This document shows, in pieces, positions 1 to 64,000 of a stretch of 64,000 bases of DNA (its first letter is position 1; each line of letters starts with the position of its first letter). The notes beneath the pieces are model-generated. The model was not told where the DNA came from. It saw nothing but the letters and a program-made list of their open reading frames with translations, and did not search any database. Source of the stretch: Lytechinus pictus (Eukaryota). The stretch is taken from positions 30,690,001 through 30,754,000 of the forward strand of contig NC_087249.1 of the NCBI RefSeq assembly GCF_037042905.1, given 5' to 3'. The position numbers were made by a program, and so were the translations under genes.

Positions 1-89
1 ACAGCTTAATGATCAATACAAGCCTTTATCGATGTGGCTTTAGATAAACATCATTCTATTCAGCAATAGAGACTGCTATTGCGCGGGCT

Positions 90-1149
90 GCGCGTTTCCG
101 TTTTACACCCTGGCGAAGGCATTTTCCGGAAAAATAGCCACAAAGCGACTAGTGAAGAGTCTACGTCTACGTTTCTTTACATAATCAGCTGGGCGCGCGA
201 TCCAAAAGTCCGCACCGAAGATATCCGCAGAACATACGTGCAAATGCAGCTTACAGAAGCTTCAGTCTCTGTATTTTGGTTGTTCCGCTGAACTATATAC
301 GTTGGCAGCGCGATTTTTTTAAAACTTTATCGCACATGATCGTTTATATGATTGAATGAAAACAAATAAAAGCTAAAATATTGAAAAATAAAACACATAA
401 ATACCTTTTTTCATATTATATCTATCCTTATATCTATCATATCAGCTGTCTATCCACTATCATGACTATCTATCTTATAAATCAATCTATGGAACTACAT
501 GATATATCTATCTGTTAATTTGTCTATCTACTCTGTCTCTCTCATTCTCTATCTACCTATCTATCTGTCTATCTATCTATCCATCTAACATCTGTCTCTC
601 TTTTATTTCTCTCTATCCATCTATTAATCTACTCATGTGCAATATCAACACTGCCTCGACTTCCCTCGGGAGTCTATTTCCTCAGCTCTACTTTTCCCTG
701 ATTCGATTCAATTACTACTTTATTTACTTGTTACCATTGTTAAACGTCTTGTATTGCATAATGAGTTTTTTTTTCTGAAGGTTGCCTCCTATTCTCTTTC
801 AAATTCCCCCTCTTGCTTTCCCTTCTCTTTGTCTTATCCCAATTTCTTTCCCTTCTCTCACCTCTTTCTTCTTAATCTTTCATTCCGCTTTTTTCTTCTT
901 TGGTGACACTTTGTATTACTTTTGGCCCTTTGTATTTATTTATGATACATTTCTTTTTCATCTGTAGTGAATTTGTATTGTATTTGATATTTATTTATAA
1001 TGTTTACTTTATATTTTGTTATGATTCTATTTGTATGTAAACATTCACTTATTTCAGTCTTTGATCTCAAATTCTCTCTATCTATCCATCTGTCTGTCTT
1101 TTTCTCTCTATCCGTCTATATATCTATCTCTCAAATTATATATATATAG

Positions 1150-1211
<62 letters not shown>

Positions 1212-1731
1212 GTAATTACAGTATCTATCTATCTGTTAATCTTCTCTGTCTCTCATTCTTTATCTATCTATCTCTCTCTCTATCTATCCATCTGTCTTTC
1301 TCTAGTTCTCTCTCTATCAATCTATCTATCTATCTTCTATCTATCTATATGTAACTGCAGTATCTAACTATCTGTTAATTTGTCGCTCTTCTCTGTCTCT
1401 CTCATTCTTTATCTATCTATCTATCCATCTGTCTTGTTTTCTCTCTTTCTCTATTTCTCCTTTTCCGTCCATATATATATCTATCTATCTATAACATCTC
1501 TCCCTCTCTCAAGGTCTCTCCCCCATCTATCTATCTATCTATCTATCTATCTTCTATCTATTTATATATCTATGTAACTACAGTATCTATCTATCTGTTA
1601 ATTTGTCTATCTTCTCTGTCTCTCTCATTATTTATCTATCTATCTAACATCTACCTATCTCTCAAATTCTCTATCTCTCTCTCCCCCTCTCTCTATCTAT
1701 CTATCCATCTGTCTGTCTTTCTCTATTTCTC

Positions 1732-1776
<45 letters not shown>

Positions 1777-1967
1777 GTAACTACAGTATCTATCTATCTG
1801 TTAATTTGCCCATCTTCTCTGTCTCTCTCATTCTTTATCTATCTATCTAATATCTATCTCTCAGATTCCCTCTCTCTCTCTCTCTCTCTCTCTCTATCCA
1901 TCTGTCTATCTTTTTCTCTCTCTCTCTATTTCTCTTTATCCGTCCATATATCTATCTATCTATCAAT

Positions 1968-2027
<60 letters not shown>

Positions 2028-2541
2028 AACATCTCTCCATCTCTCAAGTTCCCCCCCCCCTTCTATCTATCTGTCTATCTATCTATCTATCTATCCATCT
2101 CTCTGTCTTTCTCTCTCTCTCTCCCTACTTATATCTATCTATCTATGTCTCTATCTATTTATCAGTCTTCTATATCTATCTTTCGACATCTAAGTGTATC
2201 AATCCATCAAACTTCAATTTTCTTTCTATTGTATGAATCTGTTTATTTTTATTTTGTCTGTCATTCTATTCATTTAGTTAATAATTTATATTTAGACAAA
2301 AAACTTTTTCTTAACTTTTCATAAAAAAAACCTAACTGCAAAAGCATGTTCGGATTTCACTCATATGACTGCTCTCTGTACATGAAATGCTCTGATCAGT
2401 AACAGTGCAGATTGCATGCGGTGGTGTGGGACTCGCCTGTGTCGCACGCTGCAACCAGCGACGTGTGTAGACTCTTCACTAGTCGCTTTGTGGCTATTTT
2501 TGCGGAAAATGCCTTCGCCAGGGTGTAAAACGGAAACGCGC
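90..2541. mobile_element. Non-autonomous Mutator(MULE)-like DNA transposon filled with (TATC)n/(TC)n microsatellite
   Basis: 75-bp TIRs (90-164 and 2467-2541, one mismatch). 9-bp TSD gcgcgggct/ccacgggct. The empty site is visible in copies 2 and 3 (21362, 30913). Superfamily inferred from the long TIR and 9-bp TSD. Confidence 0.8.
420..2180. repeat. Degenerate (TATC)n / (TC)n microsatellite with higher-order repeats
   Basis: Long runs of tatc/ctat. The submotif tatgtaactacagtatctatctatctgttaat recurs about four times. Confidence 0.9.
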
Positions 2542-2565
2542 CCACGGGCTATGCCATGCAGGAAT

Positions 2566-2575
2566 GGGGATTCCC
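2566..2575. promoter_or_regulatory. Consensus NF-kappaB site GGGGATTCCC in PGRP intron 1 (also 21386-21395 and 30937-30946)
   Basis: Matches GGGRNNYYCC and is present in all three copies. A second kB-like site GGGAAATTTTC occurs at 3263, ~22079 and ~31630. Confidence 0.5.
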
Positions 2576-3483
2576 CCAAACAAGGGTAGTGCGTAATCAA
2601 TAGTGGCATACAAACAAACAGTGGTGTACGTCAACACAAGGTTAAGGATATGATCATGGAGCTCTATAGTCCATGATGATAAATGGAATGGTTTTATGCA
2701 GGCAAACTACTGTGTGTGGCTTGTGCACTGAATTCGCTGGAGCGAGGATTGACTTTCCGCACTTACATATAGACATGCACAGAGGTAATACATTTAGATA
2801 AATCAATTATACAACAGTCGTAATATTAACAATGAAACTAAATATCATCATATAAATCACAAATTGACAACATACAAAAATTGTAGTATCTAAAAATATT
2901 GGAAAAAAAAACGGTAAACGAAATATAAATTAAAATATTACAGGATATAAAATTATCTGCGAAATAAAGACAAATTTATGAATTATAATAAAAGCGATAT
3001 TAAGAGAAGTATACATAAAAGGTGCCCCAGAGGTGTTGAGCGAACTCCTGCGTTCATAGATTAATGTTTTTGTTAAAAAAAGAGTGAAGTTTATACTCAC
3101 ATCCTTATTTTGTTTTAATTATGTATTATGAATATGGTGTTTATATTAGTAGGTTATTTTCTATATAATTGCATGCGTAAACACATTTGATATTATGCAC
3201 TGTGTTATATTTTGAACGCAATAATAAAAGCAAAATAAAAAACATTGTTTGATCTGTACGTAGGGAAATTTTCATCAATTGAAATGGTAATAAAGATTTA
3301 ATATCACTTTTCTTCCGTCGAACTGGGCACTATCCTCATGTCACTTTTGGAAGGAGAGGAGAATACTAAGTACATGCATATACAACCTGATGCCATTGAG
3401 GATTTTATGAATGTTTGTGCGAAGTATACATACCACTTCCACTATCGGACAGTTTTCATTGAATTAAAAAGCTCGATACATAC

Positions 3484-3582
3484 CTTCCAGTGTTTGTGAT
3501 CATTCTGAATATCCTTCCTTCCATCACAGATTGCCTTGCAGACGACAAGAATAAGAACTACTGTTAAATTACACTTCCACAT
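3484..3582 (-). CDS. PGRP: PGRP copy 1, first coding exon (signal peptide MWKCNLTVVLILVVCKAICDG...); remaining exons lie left of the window
   Basis: 99-nt ATG-to-AAG|GTATGT exon near-identical to exon 1 of the two complete PGRP copies. Positions 1-80 match the intron-1 sequence just upstream of exon 2 in copy 3 (30833-30912). Confidence 0.8.
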
Positions 3583-6500
3583 AATTTCGCCGATATCAGT
3601 CACAATATGCCGTGTATCATTCATTCAACTAATATGAGCTAGCTAACAGGAATACACAAGAGATTAAACACAAAAGCTGCATTCGTGTCCCCATTCTTCT
3701 CTTTTTCCCTTATATCGAGCATGTTTTATGTTTGTTCAATACTCCCACGATAATTTATCGCAGAGTACTTCCTTTTTAATCTCAAGTTTTTATTTTTGCA
3801 AAGAGAAGCTAAAAAGAGATCTTTAAATAGATCTATGTATGTAATCGAAACTGCAATGTTGTATTCTAATATACTGATTAGCCTAGCACCTGCAGGATCG
3901 TTGGATAGATTTCCATGGCAGCATATAGGCAGGAATCGTTTTCCTATAGGGGGGGGGGTTAAATTACTTAGAATGTTGAAGCATAATAATACGAGCGAGT
4001 GAGCAATGCGGTCGAGCTGATTGCCAAAGTGTGGTTTTGATAATTGAAATGAATGGGTCTGTTTGCACAATATGGGTAACACTTAATGGAAATTTTCGAC
4101 GGAAAGGTAAGTTTGCGAATTTTAAGGGGGGGGGGGCAAAATAATAATTAAAAATCAACATAGCATCAGGCCGACTAGATTATTTTAGATCCTTGTGTTT
4201 TGACAGACGCGGATCACAGGGAGCGGGGTACAATGTATACATAAATCATTCCAAATATTTCCCAGTGGTATGAACTGAGGGAGAGGGGCTGACAGAAAAA
4301 AAATGAGGGGTAACCTTTTCTGGTTTGCATATTTTAGGAGAGAGAGGACAAAGGTTACTGTTGGATGTGATATTAATTTTTTGTCAGTAATTTATATTTA
4401 TAGACACACCCCCTCCTTGACAACATGCATTCGCACTAGTGTCCATGTAAATACAATTTGGTAAAGACTGGAATCGTAATATATTTTTTATGGAAAAAAT
4501 AACATTATATACATTTGATGAAGTGTAAGCAATACAATATAATCTTCGTGTGATATTTTGAAGGTAAGGCACGCATTTATTACGAGTGACTGTTTGTGCC
4601 GAAACGACAATGACGGAAAGTTTATACAGTAGGCCTACATAAATCAGCAAAATAAATATCGTTACTTCTACTGTAATAATATCATAAACATGATAAATAT
4701 AGATGGATTAGGAATGGAATCCAGAATCAAGACATGACAGAAGTGTCTAACAATAATTTTGATTTTTTTCGTCTCTGAGACCCCCCCCCCCATAAGTTTG
4801 TCACTCAAAATGTGTGTCAATTTCTCAAGAATGCAAGGGAAAATGGGTTCGATTGTTAAGGGATTATTTTTTTATAAAAATGTTTTAGAAAACTATAACA
4901 CGGTTAAAGGGGCACTTTAAAAGGGTAGAGAAGCGAGCCAAATTTGGGCTATAAAGGGAGGGGCACAAGCCTTTGCTTATGACATGTATTCAAATTCCAA
5001 ATATTCTATTTTTGCAGGTCTTTTAAGGTATATATAGAGATACGACATAATGCACTGAACTATATTGCAGGCAACAAAGATGGGAGTAATTGAGAAATAA
5101 TAATTTAATTTTGTAGTCTACCAATAACTTTAATTATCTGATGGGCGAGGGGAATATAAAACCAAGGTGGTAATAGTAAATGAACCAATATTGTAAATAA
5201 TGGATAAAGGCATATTGGCAATTACGTAATAATTAATGGAAATGACTGTTTGCTTTTGTGTTTAGATTTAACGTCTTCGCTGAAATGGGGAATTTTTAAA
5301 AACAGTAAAACGTTGGCATTCATACAGTAATGTTTTATAAAATCAGTCAAAAGGGGGGTGAATATGGTAAAGATTTTTGCATTATTCTGGTTGAAAAATA
5401 AGAATGATGAAGAGCTATTAAGTTGCCATTCTGTAATACTCAAATTAGCAATCATATGCATCCATTTTTTATCGACAATAAATGTAAGAAAATCGTCTTT
5501 TCTTGGTTATTGATAAAGATTCAGCGCATAATGGCAGATCCAAGGGGAATGATATCTAAGGAAAGAACAAAGCGCCCCCTCCTGGATTTAATTTCTCTTC
5601 TCAACCAATATTTAAATGCATTTTTCTTTCAACCTTTACGAAAAATACATAAGCTCGATGCAAAATCCATTAATCTCAATAAAAAGTTCGATCCCCATTT
5701 TCGGCCCAGAAACTCGCGACTCTTGCGAAATTTACGTAATTAGCATAATTAGCATAATTCACCATTTTAGAAACTTAAAGGAATCATTGATTATACGGTA
5801 CCCTTTGTGGGTTCTTTTTAGTGCTCAGTTACCTGAGTACAGACTATTTGACAAATAAATTTTCGTCACACTGATCGGGAAATGTTTTTTTTTACCCAAA
5901 AGTACCCAAAATATTCAGCCATCGCCACAATATGGCAAAAATAGCCCCTAAGAATAAAAATGTATTCCTTTCCTGGATCAAGTAAATACATGCATGTAGA
6001 TTTGTAAATGAATTATGACAGCATAATTAAAAAAAATCATGGCATAGATAAGAAAAATTTTAAGAGGAGGCTGCTGATTAGCTAAAAGTCTGATTATCAA
6101 AACATTCTCATTTTCTGCCATTTGGTGCAAGCCTTATTTTTAACCCCTGACAAAAAATGTTCGTGTTCGCTCAAGCACAAACGACACTTGTTGTTCTAAA
6201 AGCATTTAAAGATAAGATTTAAGAGCATCTATTAACATAAAAAATAGACATCATAATTTCAAACAAAATTTTGATAGACTTTTCTGTCTGTCCTGTTTTT
6301 ATTGATACGCACTGTATAATGGAATTAATGAATAATAATTTCTCTATAGATAGAATTCTTAGTCAGATACCATGTATTATTCATCTTATTTCTATCTCAC
6401 TTCCTCTTTCTTTGTTCATTTCTTGTTTTTGTCTGTCTGTTTCTCTCACTCTGTCATGTCTCTGTCTTCTTCCTTACCTTCAAATTCCTCTTTCTTTTCC

Positions 6501-6698
6501 CTGATTTCCTTCATAATCATCTTCTCTTTTCCTACGTTACCCACACCCTCTGTCACACACACACACCTTATCTCTCTCTCTCTACCTCCCTCCCCCTCTC
6601 ATAACCACCCACACCCCACACACTCACGATTCACCGCTCTGTCACTTTCATTTCTCTCCATCTCTCTTTTTCTTTCCCTCTTTCAACATCTAACCCAG

Positions 6699-6858
6699 AT
6701 CCCAAACATCTTGGGTAATATAGGTGGGCTGAAAGGGCCTCTTCACCGGCATGTCATTCATCAGTTTGTTTGAAGTCGCCTTTCTACTGCTACGAGTCAC
6801 AAAAATCACTTTCACCAAACTCTTCATGGCCAACCGAGTGAAGTCGATTGCGACCTGA
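6699..6858 (+). pseudogene. Orphan DEG/ENaC terminal (TM2) exon, frameshifted
   Basis: After a pyrimidine tract and CAG it reads IPNILGNIGGL, then has a +1 insertion (ctg aaagggc ctc vs ctg atgggt ctc). Homologous to 51481-51639. No upstream channel exons were found in the unit. Confidence 0.85.
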
Positions 6859-7578
6859 TAGTACGATCTAAGATGGATGGTTGTACAATATCATTATCAA
6901 ATATATTCATCAACTCGTATTATATATGTAGCATAGCAAAATTTCATATAAAACCTTATTCATTACATTACATAGCTATATATATATACATATTTCCGTA
7001 AATTTTGTTTTAAATAGTGCATTGAAAAGCGAAAGTTGTTGGTTTTATTTGGTGAAGCTTTGAGTCAAACAGTAATATCCTATTGTTATTTGTCATAATT
7101 CTTTATAAAAAGGCCTATTTGTATATTTTCTTTGAATTGAATTTAAGTACCATGGAGATAAAACAGAATTGATAAAAATGCTATATAAATCAAGCTATTA
7201 TTATTATATTTTTTATAAACTCCTATTGCACTAAGTATGACTCTGTGATTTATTTTTTAAGTGTTAATAACTAAACATTTCAAATGATTTCCGATGTCTG
7301 CGTAGGATGGTTTTATTTACAATTTTCATATTGAAAAATCAAATAAATATCATTAAAAAAATTACTCAGGCATACTCTCACGAAGTGTACAGTTTGCAAA
7401 ATATAATTTTTCTATTGATATCAGTCATAATTTGCTAAAGGAGCGAAGCGTTAAGTTTCTGGAGAAAATACATAAGAAAGAAATTCTTTATGTTCTTTGA
7501 TTATTAAATAGTCTGATCGTCGTTACGGAAGTGAACACGATGACCTAAGCCTAGTAAGAAGTTGTATTTTTTTGTCTG

Positions 7579-10500
7579 TCACTGCTTTGGTGGAAAATGG
7601 TCTCCGGGTTTCTGTCGAAAGAAAATGAGAAAATGATAGAAAAGAAAGTTATAAAAAAAATTGAAAATTGAGAATTTTATTCTTTAGAGATAATATTCAT
7701 TGATGATTTTTTTTCCGAATGGAGTGTTATCAATTTCTTAGAGCTGAAATAATTTTGAAAAATCCCAAATTGATTGCTAAAAATCTTTTCATCTACTTTA
7801 TCAAAAATATCATGGATCATTCATCTGCATAAAAGTTCGAATGACAGATTAAATAATGTAACCAGGTGATTAAGGTAAAATAAAAAGTAATGAAGCTACA
7901 TAGACTTCACAATTATTGTTTTTTTTTATCAGATTAGTAAAAAAAAACATCTATTCAAGGTGAATATGAAATGAAATTGCAATTTGTTCAACATTTTGCA
8001 TATCAAATTTGACGTTCCATATTCTTCAGGACGTCAGATGTGTATTAATGTTGGGCAACGTATACTGTCCACTGTTTTGGGTAATGTATGTTGGTGCAAG
8101 ATATAAATATATATTCTCGGCAATTATTATCCAATTGAGCAAATTTATTACCCAATTATTAGTTTGTATTACCCAATTTGGACAGATTTTAACCAATAGT
8201 TATGCGGACAGTATGTTTTTCAGGGTTGGTTAAAATTTGGGCATTTTTGCCCAACTATATATATTAAGAGTGTATCAAAAAGAAAATTCCCCTCCCCACA
8301 ACTATCCTCACAATATTATGGATATATGTGGTATTTGGGGCAGTTATTGTTGTTTTCAGATGGGCTTTGGACATATATCATATACATGGATCATTGTTAG
8401 AATATATATACAGTGCGTCCCAGAAAAAACGAAACCGAGATTTAGCGATGATTTATCATAACTTAATCATAAATAAAATAGACAAATGACCTACCAATGT
8501 AAAGCTTAGAATCTCCTCTTTTATCTGGTATTACTTAGATTATTCCTCATTCACGCATGATTGAGCAAAAACAATTCGAAGAAAGGATGCCAAAAACTCA
8601 TTTGGCGGGGGTATCTGAATTTCAAAAAGAAAATCACATGACTAAAAAGTTCAATATCTTCTCTTTTCTTTGATACCTAAATCACAGAAAATGGTCAAGT
8701 AGTAAAAAAGTTACGATCCCTCGAAACAATGCTTGTATTTCCATAATTTCATTAAATAAACGTGTTTTCACCGGTTTCCCACTGAAGCTATCGCACGGTA
8801 ACAAAAGACTTAATGTATTTTAAAGACGACTCGGCGATTTAAAATTAGTCGGAGAACAATGCCAGGTCATGAAGGTATTTGTAATTTGGAATGGCGCGGT
8901 TGACGAGGTGATACGTCACAATGGAGCGCCAGCCTGTTTGGTTTATGCGCACAATGATAATAATTTGTACTGGGCGCAAGGAGCGCGCATGTTTTGGCGC
9001 GCGCGCCTAGGTGTGAAGGCGCGAAAAATCCTTCATTTTAGTCTTGGCTTTCAACGGAGATGAACGTCCAAAATATTCGCTTGTAATTTTTCTTACGACC
9101 TTGCATTTTTGAAGACGTCGTAATCTACAAAGAACAACGAAATCTACAAGAATTTTTTGTTGAAACCATCATCGATAGGGACTCACAACAATTTCGCTTA
9201 TGAAGCTGAAAATGCAGTCCGAATTACTTGATGATGCTCTATTTCTTGCCTGGCCTAACATTAACAATTATAACTCGTCTGCTTTGACTTTGAACCAAGT
9301 TTAATACGACGGGGAGCGACCGTATCGATTACAGCAGTCAGCAGATCGGCTGGGCCCTAACTTTGAGCTGTTTGGTTTCAGCAACGATGGGAACGAATGA
9401 TGAGAATGTGACTCAAGCTGCTAGGTGGAATTCAGTTCATTCGGCTTTTCATAAGCCTGGAATTTTTATTGAGTCTGAGAGTCTTGTCGTTAACGAGCAG
9501 GATTTGGGACTGGCAACAGCCAACCCAGCCAACAAAACATTTGAGCACGGGCCCTGGCACAAGGTTAGAGACTAGGCCTAGGCCTACATTGGCAACGAAA
9601 TCATGCATAAGTTAGACATTGTCGGCGACGCCATGATACAGTCGACTATGATTCATCATGATCACCCAATGATATGACTATGAGTATTGAATGTTTGTCG
9701 GAAGTCAGAGGTCCTACTCCTGAGGCTGAGTCCGAGCTCTCGAGTCTGCTTGTGGGAGGTGAGGCGACGGTCTGGATTGGCAGACGGAACGGGGAACGGG
9801 GTACTCGTGGTCGGTACCACTACCAGACAATTCACAAGTTCCAGTCTCTACAAGACCTAGCCTATCCGGTGAGTACGAAGCAGGAATAGATCTAGGCTAG
9901 ACTCAGTCTAGATTTAGGTCTACGGTTTAGTGTCAAATAGTATAGGCCTAGTAGGTCTAGGCCTAACGCTAAGCCTATTGATGTAGTGCTAACTTAGTCT
10001 TAGAGTTAGAGTAGAAGTTAGGCTTAAATGAATCGTAGAAGAGGCCTGCTTTGTAACGAGCAGGTAGGCCTGTCTAGGCCTGGCTTTAGATTTCGAACAA
10101 AATCATGTTCTTATTGGTCAGGAGTTAATAGGCTCTGAGTCCTTTTCATTTCAATTTCATGGCCCGTCAACCCCCCCCCCCCGTTTTCACGTTAGAACGC
10201 GAAGATCCTATTACCAACCATAGGCCAGGCATAAGACTAGTTAAGGTAGTCAGGCAAACATGGTTCGATGGGGGGGGGGGGGCTATTTGGCTTGTTAACA
10301 CAATTGGGGTTTAGATTTGAATGTAGGTCATATGTCAAGCCATAATAAGACATAGCCTAGCTTGGACTTGGCCTGGAATTAATTTTAAATTTGGTCCAAG
10401 CGGTTTATACGATCATGATGGAAAAGGGAGGGGTTATCGTCATAATTCAAACACGGGCCTAGGCCTGTTCCTACTTGACGACTTGTTTTAGTGTCTGAAC

Positions 10501-13500
10501 TAGGTCACTAGGTGTGTCATGGTGATTTTTAAAATGAGTTCAACAATTTTATTAACGTTAATTACCGTATCGTATTAGGTGTAGGCCCTAGTTCATGGCT
10601 GTGATTAATATGGATGTAAATACATTTTCACAGCCGGTGGTTTGGAAATTGGGGTTAGTCTCCTCAGTATAGGCTATGCCTACATTGAGGTTCTAAAACT
10701 TCGGCCAGAATCGATGTATATTTACGATGGAAAATCAAAGAAAAATGAAGTCTATAGAGGCCGATATGAAATTGGTTCTAGCATTACAGCTTATTCTAGG
10801 CCTAGTGATGGGCTAGGCTAAAATGTATTTAAGACCATGATTAATTTTAAGCCGCCGTTTTTGGCAAAAATGGTGAGAATAGCAGAGGGTCTACTAGTGA
10901 TTGGCAAAAAGTTCGAATTTTTTCGGTACTGATAAATAACTGAGTTAGAAATGTCACTTTGTCTTTGTTATAAATTTACAAGTAGTCTACTACTAGAACA
11001 GGTACTCGGACTACAATTTAATGGTGACACCACAGAGGAAATTAGGCTAGGTCCAACGTTAGATCTACTTACAGTAGACGCGGTTTTACATGTCTGTTTT
11101 GGGGATAAATCAGCTGGTTCAGTTAGGCCTATAAAAGTAGTATTTGACCTCTGTGACTTTTTCTGGATATTGGCCAGCATGAGCTGTGTTCTCGGTCTAA
11201 AAATTATGTGGATAGACCGGTAGTGGAAGAGCTTATACTAGATATGCATACGTCTAATCAGTTTTTAAATGAACATCTACAGACTGCGACGGGCATGATA
11301 TTATTGTTGAATCAGTCACTTGAAAAGTAGCGGATGTGGCTTAGCATTATGACATGTGATTGTATGGATTTCTTACAGTCTTTTAAAGGAAAATAACTAG
11401 AGTTTATAGTATTGAAAATAATACTATTTATTGCTGATGTTGATGATACAGTGTGATAATGATTATACATTAAATATAAACACCTCCACCTTGCAACAAG
11501 GAGTTCTGTTTATACATTTACGCCTTGAAAGGGGTTGGTTTTTTGGAATTCACTTTGCATGAATTGAATGCCGATGCTTGCTGGAAATGTGAGCTTCACG
11601 TTTCGAGGAAACATGGTACACGTAAAAGTAGACTTACCTTGCACATAATAGTCGGATGTAATTTCGAACTAGCTTGGAATCCCCAAATTAGTTTAGATTG
11701 AAGTCAAGGGGTTCAACGAGCAGTTTGTTATAATATTATAGGCCTCCTAATAAGAAACCTTTATGTAATAGGAGTCGTTTATGTGCGATGATTTTGTGTG
11801 GATTTTATTTTGTGTAAAAGAAATAGAAATGCTTAGGCCCTATTGGAATTGAATTTAATTACTGGTTGTTATATAGCGCTTTATATCAACCTCGAAGTCG
11901 AACTGCTCAAAGCGCTTCACAATTGAACCTAGTTACACCTCATGGTTCAAGGTATGTATCAAATAGGCCTATTTGGCTGGTCAATGATTTGAACTGAGAT
12001 AATATCGATAATATCATTTTAAAAAGAATGATAATTATTATAGATTTGGTATAAATGATCAAGGCGGCAAATAAAATAATAAATAATGAGGAGTTAATTC
12101 CTGGAAGGCATTGAGTGTAAATGGGCATGTGTGGGAAAGTCTGAAATCTTGTAGATGCACCATGCTGTCATTCCCCCTTTGCTTTCGGGGGACACAATAC
12201 GGATGCCTTTAATGCAATAAGCCATGTAGGTAAACTGGCCAATCAAACGAAATTTACCGATTGCACAATCAGGAACCAGGTTACAAAAGTACATCTTCTT
12301 TTTTGGAATTGTACAGCGTGTGAAATATTTTGTTGGTGGCCCGTTGAGTATGAAAATGTTTCCAATGGGCTGGATGCAATAATTTGGCTCGATTATTTCT
12401 GCAGTGATATAGAGGTAAACTGAATACTGAAATAATAATGATAATATATTTCAAAATAATAACAGTTATAGTCATTTGGAACAGATTATTTGAAGCTTAA
12501 TCTGGTTTTGAAATATTGTCTAAGTTGCGACACGCACATGTATGCAGATGATATTGCATCGCTGGTTGGGGTTGTACTGTAGGGAATTGGAAAATTAAAG
12601 TTAAAAATGAAACATAAGGAGCAGGACTACTGATTATTCCGTGAAGGCGGTTTTCAGACGTTTCGGGAAGCTGCTCCTTTCGTGTTAAGCTCATAATTGA
12701 GTGATAAATTGAAAGGGAAAGCAGAGGGACAAACCCGTTTTGGTACGAGATACAGATTTAGGTGTTCTGCCCAGGCTTTTTTCTTGTTTTCTTTTGCAGA
12801 GTCGGCTCTTTGGATAAAATGGATTCAAGCTGACTACTGCGAGGCAAGGTAGGCTGGCAGGAAAGTTTGATGACAATTGGACCTACTATAGTATGACCTA
12901 GAACGCTCCAAGTCTGGCTGCAAAGAGTTTCCCTTTGGTTGGATCTAGTTCCTGACCAGATAGCCTAGAGTCCATGGTAATGGATGTCAATTTTGGCGTT
13001 AATACGCTCTTGTAATAAATAGAAATGAACTGGGTATAGCCTGAGAACTATGCTGCCGGAAATTACCGTAATTGGAGCAGTGGTCAACGTCTTCATCTAA
13101 ATAATTTACCGACAGGTGTGGATTTATAATACGTAGTCCAAGGAATAGAGGTTTTCTTCAGTAAAAAAAACTGGTGAACAAACATCTTAGCCTTCAAGGA
13201 ACAGTATTGCAGCAGGGAAAACAATTTCATGTTTGAAACATCATGATACAGTGGGCTATCTTGAATAATGAGTCCATGATATGAGGATGAGTTCATTATG
13301 ATTTCATTTTCAGACTTTTTATTAGGTCCTCCACATTGTTCACTTGGAAGGGATTGGAACTTGAACATATGAAGAAACCCCTTTGCCTCTTTGTGCTTTT
13401 GCCAACAAGAATGTAACATATTGTTCAGGACAAATATATATATATATATATGGATGTATAAATGTATAAGGCACTTCAAATTTTATTCATTATCCTTTGA

Positions 13501-16500
13501 AGGACTACTCGTCGGATGTTATTTTATTTTTGAAATAAACAATTATTTCATGGATGTGGTGAAGATGATAAGACAAAAAGTCAGTCATGTTTTACGTCGA
13601 TATGTGAATACATAATCAAAAAATGAAACATCCCCGGTAAAATTCCAGTTTATGTTCACTGGTTCTTAGTTTAGCTGCATGAGGAGTGTAGCTCTAACGG
13701 AGTAGTCCTGATCGGGAAGGTTTCATGTTCAAATTGGTTTTAGTGCCTTCAATTATCATGGTTATACTCTATTGGTTATATGGGGTTATTCTGTGGATGT
13801 TACTCTAGTTTTCAGTTTCAGTTTTTATTTTATCTCATTTCCAACAGAACAGTATTCAAAATCCATTATAACTCAGGAATGGTATGATGTGTGTTTGTTG
13901 GCATTAAGAGTGAGGTGACTAACTAAATGCTGTGGTTGGATTTTAATTGATCGATTGTCCACAATTGAATCATATGGGTGCATGGAGTTAAGTCATGCAC
14001 TGTTATAATTATATGGCAAATGGGACAACAAGAAAGTGGCAGTACCTCAGTGCGGCATGCATTGTTGGTTTAGCTATGTTGGGATGCTAGTATGTGTTAA
14101 CTATATGGTCAAACTGATGGCTTTCGGCCATCTAATTGGTTTTAGTGCCTTCAGTTATCATGGTTATACTCCATTGGTAATATGAGGTTATTCTGTGGAT
14201 GTTACTCAAGTTTTCAGTTTCAGATTTTATCTTATCTCATTTCCAACAGAACAGTATATAAAATCCATAAAAAATACTAATAATGAAAAAATGAATAAAA
14301 TAAAATTACAACTCAGAATGGTATGATATGTACCGTATTTGTTGGAATTAAGTGTGAAGTGACTAGCTAAATGCCGTGTTTGGTTTTTATCGATCGATTG
14401 TCCACAATTGAATTATTTGTGTGCATAGGGTTAAATTATGCACTGTTATACATGTATGGCAAATGGGACAACAAGACAGAGGCAGTACCTCAGTGCGGCA
14501 TGCATTGCTAGTTTAGCAATGTTGGGATGCCAGTATTTGTTAATTATATGGTCAAGCTGAAGGCGTTCAGCCACCATTGATAACTTATCAAAATTAGTGA
14601 TGCAATGAATTTCAATTTTGAAGATTGCAATAGATTTGTATCAAAATCATGATACTTCAAATGGCATATTATCTTGTCTTCCTTCATATGTTTTGTTTAG
14701 TTTTGCGCATGGTAATCAGATTTTAATTGTGAATGAAGTTCTGACATGGTTATGTTTTAATGTATTTCTATTGGGAGATTTTTCCAACAGCTGAATACAT
14801 TGAAGTGTTTTTCATGCTCTCATTATACTTGAGATGGATATTTGTTCATATACTTGAATTGAATTTTTCTATCTGGTTTTGGAATGCAATAAGTGAAATA
14901 TTCAGGTGCAAAGTATTTGTCATTTCATGCTGGTTTAAAACGGGCTGGTATGTTGGTCAAGAATAGAAAACAGGTATACTGCATATAAAATGATCACTCT
15001 TATATCAGCCAGAATAGCTAGAGGCAAAGAATGCCAGCCTTCAGGTAACTGTGTCATGTAAGACAGCGACGTCAAGGCTGTACAAAGATTTTATACAAAG
15101 ATGATATATTTTAAATTCATTTAAAATTATTGGAGGGCTTGGAGGCCTACTTGACTACATATGCATGATAACTGATTTAGCTTGGCCAGCTGATGCAAAA
15201 CTAGACTAAATTATGAACGAAGGCTTAACAAATGAATGAAGTGTTTGGCGGCCGATCATATATATAAAATATATTCTCGTTTGGCGGTAATTTGTCAAAT
15301 TATGCCGCCTAAACACTGTTGTCATAAGATATATTGGCATGGCATATGTTCTTTAATCCACAATGGTCACTTTTGCAAGGTGTTTAAAGCAGTGAATTAT
15401 ATTTTCGCCTCTAGTTATTAGATTTTCCACTTTGATGCCATGTACGTTGATTAATATTTCATATTGAATCGGGTCCTCATTCGGTACCTAGACGAAGGGG
15501 ATTTATTTATAACTTTACATAGTACTTTAAGAACGCAATTGTAGATTTGAATGTAAGGGTGTCACGCTCGAACTTTCAGTTTAGGCCTCACCTGATCTCA
15601 TAGGCGGGGAGGCTGGTATTCTGTATACATTTATATTTTATGTAAGGGTGTCACGCTCGAACTTTCAGTTTAGGCCTCACCTGATCTCATAGGCGGGGAG
15701 GCTGGTATTCTGTATACATTTATATTTTTCGTGAAATTTAGGCCTCACCCAATTTCTCATGCGGGAAGGCTGGTATATATATATGTATATTATATGATAT
15801 AAGTATGACATCTGTAATCCACCGATTTGCCGGTAGCTCATAAATGTAGTTCATAGCTGTGCTGGTATTCCTGTCCGGCTAGCAGAGAACCAGTGGGAAA
15901 GCAGCCGCGAAATTTAACGTTGAATTTTCTGGGAGGGGGGCCTTCTAGCCGGGGGTTTAACCCCCCTTCGGGGAGCTAATTCGAGGCTATCGGTTGGTTT
16001 CAGATATACATGAATGTAAGTCTCTAATCAGAGGTATTCATATCCATGTTTTATACTTATGTGATTGTGACACCAATTTCGGGAAGCGTTCATCTCTATT
16101 GAATAAAGCCACGACATAATCGCATATTATTTTGTTTTGTCATTTTTGTTTGCCGAGAATAATGTATTTTAAAGACGACTCGGCGATTTAAAATGATTTA
16201 TTAGTCGGAGAACAATGCCAGGTCATGAAGGTATTTGTAATTTGGAATGGCGCGGTTGACGAGGTGATACGTCACAATGGAGCGCCAGCCTGTTTGGTTT
16301 ATGCGCACAATGATAATAATTTGTACTGGGCGCAAGGAGCGCGCATGTTTTGGCGCGCGCGCCTAGGTGTGAAGGCGCGAAAAATCCTTCATTTTAGTCT
16401 TGGCTTTCAACGGAGATGAACGTCCAAAATATTCGCTTGTAATTTTCCCACCTCCTCCCCAACAACCACCCATGTAAACGGTACGTTTGGGTCAAACGAT

Positions 16501-19500
16501 GTTGGAATATTGTTTAAACACATGCGTTGGAGAAGGTCGAGAATGAAGATACGCTATACGTATCATTCAGAGTTGATTTGTGTTTTATTGGAATGTACAG
16601 CTCGTTCAGAATGGAATAACGGGATGTAGAGCTGTCGATAATGGACATTTGAATTAGTTTACTTACATTAATATAATATTGATTTATATAACGAAACACG
16701 AATTCAAATCCGGAGGCAGTTTGCCTGGTCGCACACCAAAACAATACAAAGATCGTCGTGCATTTAGAAATGTGGGCCGTAAGGGAATTTTATCCTTCTG
16801 AACTATTTTGGACTGTGGTCAGGTGGGTTTTCGCCCTTACCCGTTTTTGTGGCTGGGTGTTCGTTATATATTGGTAATTCACATGAATTGTATTGTCTTA
16901 TTATTGACATGGCATATGTTCTTTAATCCACAATGGTCACTTTTGCAAAGTGTTTAAAGCAGTGAATTATATTTTCGCCTCTAGTTATTAGATTTTCCAC
17001 TTTGATGCCATGTACGTTGATTAATATTTCATATTGAATCGGGTCCTCATTCGGTACCTAGACGAAGGGGATTTATTTATAACTTTACATAGTACTTTAA
17101 GAACGCAATTGTAGATTTGAATGTAAGGGTGTCACGCTCGAACTTTCAGTTTAGGCCTCACCTGATCTCATAGGCGGGGAGGCTGGTATTCTGTATACAT
17201 TTATATTTTATGTAAGGGTGTCACGCTCGAACTTTCAGTTTAGGCCTCACCTGATCTCATAGGCGGGGAGGCTGGTATTCTGTATACATTTATATTTTTC
17301 GTGAAATTTAGGCCTCACCCAATTTCTCATGCGGGAAGGCTGGTATATATATATATGTATATTATATGATATAAGTATGACATCTGTAATCCACCGATTT
17401 GCCGGTAGCTCATAAATGTAGTTCATAGCTGTGCTGGTATTCCTGTCCGGCTAGCAGAGAACCAGTGGGAAAGCAGCCGCGAAATTTAACGTTGAATTTT
17501 CTGGGAGGGGGGCCTTCTAGCCGGGGGTTTAACCCCCCTTCGGGGAGCTAATTCGAGGCTATCGGTTGGTTTCAGATATACATGAATGTAAGTCTCTAAT
17601 CAGAGGTATTCATATCCATGTTTTATACTTATGTGATTGTGACACCAATTTCGGGAAGCGTTCATCTCTATTGAATAAAGCCACGACATAATCGCATATT
17701 ATTTTGTTTTGTCATTTTTGTTTGCCGAGAATAATGCATGGCTAAGCGTCAACAAAACGGAGTGTCGAGTGAGTTTGAACGCTATCCTGTAAAACCTCTT
17801 CATTTTATGAAATTATTGAAATTCAAGCCTTATTTCAAATAACCAGAACTTTGTTATTTCTTGACCATTTTCTGTAATTGAGGTATCAAATTAAAAAGCA
17901 GATATTGAACTTTTTAAAAATGTGGTTTTCTTTTTAAAACCCAGATACGGCCCGCCAAGTGACTTTTCGGTATTCCCTTTTCAAATTGTTTTTGCTCACT
18001 CATGCGTGAATGAGAAATAATCTAAGTAATTTCAGATGAAAGAGGAGATTCTAAGCTTAAAATGGTAGGTCATTTGTCTATTGTATTTGCGATTAAGTTA
18101 TGATAAATCATCGATAAATCTCGGTTTCGTTTTTTGTGGGACGCACTGTATAGGAGTTTGAGTAATTAACTTCAAGTTGTGTGTATTTTTTCAACAAATC
18201 GTAGGTAAGTTCATAGTTTTTACGAACCTGATTTTTTTCTCTTAGAGAGTATATAATCACTTGAAAATCAAGAATATTACTGTACGTAATCCATTTAAAC
18301 ATCATTGTGGAGTAATTCCTTATCCTTTTGTACAAAGATGAGCTTGAATAATTAAGACAAGTACGTGATCAACTTAATTTCTTACCCAGTGAGGCCAAGT
18401 TTGGATCATGTCAAAAAGAGCCTGGCCTGGGCAGGTCCTGTTTGGAGTAGCTTGGCGATGACCATAGAGAATGTAGTCAGACTTGAGTTTATTGCTATAA
18501 AATGTGATTGAGAAAGAGGGGCAGAGATGGGGTGGGAAGTAGAGGAGGGGGGGGGGGGGGTTGGGGTGGTGTCAAAGTAAGAGGTAGAATGCAATATGCG
18601 AAAATATGTAAAATACGTGAGAAAGCTATCAGTTAAAATCCTTCGTTCATTGCCTTACTGCGGACGGAGGAGGCAGGCGCAGTTGATCCCCGCTTTTTTT
18701 ATTTTTACATTTCTCAAAAATCTAGTGTGACCAAGATCCGTTCTTTTCAACTTGAAAACACATCCCCAAAAGGAGACCAACCGCCTTCTGTGTTACAGGC
18801 ATATCCCTCCACAAGCTCTTGCTTTTGAGGAATTACGCCTTCTTCTGTTTAACAAATCTTATTTATATTTCTACTCTTTTATGACAAATGATTTTATACA
18901 GATTATAATGAAAAATGATATTTTGTGAAAATAGAAGAAAATAAATGTTTATTCGAATTGAATTAAATTACATTAGGGAGGAGCCAGGATTTTCCAAAAG
19001 TGGGGTGCACATTTTCCCGAGGAAAATTTGACAAGCGAAAAAAAGCTTTTCACCCAAATTTTAAGTCATTTTGTCCACTGAAAATTTGACAAGCAAAAAA
19101 ACAAACAAACAAAAAAGGTTTTCACCCCAAATTCAAGGTCATTTCGTCCACGGAAAATTTGACGAGCAAAAAAAACGTCCTCACTTAAAAAAAAGGGGGC
19201 ACACTTGGGTTAGAACGGCATTTACATTACAAATTTTGATTATGCCTCTCAAAAGGGGGGCACGGGCCGGATGTGCCCCCCCCCCCCCACGGGATCCGCC
19301 ACTGAATTGCATATAGGTACTACTACTACTCATCTATTTGTTTTGCATATTGGAGACTCACTTTACAATGGCACAGTTAATGATTTCATCGACAGCTTCT
19401 ATTGCCTTCTGGTTCGGAAGCTTCGTTGTAAAATTACCCATGATAGATATGCCTTCAAAAGAAAGAGAAAACAGGGACGGTATATAAATCAATATGATGA

Positions 19501-19679
19501 GATAATAGTATTCCACATAATAATTGCAATATACCCTACACCCATCACCACTTAAAAAACATCATAAAAAATCATAATCATCACCACCACCATCTCCATC
19601 ATCAGCATCATCATCATCACTGCCATCATCGTCATCATCATTATCAAAATAAAATCTTCACCAATATACAACAACACAA

Positions 19680-19740
<61 letters not shown>

Positions 19741-22404
19741 GCTGCTGCTACTACTACTACTATACTACTNNNNNNNNNNNNNNNNNNNNNNNNNNNNNNN
19801 NNNNNNNNNNNNNNNNNNNNNNNNNNNNNNNNNNNNNNNNNNNNNNNNNNNNNNNNNNNNNNNNNNNNNNNNNNNNNNNNNNNNNNNNNNNNNNNNNNNN
19901 NNNNNNNNNNNNNNNNNNNNNNNNNNNNNNNNNNNNNNNNNNNNNNNNNNNNNNNNNNNNNNNNNNNNNNNNNNNNNNNNNNNTGTCTTCATAATCATTG
20001 TCATCATCACCACCATCACCACAAACAACGTCATATTCACACGATCTCCATCACCATCACCCTGTTAACAATCATCCACATCATAGACCTACCTAATGAT
20101 CTGAAGTTATACCAGGGTGCATGACTACCCACGGTGTCCCATCCTCGACCTCTGTATACCAAACCGTCTTCACCGACCAGGAAGGAATATGCGATGTCGT
20201 TCCATCCCCTGACGTCCATGTGGAAATCCTGAACGAGATCGAAATAATTCAAGAATACATCCGAGACCAACACATTAAACTTCAATTATAATACTTGTAT
20301 GTAATATGATAACAATTACATTTCATTTCAGATCAATTCGAGGTGTAAACTGAATTGTACAAATCATTTCAGAAAAAGACACGATGAACATTTTTGTAGC
20401 AATATGAATTCACATAAAATAAAAAGTGAGCCACTCTTGTAAAAGCGTGTCCTTATAATGATACATTTGGCTCAAAATGTGCAACTATGCGGACGAATTA
20501 GCCCACTTTTGCGCGAGTGACTCACTTTGTTTACACTTGATTAATGAATTTCATTCTTGTTTAAGAATGATTGTCCCTGTTGAAAGAAGGGCGGAGGGGG
20601 GGGGGAGAAGGAGCAATTTACCTGTATGGATCGCATCATCTTACAGCATTCGTCAAAGGTAAAGCATTCTGGCGTATCGGTGTGATGTAATATCACAAAG
20701 GGAACCGGAGTTTCCATGTCTGACCTATCCTTGGCAGGTCGAGCACCCCACTCTTCGCGGGTTATAACCCTTGGACACGCCTTGACTGTGAATTCTATAA
20801 TATACAAAATGGGGGCTCGTGATGAAGCCCTTTTTCAATATGGGATGAATAACGAGCTGAATGGTCAAAGAACTTATCTAGTCTGGTTTGTTGGAATTGT
20901 TTTCATTAATTTCTGGACGTCATCGCATATGGTGTAGGCCGTAACATTTTAAATGTATGTCTCACAAAATATTATCAATGATCTTAAATTAGACTGTTAT
21001 TGTTATAGCTTAAACGTGATTATTTTGGATTGAATTTTAAAGTGGGATCACATTTGACATGAAAGATAAGCTTCCCTCGTACTCATACTGTCTAATACAG
21101 TGGATGATTTCATGAAATAATCAAGTGAAACAGAATATGCCTACATAATTCATAAGAGATGGAAAACTTACCAACTGAATCCATCAATCTCCCACCGTCG
21201 ATATCTGCCTGGAGTTGTAAAATGAATAATAACAAAATGACGTAACGAAGATAAAAATTCAGACTCCAGTTTCTAATAATCAATGATCTGTACTTAATAC
21301 AAGCCTTTATAGATGTGGCTTTAGATAAACATCATTCTATTCAGCGATAGAGATTGCTATTCCCCGGGCTATGCCATGCAGGAATGGGGATTCCCCCAAA
21401 CAAGGGTAGTGCGTAATCAATAGTGGAATACAAACAAACAGTGGTGTACGTCAACACAAGGTGAAGGATATGATCACGGAGCTATATAGCTCCATGATGA
21501 TAAATGGAATGGTTTTATGCAGGCAAACTACTGTGTGTGGCTTGTGCACTGAATTCGCTGGAGCGAGGATTGACTTTCTGCACTTACATATATACATGCA
21601 CAGAGGTAATACATTTAGATAAATCAATTATACGACAGTCGTAATATTAACAATGAAACTAAATATCATCATATAAATCACAAATTAATAACATACAAAA
21701 ATTGTAGTACCTAAAAATATTGAAAAAAAAAACGGTTAACGAAATATAAATTAAAATATCACAGGATATAAAATCATCTGCGAAATAAAGACAAATTTAT
21801 GAATTATCATAAAAGCGATATAAAGAGGAGCATACATAAAAGTTGCCCCAGAGGTGTTGAGCGAACTCCTGCGTTCATAGATTAATGTTTTTGTTAAAAA
21901 AAGAGTAAAGTTTATACTCACATCCTTATTTTGTTTTAATTATGTATTATGAATATGTTGTTTATATTAGTAGGTTATTTTATATATTGCATGCGTAGAC
22001 ACATTTGATATTATGTACTGTGTTATGTTGAACGCAATAATGAAAGCAAAATAAAAAACATTGTTTCATCTGTACGTAGGGAAATTTTCATCAATTGAAG
22101 TGGTAATAAAGATGTAATATCACCTTCCTTCCGTCAAACTAGGCACTATCCTCATGTCACTTTTGGAAGGAGAGGAGAATACTAAGTACATTCATATACA
22201 ACCTGATGCCATTGAGGAATTTATGAATGTTTGTGCGAAGTATACATACCACTTCCATTATCGGACAGTTTTCATTCAAATGAAAAGCTCGATACATACC
22301 TTCCAGTGCATGTGTTTGTGATCATTCTGAATATCCTTCCTTCCATCACAGATTGCCTTGCAGACGACAAGAATAAGAACTACTGTTAAATTACACTTCC
22401 ACAT
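7579..22404 (-). CDS. PGRP: Secreted amidase-type peptidoglycan recognition protein (PGRP copy 2), 7 exons, ~224 aa
   Basis: Exons 22404-22300, 21208-21172, 20785-20622, 20228-20093, 19452-19362, 18494-18386, 7611-7579; all GT-AG and phase-consistent. Signal peptide, then CPRVITREEWGA, VILHHT, RGWNDIAYSFLVGEDGLVYRGRGW, GISIMGNF, YGHRQ, TCPG, WPHWKPG. The Zn/catalytic residues His, Tyr, His and Cys are present. Confidence 0.9.
13733..14575. repeat. Diverged ~400-bp tandem duplication inside the split-repeat element
   Basis: aattggttttagtgccttca...ttcggcca at ~13733-14130 is repeated at ~14134-14575 with substitutions and a ~35-bp AT-rich insert. Confidence 0.85.
15551..15775. repeat. 89-bp tandem repeat (two copies plus a partial third) in repeat B1; also present in B2 at ~17121-17345
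   Basis: atgtaagggtgtcacgctcgaactttcagtttaggcctcacctgatctcataggcggggaggctggtattctgtatacatttatatttt occurs twice exactly. Confidence 0.9.
18974..19304. mobile_element. hAT-type MITE in PGRP intron 5 (family also at 28444-28769, ~41958-42382, 59567-59859)
   Basis: Ends ...ggatccgccactg. 8-bp TSD aattacat/aattgcat. Shared internal gaaaatttgacaagc repeats. Confidence 0.7.
19560..20060. repeat. (CAT)n/(CTA)n microsatellite with assembly gap (N 19770-19983)
   Basis: Directly visible. The same intron is gapped in copy 3. Confidence 0.9.
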
Positions 22405-25400
22405 AATTTCGCCAATATCAGTTTCAACAAGTCACAATTATGCCGTGTATCATTCATATGAGCTAGCTAACAGGAATACACAAGAGGTTAAACACAAAAG
22501 CTGCATTCATATTCCCCATTCTTCCCTTTGCATGTTATGTTTGTTCAATACTCCCGCGATAATTTAGCGCAGAGTACTTCGTTTTTAATCCCAGGTTTCT
22601 ATTTTTGCAAAGAGAAGCTAAAAGGGAAGAATACAGAAAGCTTTAAATAGATCTATCTATGTAATCGAAACTGCAATGTTGTATTATTCGATCCAAATAT
22701 CCTGATTAGCCTAGCACCTGCAGGATCGTTGGATAGATTTCCATGGCCGTGTATAGGCAGGAATCGTTTTCCTATAAGGGGGGGGGGGGAAATTACTTAG
22801 AATGTTGAAGCATAATGATACGAGCGAGTGAGCAATGCGGTCGAGCTGATTGCAAAATGTGGTTTGAATAATTGAAATGAATTTCAATTTTCATTTCTTT
22901 ATTCCATTTCCTTTCAAAACATAGTACAAAGTAATATAAATCAGATACAAATTTACAGACGAGCATTCTTACTTCGTAAAATGAATGGGTCTGTTTGCAT
23001 AATATGGGTTACACTTCATGGACATTTTCGACAGAAAGGTAAGTTTGCAAATTTAAGGGGGGCAAAATAATAATTAAAAAATCAACATAGCATCAGGCCG
23101 ACTAGATTCTGGTTTGCATATTTTAGGAGAGAGAGAGAACAAAAGTGATTGTTGGATGTAATATTCAATTTTTCTTGTCAGTAATTTATATTTATAGCCA
23201 CACCCCCGCCTTCTGACATCTTGCATTCGCACTAGTGTCCGAGTGAATCCAATTTGGTAAAGACTCTAATCGTAGTATTATATTTTTCATGGAAGAAAAT
23301 AACATTATATACATTATTTTGATGAAGTGAAAGCAATATAATATAATCTACATGTGATATTTTGAAAGTAATGCACGCATTTATTACGAGTGACTGTTTG
23401 TGCCGACATGATGACAATGACAGAAAATTTACTTTATAGTAGGCCTACATAAATCAGCAAAATAAATATCGTTATTTCTACTGTAATAATATCATAAACA
23501 TGATAAATGTAGATGGATTAGGAATGGAATCCAAAATCAAGACATGAAAGACGTGTCTAACAATAATTTTGATTTTTTTTTTCGTCTCTGACACCCCCCA
23601 CATAAGTTTGCCACTCAAAAAGTGTGTCAATTTTTTTTAAGAATGCAAGGGAAAATGGGTTCCATTGCCAAAAAGGGATGACATTTTTATAAAAATGTTT
23701 TAGAAGAGTAAATCACGCGGTTAAAAGTGTTACTTAAAAGGAGCAGAACAGCGAGTCTAATTTGGGCTAAGGGGTAGAGGGCATAAGCCTAAATCCTTTG
23801 CTTATGACATTTATGCAAATTCCAAATATATACACTTTTGCAGGTCTATAAAGCTACATGTAGGTATTAATAGAGATGCGACATAATCGCACTGAACTAT
23901 ATTGCCAGCAACGAAGATGGGGGTAATACCGACGAAACAATGTAATTGAGAAATAATGATATGATTTTGCAGTCTACCAATAACCTTAATTATCTGATGG
24001 GTGTGGGGGATATAATATCAAGGTAGTAAATGAACGAATATTGACAAGAATGGACATATATATGCATATTGGCAATTACGTAATAATTAATGGAAATGAC
24101 TATTTGCTTTTGTTTTTAGATTTAACGTCTTCACTGAAATGGGGAATTTTAAAAACAGTAAAACGTTGGCATTCATGCAGTAATGTTTTATAAAATCAGT
24201 CAAAAAGGGGGTGAATATGGTAAAGATTTTTTTATTATTCTGGTTGAAAAATAAGAATGATGAAGAGCTATTAAGTTGCCATTCTGTAATACTCATATTA
24301 GCAATCATATGCATCCATTTTTATCGACAATAAATGTAAGAAAATCATATTTTCTTGATTATTGATAAAGATTGAGCGCATAATGGCAGATCCAAGGGGA
24401 ATGATATCTAAGGAAAGAACAAAGCGCCCCCTCCTGGATCTAATTGATCTTCTCGATCAATATTTAAATGCCTTTTTCTTTCAAACTTTTCGAAAAATAC
24501 ATGTATATTTAAGCTCGATGCAAAATCCATTAATCTCAATAAAAAGTTCGATCCCCATTTTCGGTCCAGAAACTCGCGACTCGTGCGAAATTTGCGTAAT
24601 TAGCATAATTAGCATAATTCACCATTTTAGAAACCAAAGGAAACTTTGAACCCTTTATAGGTTCTTTTTATTGCCCAGTTAGCTGAGTACAGACTATTTG
24701 ACAAATAAATTTTCGTCACACTGATCGGGAATCTTTTTTTTTTTACACAAAAGTACCTTAAATATTCAGCCATCGCCACAATATGGCAAAAATAGCCCCT
24801 AAGAATAAAAATGTATTCCTTTCCTGGATCAAGTAAATAAATGCATGTAGATTTGTAAATGAATTTTGAAAGCATAATAACAAAAAAATAATGGCATAGA
24901 TGAGAAAAAATTTAAGAGGAGGCTGCTGATTAGCTAAAAGTCTGATTATCAATACATTCTTATTTTCTGCCAATTGGTGCAAGCCTTTTTTTAACCCCTG
25001 ACAAAAACTTTTCGTGTTCGCTCAAGCATGAACGAAACTTGTTGTTCTAAAAGCATTTAAAGATAAGATTTAAGAGCATCTATTAACATAAAAAAAAATT
25101 GACATCATAATTTCAAACAAAATTCTGATAGACTTTTCTAAACTGTCCTGTTTTTATTGATACGCACTGTATAATGGAATTAATGAATAATAATTTCTCT
25201 ATAGATAGAATTCTTAGTCAGATACCATGTATTATTCATCTTATTTCTATCGCACTTCCTCTTTCTTTGTTCATTTCTTGTTTTTGTCTGTCTGTTTCTC
25301 TCACTCTGTCATGTCTCTGTCTTCTTCCTTACCTTCAAATTCCTCTTTCTTTTCCCTGATTTCCTTCATAATCATCTTCTCTCTTCCTACGTTACCCACA

Positions 25401-25563
25401 CCCTCTGTCACACACACACACCTTATCTCTCTCTCTCTCTCTCTCTACCTCCCTCCCCCTCTCATAACCACCCACACCCCACACACTCACTATTCACCGC
25501 TCTGTCACTTTCATTTCTCTCCATCTCTTCTCTTCTCTCTCTCTCTTTCAACATCTACCCCAG

Positions 25564-25722
25564 ATCCCAAATATCTTGGGTAATATAGGTGGGCTGATGG
25601 GTCTCTTCACCGGCATGTCATTCATCAGTTTGTTTGAAGTCGCATTTCTACTGCTACGAGTCACAAAAATCACTTTCACCAAACTCTTCATGGCCAACCG
25701 AGTGAAGTCGATTGCGACCTGA
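25564..25722 (+). pseudogene. Orphan DEG/ENaC terminal (TM2) exon, intact frame
   Basis: 159-nt exon IPNILGNIGGLMGLFTGMSFISLFEVAFLLLRVTKITFTKLFMANRVKSIAT*, same length and phase as the last exon of channel gene 1. Confidence 0.88.
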
Positions 25723-26785
25723 TAGTACGATCTAAGATGGATGGTTGTGCAAGATCATTGTTAATAATAAAGATAATAGTACTCATAATATTATTGAAAA
25801 ACACGTTATTAACCAGTATTTGTACCAATGATATACCATGAATATATATATTCGATTTTTTTGTTGCAGTATTAATTCGATTTGTTTGCCAGTGGTGAGT
25901 ATAGCAATATGCATGCCTCATGACTTAATGTTTTTAGAAGATGAAAAATTCTACCAAACAAAGCAGAGAGAAGAGAGACTTGAGAATAAAATTGTTTTAA
26001 TTTGATTTTTTATTTTGACAGTTTTGACATTACGCAAACATAATCAGTTTTAAATTTTACGAATTACTATATTAAAAAATTGACAGAATATGTATTCACT
26101 GAAAAGTAAAAAAAAATATATATATTCATCAACTCGTATTATATATGTAGTATAGCAAAATTTCATATAAAACCTTATTCATTACATAGCTATATCATAT
26201 TTCCGTAAATTTTGTTTTAAATAGTGCATTTAAAAGCGAAAGTTGTTGGTTTTATTTGGTGCAGCTTTGAGTCAAACAGTAATATCTTATTGTTATTTGT
26301 CATAATTCTTTATAAAAAGGCCTATTTGTATATTTTCTTTAAATTGAATTCAAGTACCATGGAGATAAAACAGAATTGATAAAAATGCTATATAAATCAA
26401 GCTATTATTATTATATTTTTTATAAACTCCTATTGCACTAAGTATGACTCTGTGATTTATTTTTAAAGTGTTAATAACTAAAAATTTCAAATGATTTCCG
26501 ATGTCTGCGTAGGATGGTTTTATTTACAATTTTCTTATTGAAAGTCAATAAATATCAGTAAAAAAAATACTCAGGCATACTCTCACGAAGTGTACAGTTT
26601 GCAAAATATAATTTTTCTATTGATATCAGTCATAATTTGCTAAAGGAGAGAAGCGTTAAGTTTCTGGAGAAAATACATAAGAAAGAAATTCTTTATGTTC
26701 TTTGATTATTAAATAGTCTGATCGTCGTTACGGAAGTGAACACGATGACCTAAGCCTAATAAGAAGTTGTATTTTTTTTTGTCTG

Positions 26786-29700
26786 TCACTGCTTTGGTGG
26801 AAAATGGTCTCCGGGTTTCTGTCGAAAGAAAATGAGAGAATGGTAGAAAAGAAAGTTTAAAAAAAATTAGAAAATTGAGAATTTTATTCTTTAGAGATGA
26901 TATTCATTGATGTTTTTTTCGAATGGAGTGTTATCGATTTCTTAGAGCTGAAATAATTTGAAAAATCCCAAATTAATTGCTAAAAATCTTTTCATCTACT
27001 TTATCAAAAATATCATGGATCATTCATCTGCATAAAAGTTCGAATGACATATTAAATAATGTAACCAGGTGATTTAGGTAAAATAAAAGGTAAATAAGCA
27101 ACACAGACTTCTCAATTTCATCAGATTAACCCCCCAAAAAACATCTATTCAAGGTGAATATGAAATGAAATTGCAATTGTTCAACATTTTGCATATCAAA
27201 TTTGACGTTCCATATTCTTCAGGAAGTCAGATGTGTATTAACGGGCAGCTTTACACACTCAATATGTTGGGCAACGTATACTGTCCACTGTTTTGGGTAA
27301 TGTATGTTGGTGCAAGATATAAATATATATTCTGCGCAATTATTATCCAATTGAGCAAATTCATTACCCAATTATTAGTTTTTATTACCCAATTTGGACA
27401 GATTTTAACCAATAGTTATGTGGACAGTATGTTTTTCAGGGTTGGTTAAAATTGGGGCATTTTTGCCCAAATATATTAAGAGTGTATCAAAAAGAAAATT
27501 CCCCTCCCCACAACTATCCTCACAATATTATGGATATATGTGGTATATGGGGCATTTATTGTTGTTTTAAGATGAGCTTTGGACATAAATCATATACATG
27601 GATCATTGTTAGAATATATTTATAAGAGTTTGAGTAATTACCTTTAATTTGTGTGTATTTTTTCAACAAATCGTAGGTAAGTTCATAGTTTTTACGAACC
27701 TGATTTTTTTCTCTTAGAGCGTATTATATAATCACCTGAAATTCAAGAATATTATTGTACGTAATCCATTTAAACATCATTGCGGAGTAATTCCTTATCA
27801 TTTTATATAAAGATAAGCTTGAATAATTAAGACAAGTACGTGATTCAACTTAATTTCTTACCCAGTGAGGCCAAGTTTGGATCATGTCAAAAAGAGCCTG
27901 GCCTGGGCAGGTCCTGTTTGGAGTAGCTTGGCGATGACCATAGAGAATGTAGTCAGACTTGAGTTTATTGCTATAAAATGTGATTGAGAAAGAGGGGCAG
28001 AGAGGGGGTGGGGAGTAGAGGAGGGGGGGGGGGGTGGTGTCAAAGTAAGGGGTGGAATGCAATATGCGAAAATATATAAAATACGTGAGAAAGCTATCAG
28101 TTAACATCCCACGTTCATTGCCTTACTGCGGACGGAGGAAGCAGGCGCAGTTGATCCCCGCTTATTTTTATTTTTCCATTTCTCAAAAATCTAGTGTGAC
28201 CAAGATCCGTTCTTTTCAACTTTAAAACACATACCCAAAAAGGAGACCAAGCGCCTTCTGTGTTACAGGTATACCCCTCCACAAGCTTTTGCTTTTGAGG
28301 AATTACGCCTTCTTCTGTTTAACAAATCTTATTTATATTTGTACTCTTTTATGACAAATGATTTTATACAGATTATAATGAAAAATGATATTTTGTGAAA
28401 ATAGAAGAAAATAAATGTTTATTTGAATTGAATTGAATTACATTAGGGAGGAGCCAGGATTTTCCAAAAGGGGGGTGCACATTTTCCCGTGGAAAATTTG
28501 ACAAGCGAAAAAAAGCTTTTCACCCAAATTTTAAGTCATTTTTGTCCACTGAAAATTTGACAAGCAAAGAAACAAAAAAGGTTTTCACCCAAAATTCAAG
28601 GTCATTTCGTCCACGGAAAATTTGACGAGCAAAAAAAAATGTCCTCACTTAAAAAAAGGGGGGCACACTTGGGTTAGAACGGCATTTACATTACAAATTT
28701 TGATTATGCCTCTCAAAAGGGGGGCACGGGCCGGATGTGCCCCCCCCCCCCCCACGGGATCCGCCACTGAATTGCATATAGTTACTATTACTACTACTCA
28801 TCTATTTGTTTTGCATATTGGAGACTCACTTTACAATGGCACAGTTAATGATTTCATCGACAGCTTCTATTGCCTTCTGGTTCGGAAGCTTCGTTGTAAA
28901 ATTCCCCATGATAGATATGCCTTCAAAAGAAAGAGAAAACAGGGACGGTATATAAATCAATATGATGAGATAATAGTATTCCACATAATAATTGCAATAT
29001 ACCCTACACCCATCACCATTAAAAACATAATAAAAAAATCATAATCACCACCACCACCATCTCCATCATCAGCATCATCATCACTACCATCATCGTCATC
29101 ATCATTATCAAAATAAAATCTTCACTAATATACAACAACACACTACTACTACTACTACTACTACTACTGCTGCTGCTGCTACTACTACTACTACTATACT
29201 ACTACTNNNNNNNNNNNNNNNNNNNNNNNNNNNNNNNNNNNNNNNNNNNNNNNNNNNNNNNNNNNNNNNNNNNNNNNNNNNNNNNNNNNNNNNNNNNNNN
29301 NNNNNNNNNNNNNNNNNNNNNNNNNNNNNNNNNNNNNNNNNNNNNNNNNNNNNNNNNNNNNNNNNNNNNNNNNNNNNNNNNNNNNNNNNNNNNTAGTATT
29401 AGCTACTACTANNNNNNNNNNNNNNNNNNNNNNNNNNNNNNNNNNNNNNNNNNNNNNNNNNNNNNNNNNNNNNNNNNNNNNNNNNNNNNNNNNNNNNNNN
29501 NNNNNNNNNNNNNNNNNNNNNNNNNNNNNNNNNNNNNNNNNNNNNNNNNNNNNNNCCATCATCATTTATTGTCTTCATAAGCATTGTCATCATCACCACA
29601 AACAACACCATATTCACACGATCTCCATCACCATCACCCTGGTAACAATCATCCACATCATATACCAGTCCTACCTAATGATCTGAAGTTATACCAGGGT

Positions 29701-31949
29701 GCATGACTACCCACGGTGTCCCATCCTCGACCTCTGTATACCAAACCGTCTTCGCCGACCAGGAAGGAATATGCGATGTCGTCCCATCCCCTGACGTCCA
29801 TGTGGAAATCCTGAACGAGGTCGAACAAATTTCAAGAGTGCATCCGACACCAACACATTAAACACTTCAATTATGATACTTGTATGTAATAATTTATAAC
29901 AACAATTATGCCTATGTCATATTCAGATCGAGTCGAGGCGTAAACTGAATTGTACAAATCAGTTAAAAAAAAGAAAAGAAACGATGAACACTTTTTGTAG
30001 CAATATGAATTCACACAAAATAAACAGTGAGTCACTTGTAGCGTAAAAGTGAGTCAATTTGTGCTTATAATTACACATTTGGCTCACATTTATCCCTGTT
30101 GAAAGAAGGGCGGAGGGGGGGGGGGTGAAGAAGGAGCAATTTACCTGTATGGATCGCATCATCTTACAGCATTCGTCAAAGGTAAAACATTCTGGCATAT
30201 AGGTGTGATGTAATATCACAAAGGGAACCGGAGTTGCCATGTCTGACCTATCCTTGGCCAGTCTAGCACCCCACTCTTCACGGGTTACAACCCTTGGACA
30301 CGCCTTAACTGTGAATGGTATAATATACAAAATGGGGGCTCATGATGAAGCCCTTTTAACATTGTTTAATATGGGATGAATGACGAGCTGAATGGTCAAA
30401 GGAATTATATAACCTGGTTTGTTTGATTTTTTTTAATTTCTATATTTCTGGACTTAATCTTATATGATGTAGGCCGTAACAATTTAATTATGTCTTACAA
30501 AACATTACCAATGATCTAGAATTAGACTGTTAGCTTAAACGTGATTGTTTTCGATTGTATTTTAAACTAGGGTCACATTTGACATGAAAGATAAGCTTCC
30601 CTCGTACTCATTCTGTATAATACAGTGGATGATTTCATGAAATAATCAAGTGAAACAGAATATGCCTACATAATTCATAAAAGATGGAAAGCTTACCAAC
30701 TGAATCCATCAATCTCCCACCGTCGATATCTGCCTGGAGTTGTAAAATGAATAATAACAAAATGACGTTACTAAGATGAAAATTCAGACTCCAATGTCTA
30801 ATAATCAATAATCTGTATTCAAGACGGATGATACAGCTTAATGATCAATACAAGCCTTTATCGATGTGGCTTTAGATAAACATCATTCTATTCAGCAATA
30901 GAGACTGCTATTCCACGGGCTATGCCATACAGGAATGGGGATTCCCCCAAACAAGGGTAGTGCGTATTCAAAAGTGGAATACAAACAAACAGTGGTGTAC
31001 GTCAACACAAGGTTAAGGATATGATCATGGAGCTATATAGCTCCATGATGATAAATGGAATGGTTTTATGCAGGCGAACCACTGTGTGTGGCTTGTGCAC
31101 TGAATTCGCTGGAGCGAGGATTGACTTTCTGCACTTACATATAGACATGCACAGAGGTAATACATTTAGATAAATCAATTATACGACAGTCGTCATATTA
31201 ACAATGAAACTAAATATCATCACATAAATCACAAATTAATAACATACACAAATTGTAGTATCTAAAAATATTGAGAAAAAAAACGGTAAACGAAATTAAA
31301 TTAAAATATTACAGGATGTAAAATCATCTGCGAAATAAAGACAAATTTATGAATTATAATAAAAGCGATATAAAGAGGAGCATACATAAAAGTTGCCCCA
31401 GAGGTGTTGAGCGAACTCCTGCGTTCATAGATTAATGTTTTTGTTATAAAAAGAGTAAAGTTTATACTCACATCCTTATTTTGTTTTAATTATGTATTAT
31501 GAATATGTTGTTTATCATGGGTTATTCTGTATATGGCATACGTAAACACATTTGATATTATGTACTGTATTATTTTGAACGCAATAATAAAAGCAAAACA
31601 AACAAAGACAATTATTCCATCTGTACGTAGGGAAATTTTCATCAATTGAAATGGTAATAAAGATTTAATATCACTTTTCTTCCGTCGAACTGGGCACTAT
31701 CCTCATGTCACTTTTGGAAGGAGAGGAGAATACTAAGTACATTCATATACAACCTGATGCCATTGAGGATTTTATGAATGTTTGTGCGAAGTATACATAC
31801 CACTTCCATTATCGGACAGTTTTCATTCAAATAAAAAGCTCGATACATACCTTCCAGTGTTTGTGATCATTCTGAATATCCTTCCTTCCATCACAGATTG
31901 CCTTGCAGACGACAAGAATAAGAACTACTGTTAAATTACACTTCCACAT
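26786..31949 (-). CDS. PGRP: Secreted amidase-type peptidoglycan recognition protein (PGRP copy 3), 7 exons, ~222 aa
   Basis: Exons 31949-31851, 30733-30697, 30308-30145, 29810-29675, 28920-28830, 27970-27862, 26818-26786; GT-AG, phase-consistent, 669 nt total. Same PGRP/amidase_2 motifs as copy 2. Confidence 0.92.
28444..28769. mobile_element. hAT-type MITE, paralogous copy in PGRP copy 3 intron 5
   Basis: Near-identical to 18974-19304. Confidence 0.7.
29040..29640. repeat. (CAT)n/(CTA)n microsatellite with assembly gaps (N 29207-29393 and 29412-29555)
   Basis: Directly visible. Confidence 0.9.
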
Positions 31950-31985
31950 AATTTCGCAGATATCAGTTTCAACAAGTCACAATAT

Positions 31986-32582
31986 CGCTGATGTGGTTTA
32001 CGGTACACCATGTGAAGTGTTGTAGAAACAGTGGATAGGAGAAGAGAAGAAATGGATAGGCGAGAAAGTGGAGATTTGAGAGTAGAGTATTCTTTCTTGA
32101 AAGTAGTCCTGAAAAGGACTGTAAACCAGGAAAGATTGATGAGTTGAGAACAGCTTGAGTAGTAGAGCTAGTGAGGAGATGCTGGCTTGAGTCGGCGAGT
32201 AGAGATGATGAGTAGTACTACTCATCATCTCTACTCGCCGAGGAGATGCTGGCTTGAGTCGGCGAGTAGAGATGATGAGTAGTACTACTCATCATCTCTA
32301 CTCGCCGACTCAAGCCAGCTCATCATCTCTACTCGCCGACTCAAGCCAGCATCTCCTCACTAGCTCTACTACTCAAGCTGTTCTCAACTCATCAATCTTT
32401 CCTGGTTTACAGTCCTTTTCAGGACTACTTTCAAGAAAGAATACTCTACTCTCAAATCTCCACTTTCTCGCCTATCCATTTCTTCTCTTCTCCTATCCAC
32501 TGTTTCTACAACACTTCACATGGTGTACCGTAAACCACATCAGCGATTGTACATACCACCATGCAAACCTTCAAACAACACC
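31986..32582. mobile_element. Palindromic (snap-back) retro-insertion, possibly a Penelope-like element fragment
   Basis: 13-bp TSD caagtcacaatat (31973-31985 and 32583-32595). Perfect 229-bp inverted arms (31984-32212 and 32319-32547). Absent in copies 1 and 2. Confidence 0.7.
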
Positions 32583-35500
32583 CAAGTCACAATATGCCGT
32601 GTATCATTCATTCAATTAATATGAGCTAGCTAACAGGAATACACAAGAGGTTAAACACAAAAGCTGCATTCATATTCCCCATTTTTCCCTTTTTCCTTAT
32701 ATCGAGCATGTTATGTTTGTTCAATACTCCCACGATAATTTAGCGCAGAGTACTTCGTTTTTAATCTCAGGTTTTTATTTTTGCAAAGAGAAGCTAAAAA
32801 GAGAGCTTTAAATAGATCTATGTATGTAATCGAAACTGCAATGTTGTATTCTAATATACTGATTAGCCTAGCACCTGCAGGATCGTTGGATAGATTTCCA
32901 TGGCAGCATATAGGCAGGAATCGTTTTCCTATAGGGGGGGGGGTTAAATTACTTAGAATGTTGAAGCATAATAATACGAGCGAGTGAGCAATGCGGTCGA
33001 GCTGATTGCCAAAGTGTGGTTTTGATAATTGAAATGAATGGGTCTGTTTGCACAATATGGGTAACACTTAATGGAAATTTTCGACGGAAAGGTAAGTTTG
33101 CAAATTTTAAGGGGGGGGGGCAAAATAATAATTAAAAATCAACATAGCATCAGGCCGACTAGATTATTTTAGATCCTTGTTTTTTGACAGACGCGGATCA
33201 CAGGGAGCGGGGTACAATGTATACATAAATCATTCCAAATATTTCCCAGTGGTATGAACTGAGGGAGAGGGGCTGACAGGAAAAAAATGAGGGGTAACCT
33301 TTCCTGGTTTGCATATTTTAGGAGCCGAGAGAACAAAGGTTTCTGTTGGATGTGATATTAATTTTTTGTCAGTAATTTATATTTATAGACACACCCCCTC
33401 CTTGACATCATGCATTCGCACTAGTGTCCATGTAAATCCAATTTGGTAAAGACTGTAATCGTAATATATTTTTTTATGGAAGAAAATAACATTATATACA
33501 TTTGATGAAGTGTAAGCAATACAATACAATCTTCATGTGATATTTTGAAGGTAATGCACGCATTTATTACGAGTGACTGTTTGTGCCGAAATGACAATGA
33601 CAGAAATTTACTTTATAGTAGGTCTACATAAATCAGCAAAATAAATATCGTTAATTCTACTGTAATAATATCATAAACATGATAAATATAGATGGATTAG
33701 GAATGGAATCCAGAATCAAGACATGAAAGACGTGTCTAACAATAATTTTGATTTTTTTTTCGTCTCTGACACCCCCACATAAGTTTGTCACTCAAAAAGT
33801 GTGTCAATTTTTTTTAAGAATGCAAGGGAAAATGGGTTCCATTGCCAAAAAGGGATGAAATTTTTATAAAAATGTTTTAGAAGAGTAAATCACGCGGTTA
33901 AAAGTGTTACTTAAAAGGAGCAGAACAGCGAGTCTAATTTGGGCTAAGGGGTAGAGGGCATAAGCCTAAATCCTTTGCTTATGACATTTTATGCAAATTC
34001 CAAATATATACACTTTTGCAGGTCTATAAAGCTACATGTAGGTATTAATAGAGATGCGACATAGTCGCACTGAACTATATTGCCAGCAACGAAGATGGGG
34101 TAATATGCCGGTGAAACAATATAATTGAGAAATAATGATTTGATTTTGCAGTCTACCAATAACCTTAATTATCTGATGGGTGTGGGGGGTATAAAATCAA
34201 GGTGGTAATAGTAAATGAACGAATATTGACAAGAATGGACATCTATAGGCATATTGGCAATTACGTAATAATTAATGGAAATGGCTGTTTGCTTTTGTAT
34301 TTAGATTTAACGTCTTCGCTGAAATGGGGAATTATAAAAACAGTAAAAAGTTGGCATACACACGGTTATGTTTTATAAAATCAGTCAAAAGGGCAGAGAA
34401 TATGGTGAAGATTTTGTATTATTCTGATTGAAAAATACGAATGATGTAGAGCTTTTAAGTTGCCATTCTGTAAAACTCAATGTTGGAAATCAAGAGCATC
34501 CAATGTTTATCGACGATAAATGTAAGAAAATCGTCTTTTCTTGGTTATTGATAAAGACTCAGCGCATAATGGCAGATCAAAGGGGAATGATATCTAACGA
34601 AAGAACGAAGCCCCCCCCCCCCCTAGATTTAATTGCTCTTCTCAAGTAATATTCAAATGCCTTTTTTCTTTCAACTTTTACGAAATAAATATATATATTT
34701 AAGCTCGATGCAAAATCAATTAATCTCAATAAAAAGTTGGATCCCCATTTTCGGTCCAGAAACTCGCGACTCTTGCGAAATTTACGTAATGAGCATAATT
34801 AGCATAATTCTCCATTTTAGAAACTCAAAGGACTCAATGATTATACGGTACCCTTTATAGGTTCTTTTTATTGCCCAGTTACCTGAGTACAGACTATTTG
34901 GCAAATAAATTTTCGGCACACTTATCGGGAAAAGTGTTTTGTTTTATTGTCAATTAGCTGTTTAGTTTTAAGACAACCTCCACTTTAATTGATAGCCTTT
35001 AGCAACTTTGTTATGTCATTATCGAAACTAATACATTTATTGTTCATAAAGATACACATGTGGTTTTCTTCTGCAGAAGTTAATAACCAGTAGCCTTTTA
35101 TATTGCTCCAATACTCTCAAATTTCGTACGTCATGTCCATGTCTCTTGTGTTATTCCATATCCTCCTCTCTCCCTCTCTCTCAATCCCTCCCCCACTCTC
35201 TCTCTCTCTCTCTCTGTCTGTTCTCTCTTAACTATAAAATCATAAGAAGGTCGATATCATTGCGGACCAATTTAACTATCAGACATAAATAGATGGAAAT
35301 CTGACAAATCTCTGCCTCGCAACTATCTACCTATCTATCTATATATCTATGTATCTTTTCAACTATCAATCAATTTTTTATTGATCGATTGATGTAAGTT
35401 CCTCATCTCTTTCTTTATCTCCCTCAGTTTCTCAGCAACACTGTTTTCTATCTATCTTCATCTTCTCGTCATCATCCTCCTCACTGATTATAATGGGCTA

Positions 35501-35611
35501 ATGCCATGCTATTCATATAAAAGACGAGGGGTGATGGTACTAAGTAAAAGTGCATACGAAGAACATTAATAGTAATTGTATTCAAGCCAATATAATCCCC
35601 ATAATTGCTAA

Positions 35612-35772
35612 TACCTCGGTCACATTTGCTCTACGGCGGCCGTAAGGCGAGTCGAAAACAGCCGTTTATTCATTTTTATTCAAACCACCTATATTTAGCT
35701 GGTACAAAAAATGTTAAAACGACTGTTTTCGACTCGCCGTACGGCCGCCGTAGAACAAATGTGACCGAGGTA
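35612..35772. mobile_element. PIF/Harbinger-type MITE (second copy at 41517-41676)
   Basis: ~55-bp TIR tacctcggtcacatttgctctacggcggccgta...; TAA TSD. Confidence 0.75.
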
Positions 35773-36889
35773 TAACTGATTGATTACTGATTGATTGTAT
35801 ATCAAACAAAAAGCAGCGTTCAGTTTTGAAAAAAACTGACAAGGTGTAAATGCTTAAGAATGAACGTCTGAAGTGAATACATGAAGAAAAAAATAATCAA
35901 GATATTATCGGCATATTTAAAATGAAGGCCCTTTGTGCATTTCGTAATTTTTGTAACTGTGAAATATTCATATGGCTGTGTTTTGCAAACCAGTGAGCTT
36001 GTATTTCATACTGAATCCAACTTTTCCGTTCGCGATTAATATCTTGCATACAATGAAACAAAATGTATTACTCATTAAATGTGTAGAATCTTTATAATTT
36101 TAATCATATAGATAGAAATAACAGAAAGATGATCTATACCGTGTTTAAAGAATTATGTGTAAATACGTTACAAAAATAGGTAGGATTACAATACATATCC
36201 ACGGACAGATCCAGGAGTTTTAAATGGAGGGGTGGGGTATGTATCTCCCGAAAAAATTGACACCCCCCCCCCCTCCCCGAAAAAAGCTTTTTACTTTCGA
36301 CTTGCGTATGCGCGACATTTTCCATTACAATCATTTTGTATGGCTTTCAAAAGGGGGATCCGGCTACACTCTGGTCAAGAAAAAGGATTCATAATTTACC
36401 AAACTAGAATTTACATTTACGCCGACTGTCGATTGTGATCGACGATGATTTAGGAGGTTGGGCTGTGTGACAGGCGCTCGTATACATGTAGAGGCAGGCC
36501 TATATGGTTTGAAGGAATGCGACACAGCGCGCGTTAGATGCTGCGGAAATAACTCGCTCTTTCTAAAATGAGGATAGTCGCTTCTCAATTTGAGCGTTTA
36601 ACACCGGTCGTGCCAGTGCAACGTGGGGTTTATCAAAATCAATAACTTGGTTTGTTGCTGTATTTTAGCTTTATGGATGATAATTCAGCATGTCCCAAGG
36701 AAACTTTAAGTAACTTGAATCTGGAACTTTAATTGAAACGTTCCTCTATGTGCCGACGGAGCTGAATACGCTTGGATAGTTTCGGATATTCCGAATCAGT
36801 AGTAGATGTAGACATATCATCTGCTACTCTATAAGATAATCGATATAAATTTTAAAAATATAAAATCTTACTAAAACGCCAAGAGCAAC

Positions 36890-39371
36890 ATGAGTTCCGA
36901 CAAATTCGATGATGACACTGTAGGTGAGGCGGTGTGCGACTTCGGCAAAGACACCACCGTTCACGGAGTCAGGTACATGATCGCCCGAGGTCATTTTCTC
37001 TTCCGTCTGTGCTGGCTCGCCATCGTCATCCTCGCTTTCGTTCTCTTTGGTATGCAAGCTACCAACGTTTATAGCGATTACGCTGCTTCCCCGTATTCGA
37101 CCAAGATAGACATCGTCCAGACGACCTTCAAGGCCTTCCCTGCCGTGACGGTTTGCAATGTGAATAGGATTCGGAGATCGAGGCTCTACGATACGAACTA
37201 CGAGGGGCTGATTGACGTCGATGATATGTTTATCTCTGGATATTTAGAAGACGAGGAATCGGTCAATATGACAGAGAGAGTAAAGTAATTAAACCTTCTC
37301 AAAACATTAAGAGTATAAAGTTGGTAAACCATTCATTCATTATTATTTTCACATTTCATAATAAATTATTTTAATTTGAACAAATACATCATGTGCATGA
37401 CATATGCAGATTTTAACACGCACCAATAAAATGGAGAAAAAAAAGTAGAGGGTTCTAATAAAAAGAAAAGATTAAAAAATGTGGGCCCCAATCGATATTT
37501 ATAATAATAATAACAATACTAATAATGATGATAATAATAATAATTAAATATATATATATATACGCACACACATATATTAGGTAGAAATAACACAAGAGCT
37601 GGATTCCCAACAACCCCTCCGAATCATGTTCGCTTCTGTTTATCGACATGCCCCTATACAGTCTCAGAAAAATAATGTTACTACAATTTAGTTTTCTTTT
37701 TCTGCAAGAGTATTGTAACAGTCAAAGACCAGTGCCTTTCAGCAATTCAAACAAAGGATTCACTGGAATTGTTAGAGCTGACACTTCATGCAGTAGGCCC
37801 TAAACTGATGAATTCCATGAAATTATGCTCTTTAATTGTTTTCTTATTTTCTTTCGCTTTAGTGAACGTGAGGTCGAAGAAAGAGAGGGTGAGATCTGGT
37901 CTAAGGTGAACGGTCAGTACGACTGGATGGGGTTTTATACCGCCTCTCAGGCCGACGACTTCAGCGACCTTATCAATGTAGTGAACCCAACGAAAGAAGA
38001 GCTGACGGGATACGGACATCAGTTGGAGAGGTTTCTCATTCAGTGCACTTATGATCAGCAACCTTGTAATGCAAGGTAAATACTAATCATTCCAAAGGGT
38101 GACTGACGGTGTCGACCAAATACGTCGACGTCATTCTTAGGACAGTTATAAGTAATTTTTTTTTATCAAGCAACACATAGCCTCGGCGACAAAAAATTGT
38201 CGCTGCCAACCACATACAACAAAAACCTTAAGCTAAAATAGGGACTTCATAGGACGTCCATGATTGAGATTTAAAAACTTGTGTAAGGGTAGCCGTAGGT
38301 CTAAGTATTGTGTTTGAACATTTCGGAAGATTGCGTCTGCGTTTAGGTGTGTAGTCCAGAAAAAAAGATAGATGAATAAACATTGTCTTCGGAATCATGT
38401 TTTTTCCTGAAAAGAATGGTCAGAAAATGTTTCGCCGGAGAATTAACAGTTGGAGTGGTAATTGCATTTGCGTAGAAAATTTGACATGAAGATGGGCTCG
38501 CTTATCCTTTATAAATCAAAATGCTTTAGTTCAAGACTAGTCAATTCAATCTAACCCATTTTCACTTGGCTTTAGTACAATACAACATTCATGCTGTCTC
38601 AATCTTTATCACCCTTTTTATGATTACTTAATAAACTTAACAAGAAGTTATATATATTTACTTTTCTTTTCAAATGAACTTATACGTTGCTTACGTCATG
38701 TTGTTGTTTCTTTTTAGTTCTAAATTTGAGGTGTGGCAAAATCGATATTACGGAAATTGTTTCACTTTTAACTTTGGTACAAATGGAGATCTGATTTCAA
38801 CCAGCAAGACGGGAGCTTTGAATGGTAAGAATTACCTTTCGTGACTGTTGATTATTGTGTTCAAATGTCTAACAATGCATACTTTAAAGAGCAAACATAC
38901 AGACATTGATAACAATGATACTGGACATGACGTTAATTTGTCTGAATTCGAATCGAGCACCGAATTCAAAGTGATATCTGCTTGAAAGAGAAGTTTATAA
39001 TAATTACACTCTAAATTACAGGGATTTAAAATAAGTCCAGATGGACTGTAGCTAGGGACCAATCGATTTCTGAATTTAGTTTTAATCCTAACGACTTAAA
39101 TTTAAATCTCAAATGATTTAAATTTAAATCTTTCGAGATTTAAAAATGAATCTTAAGGATTCAAACTAAATCCGGAATTCGATTGGTCCCTAACTACAGT
39201 CCATGTGGACTTGTTTTAAATCCCTGTAATTTAGAGTGTAGGGACATGCGAGAAGCATGAAACAGATATTACGAAATCATCTTGAAATACCGACATCGAA
39301 GGAAGATCATCGAGGAAATATATGCTTTTGTGATGGTGTACTTTGTGTGATGGAAAGGAACAACAGCATAT

Positions 39372-39403
<32 letters not shown>

Positions 39404-42400
39404 GGGGGGGGGGGGGCAATTCTGTTTTTATAACATCTCGATTTTTCATTGTTGTGCCCTAACCCCCCATACTAGGTCGCATCGAGTACCATCCTCCTCT
39501 CCCTTGTCACTTTTAGGTCGGCATATCCTCATATCAAAATATCAAGTCGCCGTCCTTGCCCCCCCCCCCCCCCCAGGAAAAAAAGAAAAGAAACATGTAG
39601 AAATCGTCACCAAGCTATTTGCACGGTGGCTCCTGAATTTAAACAACATATTAAAACCAGTATTTAATGATAATATTCCAATCAATTTATCTTTATACAG
39701 GTTTACATCTCACTTTGTGGGTAGAAGATGATGAATACATGGGGTTTCTATCACCGTATCGGGGGGCAAAGGTCACCATTCATCCTCAAAATATACTTCC
39801 GCTTCCTGAAGATGAGGGGATCAATGTTGCGACTGGAATGGCGACATCTATAGGCCTTCGAGAGGTTAGTTCACTCTATAAAAGTTGTCTCGTGACATTT
39901 GGGCCTAGATCTCATTCTGAAGGGGATCATATACAGCTTCTCTGTTTTGTTTGGGGTTCTTTGAATAGTTATTGGCAGTACTGTGTACGTAAAACAGGAG
40001 TAAAAAGAATAAACTTTTATTTTCAAAATCCGGCATGCTAAATTGCTGATAAACGTAGATTCTTGAAGGGTCTTTGGAATGGGAACCAGTCATTATGTTT
40101 CCCAATCACTGTAACATGGATTTTACATTAACATAATATCAATATTATTTTGTATAATAAGGAGGTTCAACGTTTCACTTAACATAATGAATATGTCTGG
40201 TCCAGTAAACAAACCCTGTGGTACACCAGCTGGTACAAAGTACCAAAAAATATGATAATTGACGTTAAAACAGAGGAATGATTCGAAAAAATAAAGATAG
40301 AGACTCAGAATTGAATAAAAATATATATTTATGATTTTGAAAAGACTGGTTATATTTTTGATTTTCTTTCTTCTTTTTGTTTTATCTACCAGGAGGTCGT
40401 AAAGCGTTTACACGAGATGACGAGTTGCGTAGAAGAAAATGGCGAAGGCACAAACTTCACAGTAAGGAACAACAGCTCCAGTTATACCGTTGCGTACTGC
40501 CTTAAGTTGTGTTTTCAACAGAGCTTGATCAACAGATGTGGCTGTGTAGATGGAATCCTTCTAAATTATACTCATTGCGATGTCCTTAACACTACTCAAC
40601 GTAAGCCCAGACTAAATTGTCATAGGCAAATATAATTATAGTATAGTTAGTTTAGAAGAAATTCTTTATATTTCCAAAAGGACCTGCATTCCTAGCTGTA
40701 ATAGTCCAATAAAAAAAGAATCATTATGCTAATCATGGTGAAACCTAGTCAAAGTGTTCGCCCTTATCAATAAACCTGGGATATTAAGATTCATTATGTT
40801 CCACGCTGTGATAGCGTTTGGAATATAGTTTGTATTTTGTGTATGCCATTCTTAAATATGATTGAGTAAGTTGAAATTGGATTTAAACTTGAATTTAATC
40901 AAATTGAAAGTAAAATCAGTGTAAAATTTTTGTTAATGTCTACTTCGATTGCTCTTTCTCATTGCCTTTACTGTTGAACAAAATCTAAGTGATTCATTGT
41001 GACATTAGTTTAAAAAAAATAATTCTATAACAAGGTAAACGTTTTAAAAAAACTTCCACAATTTAGATAAATTTGTAATCTTACAAATCGCTTAATTAAA
41101 CTCTGAAATGAAATCTAACAATGACTGAGGCCCTTTTTTCATCTCTGTCAAAATACAAATTACATCTACGGATCTGTCAAAATTGCAATCACTGCAATTT
41201 ACATAAAAATATCTCGGAAGCTCTGTAATTTTCGTAAAATAAAATGTAAATGATATTTTTGTGTATTTGCTCTTCCAATTTTCTCCGTTTTTTACTCAAA
41301 TTGAGCTGCACTTGACTTGTTAAGCGACAGACACCCCCTGAAAATAAGCCACCATGCTTTGACATTAGGAGGCGCAATAGCTCAGTCGGGTATACAGAGC
41401 GGGGGTGTCGGTTTCTGGTGACCCGGGTTCGATTCCTATATACTTGGTGCGCTAGTGCCCTTTGGTAATTTACCAGGTCCCTCGTCCATCGCGTCGGTCC
41501 TGTGGTTGCTTGCTAATACCTCGGTCACATTTGCTCTACGGCGACCGTACGGCGAGTCGAATACAGCCATAATTATTCATTTTTATTCAAACCGACTATA
41601 TGCAGCTATTACAAAAGAAAATGTTAAAACGGCTGACTCGCCGTACGGCCGCTGTAGATCAGATCTGACCGAGATATTACTAGCATCCATGCTCTCTCAG
41701 CAATCAGGAACCATTGACCATATAAAGATTGATATTTGGTTCTTTTTTTTTCTTCGGATAGGAAATTGTCTATCCAATGTACATGAACTCTACATTAACA
41801 ACAATCTGGACTGCTACTGCCCTCTACCGTGCCAGTGAGTCTCATCATTTAGTGCTTCAGTCACACCGACGAAACCGATCAAAAATTATTACGTTATTAC
41901 CGATGAAACAGTCGGTCTGGAGTAGATGTGACTGCGACAAAACGATTGTATGCATATTAGTGGCGGATCCAGGATTTTCCAAAAGAGGGGCAAAAACAAC
42001 TCGATCAAATTGACTAGACCAGTAGTCAGCTGGGTGCAACTGATATGTCTAGTCGCACTTCTGAATTATATTCTAGTCAGAAATAACTCTATTCTAGTAA
42101 AATACTACAAGAAAACAGTCACATATGACTGGAATAACAGTTGCACCCAGCTGACCCTATTAACTAGTCATTTTTGACTGATTTGTTTTTGAGAGTGTTT
42201 GTTTTTGTTTCGATAAAAAAGTGACAACCTCCCCCCTCCCCCCCCAAAAAAAAAAAAGTTTATTCCCATTTTCGTATGCACATTCTCCCCACAAAAGGGG
42301 GGGAAAAAATGTGTCTCTCAAACGATGGGGGCAAGGGCCGGATGTGCCCCCCCCCCCCCACACCGACCAGGATCCACCACTAAGCACATAACGGGAGTCA

Positions 42401-43969
42401 TGATCGATGAAAAATAAAAAGTATTGTATGACAATGATTAATCTAAAGTTAAGTTAAAGACAGTAAATTTTAAAAGTCAGTATTATTGATGTTGATTTTC
42501 ATAAATACGATGGTGAGGATAACGATCATAGGTGTCTTGATGATCGTTGTAATTTATGGTGTGATGTTGTGTTGTATATTTCATTTACACTATTTCTCTT
42601 CGATGTTATTTGTGTATTTTTTACAGACCGCTGTAGCTTTAAAACACCTAGTAGTATAATCTAGGCATTCTTTTCAACCAAAATGAAGTTGCCCGATAGA
42701 GATATAAAAAAAATATTCACGCGTAATAAATTTTCAAGTATTAATTTTTTCATCCAAATTGCATAATTATCGTACTGATTTTAAGAATGATAGTAAACCG
42801 CTCGTGAGCATAATCCCTAAGAAAGAAATGCTTAATTTTGTTCTTTCCTCATTTTCAAAAGTATAATTTTTTTTTGTCGTATCGCGACCAGGGAAAGAAA
42901 CTTCAAGAAAACTATATCATCCATTGACTGGCCGTCAGACAGATACGTGGTAAGCAAACCGTTCAATATACTTGTGTGGTGTGAATTACTGAAAACCTCC
43001 AACAACAAAAGTTATTATTATTGTGATGATAATAACGATTATGAAAATGGACAATAATATTTCAATGATATGAGTTATGAAAGATACTAGTGGTTAGGTT
43101 AAAATAATGAAATCAATGTATCAATAGGCTAAATAATAATAATGATAATTTTGATTACCATCATCATCACCATCATGATCATAATCATCATCATTATCAC
43201 CAAAATCATCATCGACACTACTGCTGCTACTACTAGTAGTACTACTACTTCTACTATTACTACTACTACAACAACAACTACTACTACTATTATTATTATT
43301 TGTTTTGGCGTCACCTGTGCCTGGGAGGCGAAAAGCGATCTGAATCACTATGACCCGCAGGTCTCTCCTCCCGATATAACTGATTGGGGGGAATGCAGGT
43401 GGACCACTACACCGGGGTTTCCCCCTACTCTTATACGAATAGTGATGTGGGTTCTTAACGTGCAAAGGTGGTTACTCTCCTCTACACGGGGCCTCCATTT
43501 AACGTCTTATCCGAGGGACGGAGTGTTTTCCATTGTAACATAGCCTGCATCTATGAAACATGGGAGAGACGTTTACACACAACGCACTGGCTTCAGTCAT
43601 CCGCCCGGGGTGGACTCGAACCCACGATCTTTGGTTCGACGGGCAGACGCGTTACCGACTAAGCCAACACCGCTCTCGATGGACTACTACTACTTCTACT
43701 ACTACTACTACACTCTAAAAATATGGGGTAAAAATGCTCCTTGAGGGTAATTATGTGTCCAACCAACAATGGGCATTTCTTTTGAGCATTTTTATTTATC
43801 CATTGTGATGAAAAGTTTGCCCATTCTAAAGTAATTGCTGCTTATTCTTTTAATCTTACTGGACAATATGCTTCACGCATTCGGTAAAATACTGCCCCAA
43901 ATTGGTTGGACACATAATTACCCTCGTGCTGGTTGAAATTTTACCAAATATTTTTTTACAGTGTACTGT

Positions 43970-44010
<41 letters not shown>

Positions 44011-47000
44011 ATAATAATAATGATAAAACAAACTAATGGAAACATGATATGATGATAATAGATATTATTTCATCAATGTCCTGTATAGAGTACCGAAGCG
44101 ATGACGTCAGTTGCCATGGTGCCATGAAGGTCTGGATCTACTGACAAAATGAACCCGCCGAATGAAAGCGTGCGTTCCTCATAGGAGAAATGGCTGCTAT
44201 CGCAATTTGATCGCTTGCAACCTAGTTTTCAGACGAGCCAGTTTCAAATACAAATGTGTACAGACGATCGTCAGCTGCGACTCTGTTTAGAACCAGCCCG
44301 CCATGACACTATGGCAACTGACGTCACACTTCGGTTCTCTATTCCTCTGAACAGTACTAAAAATGAATATTCCTGCCAATCATGCATGCTGCCAATCATT
44401 CCACTTGGGTCGAGTGCAGTACAAAACGGATCAATATCTTATTTCAGAAAATGTGGGATTTCATAGGAAACACCTTCATCATTTATGTAAATAGATGTAT
44501 TGTATAATCACTATTTCATTGTGTTTTGTAATTTCTTTCGTTGCATTTAAGGACCATCTGACCACCAGATTTACCGGACATCCTGATATAAGACGAACGC
44601 TGATAGAAGATGAAGGAAGAGCGAAGTACGTTATGATTTTATGACTTTATGTACCCCCCCCCCCTTCAATATTAAATGCTTTATGCTTTTCGATATGATA
44701 TAATATTGTAAATTCAATCCTGATACCAGCAATCCCCAAGCCATGCCGGTTAGGCAGATGAGTGAAAATATGGCAAATTTCCCCCTATACACCCTCCCCA
44801 CACTTGAGTGATGTAATGGTTTACTTCTTTTTAATGAATATCAATCAAATCTATACTGTTTCTTGCAAAGAAAAAATTATTTGTGTATGTATGTGTTTTA
44901 TTCCATGAGGCGCAATCTTTAATATCCGTTTTCATCATTCAGAGAAACCGTCAATGACCATGTCGAGTAAAGTATACTTAAAAATGTATGCACCCAACGT
45001 TGGAAATGCTGAAGAAACGGTCGGTATGGCAAAATATCTAACATAAAAAAATTAATGTTGGTTATTTGTATTTCTCAGGCGAAATCTTATACGTCTTCAG
45101 ATATACTATGAAACCCTTAATAACGAGGTCGTGGTGCAAGTGCCGAGATACTCTGTAAGTATACCGAATAGACAAAATTATTTTTATTTACTATGGGACG
45201 ATTTACTTGTTGGTTATACAGGCCCCCCCCCCCTTTCTTTGATGTGTAATCCGTACACCATACATTATATGCATGTTACATGTATATATAAAATACAAAT
45301 TCCTCTCTGTCGAAGAAATCACTGTTTGGGAGAAACAAACTTTGCCACCCTATAGTATAGGAATTCATAAATGATAGAATAACTACATGTAGATTACTCG
45401 ATGAATAGATGATTGGAAAGATATCTCGCACAATTCCTTTTGTTTGATGACTAAATTTTGTTCGTCTCTCTTTCTCTAGTTTTTTTTGTGTGCACCTCTC
45501 TCTTATGAGGTGTGTCCAGATTTGCATTTCATTTATGCTCTGTGTTTCATTCCACTCTTACCTTGATTTGGTGAGTTAGATCCACTGTTATATTCACATG
45601 CAAGAATTTGTCTAGCAGAAACATGACTGTTGCTACCTCTACTGTATGTTTTACACCTGTCGATCCGATGTCATGACAGTTCATGTGATGCATTCATATA
45701 TAAATTAAACAATGATTGGTGTATTGAGGAGGTCTATGTTGTTAGTAACGTCCAGGACATGCACTTAACTCGTTAGTAACTGCATTCTTAATAGCTGTAT
45801 TTATTTATTTATTTATCAATACATTAACAGCTTGCTCACTGTGTCGACCTCAACCAAATACCAGACTTTTTGGTTTTGTATTGTATTATTGATTATATTC
45901 TCGTGCGCATCCTTATTCATTATTTATTCATTATATCCTCAGGCGTGTACTCTCTTGATAATTTTCTTTCTGTTCCCTTTCAGGAACAAATTGTAGTTAA
46001 TTGCTTTTTTTAGTGATCCAGACTGTCTCCAAGTAGGCAACACTCCTAGCAATTTCTCCTTTAGCCAGCCACCCCTCCCCCTTTTATGTGTTTGTTTTCA
46101 TCCATGAATATGCACCAGATTTTGTCTTTAACCTTAAGAACTATCTTTTCTTTTTTTACTTTGATGTATTGTCCTTATCGTGTCTTTATGTGTCCATCCC
46201 ATATTAGTCCAGGATAGGCCCCATAGACAAGGGGTCGAACCTTGTTTTTTTAGATATACAATGTTTTTTGATGGTTTCTTGTCAATTCGAGGGTGCTGAT
46301 TCCGAATCTGAATGATGCCACTCTTGTAACCTTGAGCATTTTCCGCAAATGGGCAAAATCCAATATGGCCGCCAAAATATGCAAATTACCCATGAAAATC
46401 ATAAAATTGCCAATACATTTAGCTATAAAATGCATGTAGTTGTTGTGCAGAAGTGAAATACCAATTGGAAAAGCGACATTTGACAAAATATTTATTTTAT
46501 TGATATTCAAAATGGCCGCCATAACCCCTGTATACTTTATTATGTAGAATATGAATGGGGAAAATATTTTTTCAGACAAGAGCACTATTATTGCATGTGA
46601 TTGTGACCTGCGAGTGGACTACTGTCTGAAAACATGACTATTAACAAAACTTTGTCATTTGTATGCTATCTAATGTGATAAATGCTGTATTATGATATTC
46701 AAAATGGCTGTCATAGACCCCTTATACTGTGTACAATATATAAAAGGGGACAAATGATTTTCACAACCTTTGAATTTGTTTGACTTTAAAATGCCAATAA
46801 CTGCGAAATATTGGTGTAACACTGTCTGACAACAAGAATTTCTAACGAAACATATCATTTCCCTTGCAATTTCGGTAATTATGCTGCATGTTGACATTCA
46901 AAATCTGTATTATGAACAAAGCGAATGAAGAAACTAATTTTCACAAGAGTAAAAATAATAAAATGAATGTAATTGTAATCTATACGAGTTAAATATTGTC

Positions 47001-50000
47001 TAAACACATGAGTTCTGGCGAAACATATCATTTCATTTTTCATGTATGAGATAAATGCTGTATTGTAAAATTCAAAATGGCCCCTATGGGCCCTTACAGT
47101 ATTATCTACAATGTAAATGGGGACAAATACTTTTGAAAGAATTAGGATTTGCCTGACTATGAAATCCATATAATTCTGTTGTATAAGGAAAATATTGTTT
47201 GAAAACGTGATTTTTTTAATGAAATATATCATTTCCTCTCCCATAGGTGATAAATACTGTATTTTGACTTTCATAACGGTCGCACAAGCCCCTACAAATT
47301 CTGTAACATGCGTATAGGGAAACTAATCAACACCAGAATGAGAACCACAAACGCACGTAACTGTGTGATGTATAGGTAAAATTTGGTCTTGAACATGATT
47401 TCTGACTAAATACATCACATAATGGTTGAGAAGGTAATAAAGGCCTTACTTTGAAATTCAAAATTGCTGCCATAGCCCAAAGTAGTATGTACATTGTAAC
47501 TGGGGACAGATAATTTTGACAAAATTGTTACTATGAAAATGGCTTAATTTTGATGTAAGTGTTAAGTATTGTATAAACCCAATGATTTCTAACGAAATAT
47601 ATCATAGCTTGTGACATAAAGGTGATGAATGCAGCCTTTTAAAAATGAAAAATGGCCGCCATAGTCCCTTAACTTAATATGTAAAATTTGAATGGGGAAA
47701 GATAATTTCCACAAAGAAACATATTGCAGCCATTTTGAAATTTAAATATATCATTTATCACCTAAATAACATAAGAAATGATCTATTTAGTTACAAAATC
47801 ATATTTTCATACGATATTTCACTCATACATGCAACACCATTTAGTCAAGCAAAGCCAAATTCTGTTAAAATTATATGTTCCCATTCACAAAGTACATAAT
47901 AGGCCTACCGTTAGGGCCTGTAGCGGCCATTTTGACTTTCAAAATACATTATTTATCACCTACCTGGCAGAATGAATGATATATCTTGTTAGGAATTATG
48001 TTTTCAGACAATATTTTACTTTTAAATCACAATTATATGCATGTTATGGTGCTGACTCATGTGAAAATTGGTTTCCCAGATCGATTGTACATAATACAGT
48101 CAATGTCTTTTGGCGGCCATTTTGAAAGTCAAAATACAATATTTAACACAAAATATGAAACCCGAATAATATATTTCGTTGCAAATTATATTTGAAGACA
48201 GTATTCCACTAATTTACCACAAAAAAATACGTTTTAGTGCTCACCTTGTGATTGTTTTTGTCCTCTCTCACATCGTAGATCATAATTTTAGGGCCTTTGG
48301 CGGTCATATTAAATATCAAAATACAGGGTTTATCATATACATGGGATGTTAAATAATAAACTTCGTTAACAATAATGTTTTTAGTCAGTATTCCACACGT
48401 TTATCTCAACAAAATGCATTTTAGTGCTCACTCTTGTGATTTTTTTGTGTCACCATTCACATTGTACATAATAGTGTTAGGGCTTTTGAAGGCCATTTTG
48501 AATATCAAAATACAGGATTTATCACATAACTGACATAACAAATGATATATATCGTTAGCAATCATGTTTACAGACATTGCTTCACTCAAAGATCATAATT
48601 ACTTGCATTTCAGTGCTCAATTTTGTAAATTAATTTTCCACATTCATATTGTACAGGGGTCTATGATGGCGGCCATTTTGATATCAAGAAAATAAATATT
48701 TTGACAAAAATCGTTTTTTCAGATATTATTTCTCTCCGGCAGCACAATTGCATGTACTTTAAAGCCAATATGTGGACAATTTTATGATTTTCATGGGTAA
48801 TTTGAATATTTTGGCGGCCATATTGGATTTTGCCAATTTGCAGAAAATGCTCAAGGTTACACGAGTGGCATCATTCAGATTCGGAATCAGCACCCTCGAA
48901 TTGACAAGAAACCATAAAAAAACATTGTATATATAAAAAAACAAGGTTCGACCCCTTCTATCCTGGACTAATATTTTCCTTCTTTCTCTGTCAACATGGT
49001 CAACGGGAGTCTTGTATCATGTTTTTTCCACTTTCACACCTAAGGAGCAACTCGATTCTCAACCTACACCATGGCTAGGATGAACACATTCTCATCCCAG
49101 TCTTTAGAGCATGGTGAAGCTATTAATAACCATTCCTTCTTGTTACAGCACAGGTCTGACGACCGCCCTCTTGCGAATGATGACCTACTTGATACACATA
49201 CAACTGATCGATTAAATCAACAAACACCAGAATATCATTATCATATTGACCCTAACGACACTCTTAAAATACCATCAACATCCAAATATTTCACTTTAAA
49301 TCAATTTCTTCAAAGCTGCTCACATAACAATGAAACCTTCTCCATTATTCATATCAATATCAGAAGCATCAACACAAATTTTGATCAACTCCAAAACATG
49401 ATCGAAAACACTCAACTAAATTTATCTGTGATAGGATTGAGCGAAACTTGGTTGCGGAATGAACCCCATCCAATTCATAACCTGGAGGGCTTTCAATTCT
49501 TAAATAACAATAGAAAAGATAAAACTGGTGGAGGCGTAGCTATGTATATTAAAATAAATTTAAATGCCACGACATTATATGACCTGAATATAATGCATCC
49601 ATCATTTGAAAGTCTTTTTGTAGAAATAACCACATCTGAAAAATAAAAATATTATTATTGGTACTGTTTATCGCCCTCCGGGATGTCCCCATGCTGACTT
49701 TATTACATCTTTACAAACCATATTGTCCTTGGTGGCGATGATGTTCGATGATAGCGGTTGTGCCACTATCGTACCTACGGGGGGGGGGGCAGAGGGGCAG
49801 TCTGCCCCCCCCCCCCCTGACGAGCCACCGCCCATGCAAAGCCACCACCCATGCATGTATCCCTGCTCCCCTGACGAGCTTGAAAGACCTTTTTGCCCCC
49901 CTGACGAAAATCCTGGAAAATCCTAGGTACGCCACTGGTTGTGCATGATGGTGATAATGATGATGATGGTGATGATGATGTTTGCGGAGGTGTTTGTCCT

Positions 50001-51639
50001 CTAACATTCTAAGAAATAAAGACTGTTTTATTATGGGGGATTTTAACATAAACCTGCTCAATGCAGAAGAAAGCTCGCTCTGTCAGGATTTCTTAGACTG
50101 CATGTACTCACACTCCTACATCCCACTAATCAATAAACCAACCAGAATAACCAACACATCTGCTAACTCATAGATAACATTTTCACTAATCTAGAAGGGC
50201 AATGCACGTCAGGAATATTATTGTCAGACATACATGACATAAGCGATCACTTCCCGGTTTTCTCACAGATTTCTTTTCACAAACATGTTACCTCACAATA
50301 CACAGCAGGATCTCGCAAAGCAACCCAAGAAAATATGAATAAATTAAAAAATAGTTTAGGACTTTTGGACTGGTCTAATGTCTTGGAATGTCTAGATCAC
50401 CACAACCACCGCCATCACCATCACTATCATACTCGTCATCATCATCATCATTCTTGTAATCACCATCGCCGTCGCCGTCGTCGTCATTGAGGAGTTTTCA
50501 CACATCGACGTACGGAGGATTCAATTACAAAAAAAATGTATTGTCAAATGCACTTACCTTCACAAAGAACAACCAAGAAGTCTTTATCGAAAAAAACAAA
50601 ATGGTGAATCAAAACTGCAGATCAGTCCTTGACTCTGAACAAACGACATATTTGCGATTTTTCGTCAGCTCCGAAACCTACACTGCAAAAACACCGGTGT
50701 TGATTTAACACCAGCCCGGAATCTATATATGTCCACACCAGAGAAGTATTGAAACAACACCAGTTTGGAATCAAACCCATGTTGTTTTAATACTATCACC
50801 ACAACCACCGCCATCACCATCACTATCATACTCGTCATCATCATCATCATCATTGTAATCACCATCGACGTCGCCGTCGTCGTCATTGAGGAGTTTTCAC
50901 ACATCGACGTACGGAGGATTCAATTACAAAAAAATGTATTGTCAAATGCACTTACCTTCACAAAGAACAACCAAGAAGTCTTTATCGAAAAAACAAAATG
51001 GTGAATCAAAACTGCAGATCAGTCCTTGACTCTGAACAAACGACATATTTGCGATTTTTCGTCAGCTCCGAAACCTACACTGCAAAAACACCGGTGTTGA
51101 TTTAACACCAGCCCGGAATCTATATATGTTCACACCAGAGAAGTATTGAAACAACACCAGTTTGGAATCAAACCCATGCTTTTTAATACTAATTGATGTT
51201 GTAGAAGCACCTATCTGGTGTTAGACCGAAACCAAACTGGTGTAATTTAACACTTCTCTGGTGTGGACATATATAGATTCCGGGCTGGTGTTAAATCAAC
51301 ACCGGTGTTTGTGTAGTGTAGGACGAAACTTGCTGTTTCGGTTCACCAATTTTCGACAAAGACCTCCCAGCTGTTCTTTGTCATTTGACGGGCCTTTTCA
51401 ATACATTTACTGTATTATTGAGTCCTTCATACGTCACAGAGCGAAACTCCATATTATCATTATTATCATTTTTCTTCTAGATCCCGAACATCCTTGGTAA
51501 CTGGGGAGGATTGATGGGGCTCTTTACAGGGATGTCGTTCATCAGTGTATTCGAAGTCATCTTCTTACTGCTACGTGTATCCAAGATCTCTTGTGAAAAG
51601 TTGTTATTTCCCAATCGAGTGCAGCCTATTAAAACATGA
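36890..51639 (+). CDS. DEG/ENaC (amiloride-sensitive/ASIC-like) cation channel subunit, 10 coding exons, 508 aa
   Basis: Exons 36890-37284, 37863-38075, 38718-38824, 39701-39864, 40393-40600, 41762-41834, 42892-42949, 44552-44625, 45079-45154, 51481-51639 (1527 nt, all phases match). Motifs TTVHG, TM1, FPAVTVCN, YGNCFTFN, GLHLTL, Cys-rich thumb (CLKLC..RCGC..CYCPLPC), WPS, and TM2 LGNWGGLMGLFTGMSFISVFE. Confidence 0.93.
39007..39238. mobile_element. Palindromic CACT-ended MITE (EnSpm/CACTA-like)
   Basis: cactctaaattacagggatttaaaa...ttttaaatccctgtaatttagagtg; near whole-length inverted repeat; TA TSD. Confidence 0.75.
41368..41720 (+). mobile_element. tRNA-derived SINE interrupted by a Harbinger-type MITE (41517-41676)
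   Basis: A box tagctcagtcgg and B box ggttcgattcc, followed by non-tRNA body sequence. Confidence 0.65.
41958..42382. mobile_element. hAT-type MITE with a nested palindromic MITE (~42012-42170)
   Basis: tagtggcggatcc...ggatccaccacta termini. The inner element has gactag..gtcagctgggtgcaactg / cagttgcacccagctgac..ctagtc inverted repeats. Confidence 0.65.
43288..43675 (-). mobile_element. tRNA-derived SINE with (AAT)n tail
   Basis: The minus strand begins gagcggtgttggcttagtcggt (A box) ... ggttcgagtcc (B box), has a ~300-bp body, and ends in a simple-repeat tail. Confidence 0.75.
43711..43963. mobile_element. CACT-ended MITE (same family at 54448-54696)
   Basis: cactctaaaaatat...atatttttttacagtg with TA TSD; internal similarity to 54448-54696. 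Confidence 0.75.
44086..44342. mobile_element. Unclassified MITE
   Basis: ~40-bp TIR atagagtaccgaagcgatgacgtcagttgccat / atggcaactgacgtcacacttcggttctctat. Confidence 0.65.
46205..48970. mobile_element. Non-autonomous Academ-like DNA transposon with long TIRs and inverted arrays of subterminal motifs
   Basis: TAG...CTA termini, 4-bp TSD ATAT, >300-bp imperfect TIR. aaaatggccgcc motifs in the left half flip to ggcggccatttt in the right half at about 47700. Confidence 0.75.
49071..50395 (+). mobile_element. Degraded LINE (CR1/L2-like) ORF2 apurinic-endonuclease domain, 3'-truncated
   Basis: Motifs HINIRS, IGLSETW, GGGVAMY, GTVYRPP, IMGDFN, PTR, IDNIF, SDHFPVF in the expected order, broken by stops, frameshifts and an insertion. 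No RT domain follows. Confidence 0.88.
50397..51190. repeat. ~398-bp tandem duplication whose boundary falls inside a CACT-ended MITE (complete MITE at 51078-51318)
   Basis: 50397-50794 is repeated at 50795-51190. MITE TIR cactgcaaaaacaccggtgttgatttaacaccagcccggaatc with TA TSD. Confidence 0.85.
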
Positions 51640-51910
51640 TTGATATCTGAGGTTGGGTTATAAAAGTATTTCTGGAAAATTGTACGTGTTAATATTAATT
51701 GTTATTCTAGCAATATGAGGATAGTGCAACCCGTATGAGGAACATATTAGAGGGAAAGTTTAGCAAGTTTACTTAATGTATTATTTATATTCAGTATGTG
51801 TAACAGATGCGAAGTTCCAATCAAGATCTACTATTTGGGATGCTCTGAACTCTTACACACTTTTAAGAAGCAAATTTAATCTAATATGTTTTAGGGGATT
51901 CACGTTATAA

Positions 51911-52002
51911 CACTGTAAAAAATGAAGTGCTAATTTAGCACTTACAGTGCTTGTATAGTGACTGCACTGTAAGTGCTAAATTAGCACATCATTTTTACAG
52001 TG
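51911..52002. mobile_element. Short palindromic CACTGTAAAA MITE
   Basis: ~40-bp inverted repeat; AA 2-bp TSD. Confidence 0.7.
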
Positions 52003-52568
52003 AATACTTGTTACGATGTTACAGTTATATAGGTGTATCTTGAAACACACATGTTGTATTATATATTCTTACATAATTTCTGTTTTTTGTAATATATTCA
52101 TTTAAAAAAGAGATAGAGGATTTAAAAAAAATAATTGCTTGCGTATTTCTTTTACAAAACTAAATCAAACAAATACTAAATGTGTGTATGATTACCGGCT
52201 CTGTTTTATTAGTTGCCGTAGGAAATGTAACACTGACATCGGAGAATTAAAAAATACAGTATATATGAAAAAAAATAGATTCCCTAATTATTTTATGCTT
52301 GTAAACCCTTCATTTTATCCCAATGACACCCTGAAAAAACAATGATCATAAACTTTTGAAAGCAATGTATGATCGATTACACCAATGACATGACACTTTA
52401 TATGTATCCTGTCATAGAGACGTTTGTTTTATGCAGACAAGCAAAATACGATTGGAACTTTCTCTAGTGTTTTTCGCTTCTTCCCTATTATAAGCCGTAA
52501 AGCAAATATTCCTGTCCATTTCAACAATTGATCAACTTCCAGACATTTCTACATTATTCAGAACATCA

Positions 52569-52730
52569 GGGGCCCGTTTCACAAAGACATACAACTATGT
52601 TAACTCTGCTATTATTCTAATTACTATGGAAAGCTTGATTGTGATTGACGATTGAGCGCTGTGACCATGGTAGTTGTCATCCATAATGGTAAAGTTAGAA
52701 TAGTTGTATCTCTTTATGAAACGGGCCCCC
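52569..52730. mobile_element. MITE with ggggcccgtttca TIRs (related elements at ~52920-53010 and ~60330-60483)
   Basis: ggggcccgtttcacaaaga / tctttatgaaacgggcccc termini. Confidence 0.6.
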
Positions 52731-54447
52731 CACACACATGAAAAGAGGTTGGAATACCAAAACCCAAAATACATCCATTTCAAAGACACAAATTAAAATA
52801 TTCCCAGTGTTTCGCAATATACAACAAGAAGTATTTGATTTCCATTTTTTGGAAACACAATAGCTAATTTTGAATCAGTATACAAGCCTCTATTTCATGT
52901 ATTACTTATCGCGATTTTATTGGGTTGTGGCTTTTTGCATGTCAATATGATTTTGCAATTAAGTTTTTCATATAAAGCTTTCCGATAAAGCTTTGTGAAA
53001 TCCACACCAATGCGTTATAAAGTTCATTATATATAATATGTTACATTTTATTTTTTTTTACATCAAGGCAAATTCATTTATCAATATATTCATAATATTT
53101 ACTCCCCCCCCAAAAAAAAAAAAAAAAAAATAGGTAATGTAATCAATCCATTTCAGTTTGGTTTTCAGCTTAGTTTTATTCACAAGACAAACCTTATAAA
53201 AAAAGGTCCGGAGACTAAAAATATGACCTAACAAGTAAAACATAAGTGCAAAAGAATGAAACATTAATTAACTGACTAAATTTCGTCCCAAAAGCAAGTA
53301 GGCCTATACATCTAAACATGAAATATGGGGAGTTTAGTTAAAAAGGGAAAGGGGGGAATCAGATACATGCACAGGAACAAGGTGGTGGTGAAGTGATGTC
53401 GTTAATGTAGCTGCCGCTTGTCATGTCTGTTGTCGTCGAAAGCAATTGTTCACTGTACAAGTGAAGGGCGAGAGAGAGAGAGAGAGAGGGGGGGGGCTGG
53501 GGGCATCGCCTTAGGTGCCCAAATACTTTGAACGTCGGTTGAACGACTTCATCCCCATGATCACTGATATTACCGTCTGGTATGACATTGAACGCCAGGT
53601 TGCAACGTGAGACATGCTGACGGAATGACAAAATATCGATTTCTTAGCTTTGCACATCCTCAAGGATTCAATCTTCTACACAAAAGTAACAAAGACATCA
53701 CGGGCTGGTCGAGGACCGGTAAATCTCCAACAATAGGACTGAGACCTTAGAAAAACCCCTCTCGAAACTGTTATGACAGCACTGTCGGACTATTTACATG
53801 GTTAAGGCATTGGACCGAATATGTTCCGCAAACATAGGTGACGTAGTGCTTTTGGACATTACAAACTTAATGGCCGAAACTTGGTTTAGACGAGCAAACC
53901 TCTTTTTTTTTCGTATAAAAAAGGACATAATTCCAATTCTTTTGATGATGTTATCGACATAAGGGCTATTCGATTTAAAATGGATATAAGATGGATATTC
54001 ATATAGTTTAAGGTGAGTATACAACGTTTTCTTTTTTCTATTACGTCACGTTTACTTTGCATTATTCGAGTACTAATTGCAATATACATGTATATCACCA
54101 ATACAACATTAACATTTTTCGCGGTGTCATCCAGAATTTTCAGATGGAAGATCCAAAGTTGCATCTTTTTTCGTTGTTTTCGGTGGTAATGTATGCACTT
54201 TTAATTTCCCAGTGTTATTTTGCTTCTGTTAATATGGAAAAGGTTTAATAAATATGATTTATCCGGGGAAAAACGCACATCCCATTGAATTTGTTAACTA
54301 CAAATGATGAAATCATGAATATAAAATTTATATACAAAAATGGGTGTCGATCGGTGTTCAAGAAACTTTCATCTCACACCAATGTGTAAATGGGTCATGT
54401 TTATTATTGCACTCTGTGATTATGAAAAAGACGCTATTTTTGTTCTT

Positions 54448-54696
54448 CACTCTAAAAATATTGGGTAAAAGTGCTCCATGAGGGTAATTATGTGTCCAAC
54501 CAATATTAGACATTTCTTTCGGGCATTTTTATTTATCCAGTGTGATGAAAATTTTGCCCATTCTAAAGTAATTGTTGCTTGTTTTTTAACCTTACTGGAC
54601 AACTTCCCGCATTGGGTACGTGTAAAATACTGCCCCAAATTGGTTTTAATAACCCTCGTGGTGGTGAAAATTTTACCCAATATTTTTTTTACAGTG
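54448..54696. mobile_element. CACT-ended MITE
   Basis: Same family as 43711-43963. Confidence 0.7.
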
Positions 54697-55067
54697 TATA
54701 TTATTACGCATTTTTAATTCTTCTTTATCTGAAGACTTACAACTAGAAGTAACAGCTGTATCGAAATTTTTTGTTTAATAAATATGATTCGAGTCATTTA
54801 TGACCGTGTATAATGTTGTTTATGAGTGAAGTACAATACTAAGATCAAATCAGCAAGATATTTGTTGCAATATCTCATTGTAAAGAAACTATATGTATGT
54901 TAGGCCTGTGGTATGCCAACCGATGGTAATTTCATGAAGTCTCTAACAAGGTGGGATCATTATATTAAAAGTTTTCAGATTGCTGTTGATAACGTTTGGA
55001 TCAAGTAAACAGTTCTAGCATCATGTCTTTCTCCACTTTGCAGATTCAATTTCAAGTGATCAACAAG

Positions 55068-58000
55068 ATGAAAGGCCGGGAAAAAGACACTCTGGGAAAA
55101 TCCCTGACTGACTTTGGCAACGAAACGACGATTCACGGCATCCAGTACGTCATCAACAAAGAAAACATCCCCTACCGACTTTGCTGGTTGCTAATCTGCA
55201 TCGGGTTCTCCGTCGTGTTCATCATCCAAGGCGTCGCTATCATTAACGATTTTCTTACGTGGCCGTACTCGACGAAGATCGACATCGTCGGGAGACCAAG
55301 CCTGACCTTCCCGGCAGTGACCGTGTGCAATGCTAATATGATGAGGCGTTCGAGACTGGTGGATACGCGATTCGAAGGCCTGATCGCTCTCGATGGCGGA
55401 ATCAGCGGAGCCGACTACGACTACTCCTGGTGGTTTTCCTCCGACTTCGTAAACGCTTACCAGGGATCAGAGAGTAGTTTGAATAGGAAGAAGCGAAGTC
55501 CACCCGAGTCGATAAACTATGATACGTTTTCTTGGTATAATCCTTCCGCGGATTCCGATTTCCAGTATTACGCTGATAACTGGGACGCGGTGAGCGACGA
55601 GAATGACTGGCTTGGGTTTTATAGGGCATCGAGAGCAGACGACTATAGCGACTTTGTCGACGTTGTCAACCCGTCACAGTCAGAGTTAAGTGATTACGGT
55701 CATCAGCTTGAAGATTTCGTACTGCAGTGTACCTTCGATAGACGTCAGTGTAATATCAGGTAAGCTCATTTGAATCTAGAGATAATATGCGTCGACATAA
55801 TGTCGACATTTTAATTACTATTTTGACAAACTTGACAAAAGAAGGAGGCGGAGTAAGAGATGAAGTAAATATGACCCCTCATCGACTGTCCAGTTTCTTG
55901 AGGAACATAAGTATTAAGATGGCGATCTTACTCCGATTCTAAATGTGTCGTATAGTGAACCTCATGTCTCCAAAAGCAGTCAATGATCACTACGAAGTGC
56001 AATAAAGAAATATCACAAACAACTGGGCTTACATTTAAAATAAAGGCTTGTGCAAAAACTAGTAAATCATCTCTCTTAAATCTTGAATTTCATTACTGTT
56101 ATGCCGTGTATATATGTTAGTGTCTAACTGTACATTATCATGTAGAAATGACACCCCACAAACACCGGCATATTGAAAACTATGACAGCTGATAACATGT
56201 GTCTTTTCCTATTTCATTATCAGTGATACAAATTTACATACATAAATTATCAATATCGTATGTCCATGATTGTTTTGTATTTCAGTCAGGATTTTTACGT
56301 TTGGCAGAATCGTTACTTCGGTAATTGTTTTACATTCAACTCGGCATTGTCTCCTGCAAATCTGACCAGAACCACGGGCAAAACTGGTGGACTTAGTGGT
56401 AAGTGACTTATCGTCTGATCCATCCGCCATTTTCTTCTCAAATACACCTACTACTCTATTTTCACTATGGATGATTTTCGAGAAAAGTCTAGTTACTTTT
56501 AAGCACCGGTCTACAGACAAGTGCGATCATGATTTAAATCCCATGAGTCGTATTTTTTGTATTTGTTTTGCCTGCAGGGTGCAAGTGTATTTCATATATA
56601 ATATTTTCCGAGTTGCAATATGGTGATATTCTGATTTAATGTCCTTTTTGCTTCTTACTCCAATTTACAATTTTTCTTTTATTTGTGCCTATCTAACATG
56701 TTCAACACGATTCTTTCATTTTTTCTACATATTTACTTTTCCAAAGTATTTGTTATTTATTTCTTTAATATTTCCCCTATTATTTAATATCCATGTCACT
56801 TTCTTTCTGTAGGTTTACATCTAACGCTTTTCGTCGAGCAACCAGAGTACATGGGAATCCTTTCTCCCCACACGGGGGCAAAGGTCAGTATTCACCACCC
56901 TGACGTGTTTCCTTTTCCGGAGGATGACGCTCTGGAGTTGTCGACTGGACAAGAGACATCAATCGGTATTCGTCAGGTATTGGATAAATTTTATTGTTTT
57001 TCATTTAAACCAAAATATTCGTGCGGAAGGAGCTAAAGGTGCTAGAATGAATGACCCTCTTCCCCAATAAAAACTGAGCCGTTAGCAAAAAGTATATAAA
57101 TAAATTAATACTTATCTATAGGCGGAAGGCCTTCTTATCCGTCCTTTGGCACCAGAGTACCTGAGCTATAATTTTTATCAGCCGTGACTTAAAGAACCGG
57201 TCCCACTACACTTACGGATGCAGATAGAATGTAAAACGGAAAAGAATCTTGCCATCCGTTGGAAAACGTTATGTATCCGTTGTGTACTCTTTGCATACGT
57301 GTTTCATATGCTCTATATCAGGGATTCTCAAATGGTGGCGCGCGCGCCACTTGTGGCGCACCGAGCCTTGCGGAGTGGCGCTTGGGAGCAGGTATAAAAA
57401 AAAGAACGTAAAAATAAGGAAAAATTGGTGAGAAAAAATGTATCTACCAGTAACCTGGAAATAAGGATTTGGTGCTTAATACAAAGAGAAAACAAAAACT
57501 CTTTACTTGACACTTAATTGCTAATTGATTTCCTCAAATTTTGTCCAATTTAGCACTCGATAACCCCTATTATGGAGGGTCGATGGTGTTCTCCTTTTTA
57601 TTCATTCTATGCTGTACAAAGTTAATGTTCCACACAAGTGATTTGAAAACCCCGTTTGTATGATTTCTCTTTCAACGGCGAGAAATTTTCCATTTCCAGA
57701 GTATACGTTTTGGTTAAGAGTTAAACATCAAATAATATGATATTCAAAGTACATCCTGATCATAAAAGATTATGACTTTGGGACATAACAACCATGACTT
57801 TGTTTCCGGAGCCGATTAAAATCCGAAGTTGTAAAAGTGAAATACATGTATGGTCAGACGTATTGCCTGCTGTGATTGCCTGCATGCACTCTTGCTTAAC
57901 ACGAGTTGTAGAGAGAGAGATCTATCGAGAGGGGCAGTTTGGGGCGTTAGTGCAGTGCAACGCCTAATTTTCAGCCCTTGCAAAATCGGGGAACGTAACT

Positions 58001-61000
58001 TCAGCCACTGGCGTACAGATGGGGATGGGGATTTGGGGGCCCCCCAAGTGTTTCACGGCCAAGAAAAAAAAAGGAGAAAAGGAAAGGGAAAGAGTGGAAT
58101 ATTGTATTATTTTCTTAATATTATGTCAAAATATAGATTTTTGTATTGAAAAATTCAATATTTTTGCTTCAGCTGCCATATCTTGCCCCTTATTTTTTTT
58201 TACTCATTACGCCACTTTCTTCAGCCAATAGGTCTGGTGCAAAACAGTTTGAACTAGTGGTATCATTGGTATGTTGTGAAAAAGTCACTGGTAATTTTTC
58301 TTTTAATATTCATATTGTGTAGTTTGTTGGCATTTGTATTTCTTCTGTGGATATTAATTAGAGCCCCTCTGGGCAATTTAAAAGCCTCATATTCAAAAAC
58401 TTCTGGGGGCTCTGCCCCCTCGACCCCCACCAGGGGCCTCTGGACCCCCTCCGCTGATACATTGCTGGTTTGCATAATGGATAGTGCGGGGGATAGTGGA
58501 GCATTACAGATTCTCAACAAGAAATGTGGCGCTTCAAAAAAAGTAATTGAGAATGGCTGCTCTATATCCATAGAGCATCCGTCCTCTGTGATTTCATTGT
58601 TCGCCCATTCTGTCCATTGTCTGGTGCAGATGAAAATGGATGGATACATCCCAAAATTTCACTTGTCCGCTGTATCCGTTATGAATACGTTTTGTGTCCG
58701 CCGGCCAGTGGGACCAGGTCTTTAATCCGCAACAAACGTTCCATGTCCGTTATCATCCGTTAGACGTCCGCTGTATATATCCTCTCTACATCCTCTGGGC
58801 ATCCCTGTAACTCAGATCAACTGAAGCTGAACAACGGAAAGAGGGAGGAAAGATAAAGTACATGGAACGTCTGTACATCGTTAGTAGCAAGGACATAGAA
58901 AAGATGTAAGCGTATGCATCTCGTAAATAAAGTATTCAAAACCTCCGGTAACCCCATTCGGAGCTGTCATCCACTTCCATCCGTTTTCATCAACAAGGTT
59001 TCCGATAAGCAATCGTTTAACATCCGCGCTACGTACTACCCACGTCCGTTTTTTTTCCGTTATGTTTTAGCACATTTTTCGCCAATTTTATCCATTTCTG
59101 GAGCGGATGAAAACGGATGGAGCCATCTGCGAAATGTTTTTCGTCCGCTGTGTTCTGACCTTTATGAATACGTTTTGTATCAGTGGGCCAGTGGGACCAG
59201 GCCTTTACGTTTCTCCATCCTTATACTGCAGTTGCACAAAACAAAACCGACTCCAAATCCGAACAATGATATTCCATTTGAAATTATGTGATAGGTTTGA
59301 CCGGCCTGGAATCAGTTTCGTTGTGACTGTGACATAAACCCATGCTCATTGTCGTTTATAATTTATTGTAACCATATTTTGTTGGTGCATGAAAACCTTG
59401 TCTTGGTATTTTGACCCGATTATTTTATTCCAAGAATGTATACTCCTGTGGAGTGTACTGTATAGGGATCGAGGCAACAGACGAATTGATTGGAAACTGA
59501 AAACTGCAACCCTAATTGTGATTCACACTGCATGTGAACTTCACCATGATTACACATACACCCATACAGGAGCGGATCATGCAGGATTTTATAAAAGGGT
59601 CACATTTTCCAGAGGAAAATTTGACAAGCGAAAAAAAAAAGGTTTTCACCAAAATATGAAGGTCATTTCGTCCACGTAAAATTTGACAGAAAAAATGTCT
59701 TCACTTGTGTATGAACGACATATTCCCATTCAAATATAAATAAAAATAAGGGGGGCACACTTGTGTAAGAACGGCATATTACCATTAAAAATTGTGATTA
59801 TGGCTGTCAAGGTGGGGGGGGGGGTACGTGTCGGATGTGCCCCCCTTTATCCGCCACTGCCCCCATATTCACAGTCAAGGAGATAAACTTTAAAACGGTT
59901 CTGATAAATACTTAAATTATCTTCCCACTATTTTAGGAATACATCAAACGTCTTGGTGGATACTACACGAATTGTACTCTTGACGGCGGTGAAACTAACT
60001 TTACCTCCTCCGACTACACCTATTCATTGTCAGCGTGTAAAAAGATGTGTTATCAGCGTCACCTGCATCAGTTCTGTGGATGCGTCGACAACCAATTCTT
60101 CGACACCAATCAAATACCATGTGATGTGCTCAATGCGACGCAACGTAAGTAATCATTATATCTAAACTCAGCTAATGCGACCATGGAATCATTTTTTCCT
60201 GATTTTTTTTTTGAAAAATGATGCGTCAATCCCTTAGCGCTACTTGCGCTAGTTTTCGCTTATTTTATCATTATACAATTAGGATTGTCTTGACACCATC
60301 ATCGACATCATAGTTGTATTGTTGCCTGAGGAGCGTTTCATGAAAGTACTTGTCGGACGTTTTATCCGTCAATTCCCGTTTCATCCGACAGTTACCATAG
60401 TGACAGTGATTCTCAGCCAATCAAAATCACAGAATGTTGTCAGACCTGATAACTTGTCGGACAAAAGTGTTGATGACACTCCTCTGTTCTTTTGAGATCG
60501 GTATTTTTGGTCATACCATACGCCGTCCTTGCGTCAAGGAAAATGACGCTTCCACTTCAACGCATGGCAGGCCTCTGCCCCCCCCCCCTCTTTGTGTGCT
60601 TCAATCTGGATGCCCGTGACGAATTATGTTTTGCTATCGGAAAAATCTGTATACTAAAACGTGTTTTTTTTTATTTAAACAAACAAATTCCCTGCAAATT
60701 TGTCATTATTGACGATTTTCATTTTTTTCGATTTTCGAAGTTTCATTTCTCAAGCATGTATATAGGCCTGCGTATTATATAATATTCATCACATTTCAAA
60801 ATACTTTTATTTTCATTTTTCACCATCTCTTCATTTTCCATCTATTTCATCTGTTCTCCTATCGTTCCTTCTATTTTTGCTTAATTTTTTTTTTTAGAAT
60901 GGTGTCGTCAGTATGTTGAAGAGAGGTACCTTGACGATGACTTAGCATGTGTCTGTCCGTCACCGTGCACGTAAGTGTTTATGACACCTAAACTTGCAAA

Positions 61001-63378
61001 AGTTTTTCCTCAAATATGAATTTACTACACACACAAAAATGAAATTAATACAGTAATACGATATAATTTGTTTCAAAGATATTATTTATGATGAATTAAA
61101 GTCAGTCTTCAATCATCTTAAAGTATCCAAATATTGAAAAAGGAATAAAACAAAAAATAAATAAATCATGTGTGAACAATGAATATGAACATTTGATTTT
61201 GATAATAAAACTTTGAATTTCATATATTTTTTAACAATAATTCGTGAGTTGGTTTCTAGATGTGAATGTATATCCATACTGAATATGGTTAACTGTGAAA
61301 AATCAATTTTCATTTAGTCAGTATCTCCGCGTATATGGTCTGGATATAGGACCTCTTCGGTCAATTGGATGGTCTCCTGAAGAGTCCAATTGAAAAAAAA
61401 AAGTGAATATACTTTACAAATGAAAACGTCAAATATACATTATAAACATTAAATTAAAAAAAATCAACATTACAAACGCGATAATTGGCACGTAAAATCA
61501 CGCGCCGTGTGTTTATTTCAGATGGAGTACTTTCAATAGCGAGGTTTATCAATATGTCGGTCACATTGCGCAGTAATCAATCTTATTGTTAAACATCGCG
61601 CGTCCTTAGAAAAATGATTCAACTATTTGGGTGTAGTAGTTATAATCGATACGATGAAGAATGGTTTCGATTGAATCACCACTAATCTTCGATCAGTCGA
61701 CTGTCAGTAAGTTGTACACCTCCTGGTCATACAATTTGCAAACAGAATACGAGTTTGGTAAAATTGGTGTTCTCTTCAACCTTAGAACCTCTAAAGGTAC
61801 ATCTAAGTCAAACATCTTTATCTATTAAAAATAAAAGGTGCTCGGGTTAAAATCAAACACACCAAATTGGTATAGGGAATATATCCCAAATATTTTAAGA
61901 AAAAAAAGATTTAGATTGGGAACGTTTTCCTTATGATAAAAGATGTCATGCATCGGAAATTAATATTTCACTGTAACAAGAATATATCAGTCTTAATCAC
62001 TTTATTTGATATACAGGACTTTTACAAACTCGACCCCATAACATATACAGTTGCCACTGTGAAGTGAATAAACAAGGCTTTTTACATGTATAATTGATAA
62101 TGACAGTGAGAGCATATTAAACCTTTAAAAATGTCGATATAATTATACTTAAGATTATATATTGAGAATCATAATGATCAGACTCTGATTGTACTTCAAT
62201 CAATATTATTTCAAGTATATGTAAATGTGATATAGCTCCATCTTCTTTTTTTTACTATATACATGTAAATTTCATTCTCTATCTTAACCCCACTTACACT
62301 CCTTTCTTTCCTCATTTCTTTCCTTGATTTCCTTTCTTCCTTCCTTTCTATTTTCTTCGATCCCCTCTCTCCCCCTTCCCTTATCCCCCTTTGTCTCATC
62401 ACCTCTCTGCTCTCCTTATTGATCTTACACAGTAAAATGCTGTTTAAGATTTTATACAACGCTGTTTACTATATGAACCTTACAGTATTTGTTTAACCGT
62501 TTAAACAATCATGTTTAATTTATTGACAATTAGATACTGACAATTAAACTATGTTGCATAAGATTTAAACAGTTGTTTAAACAGTTTAAACAATTACTGT
62601 AAGGTTCATATAGTAAACAGCGTTGTATAATTTTTTTACTGTGTACAGGGAAACCAAGTACATCAAGAGTGCATCCTCTCTGCTGTGGCCCTCAGAACGA
62701 TATGAGGTAAAGATACTTTCATTTCTATTTGAAGGGTAACGCTTGATAGTCGAACTTTACTTGACACCGTCTTAAAACATAACTTTATTATTTCTTACTC
62801 TATTTCCAATCATGATGATGATTATGGCACCTTCCTTCTGTTTAAGAATAAACATTTAGAGCCCGGACTTGGTGAACTACAACATCCAGCGCTCAAATAA
62901 TTATCTAAGAAAGATGTATAAAGTCACTGACCGAATATAAACCCTTTTTGGGGAACATTATAAACGATATTTTCTGTTCACAAATTGAAACTATAAATCA
63001 TCATTCGTGTCACAGACATACAACACATGCTATCAGAAAATTAAGTCTGCGCTAGAGGAGAGTATTTGTTTTGTTTTCTCCGTCATTATATGGACTCTTT
63101 AAACGTGTTAAAGTTCCAAATAAAAATAAAATCTGAACATCATAAAAAAAACTTGTGATTCAAATTTTCAAAATTTCCACGTCACAAACTTCTAGTTTAA
63201 TTCGTCGATTTTATCTTAACTCATAGATATATTCAAAAAGATTTTTATTTGAAGTTATTGTTATATTCACAAATTTACTTCAACTGTTTCTTTCTTTTTA
63301 GGAGCATCTTCTTCGTCGTTTGAACGCATCTTCAAATAGCAACGCAGTACGAATATTATCAAGCAGTGTACTAAGCAG
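55068..63378 (+). CDS. Second DEG/ENaC channel subunit (tandem paralog); 3' end lies beyond the window
   Basis: Exons 55068-55759, 56286-56398, 56813-56976, 59937-60144, 60898-60970, 62649-62706, 63302-63378. Several exon sizes (164/208/73/58) match gene 1. Motifs TTIHG, FPAVTVCN, FGNCFTFN, GLHLTL, CVCPSPC, WPSE. An acceptor at 55043 implies an upstream (probably UTR) exon. Confidence 0.92.
57191..59206. mobile_element. Harbinger-like non-autonomous element (atccgt-rich) carrying a nested hAT element
   Basis: Left end aaagaaccggtcccact; right end agtgggaccaggccttt occurs twice (~58705-58723 and ~59188-59206). Confidence 0.55.
57319..58559. mobile_element. Non-autonomous hAT element
   Basis: cagggattctcaa...ttgagaatggctg termini with a perfect 8-bp TSD ctctatat (57311-57318 and 58560-58567). 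Confidence 0.75.
59567..59859. mobile_element. hAT-type MITE
   Basis: Same family as 18974-19304; TSD cacccata/cccccata. Confidence 0.7.
62428..62643. mobile_element. Palindromic CACAGTAAAA MITE abutting a splice acceptor
   Basis: cacagtaaaa...ttttactgtg termini with TA TSD; long internal inverted repeat. Confidence 0.75.
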
Positions 63379-63898
63379 GTTCGTGGAAAATCATTTTATT
63401 CTTTTTTTTTCATTTCACACCATTTCATTTCCAGGAACACAATAACACAGAACAATACAATGATGATAATAATTAATACAATAATTATTCTAATATTTAG
63501 CAACAGTGATCGGTTGTGAAACTCTTAGTTACTCATAATATCTAGTATATTTTTATTTTTCATTTTTTGAAAATTTTTATTAGCTAATCAAAAATCCATG
63601 GATACGAAATATGCTACCACTATCAACCTTCATCCTAATATACTGAACGCCTGAATCACTAGAAAATACTGGAATCTGTAATAACGAGCTGAGCCCAAAG
63701 TGATATATACTAGGGCAGTTCCTTCCAAAATATCAACCCGCATTTACCTCCATTTTTACCTCACCTCATCAACTACTCGATCCATGATATTGATAACATT
63801 TTATATTTGATATGAAGCACAAAGCGGAGATGAATCGTTTTTAGCTCTTCCTCATAATATCTACGAATGGGATGTCTTTATTAACTTGACCATAATTT

Positions 63899-64000
63899 AG
63901 GGTCGTGTGGTCGTGTGGTTAGAGCATTGGACTCATAATCGCAAGGTTCCCGCTCTATCATTGGGCCGTATGCATAAAAAGTAGCAATTGCTTGTGCTAG
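63899..64000 (+). mobile_element. tRNA-derived SINE head, partly deleted, running off the window
   Basis: gggtcgtgtggtcgtgtggttagagcattggactcataatcgcaaggtt is a tRNA-like 5' half with the B box truncated. Confidence 0.5.

Follow-up and report, generated by a model that had tools for sequence, protein, structure and literature searches.

The window analysed here, 64,000 nucleotides of Lytechinus pictus DNA, contains an insertion of 8.9 kb (8811-17731), in which repeat finding and direct reading gave the part order A1, interior, B1, A2, x, B2 (all features on the + strand). Repeat A1 (8811-9090; 280 nt) is followed by a non-coding interior of 6.2 kb (9091-15337), which includes internal direct repeats of ~400 bp (13729-14573), and then by repeats B1 (15338-16159; 822 nt) and A2 (16160-16446; 287 nt). 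Beyond A2 lie x, a unique piece of 461 bp present once per element (16447-16907), and repeat B2 (16908-17731; 824 nt). The element sequence is free of N. An earlier, sequence-only reading of this DNA had described an A1 ... B1-A2 ... B2 layout, which was confirmed in the window and also found in ~50 copies; piece x was missing from that description.

The members of each repeat pair are nearly identical, as the same reading had stated: A1 and A2 differ by zero substitutions and one 7-bp indel, while B1 and B2 show a single substitution (G at 15379, A at 16949) and, within a (TA)n run, a length difference of one TA. The indel is a deletion in A1, and a private one, because A2 has the 7 bp and so do the other 19 A1 copies that we read. 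B1 also holds two perfect tandem units of 89 bp (15551-15728; counterpart array in B2 at 17121-17298), reduced to one unit in some copies, the number always matching between B1 and B2 of a copy. Further along lie a G+C-rich, well-folding stretch (15800-16010; second copy in B2 at ~17372-17582) and, read from the sequence, an AATAAA that precedes the end of B1 by 53 nt (16102-16107; B2 counterpart 17674-17679), which could be a possible poly(A) signal provided that the RNA is the + strand.

The element splits a host MITE with inverted arms, the left arm lying at 8407-8810 and the right at 17737-18152; this MITE has ~2000 candidate copies at 99% identity. When the flanks of the element were joined with a single TAATG, the resulting sequence was found uninterrupted in at least 40 other MITE copies across the genome (97-98% identity over all 65 nt), in agreement with the claim that removing the element restores a continuous MITE. 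The insertion is exact, because the intact empty site survives in those other copies; no intact sister MITE was found in the window or in the family loci read. The paralogous 'sister unit' (window 26120-29203) does lack the element, as had been noted, but it is the whole MITE that is missing there and not just the element.

A family of copies with unrelated flanks

Searching the genome with a 23-mer spanning the internal B/A junction identified 49 junctions (47 exact matches and 2 with one mismatch). No related junctions emerged beyond these, the matches with 2-3 mismatches numbering 10, which is control level (control total, 12). The termini are present in ~125 copies each (129 matches to the A-start 30-mer and 123 to the B-end 30-mer, against 0 for reversed-pattern controls). 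At least 38 A1-A2 pairs ~7.2-7.4 kb apart occur among the first 100 A matches listed, and the four-repeat order was found in 21/21 paired copies read. We read 19 left and 27 right flanks of other copies, and all were unlike one another and unlike those of the window copy. The family is real, with ~50 members, all with different flanks.

Interiors of other copies are 93-99% identical to that of the window copy, falling to 76-90% in a sister sublineage, such that sublineage interiors differ by 10-24%. Besides complete copies, we observed solo A-x-B units (1.57 kb long), A-interior-B forms and a single copy that has one A-x-B unit more; all three are derivatives to be expected from recombination between repeats. 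The sequence-only reading had pointed to a large, recently moved, non-autonomous family, and the genome count upheld it: ~50 copies with different flanks share the layout, gag, RT and recombinase have left no detectable remnant, and repeats within a copy diverge by ~0.04%. By this measure the copies are young and the family recently active.

The TAA junction, concerted repeats and a proposed cycle

In the window copy, TAATG occurs at 8811, 16160 and 17732, i.e., at the left end, the internal junction and the right end, exactly as previously described. Across copies, however, the invariant shared sequence is TAA only: it is present at every internal junction, at 30/30 outer right ends examined (the window's own and those of 27 other loci), where the bases beyond vary, and at 18/20 left ends, the other 2/20 having TAT. 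Because the left trinucleotide varies and the right one never does, we read the left TAA (8811-8813) as presumably the target's copy and the right TAA (17732-17734) as presumably the element's own. The left and right flanking 5-mers differ in 11/18 paired copies, and hence there is no target-site duplication; TAATG as a 5-bp duplication was rejected on the same ground, the 5-mers being unlike in most copies. What did stand of TAATG is its role in target preference, as the target logo reads A(-1)-TAA-T-G(+2) (A in 15/18, p=1e-5; G in 10/18, p=3e-4). The recombination core is TAA, TAATG being merely the preferred extended form, and the preferred target, A-TAA-TG, mimics the core of the junction.

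The flanks behave in the way published for tyrosine-recombinase retroelements: a single trinucleotide marks the circle junction as well as each end, and the target site is not duplicated. DIRS-like elements carry a terminal trinucleotide signature, TTT in Xenopus and GTT in others (bioRxiv 10.1101/2021.08.05.455354, PMC7192593), and the TAA at the junction and both flanks matches this rule.

Both repeat pairs evolve in concert. Mismatches within copies amount to 2/5954 for A1/A2 and 6/14778 for B1/B2, while A differs between copies by up to 6%; at 17 variable A sites, 357/357 copy-by-site cells were concerted. Likewise, B1 equals B2 over 700 nt in the sister sublineage, yet its B differs from that of the window copy at 22/733 sites. 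This pattern fits repeats that would be rebuilt at each replication cycle.

Given this layout and behavior, the window copy is probably a young, multi-copy, non-autonomous split-direct-repeat retroelement of the tyrosine-recombinase kind (DIRS order: Ngaro/PAT/VIPER-type), a reading to which we assign a probability of roughly 0.75. Its cycle would begin with transcription of the element, after which the reverse transcriptase of some coding element would copy the RNA into DNA, rebuilding the terminal A and B from the internal copies, with the B1/A2 joint setting how the ends meet. The product would then close into a circle with a new B/A joint, ...GAGAA-TAA-TG..., of which the internal B1/A2 junction (GAGAA-TAA-TGTA, 16155-16166) is the proposed image and recombination site. 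Finally, a tyrosine recombinase supplied in trans would cross this joint with a genomic TAA, preferably within A-TAA-TG, leaving one TAA per side and no target-site duplication. The RNA intermediate and the circle in this scheme are inferred, as are the recombinase and its supply in trans. Permuted copies (A-x-B-A-interior-B) would be expected if both B/A joints sat on one circle, but none occurred among the first 100 A-start matches listed. Their absence is not explained by the standard model, and it constrains which joint serves integration.

The best-surviving alternative, which we nonetheless consider improbable, is a non-autonomous element acting at the DNA level, in which a tyrosine recombinase cuts out a double-stranded circle and re-inserts it with no reverse transcription, as proposed for Cryptons and integrative circles. 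A recombinase alone would suffice for the TAA microhomology on either flank and for the junction-like target, many recombinase frames exist in the genome, and no transcript start or end was mapped in the sparse RNA reads, all of which would suit such an element. It would not, however, bring A1 back into line with A2, or B1 with B2, in each lineage, as the 357/357 concerted A cells call for, and the ~50 copies, the young ones near-identical, suggest copy-and-paste. Moreover, Cryptons are defined by the lack of long terminal repeats and by short flanking direct repeats that arise from microhomology with the target (PMC13465315); the family has TAA microhomology, but it has long split repeats too, and these evolve in concert.

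Coding capacity, RNA and the search for a coding partner

We detected no coding capacity in the element. Stop-free stretches in the interior reach at most 129 aa, which is at chance level (shuffle mean 108 +/- 18). Pfam was run first on the ten longest pieces and then on every stop-free piece of 36 aa or more from both strands, 117 in total; the matches were at chance level only, and none of the 117 held a domain of RT, RNase H, recombinase or gag type. Substitutions between sublineages showed no codon periodicity (the maximum chi-square of ~7 among ~125 windows is expected by chance), and the interiors of the sublineages are separated by many indels. The earlier claim that the interior has no gag/RT/YR ORF is therefore sustained by all three lines, frame length, Pfam and periodicity. 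Nor did Rfam at E<=1 report any known ribozyme or other RNA family on 8300-18300.

Stranded RNA reads on B1-A2-x-B2 were low and strand-biased, and came from the sister sublineage only. Their first mates map to the + strand, which with the commonest library type would mean RNA of the - strand. These reads may stem from host read-through, since some of them run on into a flank. No RNA starts, ends or splice joints were seen in the sparse reads. One run, X1, labelled 'RNA?', behaves like DNA, with a MITE depth 100-fold that of the element. Predicted folding of the G+C-rich stretch of B (15800-16010) favours the + strand, with an MFE of -79.2 kcal/mol (z -3.3) compared with -61.3 (z -2.1) for the - strand. 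Among 7 sequence variants we found no compensatory pairs in this fold, three changes preserving pairing as wobbles and three breaking it.

That the element does code, through spliced exons or short proteins missed by these searches, and is not purely parasitic, seems very unlikely to us. The ~6.2-kb length of the interior is kept across sublineages, its second half is 88-93% conserved, and only thin RNA coverage stands behind the analysis, which leave such a reading some room. Against it, the stop-free stretches fit random expectation, the 117 pieces of both strands carry none of the four domain types, substitutions lack 3-base periodicity amid many indels, and the RNA reads are without splice joints.

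To find a coding partner, we matched A-start, B-end and junction patterns to the genome, allowing up to 3 mismatches, scanned it for PF00589 and examined how far apart all A/B pairs lie. By these routes, with only the best candidates scored, no coding element with the family's ends or junction was found in the assembly, and the autonomous partner sharing the A/B ends that had been envisaged did not materialise. PF00589 gave 83 genome matches, and 0/83 lie inside an A/B-bounded copy. All 49 junction-bearing copies are gene-less, as judged by spacing or sequence, and each oversized copy examined consists of the usual interior plus a nested insertion. The genome has many open tyrosine-recombinase frames that could supply the enzyme. 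Mobilisation of the family in trans is probable but remains an inference, the assembly having yielded no coding partner that carries its ends or its junction; a coding partner may exist with diverged ends.

Significance and comparison with known systems

LARDs are large non-coding derivatives of LTR retrotransposons, with a long non-coding interior, functional ends and borrowed enzymes. The family shares this lifestyle, whereas its end structure and insertion chemistry differ. A LARD-like element whose long terminal repeats were rearranged and whose insertion relied on a DDE integrase would likewise combine large size, many copies and a lack of coding sequence with long direct repeats that are identical within an element in LTR fashion, and the tandem 89-bp units in B resemble LTR enhancer repeats. 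We consider this reading largely refuted and more remote still than hidden coding. LTR derivatives (LARD/TRIM) have the same LTR at both ends, termini TG...CA and a 4-6 bp duplication; here the left end is formed by A and the right end by B, two different repeats, with x occurring only once, the termini are TG...AA, and in place of a duplication of varied sequence there is a fixed TAA, found also at the internal joint. By reading, no polypurine tract or TGG-type primer site was found beside the repeats. Least of all do we credit an assembly artefact or segmental duplication in place of a mobile element, which has nothing in its favour beyond the general risk that comes with repeats and was rejected on the one layout at ~50 places with unrelated flanks, the exact empty site and the lack of N in the element.

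Returning to the split-direct-repeat retroelement, a further and more tentative proposition, which we hold to be rather unlikely, is that of a long-persistent non-coding lineage with at least three gene-less sublineages (interiors 76-90% alike), each still yielding near-identical copies, and with ends and a junction common to no coding element. If so, a heterologous recombinase and reverse transcriptase would recognise the family only via the A-TAA-TG core and/or the structure of the repeat RNA. This would amount to SINE- or LARD-like parasitism, undescribed so far for the DIRS order in animals, and would provide a natural system for reading the cis requirements of the replication cycle from sequence conservation alone. 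The replication and integration of tyrosine-recombinase retroelements are still largely a paper model (PMC7192593). In ~50 young gene-less copies every conserved base must act in cis, the joint and the target (A-TAA-TG) are directly readable, and both repeat pairs are, in each lineage, made equal again along their full length. For annotation, the family represents ~0.4 Mb of sequence, probably left unclassified by protein-based repeat classifiers. Its importance would be greater if the partner proved to be an unrelated element.

Among known systems, Ngaro/PAT/VIPER elements combine the split-repeat order (A1=A2, B1=B2, with B1 abutting A2), a family-specific sequence at the junction and both flanks without target-site duplication, and encoded RT/RNase H and tyrosine recombinase. 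The family has the first two, and because it encodes neither RT/RNase H nor a recombinase we file it only as a non-autonomous derivative of the DIRS order. One would expect such a derivative to have ends in common with some coding element of its genome, and no such sharing was found among the best candidates scored. Ngaro elements have the order A1-[ORFs]-B1A2B2 and isolated AB repeats have been reported for them (PMC8547959, PMC4157794 for the order; PMC8547959 for the repeats), and Pat1-like elements have an echinoderm form (PMC4157794). Like these elements, which are reported from sea urchins, the family has a long segment between A1 and B1 in the split-repeat order, isolated AB units in the genome and no target-site duplication; unlike them, it has no gag, RT/RNase H or recombinase genes, and the 461-bp x splits A2 from B2. 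Since Ngaro and PAT are told apart by proteins (a methyltransferase-like domain absent or present, RT/recombinase phylogeny), the protein-less family is compatible with either. DIRS-like elements share with it the single family-specific trinucleotide at the circle junction that flanks the insertion on both sides, but have inverted repeats and an internal complementary region instead of split direct repeats; in the family the trinucleotide is TAA and the target is extended to A-TAA-TG.

SIRE, in Trypanosoma cruzi, is a short non-autonomous or solo derivative of VIPER (PMC6681497). It resembles the 1.57-kb solo A-x-B units in being gene-less and made of A and B parts, although at ~0.4 kb it corresponds to A2-B2 alone, whereas the family keeps the four-repeat layout and a 6.2-kb interior. 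Gene-less parasites of the tyrosine-recombinase type are hence already known as a kind, from SIRE and from TOC1 in Chlamydomonas; no animal example was found in the literature searched. TOC1 is ~5.7 kb long, has no long ORF and probably depends on the PAT-like TOC3. A coding relative is known for TOC1, whereas none was found for the family, whose sublineages are all gene-less, and the two differ in sequence and in host, a green alga as opposed to an animal. Even so, TOC1 (PMC9940879) and the family described here are alike in being mobile, multi-copy elements of several kb that have split terminal repeats and no enzymes of their own.

Architecture, copies and coding capacity

Repeat finding and direct reading of the window confirmed the A1...B1-A2...B2 arrangement described in the sequence-only reading. 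The 8.9-kb element at 8811-17731 comprises repeat A1 (8811-9090, 280 nt), a non-coding interior (9091-15337), repeat B1 (15338-16159, 822 nt), which directly adjoins repeat A2 (16160-16446, 287 nt), a unique piece, x (16447-16907, 461 bp), lying between A2 and B2, and repeat B2 (16908-17731, 824 nt). The near-identity of the repeats held as well: A1 and A2 differ by no substitution and one 7-bp indel, and B1 and B2 by a single substitution (G at 15379, A at 16949) plus one TA unit of a (TA)n run. The 7 bp is present in all 19 other A1 copies read, so its loss is a private deletion of the window's A1. Two perfect 89-bp tandem units lie inside B. The element contains no N; three N runs (gaps or masked stretches) all lie outside it, at 19770-19983, 29207-29393 and 29412-29555. 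At 13729-14573, two direct-repeat pairs (~140-200 bp, spaced 400-440 bp, 87-92% identical) are a local tandem duplication of ~420 bp, in the interior's better-conserved half.

The window's own genome (812 Mb) was searched with patterns from the element, using reversed patterns as controls. The 30 nt that open A gave 129 matches and the 30 nt that close B gave 123, with 0 for either control. A 23-mer over the internal B|A joint gave 47 exact matches and 2 with one mismatch, roughly half of the GAGAA-TAA type, to which the window's copy belongs, and half of the GAGTA-TAA type (sublineages named by the bases before TAA at the B end). The first 100 A matches listed include 38 A1-A2 pairs, almost all with a spacing of 7.2-7.4 kb. 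Other copies with different flanks, which the sequence-only reading had proposed to look for, do exist: the complete 6.5-kb A1-to-B1 span recurs at 93-99% identity at 13 or more further loci, and split in two at ~10 more, while the flanks read at other copies (19 left, 27 right) are mutually unrelated and none resembles those of the window's copy. On contig C15 (24484704-24487237), two variant joints (GCCGAAAATAATG...) on opposite strands, 2.5 kb apart, may represent a rearranged or inverted family copy. Of the words sampled from the interior, no more than 5-6% were present in sequencing runs labeled as a second species (X5-X7, organism B); on this measure the form of the family described here seems confined to one species, and the second would have no more than diverged relatives.

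The interior had also been described as free of gag, RT and YR ORFs, and it proved to be so. Its longest stop-free stretch, 129 aa, is attained in 12% of mononucleotide shuffles (108 +/- 18); other family copies reach 130-161 aa. The ten longest stop-free pieces had no Pfam match, and the full set of 117 pieces (36 aa or longer, both strands) yielded chance-level matches only, with no RT, RNase H, integrase, recombinase or gag. The GAGTA sublineage has a homologous interior (BLAST-aligned parts 76-90% identical, many indels), and substitutions between it and the window copy's interior show no three-base periodicity. Rfam returned no known RNA family.

Host site and insertion signature

The insertion's host is a MITE of ~820 bp, with ends that read TACAGTGCGTCCC... 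and long inverted arms (8407-8810 and 17737-18152, 80-93% complementary). Its family numbers ~2000 candidate copies at 99% identity, and is therefore very young; it is abundant in RNA reads of both strands. Removal of the element does restore a continuous MITE, as proposed: the flanks joined through a single TAATG form a 65-mer that 40 or more other MITE copies contain uninterrupted at 97-98% identity, and RNA reads from intact MITEs show the same flank joint (loose read ends at 17732). The insertion is exact. The sister unit, a paralogous duplicated segment at 26120-29203 (93-95% identical to the flanks), indeed lacks the element, but it lacks the host MITE as well, so the duplication came first, the MITE inserted next and the element last. 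At 27618-27626, the place corresponding to that of the MITE and element in unit 1, the sister unit reads ...GAATATA-TTTATAA-GAGTTTGAG... The tandem segmental duplication has a unit of several kb, with copies 88-95% identical; one set lies at 4000-8406, 23107-27618 and 32985-34946, and in the other 18153-23000 corresponds to 27626-31983 and 2541-4054.

The shared TAATG noted earlier stands at both edges and the B1|A2 joint of the window's copy, but among copies the bases past the right-end TAA vary. All 30 outer right ends read are GAGAA/GAGTA-TAA, and of 20 left ends, 18 have TAA-TG and two TAT-TG. TAATG was rejected as a target-site duplication, the left and right 5-mers being unlike in 11 of the 18 copies with both ends read. 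Reconstructed targets (n=18) have A at -1 in 15 (p=1e-5), T at +1 in 10 and G at +2 in 10 (p=3e-4), which gives a target of A-TAA-TG, identical over these six bases to the joint of the element itself. As the right TAA is invariant while the left varies, the end sequences suggest that the former is the element's copy and the latter the target's.

Concerted repeats, derivatives and RNA

Within copies (21 compared), A1 and A2 are unlike at 2 of 5954 bases; between copies, A diverges by a mean of 1.9% and by up to 6%. At 17 variable A sites, the A1 and A2 bases agree in 357 of 357 copy-by-site cells. B1 and B2 of the same copy are unlike at 6 of 14778 bases, and always have equal numbers of 89-bp units, one or two each. 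In three GAGTA-type copies, B1 matches B2 at every base of the final 700 nt, yet 22 of 733 sites differ from the window copy's B. A replicative cycle would, as for LTRs, rebuild the terminal repeats from a single template; concerted change along the full length of both repeats is expected of such a cycle, and not of double-stranded DNA cut-and-paste. Gene conversion could have contributed to this concert. We prefer a retro-mechanism chiefly because both repeat pairs change together, which is indirect evidence.

The family also includes solo A-x-B units (e.g., loci L024, L025 and L027, and at least six others by spacing), A-interior-B units and, at C12:3045364-3055948 (L020, L021, L041), a copy with an extra A-x-B unit, ordered A1-interior-B-A-x-B-A-x-B. 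These are products expected of recombination between direct repeats, the extra unit reflecting either unequal crossing-over or an A-x-B circle integrating into a resident joint; 'isolated AB repeats' are known for Ngaro elements (PMC8547959). Permuted copies (A-x-B-A-interior-B), which integration of a circle through either of two equal joints should produce, were absent among the first 100 A-start matches listed, which the standard model does not explain. Oversized copies (8-15 kb) consist of the usual interior plus nested insertions. In another copy's interior (L054:3125-6572, on C12) lies a 3.4-kb nested insertion of an unclassified repeat, with a longest stop-free stretch of 165 aa.

The suggested search for an autonomous partner with the same ends came back empty: none of the at least 83 phage-integrase family matches in the genome, many in open frames of ~330 aa, is located within a copy bounded by A and B, and joints related to this one do not exceed control level elsewhere in the genome. 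In two of three ribo-depleted stranded RNA runs, B1-A2-x-B2 has a read depth of 2-18, from reads bearing GAGTA-sublineage variants; this coverage refers to B1-A2-x-B2, since that sublineage's interior is <95% identical to the window's, too diverged for its reads to be placed. First mates map to the + strand, which would mean - strand RNA in the commonest library type. A few reads extend into a flank, and the whole signal might just as well stem from host read-through at a single copy. The sequence signals are compatible with RNA of either strand, with a + strand AATAAA 53 nt before the B end (16102-16107 and 17674-17679) and a - strand AATAAA ~40 nt from the A2 start (TTTATT at 16197-16202). 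B's G+C-rich part folds better as + strand RNA (-79.2 vs -61.3 kcal/mol), with no compensatory changes among seven variants.

Relation to known retroelements

The element has the structure and insertion signature that define split-direct-repeat tyrosine-recombinase retroelements, and as it lacks their coding capacity it is a non-autonomous derivative; a family without proteins does not permit assignment to Ngaro or PAT. Full-text literature searches, of incomplete coverage, turned up no animal example of a large family of this order without genes. The family can help to define what the tyrosine-recombinase retroelement replication cycle requires in cis. Non-autonomous derivatives of these retroelements are already known: TOC1 of Chlamydomonas has been termed an active nonautonomous DIRS retrotransposon (PMC9940879), and SIRE is a short A2-B2 derivative of VIPER (PMC6681497). 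A unique piece such as x in this position does not depart from known variation, since PAT forms differ among themselves in where their internal repeats lie (PMC4157794).

Follow-up and report, generated by a model that had tools for sequence, protein, structure and literature searches.

A conserved two-hairpin core in the B repeat of a non-autonomous split-direct-repeat retroelement as a possible cis-acting 3'-UTR signal

The 3' part of the B repeat of a split-direct-repeat retroelement carries a core of about 110 nt made up of two + strand hairpins, SL-A and SL-B. The core is what survives of a larger fold that a sequence-only reading of the window (the whole stretch of 64 kb analysed) had proposed as an undescribed cis-acting RNA with complementary loops. 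The proposal gained support from the loops, which lie in the longest conserved blocks, from SL-B, which pairs through changed bases, and from the lack of an Rfam match, but not as regards the multi-stem architecture, which is specific to this copy. With not quite an even chance of being right, we read the core as a cis-acting 3'-UTR signal of a non-autonomous element of the PAT/Ngaro/TOC1 type, probably with loop-loop pairing. The conserved hairpins are probably a signal needed for the copying of the element, because the loops are unchanged letter for letter while their surroundings have changed.

The host of the segment is a non-autonomous, ORF-less split-direct-repeat retroelement from a sea urchin, with the order A-interior-B-A-spacer-B. 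It shares with PAT, Ngaro and TOC1 the A1-interior-B1-A2-B2 repeat layout that defines split-direct-repeat tyrosine-recombinase (YR) retroelements (PMC4157794). It differs from them in the 455-nt spacer between A2 and B2 and in lacking RT or YR genes, none of which were found by a Pfam scan of the + frames. The parts of the element are the following:

about 8811-9090 (8822-9090 in the aligned span): repeat A1, 97.5% identical to A2
about 15332-16170, + strand: repeat B1, from repeat comparison
15810-16005, + strand: the 196-nt segment of the sequence-only reading, in repeat B1; its stems are present, MFE -76.8 kcal/mol, z -3.18
16102-16116, + strand: poly(A)-signal block AATAAAGCCACGACA, a 15-nt identity run with the homolog described below
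about 16160-16446 (16171-16446 aligned), + strand: repeat A2, followed by the unique spacer 16447-16901
about 16902-17739, + strand: repeat B2, 99.4-100% identical to B1
17382-17577, + strand: second copy of the segment in repeat B2, identical; a covariance model matches both copies at 122 bits

TAATG is common to the B/A junction and to both ends of the element. The loss of ORFs had been recognized from the letters and was confirmed: no ORF exceeds 128 aa, and the copy is classed as non-autonomous because no Pfam domain was found in any scanned + frame piece of at least 60 aa. The AATAAA starts at 16102, 97 nt downstream of the segment, in agreement with the earlier estimate of about 100 nt.

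The + strand is the sense strand of the element, since the AATAAA block is conserved and an RVT_1 gene is sense-oriented on the contig of a related copy (P0006), where it is known as a neighbour of that copy and not as the element's own gene. RNA-seq showed that the element family is transcribed. First mates lie on the + strand at about 4:1 to 28:1, which, if the library followed the commonest (dUTP) convention, would give an RNA antisense to the proposed one. Among the fixed differences listed within 15810-16005 for expressed paralogs that are 90-95% alike, eight out of eight are located outside 15853-15977. An unchanged core in the species-B copy was discarded as a claim, since the list gives 13 of the 16 differences of that copy. 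No excess of read starts or ends pointing to cleavage was listed over the region, at a depth of only about 10-30 reads. A TATA-driven start at 15810 was rejected, there being neither a conserved TATA nor a depth step.

Most of what had been read directly from the letters of the 196-nt segment could be reproduced. All six stems for which coordinates were given or implied pair as written (5/5, 9/9, 6/6, 5/5, 9/9 and 9/9), seven of the pairs being G-U; the second copy is identical; and the supposed GC-rich island has a GC content of 0.505 against 0.32-0.40 in its flanks. The + strand reaches -76.8 kcal/mol, compared with -62.45 +/- 4.5 for shuffled sequences, none of 200 being as good. The - strand has an MFE of -57.6 kcal/mol. 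The asymmetry between the strands is therefore real (z -3.18 against -1.75), with the + strand folding 19 kcal/mol better. The nested global fold fared less well, scoring -58.1 kcal/mol against the MFE of -76.8. Four helices (gccggtagc/gctatcggt, tagttc/gagcta, gctgt/gcagc and the CCGGCTAG hairpin) have pair probabilities of at most 0.006 in the nested ensemble because CCGGC here pairs with the upstream GCUGG, and gaaatttaa/ttgaatttt, which cannot form 9 bp around a 2-nt loop, folds as 8 bp with a 4-nt loop. As for the compact multi-stem architecture, it is particular to this copy: the homolog, which is no stabler than shuffles, lacks the outermost and middle stems, and an insertion contains the 5' arm of the 9-bp stem. 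The elements concerned are:

15829-15837, + strand: 5' arm gccggtagc of the 9-bp outer stem, inside a 14-nt insertion particular to this lineage
15909-15928, + strand: AU-rich middle hairpin, pair probability 0.97 here, lineage-specific
15986-15994, + strand: 3' arm gctatcggt, within the semi-conserved block CGAGG.TA.CGGTT

The 5' arm is missing from the homolog and, judged by spacing, also from P0006, while the 3' arm has other potential partners in the homolog, namely CCGC at 15820 and the SL-A loop. The sequence of the middle hairpin is not kept in the homolog, and in paralogs it carries indels (a deletion at 15923 and a loose end at 15937). Paralogs also have A in place of G15833, which turns a G-U pair of the outer stem into A-U.

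The core and the blocks conserved in the homolog are arranged as follows:

15810-15820, + strand: conserved block 1, ATCTGTAATCC, 11 nt, same in the homolog
15861-15894, + strand: hairpin SL-A, with a lower stem, an internal loop, a top stem CUG/CAG and the loop UCCGGCUAG; local fold -10.7
15870-15885, + strand: conserved block 2, CCTGTCCGGCTAGCAG, 16 nt, same in the homolog
15875-15882, + strand: SL-A loop 8-mer CCGGCTAG, invariant
15932-15969, + strand: hairpin SL-B, with the stem GGAGGGGGG/CCCCCCUUC and a 20-nt invariant loop that includes CUAGCCGG; pair probability 0.98
15938-15960, + strand: conserved block 3, GGGCCTTCTAGCCGGGGGTTTAA, 23 nt, same in the homolog
15945-15952, + strand: SL-B loop 8-mer CTAGCCGG, invariant, complement of 15875-15882

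The two 8-mers are exact reverse complements, as had been claimed. Such an 8-nt complement alone is within chance, being present in 18% of 5000 dinucleotide shuffles, and in 16% the two arms each lie in a loop with a closing stem of 3 bp or more. The loop-loop duplex of this copy is predicted at -13.8, or -18.5 when extended. The best fold that leaves the two 8-mers unpaired has -67.3 kcal/mol, and the kissing conformer would reach about -81 to -86 before any pseudoknot penalty, against the nested MFE of -76.8; once the duplex is added it is predicted to be competitive with the nested fold, in tools that do not count pseudoknot energy. The nested MFE of this copy sequesters part of loop 1. The partner of loop 1 is ambiguous, since it can also pair with the 3' block G(C/T)TA(T/G)CGG, and the weak inner stem CCUUC/GGGGG can occupy loop 2.

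A homolog with the same A/B layout was found in marine metagenomes (L003, L025 and L029, then L091-L094). Of the loci matching a gapped two-motif pattern, 54 in metagenomes and 36 in prokaryote genomes, only L003, L025 and L029 are real; the others were rejected as coincidental hits in bacteria of high GC content. Nothing was returned by exact words, searched with three patterns in viral contigs and with a 22-mer in metagenomes; the 73-aa ORF of the homolog led to near-identical copies only, and spurious ORFs, taken from the core (15841-15975, - strand) and from A2 (16225-16416), yielded no candidates. Within the 64-kb window, the B1 and B2 copies are the only ones matched by a covariance model that combines the two lineages.

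Identity to the homolog is 60% across 15810-16005 and 46% outside the three perfect blocks. Only four identity runs of at least 8 nt (11, 16, 23 and 15 nt) occur in 447 aligned nt, and the two longest perfect blocks, of 16 and 23 nt, contain the two 8-mers. The chance that two random 8-mers would both be fully conserved is 0.024, and, by our own count of window pairs, the four blocks would contain some 8-nt Watson-Crick complement with a chance of about 0.01. A coding exon was rejected, the blocks being identical at all codon positions and separated by indels of 14, 3 and 1 nt. Locus L094 begins with an A repeat, and an 83-nt block immediately preceding B is all that its interior of about 5.3 kb shares with the window; the interiors of L094 and of the window element are unrelated and both ORF-less. 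Only the terminal-repeat modules are under constraint, as would be expected for cis signals of a trans-mobilised element.

Invariant loops contrast with varying stems in the core, which has G-U pairs on the + strand. The SL-B stem of the homolog, GGAAGAGGG/CCCUCUCC, shows one or two G-C to A-U double changes, depending on the alignment, together with changes from G-U to A-U and from G-U to G-C. For SL-A the register of the lower stem is not kept, and the homolog's own MFE, in which both hairpins form and the SL-A loop is free, has CCUGU/GCAGG around the unchanged loop; with the loop-loop duplex added it is predicted at -51 to -58 against -43.2 nested. Taken as a whole, the homolog does not fold more stably than shuffled sequences do (z +0.5 to +1.3), which speaks against the proposed RNA. 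Covariation yielded one double change in SL-B but was not significant, 158 of 500 shuffles being as good with three distinct rows and two DNA lineages. The eight loop-loop pairs never vary across these two lineages.

Two more lineages, P0006/P0009 (two copies 1565 nt apart) and P0007, are known at the amino-acid level, being visible through spurious antisense ORFs only. In P0006/P0009 block 1 is kept as GGLQ and block 2 as LLAGQ, while block 3 is kept as GL(N/K)PRLEGP or GVNPRLEGP in P0006, P0009 and P0007. The back-translated stems of both lineages are still pairable. The clusters of P0006 and P0007 contained no other members.

No Rfam family was matched by cmscan over the whole window at gathering scores (0 hits). 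At E<=10, 15300-16200 gave only noise (snoRNA, CRISPR-DR and lncRNA, 12-22 bits), and so did homolog L091. The earlier statement that the segment fits neither the hammerhead nor the hairpin ribozyme agrees with the lack of any Rfam ribozyme match at E<=10 in either lineage, and HDV-like, twister, pistol, hatchet and other Rfam ribozymes gave no covariance-model match in the segment or in L091. A tRNA or a tRNA-derived SINE head was rejected, as ARAGORN finds none in 8000-19000; on visual inspection GGGTTTAACCC misses a B box by one base, with no A box at tRNA spacing.

The blocks could instead act as DNA, either as inverted protein sites (accessory to the tyrosine recombinase, or for a host transcription factor at an LTR-like promoter in B) or as hairpins in single-stranded cDNA, such as the linear form that DIRS-1 makes (PMC7192593). 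Words resembling CCGG(C)TAGC, present in both orientations (15829-37, 15874-83, 15945-52 and 15986-94), look like repeated protein sites, Watson-Crick complementarity is equal on either strand and the RNA-seq strand assignment is ambiguous. The blocks are shaped, however, as a stem plus an asymmetric loop (CCTG...CAG(G); GGG...CCC) and not as a symmetric site, the stem changes in SL-B are compensatory with + strand G-U pairs, the + strand folds better by 19 kcal/mol, and recombination is expected at the B/A junction, 200-300 nt away from the module; we hold action as DNA to be unlikely. It is rather improbable that SL-A and SL-B are two independent protein-binding RNA hairpins, each loop being read by a protein and their mutual complementarity being incidental. 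A perfect 8-nt complement among so few conserved blocks has a chance of about 0.01, and the duplex, at -13.8 to -20.3 kcal/mol, outweighs the displaced alternatives in both lineages, as against conserved blocks that reach well past the 8-mers (16 and 23 nt), loop-loop pairs that are invariant and an inner stem CCUUC/GGGGG that can fill loop 2.

Absence of function, with a stable fold arising from G/C runs in this copy and the shared blocks as chance survivors, is very doubtful: perfect runs of 16 and 23 nt against a background of 46%, next to unrelated interiors and with the same blocks in four lineages, are hard to obtain without selection, even if the homolog is not unusually stable, 8-nt inverted repeats are common in shuffles and most of the originally proposed stems are lineage-specific. 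Ribozymes are present in other retroelements, with hammerheads in Penelope-like elements and retrozymes and HDV-like ribozymes in R2 and related non-LTR elements, and given this precedent a compact, pseudoknot-capable and conserved core within a retroelement could be seen as a new self-cleaving motif. Nothing was found in support of this option, which the sequence-only reading had raised: even at E<=10 neither lineage matches an Rfam ribozyme family, read starts and ends do not pile up at the low depth of about 10-30, and cleavage at such a site, 100-240 nt ahead of the poly(A) signal in each B copy, would sever the transcript at unhelpful places. We regard it as highly improbable.

For the preferred reading as a cis-acting signal, we infer action as RNA, actual pairing of the loops and the purpose of the signal. 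It would be located in the 3' UTR of the element transcript, about 100-240 nt upstream of AAUAAA, in both B copies. Proteins supplied in trans by an autonomous relative (RT, a Gag-like protein or a recombinase) would recognise the RNA, and the element would keep the core for this recognition, which may serve to package the RNA, to pair two RNAs or to start reverse transcription. Most likely the loops would pair with each other over 8-9 bp, either within one RNA, as a kissing or pseudoknotted domain, or between two RNAs.

Recognition structures in the 3' UTR are known from non-LTR retrotransposons, including the R2 3' UTR and the LINE-tail stem-loops shared with partner SINEs. Like these, the proposed signal is a structured RNA near the transcript 3' end, kept by non-autonomous copies relying on trans proteins, with a conserved loop sequence and varying stems. 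In contrast to them, its host is a split-direct-repeat element of tyrosine-recombinase type and is not target-primed, the signal precedes the poly(A) signal by 100-240 nt instead of being terminal, and two hairpins with mutually complementary loops are involved; no sequence or Rfam relationship exists. Hairpin loops able to form a loop-loop helix of 6-9 bp are also a feature of retroviral and LTR-retrotransposon kissing loops of the HIV-1 DIS type, and the loops here hold palindromic tetramers (CCGG, CUAG). DIS loops are self-complementary and located in the 5' leader. The 8-nt complement described here joins two distinct loops, and the segment is part of the 3' repeat B, ending 97 nt ahead of AATAAA. 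CCGGCUAG self-pairs only through the 4-nt CCGG or CUAG, its 8-bp partner being a different loop 62 nt away, so that pairing is possible inside a single molecule.

For DIRS-1, the name-giving member, no primer was determined in a 2020 study (PMC7192593), and a hairpin at the 3' end of its mRNA was proposed as self-primer by Poulter and Goodwin, as cited there. Both that hairpin and the present core are near the 3' end of a tyrosine-recombinase retroelement transcript. As described in that source, the DIRS-1 hairpin is single, short and at the mRNA end (4792-4805), whereas the core here is larger, has two hairpins and is well separated from the poly(A) site downstream; the host element shows no 3' end that folds back. 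No conserved RNA module for PAT/Ngaro/TOC1 elements was found in the literature searched.

How reverse transcription starts and how the RNA is chosen in tyrosine-recombinase retroelements (DIRS, PAT, Ngaro) is not settled. One broad generalization, which we put forward as speculative and probably wrong in this form, is that split-direct-repeat tyrosine-recombinase retroelements use a kissing or pseudoknotted domain, formed by the two invariant and complementary loops, to signal recognition or initiation in reverse transcription (or RNA pairing and packaging), and that non-autonomous elements with interchangeable interiors of 5-6 kb persist because they retain this module and the repeat junctions and nothing else. 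A short module kept by gene-less elements with unrelated interiors is a concrete candidate for a cis signal; if it is a DNA site instead, it would mark where the proteins of the element bind. Either way, it offers a handle for finding non-autonomous members of a poorly annotated class in echinoderm genomes.

The segment at 15810-16005 (+ strand) lies within a direct repeat of an element ordered A1-interior-B1-A2-spacer-B2, the repeats of which are located as follows.

8822-9090 and 16171-16446: repeat A, two copies, 97.5% identical
15332-16170: repeat B1, a 0.84-kb direct repeat holding the segment
between A2 and B2: unique spacer of 455 nt
16902-17739: repeat B2, 99.4-100% identical to B1

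TAATG is common to the B/A junction and both element ends. No ORF longer than 128 aa was found in the window element, and its + frame pieces gave no Pfam match. The element's layout is that of split-direct-repeat tyrosine-recombinase retroelements of the PAT/Ngaro/TOC1 type, as defined in PMC4157794, in a non-autonomous form. In its 5' half, B consists of a tandem array (15551-15776 and 17121-17346) of two 89-nt units plus a partial unit, each unit folding to a hairpin GGCCUC...GAGGCU with loop form CGAUUUCA.AUGCGG. In the homolog described below, the array (L029 minus strand, ~900-1200) has about six units of 45-60 nt, one with an A.G mismatch changed to U-A (CCUCUCC/GGAGAGG). An older inverted repeat with arms 80-93% complementary (8407-8768 / 17791-18152) carries the whole 8.9-kb element as an insertion in its centre, and is probably of foldback or MITE-like type. 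Elsewhere in the window, ORF pieces resembling peptidoglycan-recognition protein exons (e.g. ITREEWGARPA...VILHHT) were seen at 20037-20807 (- strand), adjoining an N-gap at ~19800-19990.

For this segment, the sequence-only reading had proposed a compact multi-stem RNA with an 8-bp kissing loop. Each listed stem pairs as written, the two loop words (15875-82 and 15945-52, hereafter the 8-mers) are exact complements of each other, and the second copy at 17382-17577 is identical to the first. The + strand MFE was -76.8 kcal/mol against -62.45 +/- 4.5 for shuffles (z -3.18), while the - strand reached only -57.6 (z -1.75). As a global fold the proposal fared less well: its nested form scored -58.1, with helices at a probability of at most 0.006 in the nested ensemble, where, in this copy, CCGGC was taken up by pairing with an upstream GCUGG. 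With both 8-mers held single-stranded, the best fold (-67.3) included the proposed loop-1 hairpin, and since the loop-loop duplex adds -13.8 to -18.5 to this value, such a conformer is competitive. An 8-nt complement occurred by chance in 18% of 5000 dinucleotide shuffles and is, considered alone, unremarkable. The related words GCCGGTAGC, TCCGGCTAGC and, in reverse form, CTAGCCGG and GCTATCGGT, at 15829-15837, 15874-15883, 15945-15952 and 15986-15994, make two nested complementary pairs in the window copy; the word at 15829-15837 lies inside a 14-nt lineage-specific insertion resembling a partial copy of the first loop. Rfam gave no match over the whole window at gathering scores; relaxing the cut-off to E<=10 brought up only noise, both for the segment with its surroundings and for the homolog. 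No tRNA was found by ARAGORN.

Protein-word and exact-word searches returned no homologs. A gapped two-motif scan of metagenome contigs gave 54 loci, including three true relatives (L003, L025 and L029, from marine samples), and exact-protein look-ups added L091-L098; because the copies are 98-100% alike, they were counted as one lineage, H. Its organisation is that of the window element.

L094: starts with A, has ~5.3 kb of interior and stops at the beginning of B
L091: interior-B-A
L003: spacer-B-flank

The H interior contained no called gene above 72 aa and no Pfam match, and has nothing in common with the window interior but a block just upstream of B (15237-15316, 78% over 83 nt). The two elements, both gene-less and with unrelated interiors, thus have only the repeat modules in common. 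Within this block, 15279-15313 forms a GC-clamped hairpin (GGCGG-UAAUUU...AAAUUA-GCCGCC), the innermost pair of which is altered on both sides in the homolog (UAAUUG/CAAUUA), a compensatory change.

Identity between the window and H is 60% over 15810-16005 and falls to 46% outside three perfect blocks. Only four identity runs of at least 8 nt were present in 447 aligned nt.

15810-20 (+): ATCTGTAATCC
15870-85 (+): CCTGTCCGGCTAGCAG
15938-60 (+): GGGCCTTCTAGCCGGGGGTTTAA
16102-16 (+): AATAAAGCCACGACA

Both 8-mers fall within the two longest runs. The probability of two random 8-mers both being fully conserved is 0.024, and that of an 8-nt perfect complement among the four blocks is ~0.01, the latter by a count of window pairs. 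It is this conservation, rather than the fold of a single sequence, that makes the complement noteworthy.

Much of the proposed architecture is not shared with H. The 5' arm (gccggtagc) of the 9-bp outer stem lies within the 14-nt insertion and is missing there, and H also has neither the outermost stem's CAGAT arm nor the AU-rich middle hairpin. In folding energy the segment in H is not better than shuffled sequence (z +0.5 to +1.3). Two hairpins are left, SL-A (15861-94) and SL-B (15932-69). The SL-B stem, GGAGGGGGG/CCCCCCUUC in the window and GGAAGAGGG/CCCUCUCC in H, differs by one or two G-C to A-U changes, depending on placement of a 1-nt gap, by G-U to A-U or G-C, and by loss of one or two basal pairs; its 20-nt loop is invariant. 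SL-A keeps its top stem CUG/CAG without change, and its C15870, opposite A15886 in the window, forms a C-G pair in H. The lower 4-bp stem is present in both lineages with its register shifted (CUGG/CCAG vs UGGC/GUCG), and was therefore not counted as covariation. Over three distinct rows the structure was not significant against shuffles (158 of 500 as good), and the eight loop-loop pairs never vary. The MFE structure of H has both hairpins and leaves the SL-A loop free; its pseudoknotted conformer would be at -51 to -58 vs -43.2, before any penalty. The compact multi-stem fold is specific to the window copy; what is conserved is a two-hairpin core whose loops are invariant and complementary to each other.

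Two further lineages came from a search of 1.8 billion representatives with a profile, made from the window and H together, of the core's stop-free antisense reading. One match (P0006/P0009, 79 aa) occurs as two copies 1565 nt apart on a 10.9-kb contig, matching the B1-B2 spacing of 1570-1572 nt; another (P0007) spans 31 aa. These ORFs were rejected as genes, the window having stops and the frame-breaking insertion. The matches keep the block-encoded residues GGLQ, LLAGQ and GL(N/K)PRLEGP or GVNPRLEGP. On back-translation, these lineages being known from protein readings alone, all determinable bases of both 8-mers are unchanged and the SL-B stem remains pairable, with A-U replacing G-U of the window. 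By its spacing P0006 lacks the 14-nt insertion, as does H.

The region is covered by RNA reads of the source species, most of them only 90-95% alike; the expressed copies are therefore other family members. The fixed differences listed in 15810-16005 are at 15833, 15843, 15852, 15980, 15981, 15983, 16000 and 16005, none of those listed being in 15853-15977; the change G15833>A makes an A-U out of a G-U pair in the outer stem specific to the window. For one related species (run X10), word depth in DNA contigs was 2,600-31,000 against 200-500 in the flanks, with high-depth stretches at 15849-16008 (10-100 times the flanks), 16169-16208 and 16729-16848, so that there the modules belong to repeats far more abundant than this element family.

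We tentatively favour a cis-acting signal in the 3' UTR of the sense transcript, which proteins supplied in trans would use, the SL-A and SL-B loops probably pairing with each other. The + strand is taken as sense because the P0006 contig carries an RVT_1 gene on the equivalent strand and the AATAAA block is conserved. The main caveat is the strand bias of ribo-depleted reads over B and A (15729-16900), about 4:1 to 28:1 first-mate-on-+, which would mean antisense RNA under the commonest library convention, the RNA strand depending on the library kit; at 15889-16048 the share of the minority strand is relatively high. That the blocks are protein sites acting at the DNA or cDNA level is unlikely, and somewhat less probable still are two independent protein-binding hairpins. 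Absence of function is improbable, and a ribozyme is the most remote of these readings. No excess of read starts or ends was seen at any position, at low depth, which gives no pointer to cleavage.

No paper on PAT or Ngaro elements was found that describes such a module; for DIRS-1, the literature states that no primer has been determined and mentions a 3' hairpin as a suggestion (PMC7192593). Priming or packaging may be the role of the core. The module is real, conserved and undescribed as a sequence-structure module, its structure being weakly supported. Gene-less elements retain the core while their interiors are free to vary, and the H contigs (L094 1-5748; L091) show that non-autonomous split-repeat elements with interchangeable cargo persist in more than one lineage.
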